Positions 1 to 64,000 of a stretch of 64,000 bases of DNA are shown here, piece by piece. Numbering within the stretch: the first letter of the stretch is position 1; each line of letters begins with the position of its first letter. Both the position numbers and the translations under genes were made by a program. The stretch is from Candidatus Aldehydirespirator sp. (lineage in GTDB: Bacteria > Actinomycetota > Acidimicrobiia > Acidimicrobiales > Aldehydirespiratoraceae). The stretch is taken from NCBI GenBank assembly GCA_965203575.1, contig OZ241894.1, positions 3,724,322 to 3,788,321 on the forward strand, written 5' to 3'. Below the pieces are notes generated by a model. The model saw only the letters and a list, made by a program, of their open reading frames with translations. It made no database searches and was not told the origin of the DNA.

Positions 1-425
1 CCGCCGTCGTCCTCCTCGACAGCCTCGGGCCGCACCACTACCACGTCAATGTCGCTGTCGGCATGCGCGGCGCCGCGCGCGAACGAACCGAACACAATGA
101 CGCTCACCGGCGCCGGATCGAGCGCCGCGGCCGTCCGTCCCATTTCGTCGATCACCGATTCGCGGGCACGGGCAAGCAGACTGATCGCCGGAACCGCCAC
201 ATGGTCGGGCACGAACCTGAACAAGGCCGATGGTGGCACCTCGCGTCGCGTGACAAGACCGAGCGCGACCAGTGACGGCAGAATCCGTGACGCCTGAGCG
301 ACGCTAACTCCCGACAACCGAGCGACGGTTCGCAGATTCAATTCCATTGTCGTCTCGACCAGCACGGCCAGGATCTTGCCCTGTGCGCCCGGAATCACCG
401 CTTCGACTGGCCGCTTGAAGTCCAC
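1..425 (-). CDS. winged-HTH + minimal nucleotidyltransferase (MNT-like) domain protein; C-terminal end lies outside the window
   Basis: Not in the ORF track because no stop lies in the window. My translation from GTG at 425 reads VDFKRPVEAVIPGAQGKILAVLVETTMELNLRTVARLSGVSVAQASRILPSLVALGLVTRR...VSVIVFGSFARGAAHADSDIDVVVVRPEAVEEDDG. GSxxRG...DxD is the nucleotidyltransferase-fold signature. The N-terminal third looks like a MarR/ArsR-type wHTH. Confidence 0.6.
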   Translation of the reverse strand, partial: MDFKRPVEAVIPGAQGKILAVLVETTMELNLRTVARLSGVSVAQASRILPSLVALGLVTRREVPPSALFRFVPDHVAVPAISLLARARESVIDEMGRTAAALDPAPVSVIVFGSFARGAAHADSDIDVVVVRPEAVEEDDG

Positions 426-571
426 GCTCCGACTCTAGCCAACATCGCTCACTAATGAAACAATCATTCTATTTCTGAAGGGTATCGAGCATCTCACGAA
501 CTCTTCGATCAACCGGAGCGCGCGAGTTCATGGCGGGAGTCGGTGTCGCACGCTCGTGGCATCATGTGTGA

Positions 572-970
572 ATGCGGATCACATTGACCAACGTCATCGT
601 CGACGACCAGGCCAAGGCCCTCGCCTTCTACACCGAGGTCCTCGGATTCCAGAAGCATCACGACGTGCCCGTCGGGGAGTACTCGTGGCTCACCGTGGTC
701 TCCCCGGAGCAGCCTGACGGGCCGGAGCTGCTCCTCGAGCCCGCCGCACACCCGGCCGCCAGGACATTCCGCGACGCAATGACCGCCGACGGGATCCCAT
801 CAGCACAGTTCACCGTCGACGACGTCCATGCCGAGCACGAGCGGCTGCGCGCCGCCGGCGTCGAGTTCACCCAGCCGCCCACCGACCTCGGCACCGTCGT
901 GGCGGCCATCTTCGACGACACCTGCGGAAACCTGATCCAGATCGTGACCCCGGCACCAAGCGCCGGATGA
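572..970 (+). CDS. VOC (glyoxalase/bleomycin-resistance/dioxygenase) family protein
   Basis: 132 aa. MRITLTNVIVDDQAKALAFYTEVLGF...AAIFDDTCGNLIQIV shows the size and sequence pattern typical of single-domain VOC proteins. Confidence 0.8.
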   Translation: MRITLTNVIVDDQAKALAFYTEVLGFQKHHDVPVGEYSWLTVVSPEQPDGPELLLEPAAHPAARTFRDAMTADGIPSAQFTVDDVHAEHERLRAAGVEFTQPPTDLGTVVAAIFDDTCGNLIQIVTPAPSAG

Positions 971-975
971 CTCCA

Positions 976-1368
976 CTACCGCAGTGGCTTCATGCGATCT
1001 CGGATCCAGTTCGCGAGGTCATCCACCGAGAGGCTCCCCGAGGCAACCTGGACGACCGTCTTGTACGCCTCCTCAACCGGCAACAGTTCCAGGTCGTACC
1101 CGTTCATGTTCAGAAACTGAAGCGCGGCCAAGACGGCCACTCGCTTGTTGCCGTCAATGAATGCATGGTTGCGCGCAAGCCCGAAGAGCAGGGAAGCCGC
1201 CTTGGACTCCACCGTTTGGTGAAACTCCTCACCAGCGAAGCCAGCACGCGGCCGTGCGACAGCCGAGTCCGCAAGCGCGAGATCCGTCACATGCAGGAGT
1301 GCGCCTACCTCGAGCCTGAGAACCTCGCACGCGATGGCGAGCACGTCGTCGAGTTCTAGATAGATCAC
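976..1368 (-). CDS. doc: Doc-type (Fic fold) toxin of a type II toxin-antitoxin pair
   Basis: 130 aa with the motif HAFIDGNKRVAV (HxFx[DE]GNKR). It starts 2 nt after the stop of the upstream RHH gene. Confidence 0.85.
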   Translation of the reverse strand: MIYLELDDVLAIACEVLRLEVGALLHVTDLALADSAVARPRAGFAGEEFHQTVESKAASLLFGLARNHAFIDGNKRVAVLAALQFLNMNGYDLELLPVEEAYKTVVQVASGSLSVDDLANWIRDRMKPLR

Positions 1369-1369
1369 C

Positions 1370-1597
1370 TCAGCCGTCTGCGAGCATGTTCAGCAGTTCC
1401 TCGTGGCGCCGAAGGTTGCGCTTCAGCATCGCTTGAAAGTCCGGATCGCGGCGTCGACGCTCGACGTGCTCGGTCAACGCATCTCGAATTACGTCGCTCA
1501 CAGTGGTTTCCTCGACCTCCGCGATCGTTCGCACTCTCTCCGCGAGGTTCTCGTCGATGCGTAGTGTCATGCTCTTGGTATCTCCCTGCGGTGTCAC
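1370..1597 (-). CDS. ribbon-helix-helix antitoxin partner of Doc
   Basis: 75 aa maximal ORF; the real start may be the internal MTLRIDENLAERV. The N-terminus is RHH/CopG-like and the gene sits directly upstream of doc on the same strand. Confidence 0.7.
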   Translation of the reverse strand: MTPQGDTKSMTLRIDENLAERVRTIAEVEETTVSDVIRDALTEHVERRRRDPDFQAMLKRNLRRHEELLNMLADG

Positions 1598-1670
1598 CTG
1601 ATCCTCCTGTGGGCGGTGTCCTTGTCCTTGCCCACCAGCATATGTCTTGGTAGCGAGAATGCAAGATACC

Positions 1671-1680
1671 TAGATATCTA
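1671..1680. promoter_or_regulatory. perfect 10-bp palindrome TAGATATCTA flanked by AGATA/CTAGAT half-repeats; candidate RHH operator
   Basis: Read directly: gcAAGATAccTAGATATCTAcaagcgagcgCTAGATgg. It sits about 75-110 nt upstream of the antitoxin start, in the lower-GC divergent region 1598-1979. Confidence 0.25.
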
Positions 1681-1979
1681 CAAGCGAGCGCTAGATGGAT
1701 CCTCGGACTGGCCCTCCGGGGCTTGCGGCTTCCTCGCGGAACAGCACCGCGGGGCTCTTCCATTGTGCATCTCACAAGCTCCTTGATCAACCGACCCCGA
1801 CTGCATCAGTTAGCCAGCAACGAACTGACGAGCCGGTTGAGGCTGACGCAGCTCTCGGCTGCTCGCACGACCAACTGGCGGTGGGTCTCCGGCGGCACAC
1901 GAACTAGCAGAAATGGCGGCCATGAAGTGGACAGGGTGCTGGTTGTAAGTGAGATTTGATGTCTTGATATTATGATGTC

Positions 1980-2189
1980 ATGACTAGACAGACGACGGTG
2001 CGATTGCCGGAGGACTTGGCGCAGCAGGCCGAGGCGGTGGCCCGTGTACGGGGCTCAAGCGTGAACCAACTCGTCGTCGACTCGCTACGTGCAGAAATAG
2101 AGCGCGTGAGAGCCGATGAGGACTTCACGGCTAGGGCAAGGCGGCTGATCGAACGAGACCAGGAGTTGCTGGATCGTCTGGCCCAGTGA
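1980..2189 (+). CDS. orphan ribbon-helix-helix (CopG/antitoxin-like) protein
   Basis: 69 aa, MTRQTTVRLPEDLAQQAEAVARVRGSSVNQLVVDSLRAEIERVRADEDF..ELLDRLAQ. It has the same architecture as the 1370-1597 product (RHH, then D[EP]DF...[HQ]EELL..LA tail). No toxin ORF follows. Confidence 0.55.
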   Translation: MTRQTTVRLPEDLAQQAEAVARVRGSSVNQLVVDSLRAEIERVRADEDFTARARRLIERDQELLDRLAQ

Positions 2190-2197
2190 CGAGCGCT

Positions 2198-4117
2198 TCA
2201 CCGTGACGGGCGGGGGGCTTCGGCGGAGTGGCGGATGTCGGAGAGGAACGCCTCGACTTCGGTGAGGTCGATGGTGCGGCGCAGCGGCGGGAGACCCCGG
2301 AGTAGGTCCTGGCGGTACCGGGCAGTCGCCAGCCGCGAGTCGAGCACGGCCACGACGCCCCGGTCCCGCGCGGAGCGGATGAGCCTCCCCGCGCCCTGGG
2401 CCAGCAGCGTGGCCGCGCGGGGAACGTCGATCTCGCCGAACGCGTGCGGTCCGAGCCGCTTGCGACGGGCGACCATCAGCGGCTCGTCGGGCCGCGGGAA
2501 CGGAATGCGGTCCACGACCACCAGCGACAGCGACCGGCCGGGCACGTCCACGCCCTGCCACATGGTCATCGTGGCGAACAGGCAGCTCTCCTCCTCCGAG
2601 GCGAACCGGCCGATCAGCTCGCGATTGGGCAGGTCCCCCTGGCAGTAGATCCGCAGCCCCGTCGTCTCCCGCACAGCCTCGGCGGCGCCCCTCATGGCCC
2701 CATAGCTGGTGAACAGCGCCAAAGTGCGCCCTCCGGCTGCAACAGCCATCCGGGCGATCTCCTGCTGCACGGCCTGCGCCCATCCAGGATCCCTGGGGCC
2801 GGGCAGATGCTTCGCGCAATAGAGCAGGCCGAGGCTGCGGTAGTCGAACGGACTGCCCACATCGAGGCTGTCGTGGCCGTCGTCGGGCAGCCCGAGCCTG
2901 TCGGCCAGGTTGATGGGGACGGTCGCGCTGGTCAGCACCGCCGGAGTGCGCGTCCACAGCCGCTCCTCCAGCATCGGGCCGACATCGACGGGGGCGGTCC
3001 GCCAGACCGGATTCCTCCCGGAGCCCTCCACCCAGACAGCGTCCTCGTTGGCCGGGTCAGATGCTCGGGCGAGATCCTCGGTGAGGGCGTCGAGGAGCCG
3101 TCGGGCCATTCTCCGCCGCGTCTCGTCGCCTTCCGCCTCGCGGACCTCGGCGCCGGCCGCGCCGATCCGTCCCCGGCACAAGGCGACCGTCTCGATCAGG
3201 TCGTCGGGAAGCGACGTCAGAAGCGTGTCGCGGTGGGGGTCGAGAGCGTCCCGCAGAATGTCGCCGGCCTCCTTCACGCGGTCGGCCGTCGCCGAGCGCC
3301 CCACCACGGCCCTCACCGCCCGGGCCGCGTGCCTGAACCGGCCTCCGGTGATCGACACCCCGGCGGCTCCGGCTGCGACGTCCTCAAGGGTGTGGGCCTC
3401 GTCGAACACGACCGCATCGTGGGACGGCAGGATCTCCGCCTCGGTGAACACATGCAAGCTGTAGAGGGCGTGGTTCACCACCAGCACATCCGCCTCAGCA
3501 GCCCTGTCGCGGGCCTGCTCGGCGAAGCACTCCGGCCCCGACGGGCAGTTCGCCGCGCCCGGGCACTCCCGCCCGGACACGCTCACCGCCTCCCAGGCCC
3601 GCACCGACGGCTCGAAGTCGAGTCCGGCCCGGTCGCCGTCGGCGGTCACATCGGCCCAGTCGGCCAACTGTCCGATCTCCTCGCGGATGCGCCCGGCCTC
3701 GGCGGCGGAATCCGCTGCGATCAACTGCTGCTGCTCACTGCCGGCAGCCGCGGCCAGGTCGGCGAGCTTCTTGCGGCAGATGTAGTTCGACCTGCCCTTC
3801 AGCACCCCGAACTTGAGCGGCATGCCCAGCGCCTGGGCAAGCAGGGGAAGATCCTTGTCCACGAGCTGGTCTTGGAGGGCCTTGGTGGCGGTGGCCACGA
3901 CAGCCTTCTTCCCGCTGGCTGCCAGCGGCGCCAGGTAGGCCATCGACTTGCCGATGCCGGTGCCGGCCGCCACCACCAGATGCCGGTCTTGCTCTAGGGA
4001 GGACGCGACCGCCTCGCACATCTCAAATTGGCCCCGCCGGCTCTCGCCGCCACCCGGCATCGCCGAGACGACCCCATGAAGCGCTTCAACGGCTGCCTGC
4101 GATGCGTCCACGGCCAC
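2198..4117 (-). CDS. dinG: DinG/XPD-family ATP-dependent DNA helicase (Fe-S type)
   Basis: 639 aa. Walker A is AAGTGIGKSMAYLAP and the DEAH box is VVFDEAHTLED. The Cys cluster NYIC...CPGAANCPSGPEC is typical of Fe-S DinG/XPD helicases. Confidence 0.85.
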   Translation of the reverse strand: MAVDASQAAVEALHGVVSAMPGGGESRRGQFEMCEAVASSLEQDRHLVVAAGTGIGKSMAYLAPLAASGKKAVVATATKALQDQLVDKDLPLLAQALGMPLKFGVLKGRSNYICRKKLADLAAAAGSEQQQLIAADSAAEAGRIREEIGQLADWADVTADGDRAGLDFEPSVRAWEAVSVSGRECPGAANCPSGPECFAEQARDRAAEADVLVVNHALYSLHVFTEAEILPSHDAVVFDEAHTLEDVAAGAAGVSITGGRFRHAARAVRAVVGRSATADRVKEAGDILRDALDPHRDTLLTSLPDDLIETVALCRGRIGAAGAEVREAEGDETRRRMARRLLDALTEDLARASDPANEDAVWVEGSGRNPVWRTAPVDVGPMLEERLWTRTPAVLTSATVPINLADRLGLPDDGHDSLDVGSPFDYRSLGLLYCAKHLPGPRDPGWAQAVQQEIARMAVAAGGRTLALFTSYGAMRGAAEAVRETTGLRIYCQGDLPNRELIGRFASEEESCLFATMTMWQGVDVPGRSLSLVVVDRIPFPRPDEPLMVARRKRLGPHAFGEIDVPRAATLLAQGAGRLIRSARDRGVVAVLDSRLATARYRQDLLRGLPPLRRTIDLTEVEAFLSDIRHSAEAPRPSR

Positions 4118-4261
4118 CGACCGTACCCGTGCACAGACCCCTGGTCAGCCCGTGTCGAGGGTTGGCATGTGGACATCTCCCTCAACGGGCGTTCGTGCGG
4201 CGGCCGCCATCTCCGCGGCTAGCGCCTATAATCCCGTATTTCGGAATATACTTCTCTAATT

Positions 4262-4879
4262 GTGGAAAGAACTCCGGCGCCGAGTCTGCTTCCGATCCTG
4301 CGGTCACGGCAGCAAGGCGAGTTGCTGGCGCTCCTGCTCGGCGACCCCGAACTTGAAGCCAGTCTGACCGATCTCGCCGCTCTGGTTTCCGTGCCTGTCA
4401 GTTCCGTGCATCGCGAGATCGACCGGGCCGAGTCAGCAGGTCTCGTGACCAGCCGCAAGATCGGAAACACCAGGCTCGTGCGGGCCAACACTGACAGCCC
4501 CTATTACCGCGGACTCGCAGACGTGCTGGTCAAGGCGTTCGGCCCGCCCCGAGTCCTGGCCGCAGCGCTCGCGCCCGTCGGCAACATCGACACCGCGCAC
4601 ATCTACGGATCCTGGGCGGCACACCTCCTCGGTGACGGAGCCGACCGTCCTGTCGGCGACATCGATGTACTCGTACTTGGATCACCCGACCGCGACGAAC
4701 TGTACGCGGCGGCCTCCGCGGCCGAGCAGCGCTTGGGACGACCCGTGCAAGCCACCGTCCGGCCAGCCGACTGGATCAGCACCGGCACCGGCAACTTCCA
4801 CGCCACCGTCACCCAGCGCCCGCTAGTGGAGATCGACCTCAGAACAGCTCGAACCGAGACAGGCCCCCGCTCTCGCTGA
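4262..4879 (+). CDS. wHTH (ArsR/MarR-like) regulator with C-terminal nucleotidyltransferase-like domain
   Basis: 205 aa. LLPILRSRQQGELLALLLGDPELEASLTDLAALVSVPVSSVHREIDRAESAGLVTSRKIGNTRL is a wHTH. The C-terminal IYGSWAA...VGDIDVLVLG resembles a degenerate NTase motif. Confidence 0.6.
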   Translation: MERTPAPSLLPILRSRQQGELLALLLGDPELEASLTDLAALVSVPVSSVHREIDRAESAGLVTSRKIGNTRLVRANTDSPYYRGLADVLVKAFGPPRVLAAALAPVGNIDTAHIYGSWAAHLLGDGADRPVGDIDVLVLGSPDRDELYAAASAAEQRLGRPVQATVRPADWISTGTGNFHATVTQRPLVEIDLRTARTETGPRSR

Positions 4880-5336
4880 TCCGCCTCGTGCCTTCCGCCG
4901 CCGACTGTGCCGTCGAGATCGCCCACGCCGCATCGTCATGGGTGATCATGGGACCGTCCGGGTCGAAGTACTGGGCACTGTGGCGCATCCGGCGGAAATT
5001 CTCGAACGCCGGTTTCGCGAACGCCGTGATCGCGCTCGCAAACTGGGCCGAGACCGCATCCTCGACAGTCACATGCGATCCTGCTCCCGCGGTGGGGCGA
5101 AGGCCCTGACGCAACAGCAACGACTCCGCGGCCATCCGATACGCGTCATACGCTGCGACAAAGGCACCCTCGACATCGCCACCGCCGAGACCGGCCGACG
5201 CCGTTGTGAGGCGTCGCTCGGCCCGGTCAAGCAGCCCGCCAGCAGCATCATCGGCACCCTCAGCCGCGACCTGCTCTAGTCGGCCATAGGAAACCAGATA
5301 CTCAACCGTTGATCGGCCCTGTTCCCACGCAACCAC
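4839..5336 (-). CDS. HEPN-like (SAV_6107-type) helical protein; start placed at internal GTG
   Basis: Only the C-terminal 165 aa of the 199-aa track ORF look coding (VVAWEQGRSTVEYLVSYGRLEQV...AYRMAAESLLLRQGL...FRRMRHSAQYFDP). The R..H..Y block resembles HEPN-type motifs. The family assignment is from memory only. Confidence 0.4.
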   Translation of the reverse strand: MVAWEQGRSTVEYLVSYGRLEQVAAEGADDAAGGLLDRAERRLTTASAGLGGGDVEGAFVAAYDAYRMAAESLLLRQGLRPTAGAGSHVTVEDAVSAQFASAITAFAKPAFENFRRMRHSAQYFDPDGPMITHDDAAWAISTAQSAAEGTRRISESGGLSRFELF

Positions 5337-5355
5337 GACGGCACCGTAGCCGGGG

Positions 5356-5547
5356 TCAATTGGACCACTCGGCCAACGGCGTCGGCAGCGGCTCACCGTT
5401 GGTTCGCAGGTCGGCCACCACGTCCTGCACCAACGCACGGATGCCCTGATCGAGCTCCAGACCTCCGATCAGGAAGTAGTTGCCGTCGGCCCGGGTGAGC
5501 ACCGGCACCCGGGTCCGGGACGCCAGGTCGCCGTCGTTGCGGCACAC
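5356..5547 (-). CDS. small hypothetical protein (about 63 aa) between the XDH gene and the HEPN-like gene
   Basis: This is the in-frame GTG-started tail of track ORF 5356-5730 (VCRNDGDLASRTRVPVLTRADGNYFLIGGLELDQGIRALVQDVVADLRTNGEPLPTPLAEWSN). The upstream part of that ORF overlaps the XDH gene and looks like a shadow frame. Confidence 0.3.
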   Translation of the reverse strand: MCRNDGDLASRTRVPVLTRADGNYFLIGGLELDQGIRALVQDVVADLRTNGEPLPTPLAEWSN

Positions 5548-5569
5548 GGTGATGCCGCCGGGCGGGAAC

Positions 5570-7885
5570 TCATCGTGAGGCTCGGGCGACCGGTTCGGCG
5601 GCGACGATGGCGCGCCACACCCGCTGGGGCGTGTAGGGCATGTCGAGGTGCGTGACCCCCAGCGGCGCCAGCGCGTCGAGCACCGCCGACTGCACCGCGG
5701 GCGTGGACCCGATGGTGCCGGACTCGCCAATGCCCTTGGCGCCGAGGGGATTCAGCGGGGTGGGCGTCTCGGTGTGGTGCGTCTCGAAGCGGGGCAGCTC
5801 CGAGGCGGCCGGTATGGCGTAGTCGGCGAAGTTGGTGTTGCGGGGATTGCCGTCCTCGTCGTAGAGCGACTGCTCGTAGAGGGCCTGCGACACGCCGGTG
5901 GCGACCCCTCCGTGGACCTGCCCCTGCACCAGCATCGGGTTGAGTATCCGGCCGCAGTCGTCCACCGCGACATGGCGCAACAGCCTCGTGTCGCCGGTGT
6001 CGGCGTCGATCTCCACCACCGCCACGTGCGCGCCGAAGGGGTAGGTGGCCTCCCCCTGGTCGAAGTCGACCTCCGCAGCCAGAGCACCGGACCCCTCGCC
6101 GCCGGATCCCGCATCTCCCGCCTCGGCGGCCGCGGCGAGTTCGGCCCAGGACACGGCCCGGGCCGGAACGCCGGCCACGGCCAGACCGCCGGGGGCGACC
6201 ACGATGTCGGCCGCGTCGGCCTCCAGCAGGCTCGCGGCCAGGCGCCGGGACTGGTCGAGCACCTCGTTGGCGGCGGTCCACACCGCGCTGCCGCCGACCT
6301 GGAGCGATCTCGACGCCACCGTTCCCTGGCCGGTGGGCACCTCGGCGGTGTCGCCGCAGATGATCCGCACCCGCTCGGGCGCGACGCCGAGGACCTCGCC
6401 CAGGATCTGGCCGAACGCGGTGACGTGGCCCTGGCCCTGCGGAGCGGTGCCCACCCGGGCGGTGACCGTGCCGTCGGCCTCGACGGTGACCGAGCCGAAC
6501 TCCTGGTACAGGCCGCCCGCGGTGACCTCCACATACACCGACACGCCGATGCCCAGCAGCCAGCGGTCGCCGCGGGCGCGGCGGAGGGCCTGCTCGGCCC
6601 GCAGGTCCTCGTAGCCGGCGGCCTCCAGCGCCAGGTCGAGGCCGCGGGCGTAGTCGCCGCTGTCCATGTTGGCGCCGGTGGGGGTGGTCAGGGGGAACTC
6701 GTCGGGTGCGAGCAGGTTCCGGCGCCGCAGCTCGGCGGGGTCCATGCCCAGCTCGGCCGCGGCCAGGTCCGCGATGCGTTCCAGCGAGACGGTGGCCTCG
6801 GGTCGTCCCGCCCCGCGGAACGGGAAGATGGGCGCCTTGTTGGTGATCACCGACACGGCCTCGAAGTCGACCGCCGGGATCCGGTAGGGGCCCGACGCCA
6901 TCGTCATCGTGAAGAACGGCAGCAGCGCACCGATGCCCGGATAGGCGCCCACGTCGGCAGTGACCCTCATCCGCAGCCAGCAGAAGCGGCCGTCCCGCGT
7001 CAATCCCAGCTCTAGGTCGTGGACGTGGTCCCGGCCCTGGGTCATGTTGGTGAGGTTCTCGGTGCGGGTCTCGACCCATCTCACCGGACGGCCCAGTCGG
7101 CGGGCCAGCCAGGCGGCCACCACGAACTCCGGGTACGCCGACCCCTTGGCGCCGAAGCCCCCGCCGACCGCCGGCGCGATCACCCGCACCCGGTCGGGCG
7201 GTTCCTCCAGCGCGGCGGCCACGACGTCGCGGGTGTCGTGGGGCCGCTGGGTGGTGCACCACAGCGTCACACCGTCGCCTCCGTCGCCGACTCCGGGAAC
7301 GGCCAGCACCGCGGACGGCTCGATGGGGGCGGCCGCCATGCGATGGTTGACGATGCGGTCCGAGACCACCAGATCGTGTCCGGTCAGCGAGTCGGCCTCC
7401 GCGTTGAGCTTCAACTCCGACGCCTGGTTCGACCCGTGCGCCTCGATCACCACCGGAGCGTCCGGCTCCAACGCCTCGAAGGGGTCAACCACGGCCGGCA
7501 GCGGCTCGTAGTCCACCTCCACCAACTCGGCCGCGTCCACCGCGGCGGCTCGAGACTCGGCCACCACAACCGCGATCGGATCGCCCACATAGCGGGCCTT
7601 GCCGGCCAGCGGCAGCCGGCCCAGCTCCGGCGGCAGCATGATGAACTGCGGTTGGGGGCCCATGGGCAGGTCCGCGGCCGTCAGCACGTCCACTACCCCC
7701 GGCGCGGTCCCGGCAGCCGCCGTGTCGATGGCTGCGATGTCGGCGTGCGCCATCACCGACCGCACGAAGGCCAGATGGGCCATACCGGGAAGATCCATGT
7801 CGCCCACATAGCGGGCCGAGCCGGTCAGGAGGCCGAGATCCTCCCGCCTCAGCACGGCGTTGCCCATGAACGAGCCTGAAGGCAC
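5570..7885 (-). CDS. xanthine dehydrogenase/aldehyde oxidase/CoxL-family molybdopterin-binding large subunit
   Basis: 771 aa. The N-terminus GNAVLRREDLGLLTGSARYVGDMDLPGMAHLAFVRS is the usual a/b-hammerhead start of this family. The length fits a large subunit. Confidence 0.85.
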   Translation of the reverse strand: MPSGSFMGNAVLRREDLGLLTGSARYVGDMDLPGMAHLAFVRSVMAHADIAAIDTAAAGTAPGVVDVLTAADLPMGPQPQFIMLPPELGRLPLAGKARYVGDPIAVVVAESRAAAVDAAELVEVDYEPLPAVVDPFEALEPDAPVVIEAHGSNQASELKLNAEADSLTGHDLVVSDRIVNHRMAAAPIEPSAVLAVPGVGDGGDGVTLWCTTQRPHDTRDVVAAALEEPPDRVRVIAPAVGGGFGAKGSAYPEFVVAAWLARRLGRPVRWVETRTENLTNMTQGRDHVHDLELGLTRDGRFCWLRMRVTADVGAYPGIGALLPFFTMTMASGPYRIPAVDFEAVSVITNKAPIFPFRGAGRPEATVSLERIADLAAAELGMDPAELRRRNLLAPDEFPLTTPTGANMDSGDYARGLDLALEAAGYEDLRAEQALRRARGDRWLLGIGVSVYVEVTAGGLYQEFGSVTVEADGTVTARVGTAPQGQGHVTAFGQILGEVLGVAPERVRIICGDTAEVPTGQGTVASRSLQVGGSAVWTAANEVLDQSRRLAASLLEADAADIVVAPGGLAVAGVPARAVSWAELAAAAEAGDAGSGGEGSGALAAEVDFDQGEATYPFGAHVAVVEIDADTGDTRLLRHVAVDDCGRILNPMLVQGQVHGGVATGVSQALYEQSLYDEDGNPRNTNFADYAIPAASELPRFETHHTETPTPLNPLGAKGIGESGTIGSTPAVQSAVLDALAPLGVTHLDMPYTPQRVWRAIVAAEPVARASR

Positions 7886-7897
7886 AGCGATCCCCCG

Positions 7898-7917
7898 GTT
7901 CCCCGCAGCGGGGGAAC
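7898..7917 (-). terminator. GC-rich hairpin (GTTCCCC-gcagc-GGGGAAC) between the lipoprotein gene and the XDH gene
   Basis: A 7-bp perfect stem read directly. There is no U-tract, so a terminator role is only a possibility. It lies 13 nt upstream of the XDH start. Confidence 0.25.
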
Positions 7918-8044
7918 AGGTTAGCCCAGTCAGTTCAGCAGCCCCGCCTGTTCGGGGTGGCTGTGCCGCGGGAATGCCCTCCCGGTGGCCGCCCGCCGCC
8001 GCGCCGGCGCTGACTGCCGTCGGCGAGGCCGCTGATCGGGCCTA

Positions 8045-9841
8045 TCAGGGGGCTCCGGCGGCTGATCCGGCCCATATGAGGGGATCGGGGGCGGTCTGGT
8101 CGAGGATCATCGAGACGGCGGCGTATTCGGCCGGCGTGCCGTCGGCGAGTTGTGTGGGGATGCTGCGCACTTCGGTGTGCTCGAAGGTGGACAGCATCAG
8201 CGTCACCGGGGTCGGCTCGATCACGTCGATGACGGCTCCCGATGGGTCCACATACGCCGCGTAGACCGCCAGTTCGTCGACGCGGGCCGCGGCGACCGCC
8301 GCGGCGAGGCGCGGGTGAGACACCGGCGCTTGATGCTCGATCTCCACCGTGACGCTGTCGTAGGGGCCCGACTCGGGGATCTCGCCGGCGACCCAGCGGT
8401 GCTCGGGCTCGGGGTCGCGGTCGATGCTGGTCGTGTAGCGGGTGTAGTTCATGTGCAGCGAGCGGGTCACATCGATCGTCGGGGACAGGTCCGCTGACAC
8501 CTCGAAGCCGATGTCTGACGGGGCCGCCGATCCCGCCCATTGCTCGATCTCGAAGGGCAGGACCTCGCCGGGCTGCACCGCCAGCGGGAACCGCCACACC
8601 CCTTCGCCGCCGGCTGGGTCCGCGGCCTCGACCACGACGTCTCGGGCCCACAGCGACCGCGACCGGTTCTGGGCCAGGCCCCGCAGCACACCGCCGGCCA
8701 CGCTCACCGTCTCCGCCAGAACCTCCAGCGAGTCCACCGGCGCCCCCACCGCGAAAGCAGGCCCCGCATAGCCCATAGGACTCTCCGGCGGCGCCGCCGA
8801 AGTGCCGCCGCCGGAGTCCCGCAGCCCGCGGTAGGCGTCCACCGCGGCGGCCGCGGACGCCTCCGCTGGGGTCGGGCCGAGGTGGGTGACATACACATAG
8901 CGGCCTGCGGCGGCCTGCGCGGCGGCGCACTCCACGCCGTCGGCCGCCCGCGCCTCGACAACAGCCTGCATGGCCCCGGCGCCGATCGCCATCGCGTGGT
9001 CGATCCCGCCCGGAGCCCACTCCGCGGGCGCGCCGCTGTAGGCCACCAGCGCCTCATGGTCGTCGCAGACGTCGAGCACCTCGCCCACCCACCGGCCCCA
9101 CCTGGGATCGGGATGGCCCCACCGCGACCACAGCCGGCCCCCCTCCCCCAGCGCAGATGACGACTCCACACCCCCACACAGCGGCCCGGGCCAACCGCAC
9201 GGACCCGCCGCGTCCAACGCCGCCACATCAGCGCCGGCATCATCACAGAGCCGGCCCGCCTTGCACCGCAACAACAAACGACCCCCCACCACAACCCGAT
9301 CCCCCACCACCCGAGCGGCCGCCGGACCGCCGTCGGCGGTGGTGCCCGGCACCCCCGCACCCAAATCCGGGACCCCTACGCCCGGCACCCCCGCACCCAA
9401 ATCCGGCACACCGGGACAATCCCCCGGCGCGCACACCCTCGCCGACCGCCCAGACAAGCCCTCACCCGCACCCAGATCAGGCACACCCCCAGACGACACC
9501 ACACCCCCCACCCCCGAAACACCGCCACCATCAGACACCGCATCCACACCGCCGCCCCCACCAGACACCGCACCCGGAGCCTGCCCCGACCCCGCACCGC
9601 CGCCCCCACCAGACACCGCACCCGAACCGCCCGAAACCGCCTCGCCACTCACATCGGGCGCCTGCCCCGACCCCACACCCCCGTCCGCTCCAGACACCGC
9701 ACCCGAACCGCCCGAAACCGCACCGGCGCCGGACGGCCGCGCCCCGGGCCCACCCCCACAACCACAAACCACAAGCACCGCCGCCGAGACCGCAGCCAAA
9801 AGCCTCAACAACACCCCAACCCCGCCAAGATCACCCATCAT
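8045..9841 (-). CDS. lipoprotein with Gly/Ser/Val-rich low-complexity linker and an uncharacterised C-terminal domain
   Basis: Start placed at MMGDLGGVGVLLRLLAAVSAAVLVVCGCGG (signal peptide plus lipobox-like VVC). Its ATG overlaps the stop of the upstream pilin-like gene (ATGA). The low-complexity region has GAVSGG and VPDLGAG repeats. Confidence 0.6.
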   Translation of the reverse strand: MMGDLGGVGVLLRLLAAVSAAVLVVCGCGGGPGARPSGAGAVSGGSGAVSGADGGVGSGQAPDVSGEAVSGGSGAVSGGGGGAGSGQAPGAVSGGGGGVDAVSDGGGVSGVGGVVSSGGVPDLGAGEGLSGRSARVCAPGDCPGVPDLGAGVPGVGVPDLGAGVPGTTADGGPAAARVVGDRVVVGGRLLLRCKAGRLCDDAGADVAALDAAGPCGWPGPLCGGVESSSALGEGGRLWSRWGHPDPRWGRWVGEVLDVCDDHEALVAYSGAPAEWAPGGIDHAMAIGAGAMQAVVEARAADGVECAAAQAAAGRYVYVTHLGPTPAEASAAAAVDAYRGLRDSGGGTSAAPPESPMGYAGPAFAVGAPVDSLEVLAETVSVAGGVLRGLAQNRSRSLWARDVVVEAADPAGGEGVWRFPLAVQPGEVLPFEIEQWAGSAAPSDIGFEVSADLSPTIDVTRSLHMNYTRYTTSIDRDPEPEHRWVAGEIPESGPYDSVTVEIEHQAPVSHPRLAAAVAAARVDELAVYAAYVDPSGAVIDVIEPTPVTLMLSTFEHTEVRSIPTQLADGTPAEYAAVSMILDQTAPDPLIWAGSAAGAP

Positions 9842-10357
9842 TCCAGATTGCACGCCGGCGTCACGTCCCAGCCACCGCCGGGCTGCTTCAGCGTGCCCTC
9901 GTGGACCTTCACCGTCCGCGCAATGTCCGAATAGATCACACCCAACTGGCGGCACCTCGCCCCGTAGGCGCCGTTGATACGAACAACATCCTCCGCCGTC
10001 GCCGGCGTCTCCGCCGCCCAGCGCCGCTCCAGGTCGGTCGCCGCCAGATCAGCCGCCTGCTGACGGGCACTGTGGGACTCCACCTGCTCAGCAGTGCCGC
10101 CAACCACACCCTGCACCCCCACCACCGCCAACGCCGCCAAACCCGCCACCGCAGCCACCACCAACAACCACTCCAACGACGTCAACCCCGCCTCGCCGCG
10201 CTCGTCGCGACACACCCGCCGAACCGACCCCCTCAGGGATAACTCACCCCCTCACCCCGCGCGCACCCCTCGGGATCCTCCGCCTCCATGCACTGCCGGC
10301 GCACATAGTCCTGATAAGGCTGATTCACACTGTTCTCATAATCCAACGGCACAACCA
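9822..10357. repeat. 536-bp segmental repeat, copy 1 (pilin-like gene plus 3' end of lipoprotein gene); partner at 15209-15743
   Basis: Near-identical sequence by direct comparison of the two stretches. The encoded 125-aa proteins are identical. Confidence 0.9.
9838..10215 (-). CDS. pilin-like protein (Flp/TadE-type class III signal-like N-terminus), copy 1
   Basis: 125 aa. MCRDERGEAG/LTSLEWLLVVAAVAGLAALAVVG has Gly, then Glu at +5 followed by an aromatic residue and a hydrophobic helix, as in Flp/Tad prepilins. The C-terminal 80 aa have two Cys. Confidence 0.5.
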   Translation of the reverse strand: MCRDERGEAGLTSLEWLLVVAAVAGLAALAVVGVQGVVGGTAEQVESHSARQQAADLAATDLERRWAAETPATAEDVVRINGAYGARCRQLGVIYSDIARTVKVHEGTLKQPGGGWDVTPACNLE

Positions 10358-11099
10358 TCTCAGGATTGTCCCGCATCCACAAACGCAGAAACTCCAGATA
10401 ATAGTCACGGCGTGTCTTCAACAACTCGTCACGATACTCACGATCCAACGAAGGATACGATGCCGCAAACTTGTGGCACTCATGTTGGAAGTCGTCAAAA
10501 TCATCCCCAGTCATGCCATACTGCTCCTGATAGGATTCGAACATCTCTGCCGAAATAAGATAGTACCCATCATCGTAGTAATATAGCCTTATGTCTGGCC
10601 ACCGCGACTGTGTGCTGCACAAGTCCAGCGAGTCATAGAACGCGTCGCGGAGGAGGCTTACAGCCCGTTCAACCTTCGGCGGCATGGCCTCACTAGCCCC
10701 GAAGAACACGAGTTTGACAACCTGCTCGAAGTGGTCGCGGTCGCGCGCCTCAGGGCTGAGCGACCGGAAGTCTTCGCTCATGACCGCCTCCTCTTCAGCC
10801 GCTCGACGCTCCTCGAATGTCCGGTAGCGCGCCAGAGCCGAGCCGAACCGGTTGGAGATATACTCGTTCACAAGATGATCTACACCGATCTCCTCCTCCG
10901 TGTACCCGCCAAACTTCACACCTTGCGTGCTGCCAGCAGTGCCTTGGGCCTCTGGTGATGCTGACACTCCTTCTGTCGGACTGTTCGCATCGCTGCATGA
11001 CACTGCCAACACGACAACCAACCCGACCAGCACAGTCCATATCCACAGCCATCTTGACGGCGATCGAAGCGCTCTAGAATGCACAGCACTATACCTCAT
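10233..11099 (-). CDS. lipoprotein, candidate immunity protein for the PLA2-like toxin (family member 1)
   Basis: Start placed at MRYSAVHSRALRSPSRWLWIWTVLVGLVVVLAVSCSD (lipobox AVSC). The ATG lies 11 nt inside the 3' end of the toxin gene. The C-terminal block HECHKFAASYPSLDREYRDELLKTRRDYYLEFLRLWMRDNPEMVVPLDYENSVNQPYQDYVRRQCMEAEDPEGCARGEGVSYP recurs after every toxin cassette. Confidence 0.6.
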   Translation of the reverse strand: MRYSAVHSRALRSPSRWLWIWTVLVGLVVVLAVSCSDANSPTEGVSASPEAQGTAGSTQGVKFGGYTEEEIGVDHLVNEYISNRFGSALARYRTFEERRAAEEEAVMSEDFRSLSPEARDRDHFEQVVKLVFFGASEAMPPKVERAVSLLRDAFYDSLDLCSTQSRWPDIRLYYYDDGYYLISAEMFESYQEQYGMTGDDFDDFQHECHKFAASYPSLDREYRDELLKTRRDYYLEFLRLWMRDNPEMVVPLDYENSVNQPYQDYVRRQCMEAEDPEGCARGEGVSYP

Positions 11100-14000
11100 C
11101 GGTACCGTAGCTGATTCGGGACATCGGGTATAACCGCACTCCAAGCTTCATAGCATCGGCAACCTCCCTGCATTTCTCCACATCAGCATCCTCAAGGGTC
11201 CACGTATAGTGTTTATGGGTCACTGGTGTGCGGCCTTTATTGGCTTCACATAGGCGTTTGAGGTCCTCGTTGAATCTGTCGTCTGCTTGTTTTCGTGTGG
11301 TCTCGTTCCATGCGCCTGCGTGTTGGAGGTGGTGCTCGACCCGGTAGAGGTTGCGCCAGTTGAAGTCGTGTCTCATGCAGGCGAACACGAACGACACCGT
11401 CTGGGTTCCGAACGTGGCGTGGTCGCGGATGTATTGGGCCAGGTCCACCAGTCGGGGAGTCATGTACAGCGCGCTTTCTCCGTATTCGCTGAGGATCAGG
11501 GCGTTGATCCCTGATTCGAGGCCTTGGACCAACTCCTGGGGGATGCTGCATCTGTCGGTGATGAACGGCAGCCACGGATACTTTGCGCTGGGCGGGTCGA
11601 ACGGATCGTTGAGATCGGTGGGGCAGGCGGAGTCGGCGCCGTAGCAGATGCTCCCTCTGGCGTCGAGGAACTTCTCGAGGGTCAACCCGCCAGAGACGGT
11701 CTTGCCGACCTCCTTGACATCGCGGTGGACCTTGACGGCTCGGGGGAATGTCACGGCCAGCTCGAACTTGCCCTCGCCGGCGGTGCTTTGGGTGGGGGCG
11801 ACCTCTATGAGGTAGTCGCCGCCAGGCAGCGCCCGCGTGATGACGGGATCGGCACCCTGGCGCGCCATCGCTGACGCGACGCGCTGCGCCCGGCGCTGTG
11901 CCCTTCCGGGCCCCGCCGGCGCAGCATCCCCAGAGTGGAGCTTCCACAGCGTCACCGACGGCGTCCCCCCTGAGCCCACGAGCGGCGGCGGCTTCCGACC
12001 GGGCCGCGACACAGCTGTGAGGACCGGCTTGAGGGCGATGGTTCCCGACAGCGTTTCCGCGGTGTGGTAGGGCACCGAGAACGACCAGTACGCCGCGCTG
12101 CGGCCGCTCTGGCTCAGCGACGTGCAGCCGGGCCCCGCCTCGTCGCCGTAGGAGTCGAACATCGCCCCAACGGAGAGCCGCCCCCACCATGTGCGGCCCC
12201 GGTCATTCAGAGCGGTCGCCGCACAGCCGGCGGGCATCGTCTCCAGCGGCACGCATCTGCGGCTGCCGTCGAAGCGGGGGGCCTTGCCTTCGGGGCATTT
12301 GGCGGTGATCTCGAAGGTGACGGTGTCGGTGCGGCTCTGGGTGAGGAGCCTCTGGGTGAAGTCCACCGCGACGGTGTAGGTGCCCGCGAGCTGAGCGGTG
12401 GCGCTGAGGGTGGCCAGCCCGCCGAACTCGGCATCGTCAGAGGCGTTGACCTTCGCCGTCAGCCCCGGCTGCGACACCGACTTGACCGACACCGCCGCGG
12501 CCGCGGGCGAGAACGTGAAGCGCCTGCTCAACGTCTCACCCACCGTCATTGTGTAGCTGTCCTCCCGGCCCCCGACGGTGATCTCCGGGGGCACGCAGAC
12601 GCGGTCGGCGCGCCGGGTGTGCAACCGGGGGCAGGCCGCCTCCACAGCGAATGTGGGCCGCTTGACGCTTCCGGGCTGCGCCAGCGCCAGAGTCACGGTG
12701 TAGCTGCCCGCATGCGTCGGGGTGCCCGCCACCCCCGCGCCGCTGCCGCTGTCGCGGAACTTGAGGCTCAGCCCCGACGGCTTTGTCGACTCCACCGACA
12801 TGCCCGCGCCCGGCGGCCCGTAGGTCCAGCCCGTGCTGAACAGCTCCCCCACCACGACGTCATGGCTCCCGTCGAGGTCCTTCACCCAGCCCGGCGCCGA
12901 CGCCGACAACCTCACCGTCAACGTGAAGGCTCCCGCGGTGCGCTCATCGCGGTGGGTCGTCTCGATCGTGTGAACACCCGCGGCGAGACCCCGCACCGAG
13001 ACCCGCGGCGCGGCGCCGAAGTCCCCCAGAGGTTCCACGCCGCTGCCGGACGCCGGCAACAGATCCAGATAGGCCGACGCAGCGCCGTCGGGGACCAACT
13101 CCACCGCCACGTCCGCAGCAGTGTTGAGGACCAGCCTGTAGCTCATGGCGTAGTAGGGGGTCTGCGCGTCGCCGCGCTGCGACGACACGCAGCCCGCACC
13201 CCAGCGGCCCGCCACAACGACCGGCGACGCGTCCACCGCGAGATCCTGGCTGCATGAGGGATCCAGCACCTTGAAGACCGCCCGTGCGGTGCTGCGCTTG
13301 AGCCGCGAATGGGTGCAATGCACATACACCTTGATGTCGTCGACAGCCCTCGCTCTGACCGTCACGGTGCGCACCGCGCCGGTTCGGGGGCTGACCGAGG
13401 CCTCGTTGTTGGTCCTGCCCAGCAGCAGGGCGCGGCATGAGGCGTCCGCGGGCGTGACCGTGAACGATGCCGTCATCGTGCCCGGCCCTGTGCGAGAGCC
13501 GCCCACATAGCCATCGATCTGCACCCTCTCAAGCCGCGCATGATCCCCATGGCAGCCCGTCGGCGCCGAACCACCGCCGTGCGCGTCACGATGAGCCTGC
13601 GTGCTCTTCACCCACACCGGATGCACACCAGACCCGAAATCAGGATTGTGAGCATGCTCACCGTCCGCGCAGCGCGGCGGCGCCGTGGTCGTCGTCGGCG
13701 TGACCGGCTCAGGCGGCGCCGTGGTCGTCGTCGGCGTGACCGGCTCAGGCGGCGCCGTGGTCGTCGTCGGCGTGACCGGCTCAGGCGGCGCCGTGGTCGT
13801 CGTCGGCGTGACCGGCTCAGGCGGCGCCGTGGTCGTCGTCGGCGTGGCCGGCTCAGGCGGCGCCGTGGTCGTCGTCGGCGTGGCCGGCTCGGGCGGAGTC
13901 GTTGGGGTTGTGGGTGTGAGGGTGCAGTAGCGGGCGCCTCGGAAGTTGCGCAGGTCGTAGCCGGAATCGCAGTAGTAGGTCCTGTTGGGTGCCCGGGTGG

Positions 14001-14787
14001 CAGTCACAATGCGGCAGATGGACCCGGCCCGGGTCCAGCCGGCCCGGCATCCGGTGACTGTGTCGGGGGCCTGGGAGCGCCGCACGCTGCGCTGGCATCG
14101 GGTGTCGCTCGCGGCGGCCCAGCCCGACGGGCACGGCCCCGGCGTCGCCGGGGCGCGTGTGGCGCGGTAGGTGCGGGTGCACGTCGATCCCGAGCCGCTG
14201 TAGAAGCGCGCGCACGCCGCCCAGCGGCCGCTGCGCACCACCGGCCGCGGCGTGCTGCGAGTGCACTTCGAGCCTCGCAGCGTCCAGCCCGCGCCACAGA
14301 CGTAGCCGCCATTTGACGGCGGACCCTCCCAGCGGGCCGCCTTGGTGTGCACGCAGAGGCTCCCGACCGCGGTCCCGAGGACGCAGTCGCCATAGACAGT
14401 GCTCAACCAGCGGCGCTTGTAGCTCAGCTTGCACGAAGACCCCGACAGCGTCCCGCCGACCAGACACGACAACGCGCCGGGAACCTGCGGGCGCGCCTTG
14501 GTCTCCAGCACGCTGTACCAGCAGCGCCCGTCACGCTGCAACACGCCGCGCACGCACACCGAACGCGTCGCCGGCAACTCGGTGCGCGCCTGCTCGCAGA
14601 CGCCGGAGGACCGGTTGAACGAATACCCCGAATCGCACCAGAGCCGCACCTTCGCAGCGCGGGCGCTCTGAGCCTCAGCAACCCCGAGCCCCCGATCAGA
14701 AAGATCAGGGAACCCGGCCACCCCATACAACAGCACCGACGCCGCCACCAGCACCAGCACCCAACGCCGCGACCTGCGCCGGGCCAT
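11089..14787 (-). CDS. large Sec-secreted polymorphic toxin: Cys-rich repeats, PT-rich linker, Ig-like/beta-sandwich domains, C-terminal prokaryotic phospholipase A2-like domain
   Basis: Start placed at MARRRSRRWVLVLVAASVLLYGVAG. The C-terminus reads ...PFITDRCSIP...VSFVFACMRHDFNWRNLYRVEHH...DDRFNEDLKRLC...EKCREVADAMKLGV. This matches, as I recall it, the Streptomyces-type secreted PLA2 pattern (TDxC..P, ACxRHDFxYRNY, FxxDMKRxC). Mid-region motifs such as AGVAGTPTHAGSYTVTLA resemble putative-Ig repeats. Confidence 0.8.
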   Translation of the reverse strand: MARRRSRRWVLVLVAASVLLYGVAGFPDLSDRGLGVAEAQSARAAKVRLWCDSGYSFNRSSGVCEQARTELPATRSVCVRGVLQRDGRCWYSVLETKARPQVPGALSCLVGGTLSGSSCKLSYKRRWLSTVYGDCVLGTAVGSLCVHTKAARWEGPPSNGGYVCGAGWTLRGSKCTRSTPRPVVRSGRWAACARFYSGSGSTCTRTYRATRAPATPGPCPSGWAAASDTRCQRSVRRSQAPDTVTGCRAGWTRAGSICRIVTATRAPNRTYYCDSGYDLRNFRGARYCTLTPTTPTTPPEPATPTTTTAPPEPATPTTTTAPPEPVTPTTTTAPPEPVTPTTTTAPPEPVTPTTTTAPPEPVTPTTTTAPPRCADGEHAHNPDFGSGVHPVWVKSTQAHRDAHGGGSAPTGCHGDHARLERVQIDGYVGGSRTGPGTMTASFTVTPADASCRALLLGRTNNEASVSPRTGAVRTVTVRARAVDDIKVYVHCTHSRLKRSTARAVFKVLDPSCSQDLAVDASPVVVAGRWGAGCVSSQRGDAQTPYYAMSYRLVLNTAADVAVELVPDGAASAYLDLLPASGSGVEPLGDFGAAPRVSVRGLAAGVHTIETTHRDERTAGAFTLTVRLSASAPGWVKDLDGSHDVVVGELFSTGWTYGPPGAGMSVESTKPSGLSLKFRDSGSGAGVAGTPTHAGSYTVTLALAQPGSVKRPTFAVEAACPRLHTRRADRVCVPPEITVGGREDSYTMTVGETLSRRFTFSPAAAAVSVKSVSQPGLTAKVNASDDAEFGGLATLSATAQLAGTYTVAVDFTQRLLTQSRTDTVTFEITAKCPEGKAPRFDGSRRCVPLETMPAGCAATALNDRGRTWWGRLSVGAMFDSYGDEAGPGCTSLSQSGRSAAYWSFSVPYHTAETLSGTIALKPVLTAVSRPGRKPPPLVGSGGTPSVTLWKLHSGDAAPAGPGRAQRRAQRVASAMARQGADPVITRALPGGDYLIEVAPTQSTAGEGKFELAVTFPRAVKVHRDVKEVGKTVSGGLTLEKFLDARGSICYGADSACPTDLNDPFDPPSAKYPWLPFITDRCSIPQELVQGLESGINALILSEYGESALYMTPRLVDLAQYIRDHATFGTQTVSFVFACMRHDFNWRNLYRVEHHLQHAGAWNETTRKQADDRFNEDLKRLCEANKGRTPVTHKHYTWTLEDADVEKCREVADAMKLGVRLYPMSRISYGTDEV
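13679..13894. repeat. 6 x 36-bp perfect or near-perfect tandem repeat encoding (APPEP[VA]TPTTTT)6 inside the toxin gene
   Basis: The unit ggcgccgtggtcgtcgtcggcgtgaccggctcaggc was counted directly. The last two units carry gtggcc instead of gtgacc. Confidence 0.95.
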
Positions 14788-15148
14788 CACACCCACCGCC
14801 GCAGCACCACGCCACAACCCTCAAACAACGGCTCCCCGCCCCCCCCCCGGCGGGCACGGCAAATCGCCGCCGCCGAACTCAACACCGGCCGCCGGCAGCG
14901 CGGCCCAACCCCAAGAGCCCACCACTCATCGGAGGCCCCCATGCTGCGGTTGTCGCTCCCTGCGGCGACCATGGCGAACCACCCTAGCAGCAGAACAAGC
15001 CTCACATCCCTAGGAGAGTGTTGAGCAACACGGGTTTCTGGCTGCTGGGTTTGCTGGGGTGGCGCGGTGGTTGTGTGGGTGTGGTGGTTGTGTTGGGGGT
15101 TGTTCGGCTCAGGCGGGTGCGCCGGGGGGTGCGGGCGCGGCGCCCGGT
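14716..15148. repeat. segmental repeat, copy 1 (toxin 5' end plus about 360 bp upstream region); partner at 21646-22049
   Basis: Direct comparison. The copies are identical apart from a 30-bp deletion, a C10 versus C11 tract and a few substitutions in the partner. Confidence 0.9.
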
Positions 15149-15224
15149 TGGGGGTCAGGCGGCGGCCGGGAGGGCGAATCGGTGGCCGACCCCGACCGGA
15201 TTACTCAACCGCCAAGATCACCCA

Positions 15225-15602
15225 TCACTCCAGATTGCACGCCGGCGTCACGTCCCAGCCGCCGCCGGGCTGCTTCAGCGTGCCCTCGTGGACCTTCACC
15301 GTCCGCGCAATGTCCGAATAGATCACACCCAACTGGCGGCACCTCGCCCCGTAGGCGCCGTTGATACGAACAACATCCTCCGCCGTCGCCGGCGTCTCCG
15401 CCGCCCAGCGCCGCTCCAGGTCGGTCGCCGCCAGATCAGCCGCCTGCTGACGGGCACTGTGGGACTCCACCTGCTCAGCAGTGCCGCCAACCACACCCTG
15501 CACCCCCACCACCGCCAACGCCGCCAAACCCGCCACCGCAGCCACCACCAACAACCACTCCAACGACGTCAACCCCGCCTCGCCGCGCTCGTCGCGACAC
15601 AC
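15225..15602 (-). CDS. pilin-like protein, copy 2 (identical 125 aa)
   Basis: The track translation is identical to 9838-10215. Confidence 0.5.
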   Translation of the reverse strand: MCRDERGEAGLTSLEWLLVVAAVAGLAALAVVGVQGVVGGTAEQVESHSARQQAADLAATDLERRWAAETPATAEDVVRINGAYGARCRQLGVIYSDIARTVKVHEGTLKQPGGGWDVTPACNLE

Positions 15603-15619
15603 CCGCCGAACCGACCCCC

Positions 15620-15743
15620 TCAGGGATAGCTCACCCCCTCACCCCGCGCGCACCCCTCGGGATCCTCCGTTTCCATGCACTGCTGGCGCACATAGTCCTG
15701 ATGAGGCTGATTCACGCTGTTCTCATAATCCAACTGCACAACC
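15620..15743 (-). pseudogene. 3' fragment (about 40 codons) of an immunity-family lipoprotein gene
   Basis: Translates as ..VVQLDYENSVNQPHQDYVRQQCMETEDPEGCARGEGVSYP-stop. Homology to 10233-10357 ends abruptly at 15743. Confidence 0.7.
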
Positions 15744-15815
15744 GTCACAAGTCCGCGTCGTCACTGCGGTCCCGCACACTCTCGTGGGTCGCTGCCGCAG
15801 CGTCACCGCGCGGGC

Positions 15816-16556
15816 TCATGGAAGCGTCACCCGCTCCGCACGGGCGCACTCCTCGGGATCGTCTGTCTCAAGACACGCCTGGATCATCATATCCTCCCAA
15901 GGCTGGTTGGCTCCCTCGTGATACTCGATGGGCACCACCCAATCAGGATTAGCAGCCATCCATTCCCGCGCAATCTCCACATAGTGCGCTCGTCGCTTCG
16001 CGAGCAACTCGTCACGGTACTCCGGGTCCAGCGTCGGATATGTGGCCGCATACTTGGCGCACTCATGACGCAGATCCAAGAACATCTCCAACGTCAGCCC
16101 AAAGTCCCGCTCATACTGCTCGCCCATGTCCTGGGACACGTCATAGAGCTGCACACCGGGCCAGCCCGCGTCGGCCGCGCACTCATCCATCGCCTCAATC
16201 TCGGCGTCGTACAACACACCGCCTTCTAGAGCGACATCGGGAGGCAGCGTATCGCCCGCTACAGCCAGTATCACCCCGACCCTGACCTCAAAGATGTTGC
16301 GCTCACGCTCATGTCCAGTACCCGCGGAAGAATCAGGAAGATCGCGATTCATCTCCTCAATCGTCCGATATCGGGCGAACCATAATGAACCCGAGATCAT
16401 CTGGTCATCAACGAGTTCATCGAATCCCAGTTCCTCGTCTGTGTACTGGCGTGGAGGATCCTGTGAACTGCATGCCCCAACCACAACAAGCACGACCACT
16501 GCGGTCAAGTATCTCAGCGAACCCTGTCTGAGAGGCCTCTCCATATGTGTCTGCAT
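15816..16556 (-). CDS. lipoprotein, immunity-family member 2 (divergent)
   Basis: 246 aa with lipobox VVGAC. The C-terminal block RHECAKYAATYPTLDPEYRDELLAKRRAHYVEIAREWMAANPDWVVPIEYHEGANQPWEDMMIQACLETDDPEECARAERVTLP is about half identical to the block in the other family members. Confidence 0.6.
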   Translation of the reverse strand: MQTHMERPLRQGSLRYLTAVVVLVVVGACSSQDPPRQYTDEELGFDELVDDQMISGSLWFARYRTIEEMNRDLPDSSAGTGHERERNIFEVRVGVILAVAGDTLPPDVALEGGVLYDAEIEAMDECAADAGWPGVQLYDVSQDMGEQYERDFGLTLEMFLDLRHECAKYAATYPTLDPEYRDELLAKRRAHYVEIAREWMAANPDWVVPIEYHEGANQPWEDMMIQACLETDDPEECARAERVTLP

Positions 16557-16765
16557 TCTCAGGGCGCCCGTCCTCGCTGCGCTAGTGGCTGTAGTTGATG
16601 CTGCCGAACACCACAGTCATGACACCGAGCTTGAAGGCGGCCGAAACGATCTCGCACTTGTCCACAGAAGCCCTCGATAGCGTCCAGTCGAAGCGCTCGG
16701 ATATCTTGGGTTGTCCGCCTGGGCCATCATGCCCTGAGCTTCCCCCCGTTTCGTGGAGGGTTTGG

Positions 16766-25547: not shown

Positions 25548-26852
25548 ATGCGGTCGATCGAGCACAACCCTGGCGAGCGGGCCACCGGCGAGCTCCTGGT
25601 CGAGGACATGACCGGAGCCGAGCGTGAGCGGGCCCTGCGGGTCGACCGGGTGCTGCCCGCGCTGGCCGCCCGGGCCGAGGAGGCCGACCGCGCCGGCGAG
25701 TTCCCCCTCGAGCATGTCCGCACCATCTCCGGCGCCGGCCTGCTGGGCATCACCGTGCCGGTCACCTACGGGGGCCTGGGCGGCGGGCTGCGAGACCTGG
25801 CCGCAGCAACTTTCGCCTTGGCCACCGCCTGCCCGTCCACCGCGCTGGCCTACTACTTCCAGTGCAGCGGCTCGTCCCGGGGCCTGCTCCCGCTGGCCGC
25901 CATCGAGGCCGGGCTGTTCGCCCCCGACGAGGTGCCGCTGGCCCGCTCGTTCGGCGAGCGGGTGCTGCGGCAGATGGGCGAGCACGGCCGCTGGGTGGCC
26001 AACTTCGCCAGCGAGTCGGTGCGGTCCAAGCACGCCGCCATAACCATCACCACCGAGGCCTCCCCCACCGACGGCGGATGGCTGATCAACGGGGTCAAGT
26101 CGTTCGGCTGCTCCACCGGGGTGGCCGACGACTACCTGGTCACGGCCAAGCTCGCGGGCGGGGAGACGGCCGAGTCGCTGGCCATGTTCCTGATCCCCCG
26201 CGACACGCCCGGCGTGAGCGAGCGAGCGAAGTGGGACGCCATCGGGATGCGGGCCACCGCCACCCACGGCATCGTGCTTGAGAACGCCTTCGTTCCCGAT
26301 GAGAATGCGCTGACCGTGCCGGGAACGTTCGTGAAGATGACGCAGGTGAGCCGGGGCAGCTTCGTCGGCAACCAGGTGGCGCTGTCGTCGGTTTACGTGG
26401 GGGCCGCCCAGGCGGTGTACGACTTCGCCCTGGACTATCTGACGTCCACCACCTACCACGGCACCGACGAGCCCATCGGCGGCGGCGACCTGCACCGGCA
26501 GCTCATCGGGCAGATGCGGGCCCATCTCGACACCGCCTACATCTGGACGCGCCGCCAGATCCTGCTGGAGACCGCCGATCCCGAGCTGATCCCCAAAGAC
26601 GACGTGGTGGCCAACTGGCGGATCGCCAAGGGCGAGATCGCGGAGAACTGCTTCCAGGTGGCCGTGCACGCGCTCAAGGCCTGCGGCACGGGCAACACCG
26701 GGATGTCCGGGGCGGTGTCCCGGGGGCTGCGCGACCTGTCGATGGGACTGGTGCAGGGCTTCCCGCCCGAGCGGGGTCGCCTGGAGGCCGCCTCCTACCT
26801 GGTGTTCGGCGCCGAGGGAGACCAGTTCGGCACGGCCGGGGGCAAGCAGTGA
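25548..26852 (+). CDS. acyl-CoA dehydrogenase-fold flavoprotein (ACAD type-2/two-component monooxygenase-like)
   Basis: 434 aa. The N-terminus AARAEEADRAGEFPLEHVRTISGAGLLGITVPVTYGG and the overall length fit this fold. Confidence 0.7.
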   Translation: MRSIEHNPGERATGELLVEDMTGAERERALRVDRVLPALAARAEEADRAGEFPLEHVRTISGAGLLGITVPVTYGGLGGGLRDLAAATFALATACPSTALAYYFQCSGSSRGLLPLAAIEAGLFAPDEVPLARSFGERVLRQMGEHGRWVANFASESVRSKHAAITITTEASPTDGGWLINGVKSFGCSTGVADDYLVTAKLAGGETAESLAMFLIPRDTPGVSERAKWDAIGMRATATHGIVLENAFVPDENALTVPGTFVKMTQVSRGSFVGNQVALSSVYVGAAQAVYDFALDYLTSTTYHGTDEPIGGGDLHRQLIGQMRAHLDTAYIWTRRQILLETADPELIPKDDVVANWRIAKGEIAENCFQVAVHALKACGTGNTGMSGAVSRGLRDLSMGLVQGFPPERGRLEAASYLVFGAEGDQFGTAGGKQ

Positions 26853-27148
26853 ACCGGCTCTTGTCCCGGCCGTGGTTCGGCCCCGGAGCGGGTGCCTTCC
26901 TCTACCTGACCGGCATGAACGACGAGCTGCTCCACTGGCTGGGCACCTGGTGGCTCGAACTCGGCCGGTGGGGCCAGACCGCGGCGGTGCTGGCCGCGCT
27001 GGCGCTGGCGGCCTACTTCACCCAGGGCGCGCTCAACCGCCGGCGATCGGCCTTCCGCTCGGCGGTCGGCGCCGCCGACGCCACCCGCCTCCAGACCGCC
27101 GCGGGGCCCGCCCGCGGCGACCGCCCCGACCCGCGAGGTGACCCATGA
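26849..27148 (+). CDS. small hypothetical membrane protein
   Basis: 99 aa. The start overlaps the upstream stop (GTGA) and the stop overlaps the next start (ATGA). It has one hydrophobic helix, TAAVLAALALAAYF. Confidence 0.4.
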   Translation: MNRLLSRPWFGPGAGAFLYLTGMNDELLHWLGTWWLELGRWGQTAAVLAALALAAYFTQGALNRRRSAFRSAVGAADATRLQTAAGPARGDRPDPRGDP

Positions 27149-28725
27149 TCGACCCGGCCAGCCCCCGCTCCCGTCCCGCCGGCGGTGACATCGTCTCGCC
27201 TTGCGGCCGCCGCCCGCCGGCCCGGCCCGGCCGTTGGAGGCACCGGCGAGCCCTCGGGCTGCTGCTGGCGGCGGCCACTCTGGCCGCGGCGTGCTCAGAG
27301 CCCGTCGAGGAGGCCGCCACCGACACCGGCGAGACCCAGGCGGTCGACCAAGCCGCAGCCGAACCCTCCGACGAGACCCAGACCGCCGACCAGACTGCCG
27401 ACGAAGACGTCGGCGAGGCTCAGACCACCGCCGAACCCTCCGGCGAGGCGGAGACCGCGGATCAGCCCGCCGGCACCGGGGAGACCCAGCCCGTCGAGGC
27501 TCCGGCCGGCCCGGTCCCGGCCGGGCCCGACACTCCGGGGGTGACCGACGACACGGTGACGATCTCGATCATCATCACCGACACGTCGATGGTGGCCCAG
27601 GCGTTCGGGTGGGAGGTGCCCGACGAGGGCGACCGTGAGGCCCAGGTCGAGGCGCTGGTCGACCACTTCAACGCGGCGGGCGGCTTCGCCGGCCGCCGGA
27701 TCGACGCCAAGGTCACCGTGTTCAACGCCATCACCGACGGCCCGGTGGCCGAGGAGGCCCTCTGCAACAAGATCACCCAGGACGACCAGGCCTTCGCGGT
27801 GGTGCTGACCGGACAGCTCCAGGAGAACGCCCGGCCCTGCTACCGCAACGCCAACACGCTCATGTTCGACGCCACGCTGTACCCGGTGGACAACGCCGGC
27901 TTCGAGGAGTTGGCCCCCTACTACTGGTCGCCGCTGCTGCCGTCCTATGACGATCTCGTGGGCGGCCTGGCCGCCGGGCTCATCGACGACGGCTGGTTCG
28001 ACGGCGGAACGCTCGGCGTCATCGCCATCGACTCCGAGCTGAGCGAGCGGGTCTACACCGAGCAGTTCGTCCCCCGGCTGGAGGCGGCCGGCGTGGAAGT
28101 GGCCTCCTACAACACCATCGACCCCACCGACGGCACCTCGTTCAACAACGACCAGCTCCAGGCCATCATCAACTTCCGGGAGGCGGGCGTGGACAAGGTG
28201 GTGGCCATCGGCGGCTCCCGGCTGGTGTCATGGTTCATCGACACCAGCGTGGCCCAGAACTTCGCGCCCGAGTACGCGCTGACCAGCTACGACGCCCCCG
28301 ACTTCAACGCGTACAACTTCCCCCAGATGATGGGCGGGTCCGGCGGCATAAGCGTGCTCCCCGGCTACGACCTGGACGACGACCAGCTCCCGTTCCCGGC
28401 ATCGGCGGCCGAGCAGGAGTGCGCCGACATCTTCACCGCGGCCGGGCTGGAGTTCAGCGTGCGGACCAACATCCGCACCGGGCTGCTGTTCTGCGACGTG
28501 TTCCGCCTGCTGCGGGACGCCTCGCCGCACCTCACCGAGGTGAGCGCCCAGGGGGTCACCGAGGCGGTGTGGAGCCTGGGCGACAGCTTCGAGGCGGCCT
28601 CGGTGTACGGCGTGGAGTTCACCGAGGGCAGCTACGCCGGCGGCGACCTGTACCGGCGGTTCACGTTCGACGCCGGTTGCGAGTGCATGGTGCTGACCAG
28701 CGACCCCGCTGACTTCGACGGGTGA
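27145..28725 (+). CDS. ABC-transporter substrate-binding lipoprotein (branched-chain-amino-acid/LivJ-type, tentative)
   Basis: 526 aa. Lipobox LAAACSEP, then an acidic ETQ/ADQ low-complexity linker, then a 400-aa globular domain. The gene lies directly upstream of LivHMGF-like genes. Confidence 0.55.
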   Translation: MIDPASPRSRPAGGDIVSPCGRRPPARPGRWRHRRALGLLLAAATLAAACSEPVEEAATDTGETQAVDQAAAEPSDETQTADQTADEDVGEAQTTAEPSGEAETADQPAGTGETQPVEAPAGPVPAGPDTPGVTDDTVTISIIITDTSMVAQAFGWEVPDEGDREAQVEALVDHFNAAGGFAGRRIDAKVTVFNAITDGPVAEEALCNKITQDDQAFAVVLTGQLQENARPCYRNANTLMFDATLYPVDNAGFEELAPYYWSPLLPSYDDLVGGLAAGLIDDGWFDGGTLGVIAIDSELSERVYTEQFVPRLEAAGVEVASYNTIDPTDGTSFNNDQLQAIINFREAGVDKVVAIGGSRLVSWFIDTSVAQNFAPEYALTSYDAPDFNAYNFPQMMGGSGGISVLPGYDLDDDQLPFPASAAEQECADIFTAAGLEFSVRTNIRTGLLFCDVFRLLRDASPHLTEVSAQGVTEAVWSLGDSFEAASVYGVEFTEGSYAGGDLYRRFTFDAGCECMVLTSDPADFDG

Positions 28726-28744
28726 ACGCCTCACCCCCACCACG

Positions 28745-30742
28745 ATGAGCGAGGCGGAGGAGGGCGAGCACCGGGGCCGGCCGGGCAACCCCCGGCTGCT
28801 GGTCGCCGTCGCCGTCCAGGGAGCGGCACTGGCCACCGCGCTGCCGGTGCTGCTGTTCCGCCGGGAGGAGATCGCCGAGCGTCTCGGCGTGGTCGGCGCG
28901 GTGGTGGGCGAGGCCGTCCTGATCGGCGCGGCCGCGGTGGTGGCCGCGCTGGTGGTGCCCCGGCTGCGCAGCGTGCTGCCGGCCGGGGTCCTGCTGACCC
29001 TGGCCGGGCTGCTGGCCGCGGCCGGGCTCGCCGTGATGGCCCGCACGACCGGCATAGCGGTGTTCACCGCCGGCGGCATCATGCTGGCCGCGGGTGCGGC
29101 GCCCGGGCTGGTGCTCCACCGCATCCTGCTGGCCACCGACGCCCGCCAGGCCGACCGGTTCCGCACGATGTCGTGGTACTGGGCCGCGGTGGCCGCCGGC
29201 GCCTGCTGGTCGCTGGCGGCCCGCGTGCTGGCCCCCCTGTCCTACGGCACCGTGCTGTGGGCCGCCGCCGCGCTGGCACTGGCGAGCGCGATGCTGATCG
29301 CCCGCCACGCCCTGGCCCACGACGGCGACCTCGAGGTGCAGCCCACCGTCGCCCGGGCCGACGTGCCGTGGGCCCGGCGGTCCTACGGCGCCGCTCTGGC
29401 GGTGGGCGCGGCCGCCGTCGGCGGCGCGGACCCGGCCCAGTCGCTGCTGCTGGGCGAATGGCAGCGCAGCCCGGCCCAGAACGCGGCCGTGCTGGCCGCC
29501 GGAGCCGCAGCGGCCGCCCTGATCAGCGCCCTCGGCCCCTGGTACCACCGGCTCCACCGGCTCGCCGGCGGCCGACGAGCCGACGCGGTCGGCACCCAGC
29601 TGCTGGTGGCGGGCTTGCTGGTGCTGCTGGGGGCGGTGTCGTTCACCTACATCGGGCTGGTGGCCTGCTGGTTCGTGGCCGGCGGCGCCGTCGCGCTGGC
29701 CCTGGCCGGGCTGGACGCCGCCGTGTTCGCCGACATCGCTCCCGAGCTGCGACGGGCGGTGGCCGCCCGCCAAGTGCTGTGGGCCGCTGCCGGCGCGCTG
29801 GCGGCGGCCTCGTTCAACGCCTGGATCGCCGGGGGGTGGCCCGACCAGTGGAAGCTCGGCCTGCTGGGCCTGCCGCTGGTAATGGTCGGATGGGCGGTGC
29901 GCCGGTTCGCGGCCCCGGCCCGCGACGCCGAGACGGTGGTGGCGGCGTCCAAGGCCACCACCGTGCCCCGCCGGGTGTACCCCGCCGCGTCCGGGCCGCC
30001 GCTGCTGTCGGTGGAGCAGCTGTCGGTGTCCTACGGATCGGTGCAGGTGCTGTTCGGGGTGGACCTGACCGTGCCGGAGGGCGCGGTGGTGGCGCTGATG
30101 GGCACCAACGGGGCCGGCAAGACCACGCTGCTGCGGGCCGTCTCGGGGCTGGAGCCGACCATCGGGGGGCGCATCGTCTACGCGGGGCTCGACATCACCA
30201 AGACCCGGCCCACGTGGAGAGTGGGCATGGGGCTGCACCAGGTCGTCGAGACCGACGCGGTGGTCGGCCCGCTCACCGTGGCCGAGAACCTGACGCTGTT
30301 CGGCCACGGCCTCGACCGGGCCCGGCGGGCCCGCAGCATCGCCGAGGCCTACGAGCTGTTCCCACGCCTGGCCGAGCGGTCGCGCCAGCGGGCGGCCACC
30401 CTGTCGGGCGGCGAGAAGCAGATGCTGGGTCTGGCCAAAGCCGTCGTCACCCCTCCCCGCCTGCTGCTGATCGACGAGTTCTCGCTGGGCCTGGCGCCGA
30501 CAGTCATCTCCGACCTGTTGCCGGTGATCCGCCGCATCGCCGATCAGGGCGCGGCCGTGCTGCTGGTGGAGCAGTCGGTGAACGTGGCCCTGTCGGTGGC
30601 CGACCACGCCTACGTCATGGAGAAGGGCGAGATCGGCTACTCCGGCCCCGCCGCGGAGCTGCGGGCCCGGCCCGACCTGCTGCGGGCCGCCTACCTCGAG
30701 GGCCTGGCCCACGCCCTCCACATCGACCGGGCAGAGGCATAG
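28745..30742 (+). CDS. fusion protein: about 410-aa polytopic membrane domain + LivF-like ABC ATPase
   Basis: 665 aa. The C-terminal 240 aa carry Walker A GTNGAGKTT, signature LSGGEKQM and Walker B LLLIDEFSLGLAP. The N-terminal part is almost entirely hydrophobic helices. Confidence 0.75.
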   Translation: MSEAEEGEHRGRPGNPRLLVAVAVQGAALATALPVLLFRREEIAERLGVVGAVVGEAVLIGAAAVVAALVVPRLRSVLPAGVLLTLAGLLAAAGLAVMARTTGIAVFTAGGIMLAAGAAPGLVLHRILLATDARQADRFRTMSWYWAAVAAGACWSLAARVLAPLSYGTVLWAAAALALASAMLIARHALAHDGDLEVQPTVARADVPWARRSYGAALAVGAAAVGGADPAQSLLLGEWQRSPAQNAAVLAAGAAAAALISALGPWYHRLHRLAGGRRADAVGTQLLVAGLLVLLGAVSFTYIGLVACWFVAGGAVALALAGLDAAVFADIAPELRRAVAARQVLWAAAGALAAASFNAWIAGGWPDQWKLGLLGLPLVMVGWAVRRFAAPARDAETVVAASKATTVPRRVYPAASGPPLLSVEQLSVSYGSVQVLFGVDLTVPEGAVVALMGTNGAGKTTLLRAVSGLEPTIGGRIVYAGLDITKTRPTWRVGMGLHQVVETDAVVGPLTVAENLTLFGHGLDRARRARSIAEAYELFPRLAERSRQRAATLSGGEKQMLGLAKAVVTPPRLLLIDEFSLGLAPTVISDLLPVIRRIADQGAAVLLVEQSVNVALSVADHAYVMEKGEIGYSGPAAELRARPDLLRAAYLEGLAHALHIDRAEA

Positions 30743-30752
30743 GGCGGCGGGG

Positions 30753-33491
30753 ATGGGCGGCTTCGACGTCTCCGGCCCCCTGCTGCTGCTGGGCACGATC
30801 TTCGGGATCGGCTACGCGCTGCTGGGCATCGGGCTGGTGCTGGCCTACCGGTCCAGCGGCTTCATCAACTTCGCCCACGGCGCCACCGGCCTGCTGGCCG
30901 CTTCGGCCATGTCGGTGGTGGTCAACGACTACGGCGTGCCCTACTGGCTGGGCTTCGCCGGCGCGCTGGCCGCGGCCGCCCTGCTGGCGGCCGGCATCGA
31001 GGCCATGCTGGCCAGCAAGCTGGCCGGCGCCCCCAAGGTCCTGTCGATGGTGGCCACCCTCGGCGCCGGCCAGGCGCTGCTGCTGCTGGCGCTGTCGTTC
31101 GCCAAGGGCGGCCTCGGCGGCGGGAGCTTCCCCCAGCCTCCGGGGTTCCCCCAGTTCGAGCTGACCGTGTTCGTGTCGCCGTCGGCCACCGCCCTGCTGT
31201 GGCTGTCGCCGGTGGTGGTCGGCGGGCTGTACCTGTTCCTCCAGCGCAGCAAGTACGGGCTGGCGGTGCGGGGCGCGGCCGCCAACGGCGACGCGGCCAC
31301 CCTGGCCGGGGTCGACCCCCGGCACATGGCCGCGCTGTCGTGGGCCCTGGCCGGGGCCCTGTCGGCCTTCGCGGCCATGCTCATCCTCCCCAACCAGTCG
31401 ACGGTCACCCCCGACGCCCTCGGCCCCGACTTCATCGTGCGGGGCCTGGCCGTCGCCGCGCTGGCCCGGTTCGCCAACTTCCCGGTGGCCTTCGCCGCCG
31501 GCCTGGGCATCGGTGTCGTCGAGCAGGTGCTGGCCTCCAATCCCGACTCCACCGGCTGGTTCGAGGTGGCCCTGTTCCTGCTCATCCTCGCGGGTGTGGC
31601 CCTGCGGGTCGGCTCGGGCCGGGACCAGGCCGAGCAGTGGGCCAGCCTGACGCCGAGCCGCCGCCTGCCCGACGCCTACCGGGGCGTGTGGCTGATCCAG
31701 CACCTGGGCTGGGTGCTGGGAGGCGCGGGCGCGGTGGCGGCTGCGCTGGCGTCGCTGTGGATCAGCAACCGGTCCGCCTTCCTGCTGTCCACCGTGATCG
31801 CCTTCGCCACCATCGGGATCTCGGTCAGCTTCCTGACCGGCCTCGCCGGGCAGCTCTCGCTGGGGCAGGTGGCCTTCGCGGCCATCGGCGCGGTGGTGGG
31901 CGTGCGGGTGGCGACCGACACCGGCAGCCTGGCGCTGGGCCTGCTGTGCGGCGGCGTCACCGGCGCGGCCGCGTCGGCCGCGGTGGGGCTGCCGGCGCTG
32001 CGGATGCAGGGCCTGCTGCTGGCGGTGGCCACCCTGGCCTTCGCGCTGGCCACGTTCAGCTGGCTGCTGCGCCAGGACTGGGCCTTCGGCGCGGGCCTCT
32101 CGTCGCGCCCGGTGAGTGTGCTCGGTGTGGAGGTGACCAACTCGCGGGGCTTCTACTACGTGGCCCTGGCCGTGTTCGTGGCAGTGCTGGCCACCGCCGC
32201 GACGCTGCGCCGGTCGTCGTTCGGGCGCACGCTGGTGGCGGTGCGCGACAACGAGGCCGCGTCCCGGGTGCTCCAGGTCGCCCCGTGGCGGCTGCTGGTG
32301 ACCGCCTACGCCTTCGCCGGGTTCGTGGCCGGCGCCGGCGGCGTGGTGCTGGCCATGAACAACACCTTCGTCACCCGCAGCATCTTCTCGCCCAGCGACA
32401 GCATCAACGTGGTCGCCATCGCGGTCATCGGCGGGCTGTCGGAGCTGACCGGCCCGCTGCTGGGCGCGGCCTACCTGATCGGCATCCGCGAGTTCTTCGA
32501 TCTGGAGCTGTCGGCGCTGGCCGGGCTGAACGCGGCGTGGCTGATCCTGATCCTCGAGCAGCCCCGGGGCATCCACGGCCTGCTGGACAGCACCCGGCGC
32601 AACCTGATCGATCAGATCGCCCGGTTCCACGGCATCGACCCGAACACCGCCGAAGCCGCCCGGCCCGAGGCGACGGCCTCCCCCGCGCTGGCGCCGGTGG
32701 CGGTGGCCGCCAGCTCTGCCGGCGCGGGCGGCACGGTGCTCGAGGTGCGGGGCCTGTCGCGGCGCTTCGGCGACCTGAAGGCGGTCGACGACGTGTCGTT
32801 CAGCGTGGAGGCGGGCGAGACGCTCGGGCTGATCGGACCCAACGGCGCCGGCAAGACCACCGTGTTCGAGCTGGTGAGCGGCTACCTGCGCCCGCACGCC
32901 GGGTCGGTGGTCTTCGACGGAGAGGACATCACCGGGCTGTCACCGGAGGCCCGCAGCCGGCGCGGGATGGTGCGCTCCTTCCAGAACGCCTCGCTGTTCC
33001 CGACCATGACCCCGCGCGAGATCGTGTTCCTGGCCTGCCGGTCGGCGGCCGGCGGTCGCTTCGTGCTGGGCGGGTCGCGGACCGAGCGGGCCATCGAGGA
33101 CCAAGCCGACGACACCCTGGCCGCCTTCGGGCTGGCCGCGGTGGGCGATCAACCGGCCGGCCTGCTGTCCACCGGCACCCGGCGCCTCGTCGAGCTGGCC
33201 GCCAACGTGGCGCTACGTCCCCGGCTGCTGCTGATGGACGAGCCGTCGGCCGGGATCGCCCAGGCCGAGACCGAGGCCCTGGGCGAGGTGATCGTGCGGA
33301 TCCGCGAGGCCTACGGGATCACCCTGGTGGTGATCGAGCACGACATGCCCCTGCTGGCCTCCGTCTGCGACCGCATGATCGCCCTGGAGGTGGGACGGGT
33401 CATCGCCGAGGGCGCACCCGCCGAAGTGCAGACCGACCCCGCGGTGGTGCGCAGCTATCTCGGCGGAGGTCCTGTCCCGGCCGGCAGCTAG
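30753..33491 (+). CDS. triple fusion: LivH-like permease + LivM-like permease + LivG-like ABC ATPase
   Basis: 912 aa. The N-terminus is LLLGTIFGIGYALLGIGLVLAYRSSGFINFAHGA (LivH pattern). A second permease block follows. The C-terminus has GPNGAGKTT ... LSTGTRRLVELA ... LLLMDEPSAG. Confidence 0.75.
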   Translation: MGGFDVSGPLLLLGTIFGIGYALLGIGLVLAYRSSGFINFAHGATGLLAASAMSVVVNDYGVPYWLGFAGALAAAALLAAGIEAMLASKLAGAPKVLSMVATLGAGQALLLLALSFAKGGLGGGSFPQPPGFPQFELTVFVSPSATALLWLSPVVVGGLYLFLQRSKYGLAVRGAAANGDAATLAGVDPRHMAALSWALAGALSAFAAMLILPNQSTVTPDALGPDFIVRGLAVAALARFANFPVAFAAGLGIGVVEQVLASNPDSTGWFEVALFLLILAGVALRVGSGRDQAEQWASLTPSRRLPDAYRGVWLIQHLGWVLGGAGAVAAALASLWISNRSAFLLSTVIAFATIGISVSFLTGLAGQLSLGQVAFAAIGAVVGVRVATDTGSLALGLLCGGVTGAAASAAVGLPALRMQGLLLAVATLAFALATFSWLLRQDWAFGAGLSSRPVSVLGVEVTNSRGFYYVALAVFVAVLATAATLRRSSFGRTLVAVRDNEAASRVLQVAPWRLLVTAYAFAGFVAGAGGVVLAMNNTFVTRSIFSPSDSINVVAIAVIGGLSELTGPLLGAAYLIGIREFFDLELSALAGLNAAWLILILEQPRGIHGLLDSTRRNLIDQIARFHGIDPNTAEAARPEATASPALAPVAVAASSAGAGGTVLEVRGLSRRFGDLKAVDDVSFSVEAGETLGLIGPNGAGKTTVFELVSGYLRPHAGSVVFDGEDITGLSPEARSRRGMVRSFQNASLFPTMTPREIVFLACRSAAGGRFVLGGSRTERAIEDQADDTLAAFGLAAVGDQPAGLLSTGTRRLVELAANVALRPRLLLMDEPSAGIAQAETEALGEVIVRIREAYGITLVVIEHDMPLLASVCDRMIALEVGRVIAEGAPAEVQTDPAVVRSYLGGGPVPAGS

Positions 33492-34062
33492 ACGAGTAGT
33501 TCCAAGGGGTCGTGCGGGGACTCCTGGACGCTGTTCAGCAGCGGGGCGGAACTGTCGGAAGCCGCCGCGGCGGCCTGTGCGCCATCGAGCAGTGCCGCAC
33601 CGGCGGCTCGGGCCGGCCGGGGCGCACGACGGGGACGCCCCGGTCTGGCCGGACGCCCCCGTCCCACGCGGCCGCCGCGGCGGGGGCTACTGGCACCCGG
33701 CGCTGTTCTGCCGGGCCTGCATCACGTCTGCGTCGGTCGCTGTGCCCGCCAGATACTTGTCGACCGTGCCCGCGATGCTCGAGGCGCAGCGGATGATGCG
33801 CCGACGGCAGCCGCGGCGTCGCCGCGGGGGGCCGCTCACTCATCGGACGCCACATCACGATGGAGTGGCCCCAGTCCACTCGCCGGCCACCGTCGGCCCC
33901 CGCATCACGCGTGGCCGCCGCCTCCGCAGAAGCCGCCTGTCCCGAGTTGCACTCGCAGGGGCAGGGCGGGGGCGGTCGCTCATGGCTTGCGCGGGAAAGC
34001 TAGGCGTTCAGCGTTCTAATGCGGATGCTCGCCCGAGGCGTGGCGTTACGCGGAGGTCTCGC

Positions 34063-35130
34063 TCAGTGCGGGCTGCGGTGTATGTGATAGATGTCGTCGC
34101 CGTGCCAATGCCAGCCGCCGTTCCAGTTGTCGGCGAAGCCCCTGTCTCGTTCTTGTTGATTTGGCGGCCGCGGTTCCGGCCGGAGCCCTGGCGGCTGTGG
34201 CCGGTCGCCGCCCGGTTGGTGAGAGCCGCGCCAAGTACCCGCGTGGCGGTGATAGACGGAGTCGCCGTGGCAATGCCAGTAGCCCGCCTCGTCGCTATCG
34301 GGACTCTTTCCGTCTTCCGGTGCTCCGCAGCCGCCGCCGCGGCGGGCCGATTTCCGCAGGTCCCGCTGCCGCTCCCGCTCCTGCTCCGCCCGCGCCTGCT
34401 CCTCCTGCTCGGGATCGACCCCGTGCGTTACGGCGGGGTTCTCTAAGCTCAATGACACTGAACTACCGGCCGTCAAAGAGACTCCGGAGCCCGCGCACCC
34501 GTACTGATATGGGAAAGGGTCTGGCAGGCTGTTAGCGCAAGTGCTTAGCTGAACCTTCGTCGAGCCGACGATCAAGTCGTGGGTAAGAAGGGCCGCGACA
34601 CTGCTACCTGGGGCGAGTGCGATACGAATATAGGGGGTTATACCAGATCCGGTCACGTAGGCGATTGCCGTGAAGGTGTATGTCGTGCCCGCGATAACGA
34701 ACGTGTTGTCCGAGAGGACGTTGCTGCTGCTGCAAGAGTGTGCGGTGCCATCGGCGCAACCGATCCAGGAAGGAGTAGCCTGGACTTGTCCCGCCGTCAG
34801 CGTTGCCGACCAAATCACATGATCGGCCTCGGCCTTGCGCGGCGCGGCCAGAAGGATCGCGGCAACCAGCGCGGCCAGTAGCAGCGCGATCAGGACACGG
34901 CTAGAGCCTCTACCCCCCCCCGGCAGAATCGGCGCGCCCGCGCGCCAAAGGCGCCGCCGCGAACCCCGAAGCGTTGTGTCCCGAAGCGTTGTGTACGGTC
35001 CTGGCGGGCATGTGCACCTCCTGAGCGAGAGTCGCGCCGCACTATAGCCGACCGGCCGCGCCGGAGCACACAGCAGAACACCACGACAAGCAGAAGCATC
35101 CCAGCCCCCCGCGCCCGCAGCCCCGCACAC
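34063..35130 (-). CDS. secreted protein with duplicated C-terminal His-rich motif; start codon unresolved
   Basis: Maximal track ORF. A signal-like helix RVLIALLLAALVAAILLAAPRKAEA/DH begins at about 34896. The C-terminus carries GYWHCHGDSVYHRH and GGWHWHGDDIYHIH. A C9/G9 tract at 34913-34921 separates the helix from an out-of-frame ATG at 35011 (see findings). Confidence 0.5.
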   Translation of the reverse strand: MCGAAGAGGWDASACRGVLLCAPARPVGYSAARLSLRRCTCPPGPYTTLRDTTLRGSRRRLWRAGAPILPGGGRGSSRVLIALLLAALVAAILLAAPRKAEADHVIWSATLTAGQVQATPSWIGCADGTAHSCSSSNVLSDNTFVIAGTTYTFTAIAYVTGSGITPYIRIALAPGSSVAALLTHDLIVGSTKVQLSTCANSLPDPFPYQYGCAGSGVSLTAGSSVSLSLENPAVTHGVDPEQEEQARAEQERERQRDLRKSARRGGGCGAPEDGKSPDSDEAGYWHCHGDSVYHRHAGTWRGSHQPGGDRPQPPGLRPEPRPPNQQERDRGFADNWNGGWHWHGDDIYHIHRSPH

Positions 35131-35348
35131 CAGCGAGACGCTCGACCCGCCGCCGGCCGCTCAACGAGACGAGAACCCGGACCCCAGCGCTGCGAGACTC
35201 CGCACCCCCGGACGAGCAGTCCCAAGGGCCCAGCGGCCGCAGGCGACCAGGGAGCAGGCCGGACCGGGCAGTCGGGTGGTCCACCCCTTGGAACCAACCA
35301 TCTAGAGCCCGGTCGCCGGCTCCGGCACGAGCTAGGCCTAGATCCCGG

Positions 35349-36155
35349 TCACTCCGTGTCTAGGTGGGCGAACAGGTCGCGGGTGCGGAACGGGGCGGAC
35401 ATGAACCGGGCGAACGCCTTGCGGCGGGTCAGCCACACCACCCTGGCCCCGGACTTGTCGGCGGCCAGCATGTGGTCGGCCAGCCACGGGGTGACGGTGT
35501 GGACCTCGTCGGCCAGGATGTTGAAGATCCGCTTGGCCCTCTCGAACTCCTCCGACGTGATGTCGTAGTCGCCGGTGAGCAGCTCGGTAACCACGATGCC
35601 GGGCGACACCGTGCACACCTGCACCGGGGTACCGGCGGTGTCCTTGCGCAGGGCCCGCTGGAGGTAGCGCACCGCCCGCTTGGTGGAGCCGTAGGCGGCC
35701 ATGCCGGGCTGGGTGGCCCCGTCGGACCCGAAGCCCTCGGTGTTCCAGAGCTGCCCGTGGCCCTGCCGCAGCATGTTGGCGATGGCGGTCTTGCTGGCCA
35801 GCAGCGCCCCGGTGAGGTTGGTGTCAACCAGGGCGGCGAGATCCCGGTCGCGCTGCTCCCACAGCGGCAGGCGCTCGATGCTGACACCCGCGTTGTTGAT
35901 CCACACGTCGACCCCGCCGAAGGCCTCGGCCGCGGCGTCCCACAGCGCCTGGAGCTGGTCGGGGTCGGTGATGTCGCAGGCCGCGCCGCAGACCCTCGAC
36001 TCGCCGTAGTACTGGCCCAGCTCGGCCACCACCGCCTCGACCTGGCCGGCCGAGCGCCCGCTGACGGCCACCCGGCACCGCCGCTTGAGGAACTCCCGGG
36101 CCAGCCCGTTGCCGATCCCCCTCGTGCTGCCGGTGATGACGATTCGGTTTCCCAT
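35349..36155 (-). CDS. short-chain dehydrogenase/reductase, NOL/NYC1 (chlorophyll b reductase)-like by recollection
   Basis: 268 aa. VITGSTRGIGNGLAREFL, VDVWINNAG and YGSTKRAV (YxxxK). It has an unusual GFGSDGATQPGMAAYG segment and a C-terminal extension RIFNILADEVHTVTPWLADHM...WLTRRKAFARFMS. Confidence 0.8.
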   Translation of the reverse strand: MGNRIVITGSTRGIGNGLAREFLKRRCRVAVSGRSAGQVEAVVAELGQYYGESRVCGAACDITDPDQLQALWDAAAEAFGGVDVWINNAGVSIERLPLWEQRDRDLAALVDTNLTGALLASKTAIANMLRQGHGQLWNTEGFGSDGATQPGMAAYGSTKRAVRYLQRALRKDTAGTPVQVCTVSPGIVVTELLTGDYDITSEEFERAKRIFNILADEVHTVTPWLADHMLAADKSGARVVWLTRRKAFARFMSAPFRTRDLFAHLDTE

Positions 36156-36164
36156 GTCGGCTCC

Positions 36165-37118
36165 CTAGCGCCGGTCCCAGTGGGCCACCAGCTCGTGGGC
36201 GACCAGTTTCTCCAGCCCGGTGCCGCCCGCCGACCCCACGCTGGCCGCCACAAACGCGGCGATCAGGTCTCCCAGCAGGCCCCGCACCGCCGGGTCGGTG
36301 TCCGGGTCTGGCTCCAGGAAGGCGCGGCCGCTGGTGGTGTCCACCGGATGGCAGACGGCGAAATGGCCGGCGCCGGCCAGCTCGACCAGCCACGAGTCCC
36401 CCCGCCGGTGCCCGACGGCCTCCTCGAAGGTGCGCCGGACCGGGTCGTGGGCTCCGTCGCCCCGCCCGTAGCGGTCGCGGCTGGCCGAGATGACCCCGTC
36501 GCGGTCGCCGCCGATCAGCATCACCGGCACCTTGGCCGGGATGGCCACCACCGCGGCCTCGCCGTGTCCAAGAGAGGTGGCCGTCATCGTGTGGCCCCCG
36601 TAGGCGAACGCGGCCCGCAGGCCCAGCACCCAGCCGGGGTCGCTGCTGTGCAGCGCGACGGTCCCCCCGGCGGAGTGGCCGCCCACCACCACCCGGTCGA
36701 GGTCGAGCCTCCCCGCCGGTGGTGCGCCGTCGGCCTCGCTGATGCCGGCCAGGCGGTCGAGGAGCGACCCGAGCGCGGTGGCCACCGGGCGGGTGCCGAC
36801 GTTGGCGGGGGTCAGCGCGTCGAGGTCGAGGCCGGGGGTGATGCCCTGGCCCGCGGGCCCCAGCGACCCGATGGCAGCGTAGGTCACCACGCACACACCG
36901 GTCGGCACGAGCCGGTGGGCCAGCCAGCGGTAGCTGTCGGGAGCCACGTTGATGCCGGGCATCATGATCACCAGCGGCCACGGCTCTCCCGCCGCGGCGG
37001 GAACCTGCCCGGTCAGGCGGGCCTCCTCCAGCCGGAGCCGGTCGCCGGGGTAGTACAGCGTGGCTGTGGCGGGGTCCCCGCCGGCGTCAAAGGAGAAGTG
37101 CCAGCCCCGGACGATCAT
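36165..37118 (-). CDS. alpha/beta hydrolase (dienelactone-hydrolase/chlorophyllase-like layout)
   Basis: 317 aa. WPLVIMMPGINVAPDSYRWLAHRLVPTGVCVV and the nucleophile elbow VVGGHSAGGTVAL. It lies 9 nt upstream of the SDR gene. Confidence 0.7.
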   Translation of the reverse strand: MIVRGWHFSFDAGGDPATATLYYPGDRLRLEEARLTGQVPAAAGEPWPLVIMMPGINVAPDSYRWLAHRLVPTGVCVVTYAAIGSLGPAGQGITPGLDLDALTPANVGTRPVATALGSLLDRLAGISEADGAPPAGRLDLDRVVVGGHSAGGTVALHSSDPGWVLGLRAAFAYGGHTMTATSLGHGEAAVVAIPAKVPVMLIGGDRDGVISASRDRYGRGDGAHDPVRRTFEEAVGHRRGDSWLVELAGAGHFAVCHPVDTTSGRAFLEPDPDTDPAVRGLLGDLIAAFVAASVGSAGGTGLEKLVAHELVAHWDRR

Positions 37119-37138
37119 GGGCTGGCTGGGCCATGACG

Positions 37139-37163
37139 GTTCCGCTGAGAGGAACGCGGTTTC
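37139..37163. promoter_or_regulatory. operator-like motif, site E: GTTCC-gctgaga-GGAAC-gcg-GTTTC
   Basis: Read directly. It sits in the 68-bp divergent intergenic region between the starts at 37118 (-) and 37187 (+). Confidence 0.6.
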
Positions 37164-37186
37164 ACAACCCGATACTACGTTCTACC

Positions 37187-37651
37187 ATGCGGGTCATGAG
37201 CCACCCGAAGAACTACGGCGAGCCCTCGCCCCGGCCATACCAGTGCTTCATGGGCCACTGGGAGGGGCTGTGCAAGAGCTTCAGCCCCGCAGGCGACTTC
37301 CTGGAGTCAAGCGCCGTCCACATGGACGTGTACTGGCTCGACGACCGCACCTGGCACCTCCACGAGCACTTCGAGAACCTCTACGGCGTCGGCGAGACGG
37401 TGTACGACACCCCGATCAGGGTGGACGGCAAGCAGTGCTTCGCCGAGAGCGACCAGCTCACCCTCGAGGGCGCCGAGCTGACGCCCTACAACTACGTGTT
37501 CACCATCGACAGCCGGGTGAGCAACACCATCGTCTACAACAACCACTACTTCTTCGACCCCGACACCCGGCGCATCATCACCCACAAGGTGCGCGACGGC
37601 AGGACCAACCTGTTCCAGATCCAGGACTTCGCCCGGGTGCAGCGGCCATGA
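37187..37651 (+). CDS. GxWxG-motif protein, probable lipocalin/nitrobindin-like beta-barrel (single domain)
   Basis: Start placed at MRVMSHPKNYG. CFMGHWEGLCKSFSPAGDFLESSAVHMDVYW is the N-terminal GxWxG block, followed by alternating beta-strand-like sequence. It is a paralogue of the domains in 38463, 39386 and 40067. Confidence 0.5.
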   Translation: MRVMSHPKNYGEPSPRPYQCFMGHWEGLCKSFSPAGDFLESSAVHMDVYWLDDRTWHLHEHFENLYGVGETVYDTPIRVDGKQCFAESDQLTLEGAELTPYNYVFTIDSRVSNTIVYNNHYFFDPDTRRIITHKVRDGRTNLFQIQDFARVQRP

Positions 37652-38466
37652 TCGTCCAGCCGCCCGCCAGCGGCGCCGCCGACGCCGCTCACTTCGTGAT
37701 CGCCATGCACCAGCACACCGCCTTCGCGGGCTCGCTGGCCGCCGACTTCGGCAATGACGCCTTCGCCGGCCTGGAGCCGGCCGAGCCCATGCAGTACATC
37801 GTCGACCACCACGACGCGGGCTGGGCCGACCTCGACGCCCGCGCCCCCCAGAACCCCGACACCGGGCTCCCCTACAACCTGACGGCCACCCCGCTGGCCC
37901 AGATCGTGGCCACCTCGGCCGGGTCGCCGCAGTTCAACGAGGCCCACCATCCCTTCAGCGGCGTCATCTCGTCGATGCACACCTACGGGCTGTACTGCGG
38001 CCGCTACGGGCTCAGCGACAAGATCTTCCTGGACATGATCGGTGACGACATGCGCCCCGAGGTGGACGCCATGCTGGAGGCCGAGGAGAGCCGCCAGCAC
38101 CGGCTCAAGCAGGACCTGGCCGGCGACGACGCGGGCCTCGCCGACGAGGACTTCATCTTCAACGCCTACAAGCAGCTCCAGTTCTTCGACACGCTGTCGC
38201 TGTACTTCCACCTGGTGCCGGAGGGCGAGCGGGGCGCCGCGGAGTTCCACAACGTGCCCCGGGCGGTCGGCGACGACGTGACCGTCTCGGTGATCGAGCG
38301 TCCCGGCGCGGTGTACGAGGTCGATCCCTACCCGTTCGCCACCGATGGGCTGGAAGTGGCCACCGAGGGCCGGTACCTGGCTCCCCAGCCGCCCGGCACC
38401 GACCTCGGCCCGGTGCTGGCGGCCACGCCGGTGGACACCCAGACGGTGCATCTCGTGCGGGCGTGA
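37648..38466 (+). CDS. DUF3891-like protein (HDxGW motif), function unknown
   Basis: 272 aa starting at an ATGA overlap. AMHQHTAFAGSLA...IVDHHDAGWADLD. I recall the HD.GW block from the DUF3891 family; this was not verified. Confidence 0.45.
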   Translation: MIVQPPASGAADAAHFVIAMHQHTAFAGSLAADFGNDAFAGLEPAEPMQYIVDHHDAGWADLDARAPQNPDTGLPYNLTATPLAQIVATSAGSPQFNEAHHPFSGVISSMHTYGLYCGRYGLSDKIFLDMIGDDMRPEVDAMLEAEESRQHRLKQDLAGDDAGLADEDFIFNAYKQLQFFDTLSLYFHLVPEGERGAAEFHNVPRAVGDDVTVSVIERPGAVYEVDPYPFATDGLEVATEGRYLAPQPPGTDLGPVLAATPVDTQTVHLVRA

Positions 38467-39389
38467 ACGGAGGCTCCTTCTCCCAGGGGCTCGGCGAGTG
38501 GATCGGATCGGCCGAGGTCTACGACGGCAGCGGCCGCTTCGCCGGTATGGGCCGCGACATCCGCACGGTGCAGGCCACCGACCCTGCCGGCCTGGTCACG
38601 GTGGAGGTGACCTTCGAGGGGCCGTTCTCGCTGTCGGGGATGTACACCATCGCCGATCACGGCTCGCACCGGACCTACGAGGGCCCGCTGAACCTCGGCT
38701 TCGCCGAGGTGCTGGGGGACGGCCTGATCGCGGCCCGCAACTACTGGCCGAGCCTGGGCCTCTCGCAGCGGTTCTTCCTGATGGTGCTGCCCGGCGGCGA
38801 CCACCAGCTGTCGCTGGCGCTGCTGAGCCGGGGCGACCAGCTCCGCTGGACGGTCGTCGGCGAGTACCGGCGCCGGCCCCAAGCCTCGCAGGACCCGCCG
38901 CCTGCGGTGGAGCCGATCGACCCCGCGGCGGTGAGCGACGACCCGACCGCGGGCCGGGGCCGGCTCCTGCTGCTGCGCCCGGGCCGATGGTCGGGCCGGC
39001 TGCACCGCCTCGGCGCCGGGCTGGAACCGTCCGGCACGGTCGACTACGTCGAGACGGTCGCCGCCTCGGCAGACCGCCCTGCCGAGCAAGCCAGCGAGGC
39101 GCTGGCAGTGGAGTTGTCGGGGCTCGACTTCGCCCCGGATGCGTCGTTCGTGCTGGAGTCCGACGGGTGGACGGCGTGGACCCCGGCCGGCGATCTCGCC
39201 GGCAGCGCGGCCCTGAGCGGCGGCCGGGGCCTGAGCGGGCACTTCCACAACGATCCGGCCGGATGCCGGGTGTGGCGCCGGGAGGTCGCCTCGCTGGACG
39301 GCTCGACCAAGGCCGTCCTGCACATCTGGTACCGGGGTGAGGAGCGGCTCGGCGCGCTCTACGGCACCCTGGCCTTCGATCCGCCATGA
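38463..39389 (+). CDS. tandem GxWxG beta-barrel-like protein (two domains)
   Basis: 308 aa with a GTGA start overlap. The domains start at LGEWIGSAEVYDGSG and PGRWSGRLHRLG. Confidence 0.5.
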   Translation: MNGGSFSQGLGEWIGSAEVYDGSGRFAGMGRDIRTVQATDPAGLVTVEVTFEGPFSLSGMYTIADHGSHRTYEGPLNLGFAEVLGDGLIAARNYWPSLGLSQRFFLMVLPGGDHQLSLALLSRGDQLRWTVVGEYRRRPQASQDPPPAVEPIDPAAVSDDPTAGRGRLLLLRPGRWSGRLHRLGAGLEPSGTVDYVETVAASADRPAEQASEALAVELSGLDFAPDASFVLESDGWTAWTPAGDLAGSAALSGGRGLSGHFHNDPAGCRVWRREVASLDGSTKAVLHIWYRGEERLGALYGTLAFDPP

Positions 39390-40060
39390 GCAAGGGCAGC
39401 GGCACGGGCCGCGATCCGTTCTCCGGCGCCTGGCTGGTCACCGAGCACGTCTACGACCCTGACGGCACCTACCGGGGTTCGGTGGCCCAGCGCCGCCGCG
39501 TCGAGCCGGCGCGCGACGGCAGGCTCCGGGTGGTCCAGCACTGCGAGCCGTCGCCGGACCTGGACGGGCACCCCATGGCGGCCTTCGCCGGGGACTGGAT
39601 CTTCGAACTCGAGGTGGACGGACCCCGGCGCCGGTACCTCGGCCCCGACGTGATGGGCGCGGCGACCGAGTGGCAGCCCGGGACCATGACCGGGCGGGGA
39701 ATCTGGCCCCGGTTCGGTTACGAGTTCGAGTCCTACAGCGTCCTGGTCGCTTCCGACCGCCAGCTCACCGGCGGCTTCTTCTCGCTGGCCGGGCGGTCGG
39801 TGGCCGACATCGTCGGGGTGGCCGTCCCGGAGTCGTCCGGGGTCGAGCCCCGCCTCGACCTGTCGGCGCCGGCGCCCCCGGCGGACGACCGCTGGCCGCT
39901 GCGCCGGACGGTCGGACCCCTCCTGGCGGCGGTCGGTCAGCCGTCGCCGCTGCGCCGACGGCGGCTGTGGGCGATGCGTGACCCGATCAGCGGCTCCGGC
40001 TTCGAACTGGTCGAGGACGCCAGCGCGCACGGCCGCGTCGTGTCGGTGAACGTGGGCTGA
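39386..40060 (+). CDS. GxWxG-like beta-barrel-family protein
   Basis: 224 aa with an ATGA start overlap. FSGAWLVTEHVYDPDGTYRG and a second block FAGDWIFELEVDG. Confidence 0.45.
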   Translation: MSKGSGTGRDPFSGAWLVTEHVYDPDGTYRGSVAQRRRVEPARDGRLRVVQHCEPSPDLDGHPMAAFAGDWIFELEVDGPRRRYLGPDVMGAATEWQPGTMTGRGIWPRFGYEFESYSVLVASDRQLTGGFFSLAGRSVADIVGVAVPESSGVEPRLDLSAPAPPADDRWPLRRTVGPLLAAVGQPSPLRRRRLWAMRDPISGSGFELVEDASAHGRVVSVNVG

Positions 40061-40066
40061 CGCTCC

Positions 40067-41008
40067 CTAGCCGTCCGGCGACCAGGTGAGGGCGCCGAAG
40101 ACGACGTCGGTCATGCGGTCGCCGTCGTACAGCTTCCAGACGGCTGCCAGGGTGTAGTCGCGGTCGATTATGAACTCGCGGCCCTTGACCTTGAAGGCCT
40201 CGCGGGCGTGGTGCTGGGTGGTGTACAGGGCCCGTCCGTAGGCCAGAGCGTTTCCCCACAGATCGGGGCCGTCATAGGTGTGGCGGTTGCCGTTTGACCG
40301 GGTGCGCACGTACGTGAATGACCGGTCGATCTGCCCGGACATCTCCCACCGCTGGGTGGCCCGCACCAGGTCGATCGGGTCGTGGCGGATGCGGACATCG
40401 ACTCGGCCCCGTGGCTGCTGGTCGGCCCCGAACACCTCACAGGAGCCGGCCCACTCGCCGCCTCTGCGGTCGGGCAGGGTGTGGGGCCAGGCGGCCATCT
40501 GCTGCTCGGTCTCCAGGTGGGCGTCGATGCGGGCCTTGGTCTCGGGGTTGGTGTCGTAGTCGTGGGCGTTCAGGTACACCCCGTTGAACACCGAGAAGAT
40601 GGTGGGCCCCTCGTACAGCAGCGACGAGTACACCTGGGTCACGCCGTCGGCCAGGATCTGGTTCATGGTGTTGAGGTCGGCCCGCCAGCCCGGCGCGTAG
40701 TAGTGCGAGTCCACCAGCGAGCCGTAGGGGTGACCGGCGCCGTAGAAGTCGGGGCCCCGGTAGATCCGGTTGTCGCCCTGGTCGTCCACCCCGAACTCGA
40801 AGTCCTTGATCTCGAAGCGGTTGCGCAGCGGGCCGGTGTTCATGAAGTTGCACTGCATCCAGTAGGTGACCCTGCCGTCGGCGAACACGCTGGCCCGGCT
40901 GACCTTGTTGAACCCGGTGTGGCTGCCGTCGGCGTCGAACACCGACGGCAGGCCGTACCACTCACCGGTGATGCGCTGCTGCCACTCGGAGGCTTGGGAC
41001 TCGGTCAT
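40067..41008 (-). CDS. tandem GxWxG beta-barrel-like protein (two domains)
   Basis: 313 aa. ITGEWYGLPSVFDADGSH and RGGEWAGSCEVFGADQQ. It is the last gene of the Rieske operon. Confidence 0.5.
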   Translation of the reverse strand: MTESQASEWQQRITGEWYGLPSVFDADGSHTGFNKVSRASVFADGRVTYWMQCNFMNTGPLRNRFEIKDFEFGVDDQGDNRIYRGPDFYGAGHPYGSLVDSHYYAPGWRADLNTMNQILADGVTQVYSSLLYEGPTIFSVFNGVYLNAHDYDTNPETKARIDAHLETEQQMAAWPHTLPDRRGGEWAGSCEVFGADQQPRGRVDVRIRHDPIDLVRATQRWEMSGQIDRSFTYVRTRSNGNRHTYDGPDLWGNALAYGRALYTTQHHAREAFKVKGREFIIDRDYTLAAVWKLYDGDRMTDVVFGALTWSPDG

Positions 41009-41056
41009 GTCTGCCGCCGCTCGGAGGCTTCGGTCTTGCTCATGGGGGACTCCGTT

Positions 41057-41776
41057 CTAGGTGCGGGCCGCGGTCTTGAGGCTGTCGCGGATGCGGGCGC
41101 TCACGTCGGGGCCGAGCAGTTGGTCCACCCGGGCCCACACCGGGTCGACGTCGGGGTTGAACAGGGCGGCCCGGTGGCGGGCGTCCCGCTCGGCGAGCTG
41201 CTCGGCGGTGGTGCCGTCGAGCACGCCGTCGGGCACGCCGTCGACCACCAGGTCGAGCCAGTGGTCACGGTAGGCGGCCACCGTGCCGAACACCGCCCGG
41301 AAGCCGTCCTCGTCGGCCCGGTGGGCCAGCATCCACGCCGACATGAGTTGCCACTGGCGCCGCGACAGGTGGGCGGGGGTCAGCCCGTCTATCTCGGCGG
41401 CCTGGCTGTGGGCGTCGGTGAGCGGCACGAAGCAGTGGTCGATGTAGGCCAGGCTGGCTCCGGGGTCGACCCGGGGCATGAGGTCGAGGTGGAAGGCGTA
41501 GTGGGGCCCGGCCAGCACCGAGTCCACCGTGAAGTGGGGCACCGCGCTGTCGGGCGGGGTGAACGCGAAGCACATGTGGCTGTCGAGCCCGAAGGCCTCG
41601 ACGGTCATGGACACGTACACCAGGGCGGCCACCCCGTCGCGGGCCAGCACCCGGTGCACGCCCACCGGCGACCCGTCCATGGCCGAGGCCAGCGGCACGG
41701 ACTCGGCCTCCTCGAGCTCCAGCCGGGCCGCGATGGCCTCCACCGTGCCCAGGCACAGGTCGGCAGAAAGGCTCAT
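41057..41776 (-). CDS. RCCR/ferredoxin-dependent-bilin-reductase-like protein, paralogue 1
   Basis: 239 aa. The blocks HFTVDSVLAGPHYAFHLDLMPRVDPGASLAYIDHCFVPL and ERDARHRAALFNPDVDPVWARVDQLLGPDVSARIRDSL are collinear with paralogue 2 and with my recollection of plant RCCR. Confidence 0.45.
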   Translation of the reverse strand: MSLSADLCLGTVEAIAARLELEEAESVPLASAMDGSPVGVHRVLARDGVAALVYVSMTVEAFGLDSHMCFAFTPPDSAVPHFTVDSVLAGPHYAFHLDLMPRVDPGASLAYIDHCFVPLTDAHSQAAEIDGLTPAHLSRRQWQLMSAWMLAHRADEDGFRAVFGTVAAYRDHWLDLVVDGVPDGVLDGTTAEQLAERDARHRAALFNPDVDPVWARVDQLLGPDVSARIRDSLKTAART

Positions 41777-41822
41777 GCGCCCGCTCCGGTCACAATCGGC
41801 GGCCCGGGGGCCTGCCCGAGGC

Positions 41823-42974
41823 TCATGCGTCCGCTCCGGTGGCGGCCGATCCGACTGTGGGGAACACCCAGGCGCTGGCCATCTCGGGCTCGGCGGCCCG
41901 GGCCGGCGACGGGATCACCGCCGCGGCCCGCCTGGACTCCTCGTCGGTCGGGGCGGCCAGCCCCAGGCCCTTGTCCAGCTGCTCCTGGCGCCAGCGCCGG
42001 TAGGCCAGCTGGATGGAGTCGGACTTGACGTGCAGCTCGGCCGACAGGTCGAAGGGCAGCAGCTCGGGCCGCTGACCCTCCACGGTCGGCTGGTCCTCCC
42101 GGAAGATCTTGAGGGTGCGCTTGTGGGAGTCCTTGTCGGCCCAGCCCCCGGTGAAGAACGAGCGCATCATGCAGAACTTCGACACCGTGACGTGCTCGTC
42201 GAGGGGCACCGCGGCGGTGAACAGGCGCATGTCCCCCATCGGCAGGCGCACGATCAGCAGCGACACGTTGGGGGGATAGAAGCCGGTGGAGGTGCGCACC
42301 GGCGGGCGCTCCTTCTTGGCGATGAGCCGCCATATCCCCGACGGAAGGGGCGGCTTGAGATCGACGGTGGCGCTCACCGACGCCAGGTGGCCGTTGTGGC
42401 GGACCTCCTCGAGGTCGAAGTCCTGGATCTCCGGCTCGTCGCGGTTGCCGAACGACCCGGCGTGCACGAACGGGGTGTGGGCGATGTCGATGGCGTTCTC
42501 CAGCACCCGGTCGTAGTTGGCGTTCCAGGTGAACTCGCCCTGCACGGCCCGGAACCCCTCGGCCCGGGCCTCGGTGTGCAGCTCCATGCCGTACAGCTCC
42601 GGCAGCGGCGGCCGCTGCTCGGCGGCCAGGTCGCCCAGGAACACCCACACGAAGCCGTAGCGCTCCACGCAGGGGTAGGTGTCGATGCGGGCCTTGCGCG
42701 GGATGGGCAGATCGGGACGGTTGGCCGGGATCTCCACGCACGCGCCCTCGGTGTCGTAGCGCCAGCCGTGATACGGGCACCGCACGCAGTCGCCGACCAC
42801 CTCGCCGCCCGCCAGCGACCCGCCCCGGTGCACGCACAGGTCGGACTGGGCGTTGACGGTGCCGTTGGGGCTGCGCCACAGCACTAGGTCGTGGCCGTGG
42901 ACCTTCACCTGAAGGGGCCGGTCGCCGACCTGCGAGCCGAATTCGACGGCGTACCAGTGGTTCTTGATGAGCAT
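41823..42974 (-). CDS. Rieske [2Fe-2S] non-haem-iron oxygenase alpha subunit (PAO/KshA-type, single-component alpha3 class)
   Basis: 383 aa. The Rieske motif is CVHRGGSLAGGEVVGDCVRCPYHGW. The iron motif is ENAIDIAHTPFVHAGSF (DxxHxxxxH). A GGGAGG RBS precedes the start. Confidence 0.85.
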   Translation of the reverse strand: MLIKNHWYAVEFGSQVGDRPLQVKVHGHDLVLWRSPNGTVNAQSDLCVHRGGSLAGGEVVGDCVRCPYHGWRYDTEGACVEIPANRPDLPIPRKARIDTYPCVERYGFVWVFLGDLAAEQRPPLPELYGMELHTEARAEGFRAVQGEFTWNANYDRVLENAIDIAHTPFVHAGSFGNRDEPEIQDFDLEEVRHNGHLASVSATVDLKPPLPSGIWRLIAKKERPPVRTSTGFYPPNVSLLIVRLPMGDMRLFTAAVPLDEHVTVSKFCMMRSFFTGGWADKDSHKRTLKIFREDQPTVEGQRPELLPFDLSAELHVKSDSIQLAYRRWRQEQLDKGLGLAAPTDEESRRAAAVIPSPARAAEPEMASAWVFPTVGSAATGADA

Positions 42975-42995
42975 GGGGAGCCTCCCTGTGTGCTC

Positions 42996-43823
42996 TCAGC
43001 TCGGTCGGGGCAGCACCCGGTCGCCGCCCCAGAGGGCCCGCACCAGGCGGTCGCACATCTCGGGGCCGAAGAACCGCACCCCCATCACGTTGGCCGGGTC
43101 GCGCTCGGCGATGGTGCGCCGCCGGGCCAGGTCGTCGGCGGCCAGGCGCTCGCGGCGCTCATACCGCACGGGCTCGGCCTCGTCCACCCAGCGGAGCCAC
43201 TGGTCGACCCGGCGGTGGGCCAGCCCGCGCACCTGCTCGAGCCGGGCCTCGTCGTGGGTGATCCCGGGGGTGGTGAAGCACACCGCGGTGTGGCTGAGGG
43301 CCTGGCGGATGTAGAGCTCCCGCGATGTGAACGTCGACAGCCCCGGGTCGGCTCGCAGCTCCAGGAACTCCTCGTTGAGCGGCTCCCAGTACTTGTCGAG
43401 CGCTTCCGTGTCGAGCATGAGGTCCGAGCGGGGGTTGTAGTCGATGTAGAACCAGAGGTCGGGCAGGGTGCCCCAGGCGATCCCGAGGTGGGGCACGTCG
43501 ATGTGGGGGCCGAGCCAGGCGGTGACGTGCATGTTGGTGAACCCCAGCGGCGGGTTGCCGATCCACGAGTGGATCAGCCAGTCGATCTCCGGTCCGGCGT
43601 AGGCCGCCAGCCGCCCCGCGGGGTACTCGGCCTCGCCCCGGTACGACTCCAGGTCGTCGGTGCTGGGGTCGCGGGCCAGCTCGAAGCGGGACTGGAGCTT
43701 GTCCATGAGCTCGCCGGTGATCGACCACAGCCGGTCGAACGTCGCGGTGGCGTCGGTCGGACCGGCCTGATCAAAAATGTCCTGGACGCCCTTCAACGTC
43801 TCGCGCATGGATTCTCCGGCCAT
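42996..43823 (-). CDS. RCCR/ferredoxin-dependent-bilin-reductase-like protein, paralogue 2
   Basis: Only the C-terminal 275 aa of track ORF 42996-44696 look coding (start MAGESMRETLKGV). The blocks EIDWLIHSWIG, LWFYIDYNPRSDLMLDTEALDKYW, FTSRELYIRQALSHTAV and ERRERLAADDLARRRTIAERDPANVMGVRFFGPEMCDRLV parallel my recollection of Arabidopsis RCCR. Confidence 0.5.
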   Translation of the reverse strand: MAGESMRETLKGVQDIFDQAGPTDATATFDRLWSITGELMDKLQSRFELARDPSTDDLESYRGEAEYPAGRLAAYAGPEIDWLIHSWIGNPPLGFTNMHVTAWLGPHIDVPHLGIAWGTLPDLWFYIDYNPRSDLMLDTEALDKYWEPLNEEFLELRADPGLSTFTSRELYIRQALSHTAVCFTTPGITHDEARLEQVRGLAHRRVDQWLRWVDEAEPVRYERRERLAADDLARRRTIAERDPANVMGVRFFGPEMCDRLVRALWGGDRVLPRPS

Positions 43824-43836
43824 CTGGGCAGCTAGT

Positions 43837-43861
43837 GTTCCGTCGACAGGAACAGCGTTTC
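43837..43861. promoter_or_regulatory. operator-like motif, site B: GTTCC-gtcgaca-GGAAC-agc-GTTTC
   Basis: Read directly. It sits in the 112-bp divergent region between 43823 (-) and 43936 (+). The extended 28-mer GTGTTCCgtcgacaGGAACAGCGTTTCG is about 75-80% identical to the one at site C. Confidence 0.6.
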
Positions 43862-43935
43862 GTTCTACTGACAGTATGGGCGAGCCCCCACCAGCGTCAA
43901 CCCCCTGAAGCAGGCCGCTAGGAGCCGATACCGCC

Positions 43936-44754
43936 ATGACCCGCACCTCCCTGTACGTTCCCGGCGACACCCCGGAGCGCTTCGACAAGGCCCTGGCCTC
44001 GGGAGCCGACGCGGTGATCTGCGACCTGGAGGACGCGGTGGCCGAGGCGGCCAAGCCGGCCGCCCGGGAGGCGGTGGCGGGCTGGCTGCGAGCCAACTCA
44101 GGCGCGCCGGTATGGGTGCGGGTCAACAACCGTCCCGACCTGCTCGACGTCGACGCCGCCATGGTCCGGTCGCTGGTGGCCGACGGCGTCGGCCTGGCCG
44201 GGGTGGTCGTGCCCAAGGCCGACCCCGACGCTTGTGCGACCGACTTCGGCGGATGCCCGGTCATGGCGCTCATCGAGTCGGCCGAGGGCGTGTTCAAGGT
44301 GTACGAGGTCGCCTCGGTTCCCGGGGTGGTACGCCTGGCCCTGGGCGAGGCCGACCTGGCCGCCGACATGGGCATGATGCCGTCGCCCGACGGGTTGGAG
44401 ATGTGGCCGATCCGCACCCGGGTGGTGGTGGCTTCGGTGGGGGTCGGGCTGATCGCGCCGTGCGGGCCGGTGTTCACCGACCTCGACGACACCGAGGGGC
44501 TGGCGGCCACCAGCGAGTCGCTGCGTCGCCTCGGCTTCGGCGGGCGGTCGGTGATCCACCCCAAGCAGGTGGCCGCGGTCAACGCGGCCTTCACCCCGAC
44601 GGCGGAGGAGGTCGCCCATGCTGAGGCGGTGATGGCCGAGCTGGAGGCGGCCACCGACGAGGGACGGGGAGTGGCCGTGCTGGACGGCAAGTTCATCGAC
44701 GCCGCGGTGATACGCCAGGCCCGCTCGGTGCTGGCCCGGGTGCCCGACCGCTAG
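43936..44754 (+). CDS. HpcH/HpaI aldolase-citrate lyase beta (CitE)-like acyl-CoA lyase
   Basis: 272 aa. RTSLYVPGDTPERFDKALASGADAVICDLEDAV is the canonical CitE-family N-terminus. Confidence 0.8.
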   Translation: MTRTSLYVPGDTPERFDKALASGADAVICDLEDAVAEAAKPAAREAVAGWLRANSGAPVWVRVNNRPDLLDVDAAMVRSLVADGVGLAGVVVPKADPDACATDFGGCPVMALIESAEGVFKVYEVASVPGVVRLALGEADLAADMGMMPSPDGLEMWPIRTRVVVASVGVGLIAPCGPVFTDLDDTEGLAATSESLRRLGFGGRSVIHPKQVAAVNAAFTPTAEEVAHAEAVMAELEAATDEGRGVAVLDGKFIDAAVIRQARSVLARVPDR

Positions 44755-44880
44755 GCGCCACGAACACTCGCGGGCAGGTGCAAGCCCGTCACGTCGGGGC
44801 AAGATCATTCCCGCTCCTGTTCGCTGCGCTCACGGGCCGCTCGGGCCACGGCCTCGCCCGTATGGACCGGATTCGCGCGG

Positions 44881-46503
44881 CTACCTGCGAGGCCTCTGGG
44901 CAGCCGGCCGGGACAGCACGGCGGCGGCGGCCAGGGACCGGCCGCCGACCAGGTCGGTGTCCCTGGACACTTCCCGGTGGGCGGCCCGGCCGGGATGCAG
45001 GGCGCCCACCAGCAGCCCGTCGCCCGGGGCGGCCCGCACGCACTCCGGCGTGTTGATGGTGCCGTCGAAGGGGCTCGAGCGGCGGGGGTTCCACAGCGAG
45101 TCGGCCGGGGGGTCGAGCAGCATGGTGGCCGCCGGCGGCCCCGGCGGCGCGCAGGCGGCCAGGCTGACCCGGTTCTCGGCGGCCCGTTCCACCAACCCCA
45201 GATCGCACTCCCAGCGGTGCTCAGGCTGCCAGCACACCGCCACCAGGCTGGCGCCGGCCACCGCGGCCAGCCGGATGGTCTCGGGATGGCGGTGGTCGTC
45301 GCCCACGATCACGGCCATGTCGCCGAACGGTGTCCGGTAGAGGCTGATCCCCTCCCCCAGCCGGGTGACGTCCGGATAACGGTCGTAGCGGTGGATCTGG
45401 GCCTGCTCGTGGACCAGCCCCCCGGCGGTCCACACCTGGCCCACGTGCTGTCCGTCGCGCTCGGCGGTGGTGACCACCAGTACCCCGGCGGGGATGCCGG
45501 CCGGTGCCGGGGTCAGCTCGGGCAGCACCACCAGCGAGGCCCCCGCATCGAAGGCCTTCCCGATCAGCTCAGGATCATGCTGCGCCCCGGGGACGCACGC
45601 GGCCCGCACTTCAGAGACCTCCGTCGCTGCCGGAGTGGCCGTGCCGCTCGCGGCCAGCGGGCTGTACACCCGGGGCCTGCGACCCTCCAGCCGCCTAGGC
45701 CGGCCCCGAGACAGGTCGACGTCGGCCACCACCACCGCCTCGCCCGCCGGCGGGGCCTTGACCACTACCGTGCCGTCGGGGTCGACGATCTGGCTCTCTC
45801 CCGCGCCCTCGAGGGCCTCGGCGGGAACGCCGAGCGCCTCGGCGAACTCCGCGGCCCGCCCGGCCGGAAGCAGCGAGCCGACCTTGTTGGCCGCCGCCAC
45901 CCACACCCCGTTCTCGGCGGCCCGCACCGGAACGTGCAGGCTGGCCTCGTCGCGGGCGAAGGAGTTGAGGCTGTTGCACAGCAGCCGGGCGCCGCTCACC
46001 GCCAGGGCGCGGGGCGTCTCGAAGGTCACGCCGTCCATGCACGCGTACAGCCCGACCGGCCCGAACGCGGTGCCGGCCACCGCGCTGGGCCTCTCCCCCG
46101 CGCTCAGATAGGCCCGCTCGTTGCCCATGAGCATCTGCTTGTCGGCGGTTGCGGTGATCCGGCCGTCGGGGCCGATCAGCACGCTGGTGACGGTCACCCG
46201 GCCACCGGCGCGGGGCACGGTCACCGCCAGGGCCGCGTACATGCGGTGGTGGGCGGCCCGCCGGGCCAGCGTGCCCAGCCAGTCGCCGTCCAGTGGCACG
46301 GCCACCGCCCGGCAATGCTCCGCGCTGTCGTACACCGACAGGTGGTTGCAGAACTCCGGCAGCACGACCAGTTCGGCGCCGCCGGCCGCAGCCTCATCGA
46401 GCATCCGCACGCACGCGGCCAGATTGGCGTCGACATCGGTCCCCGCCTCGAACTGCGCAGCGGCCACCCGCAAGTGGTCCCGCACCCCGTCGGTGTCAGG
46501 CAA
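44881..46503 (-). CDS. tandem carbon-nitrogen hydrolase (nitrilase superfamily) protein
   Basis: 540 aa. LRVAAAQFEAG...LVVLPEF...GLYACMDG is the first CN-hydrolase domain, and a second, more degenerate one follows (ASLVVLPEL...). The TTG start overlaps the iclR stop; a GTG 6 codons downstream is an alternative start. Confidence 0.7.
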   Translation of the reverse strand: MPDTDGVRDHLRVAAAQFEAGTDVDANLAACVRMLDEAAAGGAELVVLPEFCNHLSVYDSAEHCRAVAVPLDGDWLGTLARRAAHHRMYAALAVTVPRAGGRVTVTSVLIGPDGRITATADKQMLMGNERAYLSAGERPSAVAGTAFGPVGLYACMDGVTFETPRALAVSGARLLCNSLNSFARDEASLHVPVRAAENGVWVAAANKVGSLLPAGRAAEFAEALGVPAEALEGAGESQIVDPDGTVVVKAPPAGEAVVVADVDLSRGRPRRLEGRRPRVYSPLAASGTATPAATEVSEVRAACVPGAQHDPELIGKAFDAGASLVVLPELTPAPAGIPAGVLVVTTAERDGQHVGQVWTAGGLVHEQAQIHRYDRYPDVTRLGEGISLYRTPFGDMAVIVGDDHRHPETIRLAAVAGASLVAVCWQPEHRWECDLGLVERAAENRVSLAACAPPGPPAATMLLDPPADSLWNPRRSSPFDGTINTPECVRAAPGDGLLVGALHPGRAAHREVSRDTDLVGGRSLAAAAVLSRPAAQRPRR

Positions 46504-47311
46504 GGGGCTGGGCGCCGAGCTTGGCCGAGAGCGCCCGGGTGGCCTCCACCACGGCGGCGGAGGCGGGGCCGATCTTGCTGCGGAACCGGTAGATCGGCCC
46601 GCACACGCTGACGACGGCCACCGGCTCGCCGTTGTGGTCGAGGATCGGGGCGGCCACCGACCCGGCGTCGTGCTGCCGCTCGCCGAAGGACAGCGCGAAC
46701 CCTTGGGCGCGGATGCCCTCCAGTTCGGCTCGCAGCTCGTCGACCGAGACGACGGTGGCGTCGGTCAGGGCGTCCAGCGGGTTGTCGGCCAGGTAGCGGT
46801 CGATGGCGGCGTCGGTGAGCCAGGCCAGGAACGCCTTGGACGACGCTCCGGCGTGCAGCGGGAACGACCCCCCGATGGGCACGGTCATCTTCACCTCGCG
46901 CGGCGGGGTGATCTGGTCGACGTACACCCGGCGGTCGCCGTAGCGGACCGACAGGGTGGCGGTCTCGTCGGTCTCGGCGCTGAGTCGCCGCATCTCGTCG
47001 ATGGCCAGGGTCCGCACATCGAGCTGGTCGCGGAAGGCGGCGGCCAGCTCCATCACCGCGGGCCCGAGCCCGTACCGGCGGCTGCGGGGATCGGCGATCA
47101 GCAGGCTGCGCTCGCACAGCGACGCCAGGATCCGGTGCACCACCGCCTTGGACACGCCGAGCTCCCGCGAGATCTCGGTCACTCCCAGCGTGCCCGTCGC
47201 CCGCGAGAACAGGAACAGCACCTCGACCGCCCTGTCGATGGCGGCCACGCTGCGGCCCGAGCCGGAAGCCTGGTCCGGTTCTGCCGACGGTTCGCTCACG
47301 GGAGTGTCCAT
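46496..47311 (-). CDS. IclR-family transcriptional regulator
   Basis: Only the C-terminal 271 aa of track ORF 46496-48478 look coding (start MDTPVSEP). SVAAIDRAVEVLFLFSRATGTLGVTEISRELGVSKAVVHRILASL is followed by an IclR effector domain. Confidence 0.85.
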   Translation of the reverse strand: MDTPVSEPSAEPDQASGSGRSVAAIDRAVEVLFLFSRATGTLGVTEISRELGVSKAVVHRILASLCERSLLIADPRSRRYGLGPAVMELAAAFRDQLDVRTLAIDEMRRLSAETDETATLSVRYGDRRVYVDQITPPREVKMTVPIGGSFPLHAGASSKAFLAWLTDAAIDRYLADNPLDALTDATVVSVDELRAELEGIRAQGFALSFGERQHDAGSVAAPILDHNGEPVAVVSVCGPIYRFRSKIGPASAAVVEATRALSAKLGAQPLA

Positions 47312-47362
47312 ATCGCCCGACTGGTTGCCATCAAGGGTTTCGATGAGGAACACTAGCCCCGT

Positions 47363-47387
47363 GTTCCTTTGGGAGAAACAGCGTTCC
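47363..47387. promoter_or_regulatory. operator-like motif, site C: GTTCC-tttggga-GAAAC-agc-GTTCC, preceded by inverted repeat AGGAACAC-N7-GTGTTCCT (47346-47368)
   Basis: Read directly. It sits in the 78-bp divergent region between iclR (-) and the CoA-transferase operon, and ends 3 nt before the ATG at 47390. Confidence 0.6.
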
Positions 47388-47389
47388 GC

Positions 47390-48580
47390 ATGAGCGGCCC
47401 CCTGTCGGACCTGCGGGTGATCGATGCGTCCACCGTGCTGGCCGGGCCGCTGATCGGCCAGATCCTGGCCGACTTCGGCGCCGACGTGGTCAAGATCGAG
47501 CACCCCAAGAAGGGCGACAGCCTGCGGAACCACGGCCCCCACCGGGACGGCCACGGCCTGTGGTTCAAGATGGTGGGCCGCAACAAGCGCTGCGTGGGCC
47601 TGGACCTGAGCCATCCCGACGGCGCCGAGGTCTTCCTTGACCTCGTGGGCGGCGCCGACGTGGTGATCGAGAACTTCCGGCCGGGCACGCTCGAGCGCTG
47701 GGGGCTGGGCTGGGAGGTCCTCTCCGAGCGGCGCCCGGGCCTGGTGCTGTGCCGGGTCACCGGCTTCGGCCAGGCCGGCCCCTACGCCCGGCGGCCGGCG
47801 TTCGGGACGCTGATCGAGGCGATGAGCGGCTTCGCCCACATGACGGGCCCAGCCGAAGGGCCCCCCACCCTGCCCCCGTTCGGCCTGGCCGACAGCGTCG
47901 CGGGCATCAGCGGGGTGGCCGCGGTGATGATGGCCCTGCACCACCGCCGCGCCACCGGCGAGGGCCAGGTGGTCGACCTGGCCATCCTGGAGCCGCTGGC
48001 CATGGCCCTCGGCCCCCACATCGTGGAATGGGACCAGACCGGCCGCATCGCGGCCCGCGCCGGGAACCGCTCGGCCAACAACGCCCCCCGCAACACCTAC
48101 CGCACCGCCGACGGCCGGTGGGTGGCCGTGTCCAGCAGCACCGACTCGGTGGCCGTCCGCACGATGGAGCTGGTCGGCCGGGGCGATCTGGCCTGCGAGC
48201 CGTGGTTCTCGTCGGGTGCGGGCCGGGCCGCCCACGCCGACGAGATCGACGAGGCGGTGGCGTCGTGGATCGGCGCCCGCCCGCTGGCCGAGGTGGTCGA
48301 GGCGTTCGCCGAGGCCGAGGTGGCGCTGGCCCCGGTGTACGACGCCGCCCAGTACGTGAACGATCCCCAGGTGCAGGCCCGGGGCGCGGTCGCCGCGGTC
48401 GAGGACCCCGATCTGGGAACGATCCGGATGCAGAGCATGCTCTTCGGCCTGTCGGCCACGCCGGGGGCGGTGCGCCACACCGGGCGGGCACTGGGCGCCG
48501 ACACCGACGAGGTGCTGGCCGAGGCCGGGGTGAGCGCCGACCGGGTCGATGACCTGCGGGCCGCCGGAGTGGTGGCGTGA
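47390..48580 (+). CDS. family III (CaiB/BaiF) CoA-transferase
   Basis: LSDLRVIDASTVLAGPLIGQILADFGADVVKIEHP is the canonical N-terminus. Start moved to the ATG 7 codons inside the track ORF. Confidence 0.85.
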   Translation: MSGPLSDLRVIDASTVLAGPLIGQILADFGADVVKIEHPKKGDSLRNHGPHRDGHGLWFKMVGRNKRCVGLDLSHPDGAEVFLDLVGGADVVIENFRPGTLERWGLGWEVLSERRPGLVLCRVTGFGQAGPYARRPAFGTLIEAMSGFAHMTGPAEGPPTLPPFGLADSVAGISGVAAVMMALHHRRATGEGQVVDLAILEPLAMALGPHIVEWDQTGRIAARAGNRSANNAPRNTYRTADGRWVAVSSSTDSVAVRTMELVGRGDLACEPWFSSGAGRAAHADEIDEAVASWIGARPLAEVVEAFAEAEVALAPVYDAAQYVNDPQVQARGAVAAVEDPDLGTIRMQSMLFGLSATPGAVRHTGRALGADTDEVLAEAGVSADRVDDLRAAGVVA

Positions 48581-49401
48581 GTCTGGCTCCGACGGACCGG
48601 GCCGCCCGCCTGATCGAGCAGGTGGCGGAGGCCACCGTGTACGACCTGGGCCGCCCGATGGGCAACGGGATGGCCCAGTCCCCGAACCACCCGCCGTTCC
48701 GGCACTGCCTGGACCGCCGCCACGGCGACCGGGTCAGAGCCGACGGGGGCTCGGCCGCGGCCGACCTGATCACCACCGGCTGCCACGTCGGCACCCACGT
48801 GGACGCGCTGGCCCACGTGAGCCACCAGGGCCTGCTGTTCGGCGGCGTCGACGCCGCCGAGGCCCAGGCGGGAGGCCGCTTCGATGCCCTGGGCATCGAC
48901 GAGCTGGCCCCGTTCGCCGGCCGGGGCGTCCTGCTGGACATCCCCGCCGTGCTGGGTGTGGAGTGCTGCGACGGCGGCCACGAGATCACCGTGGCCGAAC
49001 TGGAGGAGGCGGCCGGGCGCCAGGGCACGCCAGTGCGGTCCGGCGACGCCGTGCTGGTGCGCAGCGGCTGGGGAATCCACTTCGACGACGTCGAGCGCTA
49101 CCAGGGTCTCGGCTCCGGCGTTCCCGGCGTGGGCGAGGCCGGCGCCCGCTGGCTGGCCGACCGGGGGGCGGCCCTGGTCGGCGCCGACACCCTGGCGTTC
49201 GAGTGCCTGCCCGCCGGGGCAGGCCATGCGCTCCTGCCCGCCCACCGGGTGCTGCTGGTGGAGCGGGGCATCAACATCATCGAGGCCATGGACCTCGAGG
49301 CGCTGGCCGCCGACCAGGTCCACGAGTTCGTGTTCGTGCTGGCCCATCTCAACATCGTGGGCGCCACCGGGGCGCCAGCCCGGCCCCTGGCTCTGGCATG
49401 A
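48577..49401 (+). CDS. cyclase-family protein (kynurenine-formamidase-like metal hydrolase)
   Basis: 274 aa with the motif GCHVGTHVDALAHV (HxGTHxDxxxH). Confidence 0.75.
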   Translation: MSLAPTDRAARLIEQVAEATVYDLGRPMGNGMAQSPNHPPFRHCLDRRHGDRVRADGGSAAADLITTGCHVGTHVDALAHVSHQGLLFGGVDAAEAQAGGRFDALGIDELAPFAGRGVLLDIPAVLGVECCDGGHEITVAELEEAAGRQGTPVRSGDAVLVRSGWGIHFDDVERYQGLGSGVPGVGEAGARWLADRGAALVGADTLAFECLPAGAGHALLPAHRVLLVERGINIIEAMDLEALAADQVHEFVFVLAHLNIVGATGAPARPLALA

Positions 49402-50855
49402 GCGCCGACGATTCACCGGGCAGCGACGGCGCCGGCGCTGGCACGGACCCCATCCTGGTCCAGCTGGCCCGGCTGGCCGGGGGCCCGGTGCCGGCGGAGA
49501 TACGAGCCGGCATCCCGGCCCGCATCATCGACATCGTCGGGATCGCGGTGCGGGCCTGCCCGCTGGACACCTCCCGGGCCGCCACCGGGTTCGCCCTGGC
49601 CCAGGAGTCCGGCCCCCAGGCGACCGCCATCGGCGCCGGCTCGAAGATGGCGGCCACCGAGGCCGCGTTCGTCAACGGTGTGCTGGCGCACTCCCTCGAC
49701 TACGACGACACCCACCTCCCGTCGATCCTGCATCCCAGCGCCTCGGTCGTGCCCGCGTCGCTGGCGATGGCCGAGTGGCGGGGCGCGCCCGGTGCCGACC
49801 TCGTCGACGCGGTGGCCGTCGGTCTGGAGGTGGCGGTGCGCCTGGGCATGGGCGGCTACGACCATGGGGCCCGCCAGTCGGTGTACTTCGAGCGGGGCCA
49901 GCACGCCACCTCGATCTGCGGGGCGGTGGGCTCGGCCGCGGCCGCGGCCCGCCTGCTGGGGGCCGGCGCCGACGGCATCGCCGACGCCATGGGCGTGGCG
50001 TGCAGCATGGCCAGCGGGATCATCGAGGCCAACCGGGCCGGCGGCACCGTCAAGCGGCTCCACTGCGGCTGGGCGGCCAAGGCCGGGGTCACCGCGGCCC
50101 AGCTGGCGGTGCGGGGCTTCACCGGGCCGCGCACCGCGGTCGAGGGCCGTTTCGGCCTGTTCCAAGCATTCCTCGGCGAAGAGGCCGACACCGGTGCGGT
50201 GACCGCCGATCTGGGGCTGCGGTGGGAGGCCGAGCGCATCTTCTACAAGCCGTACCCGGCCAACCATTTCACCCATGCCGCCATCGACGCCGCTATCGGG
50301 CTGCGCCGCCGCGGCGTCGGCCCCGACGACGTGGCGTCGGCCACCCTCGAAGTGGCCCCGCCCACGGTTCGAACCATCGGCGACCCCATCGACGCCAAAC
50401 GGCGGCCCGAGACCGGGTATCTCGCCCAGTTCAGCGGCCCCTACGCGGTGGCCGCCGGGCTGCTCGGCGGCAACGGCCTGGGGGTGGGCCTGGCCGACTT
50501 CAGCGACGACCTGGCCCGCGATCCCGCCCGGCGCAGGCTGATGGCCCGCATCGACGTGGCCGGAGACGCCGGCCTGATGGCGATCTACCCGAGCCAGCTC
50601 CCCGCTCGCCTGACCGTCACCACCACCGGCGGCGACACGCTGGTCGAGGAGGTGCTGGCCAACCGGGGCGGTCCCGACGACCCGCTGTCGGACGAGGACC
50701 TGGCCACCAAGTACACCGACAACGTCGACGGATTGGTGAGCGCGGCGACGGCCCGGTCGGTGCATGAGGCCCTCGCCGGCGTGGCCGCCGCGCCCTCCGC
50801 GGCGGGCCTGCTGGCCCCGCTGAGCGTCGTCGGAACCACCGGGGAGGACGGATGA
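49398..50855 (+). CDS. MmgE/PrpD-family protein (2-methylcitrate dehydratase-like)
   Basis: Start at an ATGA overlap inside track ORF 48549-50855. AAFVNGVLAHSLDYDDTHLPSILHPSA is the family hallmark. Confidence 0.8.
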   Translation: MSADDSPGSDGAGAGTDPILVQLARLAGGPVPAEIRAGIPARIIDIVGIAVRACPLDTSRAATGFALAQESGPQATAIGAGSKMAATEAAFVNGVLAHSLDYDDTHLPSILHPSASVVPASLAMAEWRGAPGADLVDAVAVGLEVAVRLGMGGYDHGARQSVYFERGQHATSICGAVGSAAAAARLLGAGADGIADAMGVACSMASGIIEANRAGGTVKRLHCGWAAKAGVTAAQLAVRGFTGPRTAVEGRFGLFQAFLGEEADTGAVTADLGLRWEAERIFYKPYPANHFTHAAIDAAIGLRRRGVGPDDVASATLEVAPPTVRTIGDPIDAKRRPETGYLAQFSGPYAVAAGLLGGNGLGVGLADFSDDLARDPARRRLMARIDVAGDAGLMAIYPSQLPARLTVTTTGGDTLVEEVLANRGGPDDPLSDEDLATKYTDNVDGLVSAATARSVHEALAGVAAAPSAAGLLAPLSVVGTTGEDG

Positions 50856-52312
50856 TCGACACCGTCATCACCGGCGCCTCGGTGGTCCGCCCCGACCAGG
50901 GCACGGTCGACGACGTCGACATCGGCATCACCGGCAGACGGGTCAGCCACCTTGAGGCAGGTCTGGCCGCCACCGCCGACGCGGCCGAGGTGTTCGACGG
51001 CTCGGGTCTGATCGCCTTCCCCGGCTCGGTGGACGCCCACACGCACATGGGGATCTACAACCCGCTGGACGTGGACACGGCCACCGAGAGCCGGGCCGCC
51101 GCGCAGGGCGGAACCACCACCGTGCTCAACTACGTCCGCACCGGCCAGTACTACCTCAACCGGGGAGGGCCCTACGTCGAATTCGTCCCCGAGGCGCTGG
51201 CGCTGATGGACGGTCGCAGCTACGTGGACTACGCCCTGCACCTGGCCCCGATGCAGTCCTCCCACATAGACGAGATGCCGCAACTGGTGGACGAGCACGG
51301 GGTGACCTCGTTCAAGATCTTCATGTTCTACGGCAGCCACGGGCTGCACGGCGCCAGCGACGACCAGTCGAGCTTCCTGATGATCCCGCCGGGCGAGCGC
51401 TACGACTTCGCCCACTTCGAGTTCGTGATGCGGGGCTTGGCCGGGGTGCGCCGAGACCGGCCCGAGATGGCCGACGTGCTGTCGCTGTCGATGCACTGCG
51501 AGACGGCCGAGATCATGACCGCCTACACCAGGATGGTCCAGGCCGAGGGCAGGCTGTCGGGGCTGGCCGCCTACTCGGCCGGCCGGCCGCCGCACTCCGA
51601 GGGCCTGGCGGTGACGATCGCCGCGTATCTGGCCCATGAGACCGAGGTCGTCAACATCAACCTGTTGCACCTGTCGTCGGCCAAGGCCATGGACGCCGCC
51701 CTGCGGATGGACCGGTGCTTCGAGAACGTGGACTTCCGCCGGGAGGTCACCGTGGGGCACCTGCTGACCGACATCGAGACCGCGGGCGACCCGTGGGCCA
51801 AGGTCAACCCGCCTATCCGGCCCCGCGCCGACGTGGAGGCGCTGTGGGAGCACGTGCTGGCCGGCGACGCCCACTGGGTGGTCAGCGACCACGCCTGCTG
51901 CCGGGCCGAGGCCAAGGTCTCAGCCGAGAACCCCGACGACATCTGGCTGGCCAAGAGCGGCTTCGGCGGCACCGAGTACCTGTTGAACGGCCTGTACTCC
52001 GAGGGCTCCAAGCGGGGCCTGGGGCTGGTGGAGATGGCCCGGATGCTGTCGTGGAACCCGGCCCGCCGCTTCGGTCTGGGCACCAAGGGCACCATCGGGG
52101 TCGGCTACGACGCCGACATCGCGCTGCTCGACCCGTCGACCAGCCACGTGGTGCGGGCGGTCGAGTCGGAGTCGAGCCAGGGCTACACCCCCTTCGAGGG
52201 CCACGAACTCGACGGCAGGGTGCGCCATGTGTGGCTGCGGGGCGAGCCCGTCCTGTCCGGCGGGCAGGTGGTGGGACTCCCCCGAGGCCGGTACCAGCGA
52301 AGGCCCACATGA
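50852..52312 (+). CDS. cyclic amidohydrolase (D-hydantoinase/dihydropyrimidinase/imidase family)
   Basis: 486 aa. GLIAFPGSVDAHTHMG (HxH metal site) and a length typical of hydantoinases. Confidence 0.75.
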   Translation: MIDTVITGASVVRPDQGTVDDVDIGITGRRVSHLEAGLAATADAAEVFDGSGLIAFPGSVDAHTHMGIYNPLDVDTATESRAAAQGGTTTVLNYVRTGQYYLNRGGPYVEFVPEALALMDGRSYVDYALHLAPMQSSHIDEMPQLVDEHGVTSFKIFMFYGSHGLHGASDDQSSFLMIPPGERYDFAHFEFVMRGLAGVRRDRPEMADVLSLSMHCETAEIMTAYTRMVQAEGRLSGLAAYSAGRPPHSEGLAVTIAAYLAHETEVVNINLLHLSSAKAMDAALRMDRCFENVDFRREVTVGHLLTDIETAGDPWAKVNPPIRPRADVEALWEHVLAGDAHWVVSDHACCRAEAKVSAENPDDIWLAKSGFGGTEYLLNGLYSEGSKRGLGLVEMARMLSWNPARRFGLGTKGTIGVGYDADIALLDPSTSHVVRAVESESSQGYTPFEGHELDGRVRHVWLRGEPVLSGGQVVGLPRGRYQRRPT

Positions 52313-52392
52313 GCCCGCCCGACACGCTGGTGCGAGGTTGCTCGATGCGGAGCGGTCCGGCGCTGCGGAGCGGTCCGGCGCTGCGGCCGGGT

Positions 52393-53313
52393 TCAGCGGG
52401 GCTGGGGGAATCCGCCGGCCTTGGCCACCAGGCTGGGCACGCGGTGGCCGAGCTGGTCCTCCAGCCAGGTGCTGGCCTCGATCAGGGCGTCGAGGTCGAG
52501 CCCGGTGTCGAAGCCCATTTCGTGCACCATGTACACCACCTCCTCGGTGGCGACGTTGCCGGTGGCCCTGGGCGCGAACGGGCAGCCGCCCACCCCGCCG
52601 AGGCTGGAGTCGAACACCCGCACGCCGACTTCTATGGCCGCCGCGATGTTGGCCAGCGCGGTGTTGCGAGTGTTGTGGAAGTGGCCCCGCAACGCGATGC
52701 CGGGGGCCTGCTCCGCGGCGCCCTCGAAAAGGGCGGCCACCTGGTTGGGGACCCCGACGCCGATGGTGTCGGCCAGGGCTACCTCGTCGGGCTGGGTCTC
52801 GGCCAGCTCGGCCACGATTCCCAGCACCCGGTCGGCGTCCACCCGTCCCTCGTACGGGCAGCCGCACACCGCGGAGACGGTCACCGAGGTGCGGATCCCG
52901 GTCGCCCGGGCCGTGTCGGAGATGGCCCGCCACCGCTGGATCGACTCGGCCACCGTGGCCCGCTGGTTGGCCTGCGAGAAGGTCTCGGTGGCCACCACCA
53001 CGCCGCACACCTCGTCTGCGCCCGCTTCGATGGCCCGCTCCACTCCCCGCTGGTTGAGCACCAGCGCGCTGTAGCTGACGCCCTCGCTGCGGGGCACGCC
53101 GGCCATGACCGCCTCGCCGTCGGCCATCTTGGGGACCGCTCTGGGGCTGACGAAGCTGGCCGCCTCGACCCGGGTGTGCCCGGCCGCGACCAGCCGCTCG
53201 ATGAGCTCCACCTTCTGGGCAGTGCTGAGGTCGGCGGGGTCGGCCTGGAGGCCGTCGCGGGGGGCGACGTCGACGATCTGGACGCGCTCGGCCTGCTGGT
53301 TGGGCCCGGTCAT
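52393..53313 (-). CDS. hydroxymethylglutaryl-CoA lyase-like (DRE-TIM) lyase
   Basis: Only the C-terminal 306 aa of track ORF 52393-53709 look coding (start MTGPNQQAERVQIVDVAPRDGLQ). Other motifs are GCPYEG, GHFHNTRNTALAN and GGVGGCPFAP. Confidence 0.85.
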   Translation of the reverse strand: MTGPNQQAERVQIVDVAPRDGLQADPADLSTAQKVELIERLVAAGHTRVEAASFVSPRAVPKMADGEAVMAGVPRSEGVSYSALVLNQRGVERAIEAGADEVCGVVVATETFSQANQRATVAESIQRWRAISDTARATGIRTSVTVSAVCGCPYEGRVDADRVLGIVAELAETQPDEVALADTIGVGVPNQVAALFEGAAEQAPGIALRGHFHNTRNTALANIAAAIEVGVRVFDSSLGGVGGCPFAPRATGNVATEEVVYMVHEMGFDTGLDLDALIEASTWLEDQLGHRVPSLVAKAGGFPQPR

Positions 53314-53344
53314 GATGGAGCCGAGGATAACGGGGAGGGGGATC

Positions 53345-54541
53345 ATGCCCGGAGCTCTCGCTGACATTCGGGTGATCGAGGTGGGCACGCTGCTGGCCGG
53401 CCCGTTCTGCGGCCAGCTGCTGGCCGACCACGGGGCCGAGGTGATCAAGGTCGAGCCGCCGGGCACCGGCGACCCGATGCGGGCCTGGGGCCAGGAGAAG
53501 GCCGACGGCAAGTCGCTGTGGTGGCCGGTGGTGGGCCGGGGCAAGAAGTCGGTCACCATCAACCTGCGCGAGCCCGCCGGCCAGGACCTGGTGCGCCGGC
53601 TGGCCGCCGGCGCCGACGTGCTGCTGGAGAACTTCCGTCCGGGCACGCTGGAGCGCTGGGGACTCGATCCCGAGGATCTGCAGGCCGCCAACCCGAAGCT
53701 GATCGTCACCCGGGTGTCGGGCTACGGCCAGACCGGGCCGTACTCCTCCAAGCCGGGGTTCGGCAACATCGGCGAGGCGATGGGAGGCATCCGCTACACC
53801 ACCGGCGACCCGGAGAAGATGCCCAGCCGGACCGGGATCAGCATTGGCGACACGCTCACCGCCATGTTCGCCACCATCGGCACGCTGAACGCCCTGCATG
53901 TGCGGGAGCGCACCGGCACCGGCCAGATCGTCGACGCCGCGCTGTACGAGTCGGTGCTGGCGGTGATGGAGTCGCTGCTGACCGAGTACCACGTGGCCGG
54001 GTTCATCCGCGAGCGCACCGGGTCGATGATCCCCAACATCGCGCCGGCCAACGCCTACCCGACCCGAGACGGCAGGATCCACCTGATCTCGGGCAACCAG
54101 GACACCGTGTGGCGGCGCATGGCGGAGGCGATGGGCCGGCCCGAGCTGGGCACCGACCCCCGCTACGCGACTCACATCGCCCGGGGCGACCACCAGCAGG
54201 AGCTGGACGAGATGATCGCGGCGTGGACGGCCACCCTCGACGCCGACGAGCTGCGGCGGATCCTCGACGAGTACGCAGTTCCCAACGGCCAGATCTACCG
54301 GGCCCCGGAGATGCTGGCCGATGAGCACTTCGCGGCGCGTGAGGCCATAGCCTGGGTCGACAGCGCCGACTTCGGGGCCATTCCCATGCAGAACATCGTG
54401 CCGAAGCTGTCCGGGACCCCCGGCTCGATCGACTGGTCGGGCCCGACGCTGGGCGAGCACAACGACGAGGTGCTGGGCGGGATCCTCGGGTTGGATGCGG
54501 ACGCCGTCGAGCGGCTGCGGGCCGACGGGATCGTGGCGTGA
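53345..54541 (+). CDS. family III (CaiB/BaiF) CoA-transferase, second copy
   Basis: Start at MPGALADIRVIEVGTLLAGPFCGQLLADHGAEVIKVEPP inside track ORF 53105-54541. Confidence 0.85.
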   Translation: MPGALADIRVIEVGTLLAGPFCGQLLADHGAEVIKVEPPGTGDPMRAWGQEKADGKSLWWPVVGRGKKSVTINLREPAGQDLVRRLAAGADVLLENFRPGTLERWGLDPEDLQAANPKLIVTRVSGYGQTGPYSSKPGFGNIGEAMGGIRYTTGDPEKMPSRTGISIGDTLTAMFATIGTLNALHVRERTGTGQIVDAALYESVLAVMESLLTEYHVAGFIRERTGSMIPNIAPANAYPTRDGRIHLISGNQDTVWRRMAEAMGRPELGTDPRYATHIARGDHQQELDEMIAAWTATLDADELRRILDEYAVPNGQIYRAPEMLADEHFAAREAIAWVDSADFGAIPMQNIVPKLSGTPGSIDWSGPTLGEHNDEVLGGILGLDADAVERLRADGIVA

Positions 54542-55218
54542 CGTCGCGGGAGGCCAAGACGGGCGAGAGCCTGGCCGAGGACTACCGGCAGGCGGGGTTC
54601 AACAACCGGCTCGGGTTCGGGGCGAGCCCGGCCCTGGTGGTGATCGACTTCTGCCGGGCCTACCTGGACCCGGAGTCGCCGCTGTACGCCGGGGTGGAGG
54701 ACGCCCGGGCGTCGTGCCAGCGGGTGCTGACCGCGGCCCGGACGGCGGGGATCCCGGTGCTGCACACCACGATCGAGTACCAGCCGGGAGGGGCCGACGG
54801 CGGGATCTTCTTCCGCAAGGTCGGCGCGTTGCGGTGCTTCGTGCGGGGAAACCCGCTGAGCGCCTACGGCGAGGGTCTGGCACCCGCCGACGGTGAGGTC
54901 GTGGTGGTCAAGCAGTACGCCTCGAGCTTCTTCGGCACGTCCTTGGCCTCGACGCTGACCGCGATGGGGGTCGACACGCTGATCCATACCGGCGTCTCCA
55001 CCAGCGGCTGCGTGCGGGCCACCGCGCTCGACGCCTGCCAGCACGGCTTCGTTCCCATAGTCGTGCGCGACGCATGCGGGGACCGGGACCCGCAGATCCA
55101 CGAGTCCAACCTGTTCGATCTCGACGCCAAGTACGCCGACGTAGTCTCCGAGCAGGAAGTCCTCGACTACCTGTCAGCCCTGACGGTCGGAGAAAGGACC
55201 CACGCCCCGTGCATCTGA
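54538..55218 (+). CDS. isochorismatase-family cysteine hydrolase (N-carbamoylsarcosine amidase/maleamate amidohydrolase-like)
   Basis: 226 aa. ALVVIDFCRAY and the catalytic-Cys block HTGVSTSGCVRATALDA. Confidence 0.8.
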   Translation: MTSREAKTGESLAEDYRQAGFNNRLGFGASPALVVIDFCRAYLDPESPLYAGVEDARASCQRVLTAARTAGIPVLHTTIEYQPGGADGGIFFRKVGALRCFVRGNPLSAYGEGLAPADGEVVVVKQYASSFFGTSLASTLTAMGVDTLIHTGVSTSGCVRATALDACQHGFVPIVVRDACGDRDPQIHESNLFDLDAKYADVVSEQEVLDYLSALTVGERTHAPCI

Positions 55219-55263
55219 CGCAAGGGTTCTGGCCACCCCGTCGCCAAGAAGGCGCCCGAGCGG

Positions 55264-56004
55264 ATGCTTGTCCGCGCCCTGGTGGTGTCGGCGTTGGCCG
55301 CCGCCCTGGTCGCCCTGCTGGCGTCGTGTTCGGGAGGGGCGGACAGCGCGGTCCTGGCCACCACCGGCAACTACCACCCCTTCAACTTCGTGAACGACTC
55401 GGGCGAGATCGACGGGCTCGACAGAGAACTGGGCGACGAGCTGTGCCGCCGCGCCAAGCTGGAATGCGAGTGGGTCATACATGAATGGGAGACCCTGATC
55501 CCGAGCCTGGCCAACGAGCAGTTCGACGCGATCATCGCGGGCATGAGCATCACCGCGGAGCGGGACATCGTCATCGACTTCACCGAGCCCTACTACCCGC
55601 CCACCCCGTCGGTGTACCTGGCGCTCGAGGGTGCGGGAGACGAGGCGGCCAGCGGCCGGTTGGGCGCGGCGGACAACACCATCTTCTCCGACTACTTCGA
55701 GGGCCTGGGCATCGAGTTCGAGGCCTTCGGGCCCGACCGGACCGGACTCGACGCGGTCCTCGACGGCGAGGTCGACGCGATCCTCGTGGACCACGCCTAT
55801 GCGGTGGAGAAGATCGTCGAGCTCGAAGGCCAGCTGGCCATCGTGGGCCCGGAGGTTCCGCTGGACATGGGCCTGGGCATCGGCGTCCGCGACGGCCACA
55901 AGCTGAAGGGTCAACTCGACGACGCCATCGAGTCGATGAAGGCCGACGGCTCCTTGAACGCCCTCATCACGAAGTGGCCAGGAGCCGACGCGGCCACATT
56001 CTGA
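55264..56004 (+). CDS. polar-amino-acid-type ABC substrate-binding lipoprotein (SBP_bac_3-like)
   Basis: 246 aa. Lipobox LLASCSG and YHPFNFVNDSGEIDGLDRELGDELCRR. No cognate permease or ATPase lies next to it. Confidence 0.7.
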   Translation: MLVRALVVSALAAALVALLASCSGGADSAVLATTGNYHPFNFVNDSGEIDGLDRELGDELCRRAKLECEWVIHEWETLIPSLANEQFDAIIAGMSITAERDIVIDFTEPYYPPTPSVYLALEGAGDEAASGRLGAADNTIFSDYFEGLGIEFEAFGPDRTGLDAVLDGEVDAILVDHAYAVEKIVELEGQLAIVGPEVPLDMGLGIGVRDGHKLKGQLDDAIESMKADGSLNALITKWPGADAATF

Positions 56005-56121
56005 TCCCCGGACAGTCGCGCGGCATCCTGGGCCGATCTGACGGTTTTCTTGGTCTAGTTGTATCGTAAATCTTCGGTTAGACAGTGCACAAATCTAGGG
56101 TTACGCCATAAGCTCCTCGTC

Positions 56122-57393
56122 GTGAGGTATGTGGAGCGCCATCTTGGGCCGCGAGTCCGCGAAGCATTGGACACGTTCCGGGCGGTGGTGCTGCACGGCG
56201 CTCGCCAGAGCGGCAAGACCACCCTCGCCAAACAGGTCGCCGCCGAACGGGGCGGCACCTACACCACGCTCGACGACGAGCAGACCCGGCTGGCCGCACT
56301 GGAGGATCCCTTCACCTTCCTGTGCGAACAACCGCATCCGATGGTCATAGACGAGATCCAGCTCGGTGGCGACCGGGTGGTCCGCGCCGTCAAGATGGCC
56401 GTCGACGACGATCCGGCGACGGGCCGTTTCCTGCTGACGGGGTCCACCGACTTCTTGTCGGTGCCCACAATCAGCGAGTCGTTGGCGGGACGGGCCGCCA
56501 TCCTGCGGCTCTGGCCGATGTCCGCGGCCGAGATGAACGACACTGCGGGCTGCGGTCTCGCCGACTGGTTCAAGGGGCGGGTCCCGGTCGGCGATGCCTC
56601 GCAGCTGACTCGCTCCGACTACCTGGAGATGGTCTGTGCGGGCGGGTACCCCGAGGCGGCGGAGTTGAACCCGTCGGCACGGCGGATGTGGTTCGAGAGC
56701 TACGCGGAGACGGTGATGAGCCGCGACGTGGCTGCGCTCGCCGACGTGCGGCGTGCCGACGCCCTGCGCGCCGTCCTGCAACTCGCCGCGGCGCGCACCT
56801 CCGGCGAGCTCAACGTCGCCGACTGGTGCCGCCGGCTGGGCATCGACCGCGGCACGCTGGAGGCCTACCTGGGCTGGCTGCGCATGGTCTTTCTCATGCA
56901 CGAACTGCCCGCCTGGACCCGCAACCTCACAGCCCGCGTCGTGAAACGACCCAAGCTCCACCTTGCCGACACCGGCCTTGCCGCCGCGCTCATCAACGTC
57001 GATCCCGACGCTCTGCGACCAGCCACCGCCGTGGCTACCGGGCCGTTGCTTGAGACCTTCGCCGCCAACGAGGCCGCCCGCCAACTCTCATCCAGCGGCG
57101 AGCCGCTGCATTTGCACCACTACCGCGACAGCGCCGGCCACGAAGTCGACCTAGTGATCGAGCGCGCCGACGGCGCCGTCGTCGCAGTGGAGGTCAAAGG
57201 CACCGCATCGCCCGGCACCGACCACCTCAAACACCTCGCCTGGATGCGCGACCACCTCGACACCGTGTCCCCAGACACTTTCCGCGCCGGCGTACTGCTG
57301 CACACCGGACCCCGAAGCCTCAAGGTAGGAGATCGCCTTTACTCCGCCCCCATCGACACTCTCTGGCACCCAACCGCGACCCGCCACAACTGA
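56122..57393 (+). CDS. AAA-superfamily ATPase with DUF4143-like C-terminal domain
   Basis: Start moved to GTG (VRYVERHLGPRVREALDTFRAVVLHGARQSGKTTLA). Has a Walker A motif and a Walker B-like MVIDEIQ. Confidence 0.7.
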   Translation: MRYVERHLGPRVREALDTFRAVVLHGARQSGKTTLAKQVAAERGGTYTTLDDEQTRLAALEDPFTFLCEQPHPMVIDEIQLGGDRVVRAVKMAVDDDPATGRFLLTGSTDFLSVPTISESLAGRAAILRLWPMSAAEMNDTAGCGLADWFKGRVPVGDASQLTRSDYLEMVCAGGYPEAAELNPSARRMWFESYAETVMSRDVAALADVRRADALRAVLQLAAARTSGELNVADWCRRLGIDRGTLEAYLGWLRMVFLMHELPAWTRNLTARVVKRPKLHLADTGLAAALINVDPDALRPATAVATGPLLETFAANEAARQLSSSGEPLHLHHYRDSAGHEVDLVIERADGAVVAVEVKGTASPGTDHLKHLAWMRDHLDTVSPDTFRAGVLLHTGPRSLKVGDRLYSAPIDTLWHPTATRHN

Positions 57394-57467
57394 TCAATCT
57401 GAAGCACGGCGAACCGCCCGTGTCGGGTGGGCCATGAAGCGTTCCGGCCTGTGCTCAGCATCGCAGC

Positions 57468-57520
57468 ATTGACACCAAGCACTACCGAGAATTGACATAG
57501 GAGACTACCGAGAATCGACA
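57468..57520. repeat. three TTGACA-type hexamers at an exact 23-nt period, including a 17-bp direct repeat (ACTACCGAGAAT[TC]GACA x2)
   Basis: Read directly: cATTGACAccaagcACTACCGAGAATTGACAtaggagACTACCGAGAATCGACAac. Confidence 0.6.
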
Positions 57521-57599
57521 ACAGCAGAAGGTTACTGGCGACAGGACCAACCGGCCGGCCCTCGGGAACAGGCCCACCAAACGCTCGGCGAGTCTGCTG

Positions 57600-58355
57600 C
57601 TACCAGCGCTCGTGGCGGGGGCGGACGTTGCAGCGGTTGATCCACTCCTGCACCATCGCCTCGTCGCCGAGATCGATGCCGTCATCGAGCATCTCGGTGA
57701 CGAGGTTGGTCGTGGGCGAGCGGTTGTCCGGGTCCGCGGCGTTGCTCCTCATGTCGACGAAGCACTCACGGGCCGCCTCAAGGTTCAGCTCGAGCAACTC
57801 CGCTGCGAGACCGCGGCGCCGCGCTGCGGAGCGAAGCCACATGGGGAACACCCACTCGACGATGTCATGCCACTCGTCGTCGCACACTGACTTGGCTGGG
57901 ATCCACACGCACAGGAAATGCTCCACTCGGCGCGGGCTCCAGCACAGCGGATCGCCGTCGGACCACGCATAGGCGAACCGGCACACCGCGCTGGCCACAG
58001 ACTCGACCTCGTCGGGCATGGCCTCCTCGGAGACGTCGACGAACTCCTCGCAGAGGCTGTGGATCTCCTCTTCGGTCAGCGATCCCGGGAACCTCGCTCC
58101 CCCGTCGGGCAGCAACGCGACCCGCTGGGCGACCAGGGCCCGCAACTCGTGGTCTAGCCCGTCGTCGCCGTCATATCCGAGATCGGTGTGGTCGCGTTGT
58201 TCCAGCGCGGCCTCGACCATGACGCGCGCGTCGGCCAAGTCGAGCGGCCGCAACACCGTGTGGGTCTGTTGCAGGAACGGGCACTCGATCGCCTCGATCG
58301 GTGGGCCATACACGAAGTGACACGCCAATGAGCCCTGCGAACCGTTGACGGTCAC
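57600..58355 (-). CDS. hypothetical acidic, Cys/Trp-rich protein
   Basis: Start placed at the GTG that overlaps the upstream stop (GTGA). Track ORF 57600-58520 extends further upstream in a region that overlaps the previous gene. Confidence 0.45.
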   Translation of the reverse strand: MTVNGSQGSLACHFVYGPPIEAIECPFLQQTHTVLRPLDLADARVMVEAALEQRDHTDLGYDGDDGLDHELRALVAQRVALLPDGGARFPGSLTEEEIHSLCEEFVDVSEEAMPDEVESVASAVCRFAYAWSDGDPLCWSPRRVEHFLCVWIPAKSVCDDEWHDIVEWVFPMWLRSAARRRGLAAELLELNLEAARECFVDMRSNAADPDNRSPTTNLVTEMLDDGIDLGDEAMVQEWINRCNVRPRHERW

Positions 58356-58705
58356 GCCGAGACCACGGCCGGGCCGTAGACGCTGATCGCCGCCGCCACC
58401 ATCGCAGCGGCCCTTCCGTTGGGGCAGGCCTCCGCCGCGGCCAGCGCCTTCGAAGCGTCCATCACCCGGGAGCCACCAGGACCAACCGGACGGAACAGGA
58501 TCTGCGCGGACGACGCCCACTCCTCGGCGTTGTCAACATCGTCGCACTCGGCCACAACGCTGGCAGCCGCATCCAACAACACCTGCTCCAATGGCAGGCC
58601 CTCGCCCGGCATAGGAGCAGGCCTCTGCTCGCGGCGGGGCCCACCGGGCCTCGTTCCCTTCGGGGTGACACGACCGCCCCGACAACGGCGACGTGGACGT
58701 GGCAT
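58352..58705 (-). CDS. hypothetical protein with basic N-terminus (MPRPRRRCRGGRVTPKGTRP)
   Basis: 117 aa, translationally coupled to the downstream ORF. Confidence 0.4.
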   Translation of the reverse strand: MPRPRRRCRGGRVTPKGTRPGGPRREQRPAPMPGEGLPLEQVLLDAAASVVAECDDVDNAEEWASSAQILFRPVGPGGSRVMDASKALAAAEACPNGRAAAMVAAAISVYGPAVVSA

Positions 58706-59153
58706 CAGATGTCTCCCTCCCTGGCGTCTCGACCCCTGCAGAGTCGGGCGCGGCGCAAGCTCGCCCCCCGGGCTGTGTCTAGCCGATGATCGCCCCGTCG
58801 CAGCGGAGCACGGTCCAAGCGCTTAGCCCGGCCACAGGCCCTGCTGCACCGGCCTCGCGTGCCGCGAGGGGGCCTTGAGCGTCGCCCCACACATCTTGAC
58901 TGTCACACACTGACGTGACAATAGGCGGGTGATGCACGGCGAACGCGGCCAACACGAACGATCGAGGTCCTGCGCGCGCCTCTTCGATCTTGCCTCCACA
59001 GAAGCGGCGGCGACCAAGTCCCTGCCCGTACACCGCGAGCAGGCCCTGGAGTGTGACAATGAACTAGCTATCACTCAGGTGGAGTTGCCGGACGGTCTGC
59101 TGGACCTAGGCAACCCGCAGCGAGACCTGCCGCGCATCGCGAGAGATCCGGCC

Positions 59154-60005
59154 ATGACCGATGCCATCGCCCGAGCGCTGAACGCGGTCGCCACGACCCA
59201 GCGCCTGGCTGTCGACGATGCCGCTACAGCCGTGGCCGCGCTGCCCGCCGAGTCCGTGCACCTAGTGGTCACCAGCCCGCCGTACTGGAACCTCAAGGAA
59301 TACCCCGAACGCGACGGCCAACTCGGCTGGATCAATGACTACGAGAGGTTCCTGGACCGGCTCGCACCGGTGTGGCAGGCTTGCCATCGGGCGCTGGTGC
59401 CCGGTGGCCGACTCGTGGTCGTCGTCGGGGACGTGTGCCTCTCTCGGCGGCGCAACGGTGGGCGCCACACCGTTGTGCCCCTGCACGCCTCAATCGTTGA
59501 GCAGTGCAGACACATCGGCTACGACAACTTGTCCCCGATCATCTGGCACAAGATCGCCAACGCTCGCCACGAGGTCTCCAACAGCAACGGCTCGTTTCTC
59601 GGCAAGCCGTACGAGCCGAATGCGGTGCTCAAGAACGACATCGAGTACATCCTGATGCAGCGCAAGCCCGGTGGCTACCGGTCGGTGCCGGTGAGGGAGC
59701 GCGTGCTCAGCCTCATCCCGAAGGACCTTCACCACGACTGGTTCCGCCAGATATGGCAAGGCCCGTCCGGCGCGTCGACCCGCGACCATCCCGCCCCGTA
59801 CCCGGAGGAACTCGCCGTCCGGCTCGTACGCATGTTCAGCTTCGCAGGCGACACAGTGTGCGACCCCTTCGTGGGTTCTGGCACGACACTGGCAGCCGCA
59901 GCCCGCTGGGGACGCTGCGGCATCGGGGTCGACATCGAGCCGTCCTACATCGAGCAGGCCCGCCAGCGGCTGGCGGGAATACCCTCCGCTCGCCTACTCG
60001 AATGA
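59154..60005 (+). CDS. N4-cytosine/N6-adenine DNA methyltransferase (beta class, PF01555-like)
   Basis: Motif IV VVTSPPYW precedes motif I DPFVGSGTT, which is the beta-class order. Start placed at MTDAIARALN; the track ORF starts 75 codons earlier at 58929. Confidence 0.8.
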   Translation: MTDAIARALNAVATTQRLAVDDAATAVAALPAESVHLVVTSPPYWNLKEYPERDGQLGWINDYERFLDRLAPVWQACHRALVPGGRLVVVVGDVCLSRRRNGGRHTVVPLHASIVEQCRHIGYDNLSPIIWHKIANARHEVSNSNGSFLGKPYEPNAVLKNDIEYILMQRKPGGYRSVPVRERVLSLIPKDLHHDWFRQIWQGPSGASTRDHPAPYPEELAVRLVRMFSFAGDTVCDPFVGSGTTLAAAARWGRCGIGVDIEPSYIEQARQRLAGIPSARLLE

Positions 60006-60319
60006 TCACGATCCACGACGCGATCACCGATTTGCATCGCATCCGTCGAGCCGAGGGCGGCGGCCTGGAATGGCGCAAGGTCGACCTCGACACAGCCAGG
60101 CTCACCGTGAGCCAGCAGTTGCTGTCATTGGAGTACAAGCTCATGGAGAGCGGCCCCAAGACCCCCGATGGCCGCCGCACGATCGAACACGACCCCACAC
60201 CGTCACACAACTGCGGCCACATCGACAGAGCCTCGGGGGAGACACAGCCCCCCACCAATGCGCTAGCTTCCGACAGTCCTAGGCGGCGGTCGGCGCTCAG
60301 CGCCAAAGCGTTCCCGTGA
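60002..60319 (+). pseudogene. internal fragment of a tyrosine recombinase (phage integrase) gene
   Basis: LEWRKVDLDTARLTVSQQL....SGPKTPDGRRTIEHDP resembles the L.W.DVDL..G.L.V..Q.....PKT..S.RTI.L segment of integrases. The catalytic C-terminal half is missing and the tail is Ser/Arg/Pro-rich. Confidence 0.45.
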
Positions 60320-60450
60320 GGCTGCCATTGCAGGAGAGAGTTACTGACGTGTCCACCGCCTCCCGCAACTCGCAGGAGAGACAGCTACGAATCACTCCTG
60401 CCGAGCATGCGGGGGCCTCTGATCGGTGCGCCGTTGATCGCGAGTTCCTT

Positions 60451-61635
60451 ATGGCCGAGAAGCGCCCCGACTACGAGGGCACGCCAGTTCCGCTCCGGCT
60501 GGTGGACCTCTTTGCTGGGGGCGGCGGTCTCACGGTTGGGGTTGCGGAGGCGGCGCTGCGAATGGAGCGGGGAATGGAGGTCGCTCTCGCCGTCGAGAAC
60601 GACGTTCACGCTGCAGATGTCTACGAACTCAACTTCCCGAGCGCGAACCTGGTGCGCGCCGGCACCGAGACATTGTTCGATGGTGGGTTGGGAGGCCCGG
60701 TCACGGTGTCGGAAAGGCGCATTGCCCTTGCGGTTGATGAGGTCGATGTTCTTGTGGCCGGGCCACCGTGTCAGGGGCATTCGAACCTCAACAACCACAC
60801 TCGGCGCGAGGACCCCCGCAATGCTCTGTACTTGCGGGCGGTGCGCGCCACCGAGGTGCTCCAGCCAACTCTCGTCGTGATCGAGAACGTCCCGACGGTG
60901 CGACACGACAAGGGCGGTGTCGTGGAATGCTCGACCCAAGTCCTTGAGGCTGCCGGGTACTCGGTCGCGAGCGACGTGTTTCATCTTGTGAAGTTCGGTG
61001 TGCCTCAGCGGCGGCGACGCCACATCCTGCTGGCCACGAACAATGACCGGATCGACCTGTCCGTCATGGGCCGCTTGGGTTCGGGGTGCGATGACCGCGC
61101 CGAGCGGTCGGTGCGGTGGGCGATCGAAGATCTCGTCGACCAGACGGCACAGTCGGGGCCCGACGCTGCCTCAAGGCCGACGCCCGTCAACCTTGAGCGG
61201 ATGCAGTGGCTCATCGATCGGGACGCGTACGACCTTCCGAACGAGAGGCGCCCCAAGTGCCATCAGGGCCCGCACAGCTACAACTCGATGTACGGGCGGC
61301 TGAGGTGGGATGCTCCCGCACAGACGATCACGACCGGGTTCGGGTGCATGGGCCAGGGCAGGTTCGTGCACCCGGCGAAGCCTCGCACGATCACGCCCCA
61401 TGAGGCGGCACGTCTGCAGACGCTGCCGGACTTCTTCGACCTCGACACCCGCAAGGGTCGGGGGGTTTGGGCAAGAGTGATCGGCAACGCTGTTCCTCCT
61501 CTATTCGTCGTGCATCTGCTGGCGCCGCTGATCGGTGCGCTTCCCCGTCGTGCTGTCGAAGAGACCCGACTCGCTGACAGCACGTCGCACGAGTTTGCAG
61601 TGCCGCTCGTGCTCGCCGGCGCTCCGGCGAGTTAG
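60451..61635 (+). CDS. DNA (cytosine-5)-methyltransferase
   Basis: Start placed at MAEKRPDYEG. Motif I is LVDLFAGGGGLTVG, motif IV is GPPCQGHS, motif VI is ENV, motif VIII is GVPQRRRR and motif X is GNAVPP. Confidence 0.9.
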   Translation: MAEKRPDYEGTPVPLRLVDLFAGGGGLTVGVAEAALRMERGMEVALAVENDVHAADVYELNFPSANLVRAGTETLFDGGLGGPVTVSERRIALAVDEVDVLVAGPPCQGHSNLNNHTRREDPRNALYLRAVRATEVLQPTLVVIENVPTVRHDKGGVVECSTQVLEAAGYSVASDVFHLVKFGVPQRRRRHILLATNNDRIDLSVMGRLGSGCDDRAERSVRWAIEDLVDQTAQSGPDAASRPTPVNLERMQWLIDRDAYDLPNERRPKCHQGPHSYNSMYGRLRWDAPAQTITTGFGCMGQGRFVHPAKPRTITPHEAARLQTLPDFFDLDTRKGRGVWARVIGNAVPPLFVVHLLAPLIGALPRRAVEETRLADSTSHEFAVPLVLAGAPAS

Positions 61636-61637
61636 CC

Positions 61638-64000
61638 GTGGCCCCGCTCCGCTCCGCTGACGCGGAGGCCTTCGTCGCTTGGATGCTTGAGGGGGTCGTC
61701 GCTGACGCACGCGGCGACCGGGTGCAAGAGTTGGCAGTCGCGCCAGCTGGAAGGCTGTGGCTGGGTCGCCTTGCTCCCGAGATCGTCGTTCAACAGAGCC
61801 GCCTCGGGGAGCGAAGCGAGCGTCTTGAGCCATGCGAGATCGGACTGCGTCTGCGTCTGAGCGAGTTCGACGGCCGCACGGTGCGATGCACCGGCCGCTT
61901 CGTTGTGTGGCATGAGATCGACAGCAACGGCGATGCCGATTCGCCGAAGTGGCGCAAGCGTGGCCCCATCGAGGTGACTGCCGATCTCCCAACGCCGCGA
62001 ACGACCGGCGCCATCGAGTCCGCAGGCCGTAACGGCTTCGCTGCCGCGCTGGGAGCGGTCGGCGCCGCTGGCATGATTTGCGAGTTCCATTCGGAGATTG
62101 AAATCGGCAAGGACGGCCCGGAACTCGTCGTCACTCTGGTGAACCTCTCGCCGGAGGAACTGCCGAGATGGGACACCAATGTCTACGAGGCGCGCCTCTT
62201 CGTCAACGCCGGTGAGACGCTGCCCTTCACGCTTGACAACCTTCCGGACTCCTTCCGCTACGACCGCCGGGTCAGCGCCTACGGAGTGAACGGCAGCGTA
62301 AGACAGATCAATGACACGACCTTCTGCACCACTGATGTCGCCGTACACGACCAAGCGCGACTCACATACTGGGACGACGACCTGGGCCCTCCTCCCGACA
62401 TCACCTTCACGAACCTTGCCGCTGCCCCGATTCCAGCGCTTCGCCACCTTGTAGACGCATGTGAGACGTGGGGTGACCATCACTGGGCAACATCAGTCCT
62501 CGCCGATCGTGCCGCCGAGGAGGACTGGGACGACGGCATGCGGGCCGAAGCCGACTCCGAGGCGGGGAAGTTCCACGAGGAACTCGCGCGACTACGCCGA
62601 GGGTTGAGCCTTCTTGAGGACAACGAAGGCCTCCGCCGTAGTTTCAAACTGGCCAACGAAGCCTTCGCTCGGTCACCGCTGGTGTCGCACGCTCGGTGGC
62701 GGCCGTTCCAGCTCGGCTTTCTGCTCGCGAACGTCGCGTCCCTGCTGGACGACACCCCTAACGGAGATCGCGGCATCGTCGACACCTTGTGGTTCGCGAC
62801 CGGAGGCGGAAAGACCGAGACCTATCTGCTGTACCTCCTAACGGCTGCTTTCTTCGACCGGCTGCGGGGCAAGCGAGAGGGCATCACCTCCTGGGCCCGG
62901 TTCCCGCTCCGCATGCTCTCGCTACAACAGACCCAGCGCTTCGCCGACGTCCTCGCTGCGGCAGAACTAATACGCCGCGATGAGCAGATCCCTGGGCGTG
63001 AATTCTCCTTGGGATTCCTCGTGGGATCCGCCGGTACACCCAACAGAATCAGGCGAGGGTCTGACCACCGGCCGGGCGACCCTGACCCCAGCGATCCCCA
63101 CATGCCAGAGCGCTACAAGGTGCTGCTGCGCTGCCCCTTCTGCGGCAACGACGACCTCCAGATGCGCTTTGACCAGGAGCGCTGGGCACTAGACCACGTC
63201 TGTACCGACGAGCGGTGCCCGTGGGGAGGATGGCAGCTTCCATTTCGCGTCGTCGACGACGAGATCTATCGATCATTACCGACTGTCGTCCTCGGGACCC
63301 TCGACAAGGCTGCAAGCGTCTCCTTGCAGGCAGCGATGCGCGGCCTCTACGGCTCCCCTTCAGGTCGTTGTTCGGTCCCAAAGCACGGCTTTACATATGC
63401 CCCCCGCAGCGCCTCACCCGGAGGGTGCCTGTTCCCCGGATGCCGAGCGGACTCGGCTCCCCTTATCCAAGACGCCCACCTGTACGCGCCGACGATCCGC
63501 ATGCAAGACGAGCTCCACCTGTTGCGTGACAGCCTCGGCGCCGTTGACGCACACTACGAAGCACTCCTCGACGCGTTGCAGGACCACTACGGACCGAGGC
63601 CCAAGATCATCGCCTCGTCTGCGACCCTGGCTGGACACGGCGAGCAGGTCGCCGCCCTCTACCAACGCGAGGGCCGGACATTCCCCCATCCTGGACCGCA
63701 GGCGGGCAGATCTTTCTGGTCACAGGACACGCAGGCTCTGGCTCGCCGGTTCGCGGGGCTAGCGCCGCGCGGTGTGACGCTCGAATATGCCACCGACCAG
63801 TTGACCGAGTCGCTCCAGCGCGTGATCCGGCGAGCTGTCGACGACCCCGCGGCCGTTGCAGCGGACACCGGCATCGACGTCGCGGCACTCCCCGAACTGG
63901 TGCTCAACTACGGCGTCGACGTCGTCTACGGCTCCAACCTCAAAGACGTCGAAGCCGTCGCAAGATCCTTCGACTCGCAGATCCAGCTAGATCAGCCGGT
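61638..64000 (+). CDS. large defence-type SF2 DExH helicase-like protein with a zinc-ribbon insertion; N-terminal 787 codons only (runs off window)
   Basis: Not in the ORF track because no stop lies in the window. My translation from GTG at 61638, 2 nt after the C5-MTase stop, reads VAPLRSADAEAFVAWMLEG.... Motif I is WFATGGGKTETYLLYLL and motif Ia is RFPLRMLSLQQ. An inserted CPFCGNDD..x17..CTDERCPWGG follows. Motif II is RMQDELHLL and motif III is IASSATL. Confidence 0.75.
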   Translation, partial: MAPLRSADAEAFVAWMLEGVVADARGDRVQELAVAPAGRLWLGRLAPEIVVQQSRLGERSERLEPCEIGLRLRLSEFDGRTVRCTGRFVVWHEIDSNGDADSPKWRKRGPIEVTADLPTPRTTGAIESAGRNGFAAALGAVGAAGMICEFHSEIEIGKDGPELVVTLVNLSPEELPRWDTNVYEARLFVNAGETLPFTLDNLPDSFRYDRRVSAYGVNGSVRQINDTTFCTTDVAVHDQARLTYWDDDLGPPPDITFTNLAAAPIPALRHLVDACETWGDHHWATSVLADRAAEEDWDDGMRAEADSEAGKFHEELARLRRGLSLLEDNEGLRRSFKLANEAFARSPLVSHARWRPFQLGFLLANVASLLDDTPNGDRGIVDTLWFATGGGKTETYLLYLLTAAFFDRLRGKREGITSWARFPLRMLSLQQTQRFADVLAAAELIRRDEQIPGREFSLGFLVGSAGTPNRIRRGSDHRPGDPDPSDPHMPERYKVLLRCPFCGNDDLQMRFDQERWALDHVCTDERCPWGGWQLPFRVVDDEIYRSLPTVVLGTLDKAASVSLQAAMRGLYGSPSGRCSVPKHGFTYAPRSASPGGCLFPGCRADSAPLIQDAHLYAPTIRMQDELHLLRDSLGAVDAHYEALLDALQDHYGPRPKIIASSATLAGHGEQVAALYQREGRTFPHPGPQAGRSFWSQDTQALARRFAGLAPRGVTLEYATDQLTESLQRVIRRAVDDPAAVAADTGIDVAALPELVLNYGVDVVYGSNLKDVEAVARSFDSQIQLDQP

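What the first reader, a model, noticed from the sequence alone, without database searches (positions are those of the whole stretch)
35349..43823. Bacterial gene cluster resembling the plant PAO/phyllobilin chlorophyll-breakdown enzyme set
Four enzyme types that in plants act consecutively on chlorophyll are encoded within 8.5 kb.
(i) The SDR at 35349-36155 has blocks ITGSTRGIGxxLAREFL, VDVWINNAG, GFGSDGATQPGMAAYGSTKRAV and VSPGIVVTELL, plus a C-terminal extension (FNILADE...). As far as I can recall the plant sequences, these match the NOL/NYC1 chlorophyll b reductase clade rather than a generic SDR.
(ii) The alpha/beta hydrolase at 36165-37118 (GGHSAGG) has a chlorophyllase/dienelactone-hydrolase-like layout.
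(iii) The Rieske/mononuclear-iron oxygenase at 41823-42974 belongs to the class that contains pheophorbide a oxygenase.
(iv) It is flanked by two paralogues (41057-41776 and 42996-43823). Their blocks IDWLIHSWIG, WFYIDYNPRSDLMLD..LDKYW and ERRERLAADDLARRRTIAERDP...FFGPE line up with my memory of Arabidopsis RCCR blocks IDFVIGSWIH, LILDLPHRKDLVLNPDYLKEYY and ERRDKSFRRKSIEDDLDLQFPRMFGEE.
I know of no characterised bacterial pathway that opens the chlorin ring this way, so this could be an undescribed tetrapyrrole (chlorophyll, pheophorbide or bilin) catabolic system in a heterotroph.
Basis: partly seen in the sequence, partly recalled or inferred. Interest (0 to 1): 0.85.

Follow-up and report, generated by a model that had tools for sequence, protein, structure and literature searches.

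The report
Bacterial chlorophyll-catabolite-type breakdown gene island
A marine actinobacterium carries a conserved gene cluster in which two relatives of the plant enzyme that detoxifies opened chlorophyll rings flank an oxygenase, next to genes for digesting pyrrole fragments; this probably encodes an uncharacterised bacterial route for breaking down chlorophyll-type pigments, though no activity has been shown.

Summary
All five genes are at the stated coordinates, and the quoted motifs, including the recalled Arabidopsis RCCR blocks, check out. 42996-43808(-) passes Pfam RCC_reductase, and its family profile hits Arabidopsis RCCR structures (E 1e-16). 41057-41776(-) is a remote paralogue (hhalign 98%) whose model matches RCCR best (TM 0.74). 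The SDR is 41% identical over its full length to an algal protein annotated as putative chlorophyll(ide) b reductase, but bacterial members of that subfamily also sit in unrelated contexts. The hydrolase is only weakly chlorophyllase/PETase-like. The Rieske protein has a VanA_C domain, not a PaO domain, so it is not a PAO-family member.

In 67 of 68 related loci with full flanks (Acidimicrobiia, filamentous actinomycetes) the order RCCR1-Rieske-RCCR2-double-barrel protein is kept, usually with a CN-hydrolase. The unit sits in a ~33 kb catabolic island (22.4-55.2 kb) with an importer, flavin monooxygenases, cyclic-amide hydrolases, amidases, CoA-transferases and lyases.

Best reading: import, oxygenation and reduction of a chlorophyll-derived tetrapyrrole, then mineralisation of pyrrole fragments. 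This rests on homology and synteny only. A 2026 preprint already predicted prokaryotic CLH/PPH/PAO/RCCR homologues genome-wide but did not show ring opening or describe this operon. Verdict: partly supported; a new variant of a known kind.

The parts
22444..23244 (+). AMDase / maleate-isomerase-superfamily protein (lower pathway)
   Evidence: Pfam Amdase, E 2.7e-16. 53% identical to the Amdase gene that ends the Micromonospora operon.
23245..24519 (+). FAD-dependent aromatic-type monooxygenase
   Evidence: Pfam FAD_binding_3, E 2.3e-50. Orthologues are present in the actinomycete clusters and in L084.
24632..25456 (+). Surface-anchored neocarzinostatin-fold protein: signal peptide, PE-rich linker and C-terminal TM anchor. 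Putative ligand-capture protein.
   Evidence: Weak Pfam Neocarzinostat match. Sequence features read directly. A Neocarzinostat-domain gene also sits beside the ABC transporter in Micromonospora.
25548..26852 (+). Acyl-CoA-dehydrogenase-fold protein. Function inferred: oxygenase component of a two-component flavin monooxygenase.
   Evidence: Pfam Acyl-CoA_dh_N, _M and _2. In the actinomycete clusters it is adjacent to a flavin reductase. 62% identical orthologue in L084.
27142..28725 (+). Lipoprotein solute-binding protein (start uncertain)
   Evidence: Weak Peripla_BP_6 match. Lipobox-like LLLAAATLAAAC.
28745..33491 (+). Two fused permease/ATPase genes of a Liv-type ABC importer (28745-30742 and 30753-33491)
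   Evidence: Pfam BPD_transp_2, ABC_tran and BCA_ABC_TP_C. An orthologous transporter flanks the operon in Micromonospora and Actinoplanes.
35349..36155 (-). SDR of the chlorophyll(ide) b reductase-like subfamily
   Evidence: Pfam adh_short. 41% identity over 271 aa, E 3e-51, to a Chlorella protein annotated as putative chlorophyll(ide) b reductase.
36165..37118 (-). Alpha/beta serine hydrolase (esterase) with invariant Ser149/Asp207/His252
   Evidence: Alignment A4. Weak PETase, Chlorophyllase and DLH matches across orthologues.
37133..37651 (+). 172-aa protein of unknown family; first gene of the plus-strand operon
   Evidence: No Pfam or NCBIfam hit. Conserved in 40/68 loci.
37648..38466 (+). 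DUF3891 protein, His-rich, function unknown
   Evidence: Pfam DUF3891, E 2e-32. Start checked. No PDB or literature hit.
38463..39389 (+). 308-aa full-length paralogue of the double-barrel protein
   Evidence: BLASTP E 4e-10 and hhalign 100% to the 313-aa family.
39386..40060 (+). 224-aa protein whose N-terminal half is related to the barrel family
   Evidence: BLASTP E 2e-6 and hhalign 93% to the 308-aa family.
40067..41008 (-). 313-aa tandem beta-barrel protein (DUF3598/BFA1-like fold); last gene of the core operon
   Evidence: AF2 model pLDDT 93.6. Foldseek best hits BFA1 5yvf and Nostoc DUF3598 2o62, E ~1e-9, TM 0.57-0.67. No Pfam match. Present in 67/68 loci.
41057..41776 (-). RCCR2: divergent RCCR/FDBR-fold reductase paralogue
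   Evidence: BLASTP 22% identity, E 3e-4, to RCCR1. hhalign 98%, E 1.6e-13. AF2 pLDDT 95.4. Foldseek top hits all AtRCCR, TM ~0.74.
41823..42974 (-). Rieske [2Fe-2S] / mononuclear-iron oxygenase of the VanA-like class with no beta-subunit gene
   Evidence: Pfam Rieske and VanA_C. No PaO domain. Nearest PDB entries SxtDIOX/SxtT, NdmA, DdmC.
42996..43808 (-). RCCR1: member of Pfam family RCC_reductase
   Evidence: PF06405, 52.6 bits against cutoff 24.9. Profile hits AtRCCR 3agb at E 1.2e-16 over the full length.
43936..44754 (+). CitE/RipC-like acyl-CoA C-C lyase
   Evidence: Pfam HpcH_HpaI. NCBIfam RipC_Ccl 161 bits, below cutoff.
44881..46503 (-). Long (540-aa) CN-hydrolase (amidase/nitrilase superfamily)
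   Evidence: Pfam CN_hydrolase, E 2.5e-44. Directly upstream of RCCR1 in the actinomycete operons and present in 64/68 loci.
46496..47341 (-). IclR-type regulator (start approximate)
   Evidence: Pfam HTH_IclR and IclR_C. An IclR gene is also present at the actinomycete clusters.
47369..52312 (+). Four lower-pathway genes: family III CoA-transferase (47369-48580), cyclase/arylformamidase-family hydrolase (48577-49401), MmgE/PrpD-family protein (49413-50855), hydantoinase/allantoinase-type cyclic amidohydrolase (50852-52312)
   Evidence: Pfam and NCBIfam. In L059 these genes run on the same strand directly into RCCR1.
52393..55218 (.). HMG-CoA-lyase-family gene (minus strand, 52393 to about 53320), second family III CoA-transferase (plus strand, about 53350-54541), isochorismatase-family amidase (plus strand, 54538-55218)
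   Evidence: Pfam. NCBIfam HMG-CoA lyase subfamily 344 bits against cutoff 246. Orthologues present in Thermomonospora and L084.

Best explanation
The finding is the 'upper' module of a ~33 kb, IclR-regulated catabolic island (about 22.4-55.2 kb) for an imported chlorophyll-derived tetrapyrrole, such as pheophorbide or pheophytin or an already-opened phyllobilin/RCC-type catabolite.

Proposed mechanism (inferred except where stated):
1. A surface-anchored neocarzinostatin-fold protein, a lipoprotein binding protein and a Liv-type ABC importer take up the pigment.
2. The Ser-Asp-His esterase removes an ester (phytyl or the C13(2) methyl ester).
3. The CBR-like SDR reduces a formyl or keto substituent with NAD(P)H.
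4. The Rieske monooxygenase oxygenates the tetrapyrrole using O2 and ferredoxin-derived electrons. It either opens the macrocycle as PAO does or hydroxylates a linear catabolite as TIC55 does.
5. The two RCCR-family proteins encoded on either side of it carry out ferredoxin-dependent two-electron reductions of bridge or vinyl double bonds. This breaks conjugation and removes phototoxicity.
6. The DUF3598-fold double-barrel paralogues bind or hand over the hydrophobic intermediates.
7. Flavin monooxygenases fragment the chain. Cyclic amidohydrolase, cyclase-type hydrolase, CN-hydrolase and isochorismatase-type amidase open the lactam or imide rings and release NH3.
8. An AMDase/maleate-isomerase-like enzyme, CoA-transferases, a PrpD-like enzyme and CitE/HMG-CoA-type lyases convert the substituted maleate-type acids to central metabolites.

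Shown: family and fold assignments and conserved synteny. Inferred: the substrate and every reaction.
For: - RCCR1 passes Pfam RCC_reductase. Its profile hits AtRCCR structures at E 1.2e-16, better than any FDBR.
- RCCR2 is a true paralogue by profile and by fold.
- The residue aligned with AtRCCR Asp291 is invariant in RCCR1 (ERDPAN) and aligns with the invariant Asp211 of RCCR2.
- The solved proteins sharing this fold (RCCR, FDBRs, coproporphyrinogen oxidase) all act on tetrapyrroles (PMC10151467).
- The Rieske gene lies between the two reductase genes in 67/68 loci. This fits the sequential PAO then RCCR reaction described for plants (PMC2716323).
- The SDR is 41% identical over its full length to an annotated algal chlorophyll(ide) b reductase.
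- The esterase family shows weak Chlorophyllase/PETase similarity and an intact triad.
- Importer, IclR regulator, amidases, CoA-transferases and lyases mark the island as catabolic. In L059, L039 and L041 the lower-pathway genes are contiguous with RCCR1.
- Carriers are sponge- or coral-associated Acidimicrobiia and filamentous actinomycete genera. From general knowledge, both kinds of habitat are rich in chlorophyll detritus.
- An independent structure-based survey reached a similar prediction for Actinomycetota.
Against: - No biochemical evidence exists for any step.
- The Rieske protein lacks the PaO domain. Its nearest solved relatives hydroxylate or demethylate small molecules.
- AtRCCR Glu154 aligns to an invariant Ala in RCCR1, so the chemistry may differ.
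- The hydrolase is not a chlorophyllase-family member at threshold.
- CBR-like SDRs are common in bacteria in unrelated contexts. L084 has the SDR, CN-hydrolase and lower pathway without RCCR, Rieske or barrel genes, so the SDR may act on a small fragment.
- The window contains no Mg-dechelatase (SGR) homologue, ferredoxin or reductase gene.
- The lower pathway would fit other N-heterocycles equally well.
Confidence: 0.5

Rival explanations
1. The island degrades heme- or phycobiliprotein-derived bilins (biliverdin, phycocyanobilin, phycoerythrobilin). The two RCCR-family proteins act as FDBR-like bilin reductases, the Rieske enzyme hydroxylates or cleaves the already linear chain, and there is no chlorin ring opening.
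For: RCCR1's profile also hits PebB at E 8.8e-9. RCCR2's model matches HY2, PebA, PebB and PcyA nearly as well as RCCR, with TM 0.65-0.76. The Rieske protein is not PAO-type. The closest carriers are sponge- or coral-associated Acidimicrobiia; from general knowledge, those hosts often harbour cyanobacteria. Heterotrophic bacteria with FDBR relatives are documented (PMC10151467).
Against: For both paralogues RCCR, not an FDBR, is the best match. An esterase and a CBR-like SDR have no obvious substrate on bilins with free propionates and no formyl group. The loci contain no heme oxygenase or bilin lyase. From general knowledge, soil actinomycete carriers probably meet few phycobilins.
Confidence: 0.22
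2. The island degrades a non-tetrapyrrole N-heterocycle, for example a pyrrole or indole alkaloid or a cyclic imide. The FDBR-fold proteins and the Rieske enzyme have been recruited to a different substrate, and the similarities to chlorophyll enzymes are only family-level.
For: The lower pathway (FAD and two-component monooxygenases, cyclase-type hydrolase, hydantoinase-type amidohydrolase, isochorismatase amidase, AMDase-like enzyme) is generic for heterocycle breakdown. L084 shows it working without RCCR or Rieske genes. The Rieske protein's nearest solved relatives act on small alkaloids. From general knowledge, sponges are rich in pyrrole alkaloids.
Against: The solved structures that match the RCCR2 model at E<=0.01, apart from two chains of chloroplast Ycf2/Orf2971-FtsHi motor complexes, are tetrapyrrole enzymes. 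Two paralogues of this fold are strictly co-conserved with the Rieske gene. The carriers live in very different habitats, which argues for a ubiquitous substrate.
Confidence: 0.15
3. The upper module mainly detoxifies. It removes phototoxic chlorophyll catabolites taken up from a host or from prey and is not a nutritional pathway. The adjacent lower-pathway genes serve a separate C5-dicarboxylate or imide metabolism.
For: Plant RCCR converts the phototoxic catabolite RCC into pFCC (PMC2716323). The lower module occurs on its own in L084.
Against: A dedicated high-affinity importer and an IclR regulator are present. Lower-pathway genes are contiguous and co-oriented with RCCR1 in L059. The CN-hydrolase is directly upstream of RCCR1 in the same operon in actinomycetes.
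Confidence: 0.08

Closest known systems
Plant PAO/RCCR step of the PAO/phyllobilin chlorophyll-breakdown pathway (Arabidopsis PAO At3g44880, RCCR/ACD2 At4g37000)
   Same: A Rieske-type mononuclear-iron oxygenase is paired with an RCCR-family protein. RCCR1 meets the Pfam RCC_reductase threshold and aligns over the full length with AtRCCR, and the Asp291 equivalent is conserved. The set also contains an esterase and a CBR-like SDR.
   Different: The Rieske protein carries VanA_C rather than PaO and has no C-terminal CxxC motif (read from the sequence). There are two divergent RCCR paralogues instead of one. The residue aligned with Glu154 is Ala. There is no SGR. Extra DUF3598-fold and DUF3891 proteins are present. 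The unit is embedded with an importer and a full mineralisation pathway, whereas plants (general knowledge) store the catabolites. The hosts are non-photosynthetic.
Predicted prokaryotic chlorophyll a degradation sets (SH-CLH/PPH/PAO/RCCR) of Aliyu et al., bioRxiv 10.64898/2026.03.19.712979
   Same: The same idea: heterotrophic bacteria carry structural homologues of plant chlorophyll catabolic enzymes. Actinomycetota are the largest group of RCCR-type genomes. In Shewanella acanthi the hits lie within about 11 kb.
   Different: The preprint is a genome-level presence/absence survey and does not mention operons, synteny, Acidimicrobiia or sponges. It does not describe the RCCR1-Rieske-RCCR2-barrel unit, the second paralogue, the CBR-like SDR or the lower pathway. 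Its experiments show only Chl a to pheophytin and pheophorbide conversion, not ring opening. Whether the Shewanella cluster is orthologous to this one was not tested.
Ferredoxin-dependent bilin reductases (PcyA, PebA/B, PebS, HY2) and pre-PcyA clusters of heterotrophic bacteria (PMC10151467)
   Same: Same fold, a conserved C-terminal acidic residue, and occurrence in non-photosynthetic bacteria within gene clusters.
   Different: Those clusters are biosynthetic (heme oxygenase, globins, V4R/Fe-S proteins) and produce bilin chromophores. This island is catabolic and its sequences are closer to RCCR than to any FDBR.
Maleamate-type lower pathways for N-heterocycles (Pseudomonas nic cluster) and cyclic-imide metabolism; both comparisons rest on general knowledge
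   Same: A flavin monooxygenase is combined with a ring-opening hydrolase, an isochorismatase-family amidase and an Asp/Glu-racemase-superfamily (AMDase/maleate isomerase-like) enzyme. A hydantoinase-type cyclic amidohydrolase is paired with a half-amidase.
   Different: No NCBIfam equivalog threshold is met. The extra CoA-transferases and the CitE, HMG-CoA-lyase and PrpD-like enzymes suggest alkyl-substituted dicarboxylates rather than plain maleate.
DUF3598 / BFA1 double beta-barrel proteins (PDB 2o62 from Nostoc punctiforme; 5yvf from Arabidopsis chloroplast)
   Same: A tandem lipocalin-like barrel architecture (Foldseek E ~1e-9, TM 0.57-0.67).
   Different: No significant sequence match to the Pfam DUF3598 models. 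The family has three or four paralogues inside a catabolic operon. The function of both the known and the new proteins as ligand binders is unproven.

Membership tests
RCC_reductase (Pfam PF06405) / FDBR superfamily | Sequence match to the family model above the curated threshold | tested here: met
   RCCR1 (42996-43823) scores 52.6 bits against a cutoff of 24.9, E 4.9e-14. The precomputed Pfam assignment for all 120 listed homologues is PF06405. RCCR2 (41057-41776) has no Pfam hit but links to RCCR1 by hhalign at 98%, E 1.6e-13.
RCC_reductase (Pfam PF06405) / FDBR superfamily | FDBR-type alpha/beta/alpha sandwich fold, closest to RCCR | tested here: met
   RCCR2 model has pLDDT 95.4. Its top 8 Foldseek hits are all AtRCCR (TM 0.66-0.75, E down to 6e-11), followed by HY2, PebA, PebB, PcyA and PebS. 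RCCR1 was not modelled, but its profile aligns to residues 20-269 of the 276-residue 3agb chain.
RCC_reductase (Pfam PF06405) / FDBR superfamily | Proposed catalytic acids of AtRCCR (Glu154 and Asp291, recalled from Sugishima et al. 2010) | tested here: inconclusive
   In the HMM alignment, Asp291 aligns with the invariant Asp237 of RCCR1 (ERDPAN) and, through the pairwise alignment, with the invariant Asp211 of RCCR2. Glu154 aligns with the invariant Ala111 of RCCR1. At about 20% identity the register is uncertain.
RCC_reductase (Pfam PF06405) / FDBR superfamily | Ferredoxin-dependent reduction of RCC to pFCC | not testable with these tools
   Needs an enzyme assay.
Pheophorbide a oxygenase family (PAO/TIC55/PTC52) | Rieske CxH...CxxH motif and mononuclear-iron motif E/D-x3-D-x2-H-x4-H | tested here: met
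   CVHRGG...CPYHGW and ENAIDIAHTPFVH are present in the translation. Pfam Rieske E 2.4e-22.
Pheophorbide a oxygenase family (PAO/TIC55/PTC52) | C-terminal PaO domain (PF08417) | tested here: not met
   Only VanA_C (93.7 bits) and a trace of KshA_C are found; no PaO match even at E<=10. The nearest solved relatives are SxtDIOX/SxtT, NdmA and DdmC.
Chlorophyll(ide) b reductase NOL/NYC1 clade of SDRs | Classical SDR core plus clade-specific blocks and C-terminal extension; closer to CBR than to generic SDRs | tested here: inconclusive
   41% identity over 271 aa, E 3e-51, to a Chlorella protein annotated 'putative chlorophyll(ide) b reductase', covering the GSDG...AAYG.TK, SPG.V.T.LL and FNIL blocks. 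That protein ranks about 135th among 101,315 SDR representatives. The best PDB SDR covers only residues 2-194, E 6e-25. However, only one named CBR was recovered and its annotation is itself predicted. Bacterial members of the same subfamily sit in unrelated contexts. No tree was built.
Chlorophyllase (PF07224) / PETase (PF12740) esterases | Match to the family model at threshold | tested here: not met
   The window protein scores PETase E 0.0058, 16.5 bits against a cutoff of 28. Among 14 orthologues, 12 give weak PETase hits and 8 give weak Chlorophyllase hits (best E 8.8e-7), alongside DLH, PAF-AH and generic hydrolase models.
Chlorophyllase (PF07224) / PETase (PF12740) esterases | Ser-Asp-His triad with a GxSxG elbow | tested here: met
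   GHSAGG Ser149, Asp207 and His252 are invariant in 14 orthologues.
DUF3598 / BFA1 double-barrel proteins | Two tandem lipocalin-like beta-barrels | tested here: met
   AF2 pLDDT 93.6. Foldseek hits 5yvf and 2o62 at E 1e-9 to 1e-8, TM 0.5-0.67.
DUF3598 / BFA1 double-barrel proteins | Sequence match to Pfam DUF3598 models | tested here: not met
   Only 2 of 30 members give a DUF3598_N match, at E 0.18.

The most novel reading that the evidence does not exclude
Hundreds of heterotrophic bacterial species, including cultured Micromonospora, Actinoplanes, Actinomadura, Streptomyces and Thermomonospora strains and sponge-symbiont Acidimicrobiia, carry a complete, self-contained pathway. It imports a chlorophyll-derived pigment and opens the chlorin macrocycle with a non-PAO Rieske oxygenase. 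Two RCCR-type reductases, assisted by a new family of double-barrel carrier proteins, then defuse the product. The pyrrole units are finally mineralised to central metabolites and ammonia. This would be the first defined microbial route for the ultimate fate of chlorophyll carbon and nitrogen.
Probability: 0.35. Interest if true: 0.88.

Novelty: new variant of a known kind. Interest (0 to 1): 0.7.

Why it matters
From general knowledge, on the order of a billion tonnes of chlorophyll are turned over each year. Plants only convert it to colourless phyllobilins, and what finally mineralises chlorins and phyllobilins in soil and sea is essentially unknown.

A single 2026 preprint predicts prokaryotic homologues of the plant enzymes but demonstrates only the steps before ring opening. 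The operon defined here (RCCR1-Rieske-RCCR2-double-barrel protein, with esterase, CBR-like SDR and CN-hydrolase) is compact and strictly conserved. It is present in culturable, genetically tractable actinomycetes, so the open question becomes directly testable.

If confirmed, it would also:
- extend the RCCR branch of the FDBR superfamily into heterotrophs;
- assign a role to a protein family with no Pfam model and to DUF3891;
- suggest that sponge and coral symbionts dispose of phototoxic pigment catabolites for their hosts.

Tried and rejected
- Pfam and NCBIfam scans of the 172-, 224-, 308- and 313-aa proteins and of RCCR2 found nothing.
- A PDB sequence-profile search with the RCCR2 family found nothing even at E<=10. 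Only profile-profile comparison and fold comparison resolved it.
- A PDB search with the SDR returned only generic FabG-like SDRs and no chlorophyll b reductase structure.
- A PDB search with the hydrolase gave only insignificant cutinase/PETase hits.
- DUF3891 has no PDB match and no literature.
- Looking up the 100%-identical RCCR1 protein to name the source genome failed. The nearest named genomes are Ca. Aldehydirespirator MAGs at 97-98% identity.
- No plasmid carries an RCCR1 relative.
- There are no Rfam or tRNA features in the window.
- I considered that the SDR/NOL similarity might prove a chlorophyll b-type substrate. I rejected that as diagnostic after finding CBR-like SDRs in unrelated contexts and in an RCCR-less variant cluster.
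- I considered the iac (indole-3-acetate) and nic (nicotinate) clusters as explanations for the whole island. From general knowledge they share enzyme classes with the lower pathway only, and neither has FDBR-fold proteins.
- The 227-aa gene after the SDR in actinomycetes is a membrane protein unrelated to the window's 224-aa protein.

Full report
**Observation**

The window is high-GC DNA (about 70%). For the last one, homologues are typically 270 aa, which fits a start at 43808. Every quoted motif is present.

**The two paralogues**

- The 42996 gene (RCCR1) passes Pfam RCC_reductase PF06405 at 52.6 bits against a cutoff of 24.9.
- A profile of 20 homologues (A1) hits Arabidopsis RCCR structures at E 1.2e-16 over almost the whole chain. 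PebB follows at 8.8e-9 and PebA at 0.14.
- The 41057 gene (RCCR2) has no Pfam, NCBIfam or PDB-profile hit. It is collinear with RCCR1 at 22% identity (E 3e-4).
- Profile-profile comparison of orthologue alignments gives 98% probability, E 1.6e-13, over 226 columns.
- An AlphaFold2 model of RCCR2 (pLDDT 95.4) has AtRCCR as its eight best Foldseek matches (TM up to 0.75). HY2, PebA, PebB, PcyA and PebS follow.
- Both proteins are therefore RCCR-branch members of the FDBR fold.
- The residue aligned with AtRCCR Asp291 is invariant in both families. The residue aligned with Glu154 is an invariant Ala in RCCR1. The chemistry need not be identical.

**The other three enzymes**

- *Rieske protein.* It has both metal motifs and Pfam Rieske plus VanA_C, but no PaO domain even at E<=10. 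Its nearest solved relatives are SxtDIOX/SxtT, NdmA and DdmC. From general knowledge it belongs to the broad class of Rieske oxygenases that work without a beta subunit, which also contains PAO. It is not a PAO-family member.
- *SDR.* A search of 1.84 billion representatives returned 101,315 SDR hits. A Chlorella protein annotated 'putative chlorophyll(ide) b reductase' is among the best 150. It aligns at 41% identity over 271 residues, including the distinctive blocks and the C-terminal extension (E 3e-51). PDB SDRs match only the core. The NOL/NYC1 resemblance is therefore real at subfamily level. However, other bacterial members of this subfamily sit in unrelated neighbourhoods, so membership does not identify the substrate.
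- *Hydrolase.* It has an invariant Ser149/Asp207/His252 triad. Its matches to PETase (PF12740), Chlorophyllase, DLH and PAF-AH are weak and sub-threshold.

**Context**

The five genes are part of something larger.

- Between the SDR/hydrolase pair and the RCCR genes lies a plus-strand operon whose four genes each overlap the next by 4 nt: a 172-aa protein, DUF3891 (37648-38466), a 308-aa protein and a 224-aa protein.
- A 313-aa gene (40067-41008) ends the minus-strand RCCR1-Rieske-RCCR2 operon.
- The 313- and 308-aa proteins are full-length paralogues, and the 224-aa protein shares their N-terminal half.
- The 313-aa family has no Pfam model. It models confidently (pLDDT 93.6) as two tandem beta-barrels. 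The best structural matches are chloroplast BFA1 and a Nostoc DUF3598 protein.
- Upstream (22.4-33.5 kb): an AMDase/maleate-isomerase-superfamily gene, an FAD monooxygenase, a surface-anchored neocarzinostatin-fold protein, an ACAD-fold gene, a lipoprotein binding protein and a Liv-type ABC importer.
- Downstream (43.9-55.2 kb): a CitE/RipC-like lyase, a long CN-hydrolase, an IclR regulator, two family III CoA-transferases, a cyclase/arylformamidase-family hydrolase, a PrpD-family protein, a hydantoinase/allantoinase-type cyclic amidohydrolase, an HMG-CoA-lyase-family protein and an isochorismatase-type amidase.
- This is the make-up of an import-and-mineralise pathway for a nitrogen heterocycle.

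**Conservation**

- A scan of one genome per species found 331 stretches encoding RCCR1 relatives.
- The closest relatives (97-98% identity) are Ca. Aldehydirespirator MAGs. Ca. Poriferisocius and Poriferisodalis MAGs follow at 81-85%. All are Acidimicrobiales, and papers that mention these genera concern sponge or coral microbiomes.
- The distant relatives (50-58% identity) include Micromonospora, Actinoplanes, Actinomadura, Streptomyces, Nonomuraea, Streptosporangium, Microtetraspora and Thermomonospora, plus an Anaerolineales MAG.
- In 67 of 68 loci with full 10-kb flanks, RCCR1, Rieske and RCCR2 are on one strand in that order. The 313-aa gene is present in 67/68 and the CN-hydrolase in 64/68.
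- In filamentous actinomycetes the operon reads CN-hydrolase, RCCR1, hydrolase, Rieske, RCCR2, 313-aa, SDR, membrane protein, AMDase-like. It is flanked by an IclR gene, flavin reductase plus ACAD-fold gene, aldehyde dehydrogenases, an FAD monooxygenase, a CoA-transferase, an HMGL-like gene and, in some genomes, the same ABC importer and a neocarzinostatin-domain gene.
- In L059 the CoA-transferase, cyclase, PrpD and amidohydrolase genes run straight into RCCR1.
- The upper and lower modules are thus linked, though separable. Locus L084 (an MFS-SDR fusion) has the SDR, CN-hydrolase and lower pathway but no RCCR, Rieske, barrel or hydrolase genes within 10 kb.

**Interpretation**

The solved proteins with this fold (RCCR, the FDBRs and coproporphyrinogen oxidase) all act on tetrapyrroles (PMC10151467). 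Two such proteins are locked to a Rieske oxygenase, which fits the sequential PAO then RCCR reaction described for plants (PMC2716323). The accompanying esterase and CBR-like SDR fit features that chlorophyll derivatives have (ester groups, formyl groups) and heme-derived bilins lack.

I therefore favour a catabolic pathway for a chlorophyll-derived tetrapyrrole, with confidence about 0.5:
1. import of the pigment;
2. de-esterification and carbonyl reduction;
3. Rieske-catalysed oxygenation, either ring opening or hydroxylation of an already linear catabolite;
4. two ferredoxin-dependent reductions;
5. handling of intermediates by the barrel proteins;
6. oxidative fragmentation;
7. lactam and imide hydrolysis, deamidation and CoA-dependent cleavage.

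Only the family and fold assignments and the synteny are shown. The substrate and every reaction are inferred.

The main rivals are:
- bilin (heme or phycobilin) catabolism, about 0.22;
- catabolism of a non-tetrapyrrole heterocycle, about 0.15;
- a mainly detoxifying role, about 0.08.

Points against my reading are the non-PAO Rieske protein, the missing Glu154 equivalent, the absence of dechelatase and ferredoxin genes, the non-diagnostic SDR, and the RCCR-less variant cluster.

**Prior knowledge**

- RCCR homologues in Nostoc and Anabaena were noted in 2009. In Nostoc punctiforme two copies, Npun_R3277 and R3279, lie next to each other (PMC2716323).
- RCCR 'and related sequences' serve as the outgroup in FDBR trees (PMC10151467).
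- A March 2026 preprint (bioRxiv 10.64898/2026.03.19.712979) used structure searches to predict CLH, PPH, PAO, RCCR and SGR homologues across prokaryotes. It found that Actinomycetota hold 33% of the 'complete RCCR-type' genomes. It showed Chl a to pheophytin and pheophorbide conversion in Shewanella acanthi.
- That preprint does not mention operons or synteny and shows no ring opening.
- No paper in the searched library characterises this operon, DUF3891 or the barrel family.

The general idea is therefore no longer new. The defined, strictly conserved operon with two RCCR paralogues, the new barrel family and the attached mineralisation pathway are new: a new variant of a known kind, of high but unproven interest (0.7).

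Noticed in passing
window 40067-41008, 38463-39389, 39386-40060 (and possibly 37133-37651): A protein family with no Pfam model, present as three or four paralogues in one locus. The 313-aa member models with high confidence as two tandem lipocalin-like barrels resembling chloroplast BFA1 and Nostoc DUF3598. The members share an N-terminal G-x-W-x-G...D..G motif.
   Followed up: partly
window 37648-38466: A DUF3891 protein with conserved His clusters (HQH, HHDAGW, HHPF). It is translationally coupled to the barrel-protein genes. There is no structure or literature for it, so a metal-dependent role (for example dechelation or oxygenation) is pure speculation.
   Followed up: partly
window 24632-25456: A neocarzinostatin-fold domain with a signal peptide, a ~100-residue Pro/Glu-rich (PEPEPE) linker and a C-terminal membrane anchor. 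A Neocarzinostat-domain gene also sits next to the ABC importer in Micromonospora (L001 18486-19190). This may be a cell-surface chromophore-capture protein.
   Followed up: partly
L084 10001-12175 (also P0243, P0260, P0276): MFS transporter-SDR fusion proteins (about 700 aa), some from Pyrinomonadaceae, whose SDR half is 42-48% identical to the window SDR. In L084 the fusion sits with orthologues of the CN-hydrolase and lower-pathway genes but without RCCR, Rieske or barrel genes, making it a modular variant of the island.
   Followed up: partly
window 33500-35340: A stretch with weak coding signal and lower GC between the ABC importer and the SDR. Its longest ORF (34063-35130, minus strand) encodes a signal/TM segment and a His-rich C-terminus (HWHGDDIYHIH). 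It has no Pfam hit and no counterpart in any of the 83 related loci.
   Followed up: no
window 16766-17641 and 17000-22400: An IS3-type transposase (rve plus HTH domains) and a lower-GC stretch (58-60%) lie immediately left of the island. This is compatible with horizontal acquisition of the island.
   Followed up: no
window 11089-14817: A very long minus-strand ORF (1242 aa) in a region of unusual composition, with only a weak C-terminal prokaryotic phospholipase A2 match. Several overlapping ORFs on the opposite strand also show high GC3, so the gene call is uncertain.
   Followed up: no
window 37119-37132: Only 14 bp separate the divergent start codons of the hydrolase (minus strand) and the 172-aa gene (plus strand). 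The promoters must overlap coding sequence, or one start is mis-called (alternative Met codons exist at residues 19 and 22 of the 172-aa protein).
   Followed up: no
literature: Nostoc punctiforme Npun_R3277 / Npun_R3279 (PMC2716323): Two RCCR-like genes are reported side by side, with locus tags two apart. This recalls the RCCR1-Rieske-RCCR2 arrangement here. The identity of the gene between them could not be checked.
   Followed up: no

Follow-up and report, generated by a model that had tools for sequence, protein, structure and literature searches.

Two classes of DISARM anti-phage system provide the closest described counterparts of the locus analysed here. In the class 2 system of Bacillus paralicheniformis 9945a, the genes are arranged as drmE-drmA-drmB-drmC-drmMII (Ofir et al. 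2018, as relayed in bioRxiv 10.1101/2021.12.28.474362 and PMC9142583), and the former source cites a report that DrmE is essential in the one class 2 system examined. The PADLOC rule for type II DISARM requires DrmE; in the description by Aparicio-Maldonado et al. it occurs only 'on occasion'. The class 1 system of Serratia sp. SCBI comprises DrmD, DrmMI, DrmA, DrmB and DrmC together with DrmMII, and cryo-EM structures of its DrmAB are available (7S9V/7S9W). Among the YprA-superfamily helicases, only the DISARM branch consistently has its DUF1998 module encoded separately (10.1101/2025.09.15.676423).

The window, i.e., the whole stretch of 64,000 nucleotides analysed, comes from a high-GC sponge-associated actinobacterium and has a methylase-to-DrmA cassette at its 3' edge. 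At positions 60349-64000 lies, very probably, the 5' portion of a class 2 DISARM operon reduced to four genes, drmMII-drmA-drmB-drmC; the C5 methylase and the first 787 codons of DrmA are visible before the window ends inside drmA. The features of the region are as follows:

57603-58612, minus strand: pseudogene, a divergent neighbour not assigned to a family
58929..60005, plus strand: beta-class N4/N6 DNA methyltransferase, a neighbour in the same island (PF01555, PADLOC)
60041..60199, plus strand: probable tyrosine-recombinase relic, context and not a working part (tblastn)
60349..61635, plus strand: drmMII, C5-cytosine DNA methyltransferase, putative self-marking component (PF00145, PADLOC, NCBIfam dcm, motifs)
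61549..61620, plus strand: C-terminal tail of the methylase, probable relic of the drmE 3' end (deletion scar), eroded in the window (HMM of DrmE C-termini)
61638..64000, plus strand: drmA, DISARM SF2/YprA-type helicase, first 787 of about 1030 codons (PADLOC, NCBIfam, PDB, Foldseek)
62796..62819, plus strand: helicase motif I, ATGGGKTE (Walker A), unchanged across 17 family members; Serratia DrmA has TGGGKTE at the aligned position
63132..63218, plus strand: four-Cys zinc ribbon inserted in RecA1, from CPFC (63132) to CTDERC
63507..63626, plus strand: helicase motifs II (DELH) and III (SAT), both family-invariant, with QDEFHL and ASTAT as their aligned counterparts in Serratia DrmA

The methylase and the helicase in the window

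The first-pass annotation, made from the sequence alone, had proposed a complete C5-cytosine methyltransferase, and this stands. The ORF spans 60316..61635, with GTG 60349 as the likely start from an alignment with seven relatives; the product matches Pfam DNA_methylase (PF00145, 8.7e-45) and NCBIfam dcm (2.8e-35), the motifs FAGGGG, PPCQ, ENV, QRR and GNAV were all found, and the catalytic motifs I, IV, VI, VIII and X are intact. Its best PADLOC model is the DruM-type PDLC00033 (1.5e-104), the DrmMII models reaching up to 3.3e-33. The protein is 77-83% identical to the methylase heading the cassette of the seven closest relatives (L001-L007) and 56-59% identical to drmMII of drmE-bearing relatives. 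The operon contains a PF00145 methylase, as class 2 DISARM does in DrmMII, and the methylase gene ends two bases before drmA, a position kept in 7/7 relatives.

The large ORF noticed 2 nt after this methylase was confirmed as well: it starts with GTG 61638, two bases past the end of the methylase gene, and runs without a stop through 787 codons up to the window edge, covering the N-terminal domain and RecA1, with RecA2 falling past the window. Its product is an SF2 helicase homologous to DISARM DrmA, matching PADLOC DrmA PDLC02576 (1.9e-86; all six PADLOC matches are DrmA models) and NCBIfam DISARM_DrmAS (2.9e-74, at 250 bits under the 950 cut-off), with DrmAL also matched. The DrmA of L001, 93% identical to that of the window, matches Serratia DrmA (PDB 7s9v_A) at 1.2e-54, and for an AlphaFold model of the window fragment 7s9v_A/7s9w_A were the sole significant Foldseek matches (E=3e-20 over 780 columns). 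The E-values of the feature assignments are far beyond chance. Compared with the NCBIfam equivalog models NF038325, NF038324 and NF038319, the proteins stay far under the cut-offs, namely DrmA with 345.6 bits vs 950, DrmB with 51 bits vs 240 and DrmC with 67.7 bits vs 133; NCBI labels members of this DrmA family 'helicase-related protein'.

The SF2 core motifs ATGGGKTE, DELH and SAT of the initial reading were all located, DELH starting at 63507 and SAT lying inside SSAT from 63615. The four-Cys ribbon is also real, but its second pair is C-x4-C (CTDERC) and not C-x2-C as first described. The cysteines C499, C502, C522 and C527 are invariant among 17 family members, and the ribbon aligns to CPWCG...YCGDKKGRC of Serratia DrmA; since the same insertion is aligned there, the ribbon is a conserved DrmA insertion and a family trait. 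The N-terminal region, at first taken as uncharacterised, proved to be mostly ordinary DrmA sequence, and the ribbon is likewise an ordinary DrmA feature.

Relatives of the cassette and the genes past the window edge

The seven closest relatives, found in sponge-associated Acidimicrobiia MAGs and one Dehalococcoidia MAG, share this cassette with 85-89% nucleotide identity, consisting of the C5 methylase, DrmA (1029-1030 aa), DrmB and DrmC. The flanks are unrelated across these loci and the borders of the block lie at the first and last gene; in the window, the conserved block begins at about 60330, downstream of the beta-class methylase. The cassette is mobile as a whole and turns up at unrelated genomic sites. 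With median dN/dS values of 0.25 for the methylase, 0.14 for drmA, 0.10 for drmB and 0.19 for drmC, all four genes are under purifying selection. Seven relatives with the same cassette, unrelated flanks and dN/dS of 0.10-0.25 therefore lead us to expect drmB and drmC past 64000, and, as predicted from relatives at this nucleotide identity, the genes there are almost certainly these two. The gene upstream of the cassette in L001 is NucS-like, and vsr is found downstream on the other strand in 4/7 relatives.

It was past 64000 that the first-pass annotation had placed the decisive genes, and every close relative indeed continues with DrmB, a separate DUF1998-type protein, and DrmC, a PLD nuclease. 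DrmB has 567 aa and is encoded by a separate gene with a 4-nt overlap with the drmA stop (7/7 closest relatives). It matches PADLOC DrmB (1.4e-23), NCBIfam DrmB_fam (1e-13) and 7s9v_B (3.3e-6) and contains N-terminal zinc ribbons and a C-terminal DUF1998 Cys cluster; against Pfam DUF1998/MZB the model threshold was not reached. DrmC, which follows drmB after a 1-nt gap, matches PLDc_2 (7.4e-12), DISARM_DrmC_I (1.1e-18) and PADLOC DrmC (1.6e-16) and has a single HKD motif of a PLD nuclease (HxKxxxxD; HLKVLTSD); its gene is intact in 6/7 relatives and truncated in L007. Judged from these downstream genes, no ordinary restriction-modification endonuclease set follows the helicase, and, as in the initial reading, no classical restriction endonuclease was detected.

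By analogy with published DISARM work (PMC9142583; bioRxiv 10.1101/2021.12.28.474362; 10.1101/2025.09.15.676423), DrmMII would methylate a host motif as a mark of self, and DrmA and DrmB would pair as a heterodimer and load onto the single-stranded 5' ends of phage or plasmid DNA entering the cell. DrmAB would translocate with ATP, favoured on unmethylated DNA, and might then block replication and/or pass the DNA on to DrmC or another PLD nuclease.

The missing drmE and the tail of the methylase

Among 54 non-redundant loci of this DrmA lineage, the usual order is drmMII-vsr-drmE-drmA-drmB-drmC. The drmE gene lies directly upstream of drmA in 38 of them in intact form and in L036 with a frameshift, and the C5 methylase takes this place only in the eight sponge-clade loci, which are without vsr and drmE between methylase and helicase. 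The drmE product of the relatives has about 770-783 aa and is recognized by PADLOC DrmE (5.6e-6) and weakly by Pfam DrmE_C. Neither tblastn nor an HMM built from 42 DrmE sequences found DrmE in the six frames of the 64-kb window, L001-L007 and L071, a sister contig with 94.5% nucleotide identity to the window.

The last ~25 residues of the sponge-clade methylase resemble the DrmE C-terminus. An HMM built on the final 45 aa of 42 DrmE proteins, for which 4000 shuffles gave a background maximum of 7.7 bits, scored the methylase tails of L002 (16.4 bits), L006 (10.1), L004 (8.8), L005 (8.7), L003 (8.2) and L007 (7.5); on the tails of the window (2.0 bits) and L001 (-0.2 bits) it was not significant alone. 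The matches share one register relative to the drmA start, and the tail looks like a deletion scar. The reduced form very probably descends from a six-gene drmMII-vsr-drmE-drmA-drmB-drmC ancestor, in which a deletion took out vsr and nearly all of drmE, fusing the methylase ORF to the last drmE codons. One could imagine a working minimal DISARM with no need of DrmE, in which the DrmE-derived tail of DrmMII might tether the methylase to DrmAB and partly replace DrmE; if true, DISARM would work without a protein reported as essential in the only class 2 system tested. We regard this as rather improbable. The tail has been changing faster than the remainder of the methylase, and little of it is left in the window and L001; both points count against a tether role, and the simpler explanation is that the deletion merely kept the translational-coupling region before drmA.

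Alternative readings and comparison with known systems

DrmE being reported as essential in the class 2 system tested (cited in bioRxiv 10.1101/2021.12.28.474362), a drmE-less cassette might be defective, and the locus could be a decaying, non-functional remnant of a six-gene DISARM whose genes drift after drmE loss. The truncated drmC of L007, the pseudogene and integrase relic in the window island and the eroding DrmE-derived tail would fit such decay. Against it, the ORFs of the methylase, drmA and drmB are intact in all loci covering them, with drmC intact in 6/7, despite dS of about 0.3-0.5; each gene has a dN/dS of 0.10-0.25; the cassette reached at least eight different genomic contexts after the deletion; and the family holds further arrangements without drmE, in Streptomyces venetus, on a Roseomonas plasmid and in a 45-51% clade. 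Decay is an unlikely account. Still less probable, and in our view very unlikely, is a composite system in which the beta-class enzyme is the working partner, as in class 1 loci with DrmMI and DrmMII. This enzyme was correctly recognized in the first-pass annotation as an N4/N6 methyltransferase with SPPY (residue 116) before FVGSGTT (residue 314), matching Pfam N6_N4_Mtase (PF01555, 4.4e-37) and a PADLOC Type II MTase (6.1e-56), and a distance of 343 bp separates the two methylases, both on one strand, in the window as well as in L071; Serratia class 1 DISARM does use two methylases (bioRxiv 10.1101/2021.12.28.474362). The two-methylase module of the initial reading did not hold up: the beta-class enzyme adjoins the cassette only in these two contigs and occurs in none of the seven related cassettes or the metagenome loci surveyed, and L071 is not independent evidence because it is only a sister of the window. 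Furthermore, the enzyme belongs to PF01555, a very large general Type II-like family of site-specific methylases spread across several phyla, and not to the PF13659 class of DrmMI (bioRxiv 10.1101/2021.12.28.474362), an integrase-like relic sits between the two methylases upstream of the conserved block, and no SNF2 DrmD occurs among the scanned cassette neighbours (window, L001). The beta-class methylase is, from this distribution, a neighbour and not a conserved DISARM component. The relic itself (~60041-60199) is probably that of a tyrosine-recombinase gene, as first proposed: tblastn aligns it to the same integrase region in three unrelated loci, L032 (41% over 49 aa), L010/L011 (34% over 53 aa; Pfam Phage_integrase on record) and L024/L025, but it has no Pfam match even at E<=10, and none in plasmids, so that this part of the initial reading is weakly supported. 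In the best explanation, the low-GC3 island that holds the cassette also carries the beta-class methylase, the relic, a DUF4143 ATPase and the pseudogene as further cargo.

Two further readings concern the helicase. Druantia type II, with a DruM methylase and a giant DruE helicase, had been suggested, and the best PADLOC model of the C5 methylase is that of DruM; the same DruM-type methylase heads clear drmE-drmABC operons, and therefore this model cannot separate Druantia from DISARM. The helicase matches DrmA only and, with 1030 aa, is followed by a separate DUF1998-type protein and a PLD gene, and no PADLOC matches to DruE, DruF or DruG were found for the helicase and the scanned neighbours in L001 and L003; on these grounds Druantia, to which we attach a minimal probability, was rejected. 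Least probable of all, with hardly any likelihood, is a housekeeping YprA/MrfA-type repair helicase beside a solitary Dcm-like methylase, which could draw on the membership of DrmA in the YprA superfamily and on the vsr genes accompanying the methylase in relatives. It is refuted by the family assignments, which point to DrmA and not YprA (B. subtilis YprA, 6znp_A, matches with E=0.009 over 49 residues vs 1.2e-54 for DrmA). Instead of the fused OB-CON-DUF1998 of YprA/MrfA, usually with MrfB, the DUF1998 module is split off as a separate gene with a PLD nuclease next, no MrfB was seen, and the cassette is mobile, patchily distributed and located in low-GC3 islands with defence-type genes and integrases.

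The DISARM class 2 guess of the first-pass annotation was therefore the right one, with the helicase as DrmA and the coupled C5 methylase as its DrmMII partner, and the possibility of a new system, also raised there, gives way to membership in DISARM. Compared with Druantia type II, the locus shares a C5 methylase of the same subfamily and a YprA-superfamily helicase, but DruE is a giant protein in which helicase and DUF1998 are fused, neither DruF nor DruG occurs here and the helicase matches are all DrmA. With the class 1 system of Serratia sp. SCBI it has in common the DrmA helicase core, including the RecA1 zinc ribbon (E=1.2e-54), and the DUF1998 Cys cluster of DrmB; it differs in being without the SNF2 protein DrmD and the PglX-like adenine methylase DrmMI, no SNF2 or DrmD/DrmMI matches being found among the window upstream genes and the L001 neighbours, and in a DrmA that is ~300 residues shorter (1030 vs 1325 aa), mostly N-terminally. 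The class 2 system of B. paralicheniformis 9945a resembles it in the C5 methylase and DrmA, the separate DUF1998-type DrmB and the PLD-type DrmC, and presumably in its logic, in which methylation would mark self and DrmAB would act against foreign DNA. Here, unlike in that system, drmE is lacking, the methylase comes first and abuts drmA, the proteins are distant, under the NCBIfam equivalog cut-offs and with a DrmA of 1030 aa, and relatives of the present lineage hold vsr inside the operon. The nearest likeness is to the six-gene actinobacterial and soil lineage (L015, L010/L011, L065), whose DrmA is 55-79% identical and whose drmMII, DrmB and DrmC are orthologues with genes overlapping in the same way. 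This lineage, drmMII-vsr-drmE-drmA-drmB-drmC, is the direct ancestor-like form, from which the window clade differs by the loss of vsr and drmE between methylase and drmA; the four-gene locus is thus a known kind of system, a DISARM anti-phage operon in trimmed form with drmE gone.

The C5 methylase, the large ORF and the surrounding island

The locus at the right end of the window is, judged from sequence homology, a diverged DISARM class 2 system, an already known kind of defence system and one of the two that the first-pass annotation had named, its helicase being DrmA according to PADLOC, NCBIfam, the solved Serratia protein (7S9V) and Foldseek alike. The features ahead of drmA are as follows.

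56059-57393: DUF4143/AAA_14 ATPase (PADLOC candidate family PDC-S01, 2.6e-144)
57603-58612, minus strand: pseudogene of an unannotated family, frameshifted and internally deleted, divergent neighbour of the beta methylase
58929-60005, plus strand: beta-class DNA methylase (Pfam N6_N4_Mtase 4.4e-37; SPPY before FVGSGTT)
~60041-60199, plus strand: putative integrase relic
ORF from 60316, start GTG 60349, stop 61635, plus strand: drmMII, C5-cytosine methylase (Pfam DNA_methylase 8.7e-45)

The C5 methylase, whose start was set by alignment with the seven closest relatives' loci (L001-L007), is complete as annotated, with all five motifs present (FAGGGG, PPCQ, ENV, QRR and GNAV). Two bases past its stop, a GTG at 61638 begins the large ORF, which stays open for 787 codons to the window edge and bears the expected SF2 motifs (ATGGGKTE, DELH and SSAT). 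The HMM search that had been proposed for the helicase returned only DrmA models in PADLOC (6/6 matches, best 1.9e-86) and both DISARM DrmA models in NCBIfam (2.9e-74). The DrmA of the relative L001 has 1030 aa and is 93% identical to the window protein across 787 residues; it matches Serratia DrmA (7S9V chain A) at 1.2e-54 and B. subtilis YprA at only E 0.009, and the possibility raised at first pass that the helicase belongs to a housekeeping repair family such as YprA is rejected on these model hits and on architecture. The N-terminal region of about 330 aa, earlier called uncharacterised, belongs to DrmA as well, since the only significant PDB matches of the AlphaFold model of the window fragment in Foldseek are two DrmA chains aligned over 780 columns (E=3e-20), and coverage by the PADLOC DrmA profile begins at residue 189. 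The model is mediocre (pLDDT 59.8, pTM 0.52); it singles out DrmA and is unfit for judging a trigger loop or the domain arrangement.

The beta-class methylase, correctly recognized by its SPPY ahead of FVGSGTT, is a member of a very large family of site-specific methylases. The suggestion that the two methylases form one module did not survive comparison, as the beta methylase is missing from all seven related cassettes. L071 alone has it beside the cassette; this 4-kb contig shares 94.5% identity with the window and is, on this sequence evidence, from a sister strain. It is best read as island cargo, with the conserved functional unit beginning at ~60330. No intact endonuclease partner of the beta methylase was found; its divergent neighbour was considered, over 57603-58520 on the minus strand, as the restriction enzyme and dropped, being a pseudogene of an unannotated family with no Pfam or PADLOC match, whose relatives of 396-427 aa (e.g., P0121) match in two frames with ~59 residues missing between the pieces. 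GC3 falls from 0.91-0.97 in core genes to 0.75-0.84 from 56059 onwards, and the ATPase, the pseudogene and the beta methylase are the predicted cargo of one island. The 2.9-kb segment 56018-58885, with the ATPase and the pseudogene inside it, is a separate insertion at the left edge of this island, since it is missing from L071, where ~56017 joins ~58886 almost directly. No tRNA gene marking the island was found. The supposed tyrosine-recombinase fragment retains part of its standing: the integrase genes of three unrelated loci each align weakly with it in the same portion, but it has no Pfam match at E<=0.01 or even E<=10 and no tblastn match among plasmids.

Elsewhere in the window, a stretch of ~700 bp (975-1680) is 88% identical to L001 6294-6991, contains a Fic/Doc-family gene (976-1368, minus strand) and is probably a toxin-antitoxin module; its distance from the DISARM cassette is 1.7 kb in L001, where it is upstream, and 59 kb in the window. 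A patchy region of lower GC (~10-21 kb), in which several ORFs have no family match, holds a 1242-aa ORF (11089-14817, minus strand) whose C-terminal part is a prokaryotic phospholipase A2 domain (1.2e-6) and a second, small PLA2-like ORF (21196-21717, minus strand).

Relatives of the cassette and the genes past 64000

The seven related loci (88-93% protein identity) came from a scan of species-representative genomes and are all MAGs; six are Acidimicrobiia, with several of these from sponges, and the seventh is binned as Dehalococcoidia. In all seven, the C5 methylase and DrmA are followed, in the same register, by proteins of 567 and 250 aa. The longer one is DrmB (PADLOC 1.4e-23, NCBIfam DrmB_fam 1e-13), matching Serratia DrmB at 3.3e-6 across the DUF1998 Cys cluster, and the shorter one is DrmC (PLDc_2 7.4e-12, DISARM_DrmC_I 1.1e-18) with a single HxKxxxxD motif. 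A helicase and a DUF1998 protein encoded separately, with a PLD gene next, are the hallmark of the DISARM branch within the YprA family (10.1101/2025.09.15.676423). Nucleotide identity between the window and its relatives, 85-89%, begins ~20 bp ahead of the methylase start, and the block conserved among the relatives stops at the drmC stop, beyond which the flanks are unrelated. By comparison with these relatives, the genes past 64000 are almost certainly drmB and drmC. Median dN/dS rises from 0.10 (drmB) through 0.14 (drmA) and 0.19 (drmC) to 0.25 (methylase).

Individual loci show their own peculiarities. In L007, drmC (14795-15355) is shortened to 186 codons and the conserved block stops early, at ~15328. 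The cassette of L004, the Dehalococcoidia bin, shares ~93% nucleotide identity with those of L005, L006 and L007 from Acidimicrobiia, a different phylum, which points either to recent cross-phylum transfer within sponge microbiomes or to a mis-binned contig. After drmC, L002 (10027-12378) and L003 (15630-17993) carry a gene for a 787-aa GHKL ATPase with two HATPase_c regions, which in PADLOC matches Type II REase models weakly. This gene is not a conserved companion of the cassette and may have a defence role of its own.

The missing drmE and the tail of the methylase

More distant members of the lineage were surveyed in 56 metagenome loci and in contigs from Streptomyces, Nocardia, Dormiibacterota and a Roseomonas plasmid, where the dominant gene order is drmMII, vsr, a gene for a protein of ~770-783 aa, drmA, drmB and drmC. 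That protein is DrmE (PADLOC DrmE 5.6e-6, with a weak Pfam DrmE_C match). Of the 54 non-redundant loci that reach 2.4 kb or more upstream of drmA, 38 have drmE next to it and one further locus has a frameshifted drmE there; the C5 methylase takes this place in only eight, which are the window and its seven relatives (the sponge clade), and neither gene lies beside drmA in the remaining seven. A DrmE HMM built from 42 sequences found no match in six frames of the whole window and of L001-L007. The sponge-clade methylase extends ~35 residues beyond its catalytic domain, and its last ~25 residues, compared with a profile of the DrmE C-terminus, score about equal to or above the best shuffle in six of the eight loci, at a constant register relative to the drmA start (in L002, 16.4 bits against a maximum of 7.7 among 4000 shuffles); the copies in the window and L001 are eroded. 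This scar was detected by the DrmE-tail model alone, the full-length DrmE HMM giving nothing above shuffles on the methylases. Because the methylase tail matches the DrmE C-terminus, we infer that the four-gene form arose by deletion of vsr and nearly all of drmE.

In the ancestral six-gene form, vsr separates drmMII from drmE, and in L010/L011 it is fused to the methylase; four of the seven relatives have a vsr homologue just 3' of drmC on the other strand (L002 14662-15039; L004, L005 and L006 ~15669-16040, minus strand). In several metagenome loci, a tyrosine integrase gene precedes the six-gene operon by a few kb (L010 1620-2675, L011 70-1275, L032 380-1444, L024/L025 47-733). This suggests integrative elements as a frequent vehicle of the operon, in keeping with the integrase-like relic at window 60041-60199. 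Other arrangements without drmE are known from Streptomyces venetus (L008/L009, 10001-23105), where the opposite strand beyond drmA-drmB-drmC encodes a C5 methylase, HEPN (MAE_28990) and GmrSD_N proteins and a second pair of MZB protein and helicase, i.e., two YprA-type systems back to back beside the RepSA and HTH genes that belong to an integrative element, and from plasmid pOT10-1 of Roseomonas sp. OT10 (L072, 6351-13881). The latter is a distant variant (DrmA 46% identical) with the order sigma-70-family gene, drmA, drmB, C5 methylase and with vsr nearby; its RefSeq names are 'helicase-related protein' and 'hypothetical protein'.

Class of the system, mechanism and comparison with known systems

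Class 2 DISARM is described as the core triplet with drmMII and, on occasion, drmE (10.1101/2021.12.28.474362), and the locus is a drmE-less derivative of it, not the new system that had been named as one possibility. DrmE is obligatory in PADLOC's type II rule; the cassette fails this rule, and rule-based tools of this kind would probably miss it as type II DISARM. It also fails the NCBIfam equivalog cut-offs (e.g., DrmA 345 vs 950 bits); public names such as 'helicase-related protein' and 'hypothetical protein' arise because the proteins score below the curated DISARM cut-offs. Class 1 DISARM is rejected, DrmD and DrmMI being absent from the genes scanned beside the cassette in the window and L001, and ARMADA-type systems are rejected on architecture and model hits.

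The cassette has intact catalytic motifs, an operon structure, mobility and selective constraint. From published DISARM work (PMC9142583; 10.1101/2021.12.28.474362), DrmMII would mark host DNA with 5-methylcytosine, and DrmA-DrmB would load on the single-stranded 5' ends of foreign DNA as it enters or replicates, translocate with ATP, more actively on unmethylated DNA, and then either block the DNA or hand it over to a PLD nuclease.

The locus brings to light a large and closely conserved DISARM lineage of actinobacterial and soil origin, with a DrmA of ~1030 aa (>120 clusters at 67-95% identity), whose usual operon has vsr and drmE. The sponge-symbiont clade has deleted both and keeps its four remaining genes under purifying selection, which makes it a natural experiment on the dispensability of DrmE; that such a derivative, with a visible scar, has spread in sponge symbionts is a mildly interesting twist.

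Among known systems, Druantia type II, the other candidate named at first pass, resembles the locus in its DruM-type methylase only, whereas the helicase here matches DrmA alone, and it is rejected on architecture and model hits; the methylase lends Druantia no support, because the same type heads clear drmE-drmABC operons. As for the zinc ribbon noted in the first RecA lobe, the four-Cys cluster is present (CPFC...CTDERC, between motifs I and II), but it is not special to this locus: in the L001-7S9V alignment it is aligned with CPWCG...YCGDKKGRC of Serratia DrmA, which carries the same RecA1 insertion, and the ribbon is thus a trait of the DrmA family.
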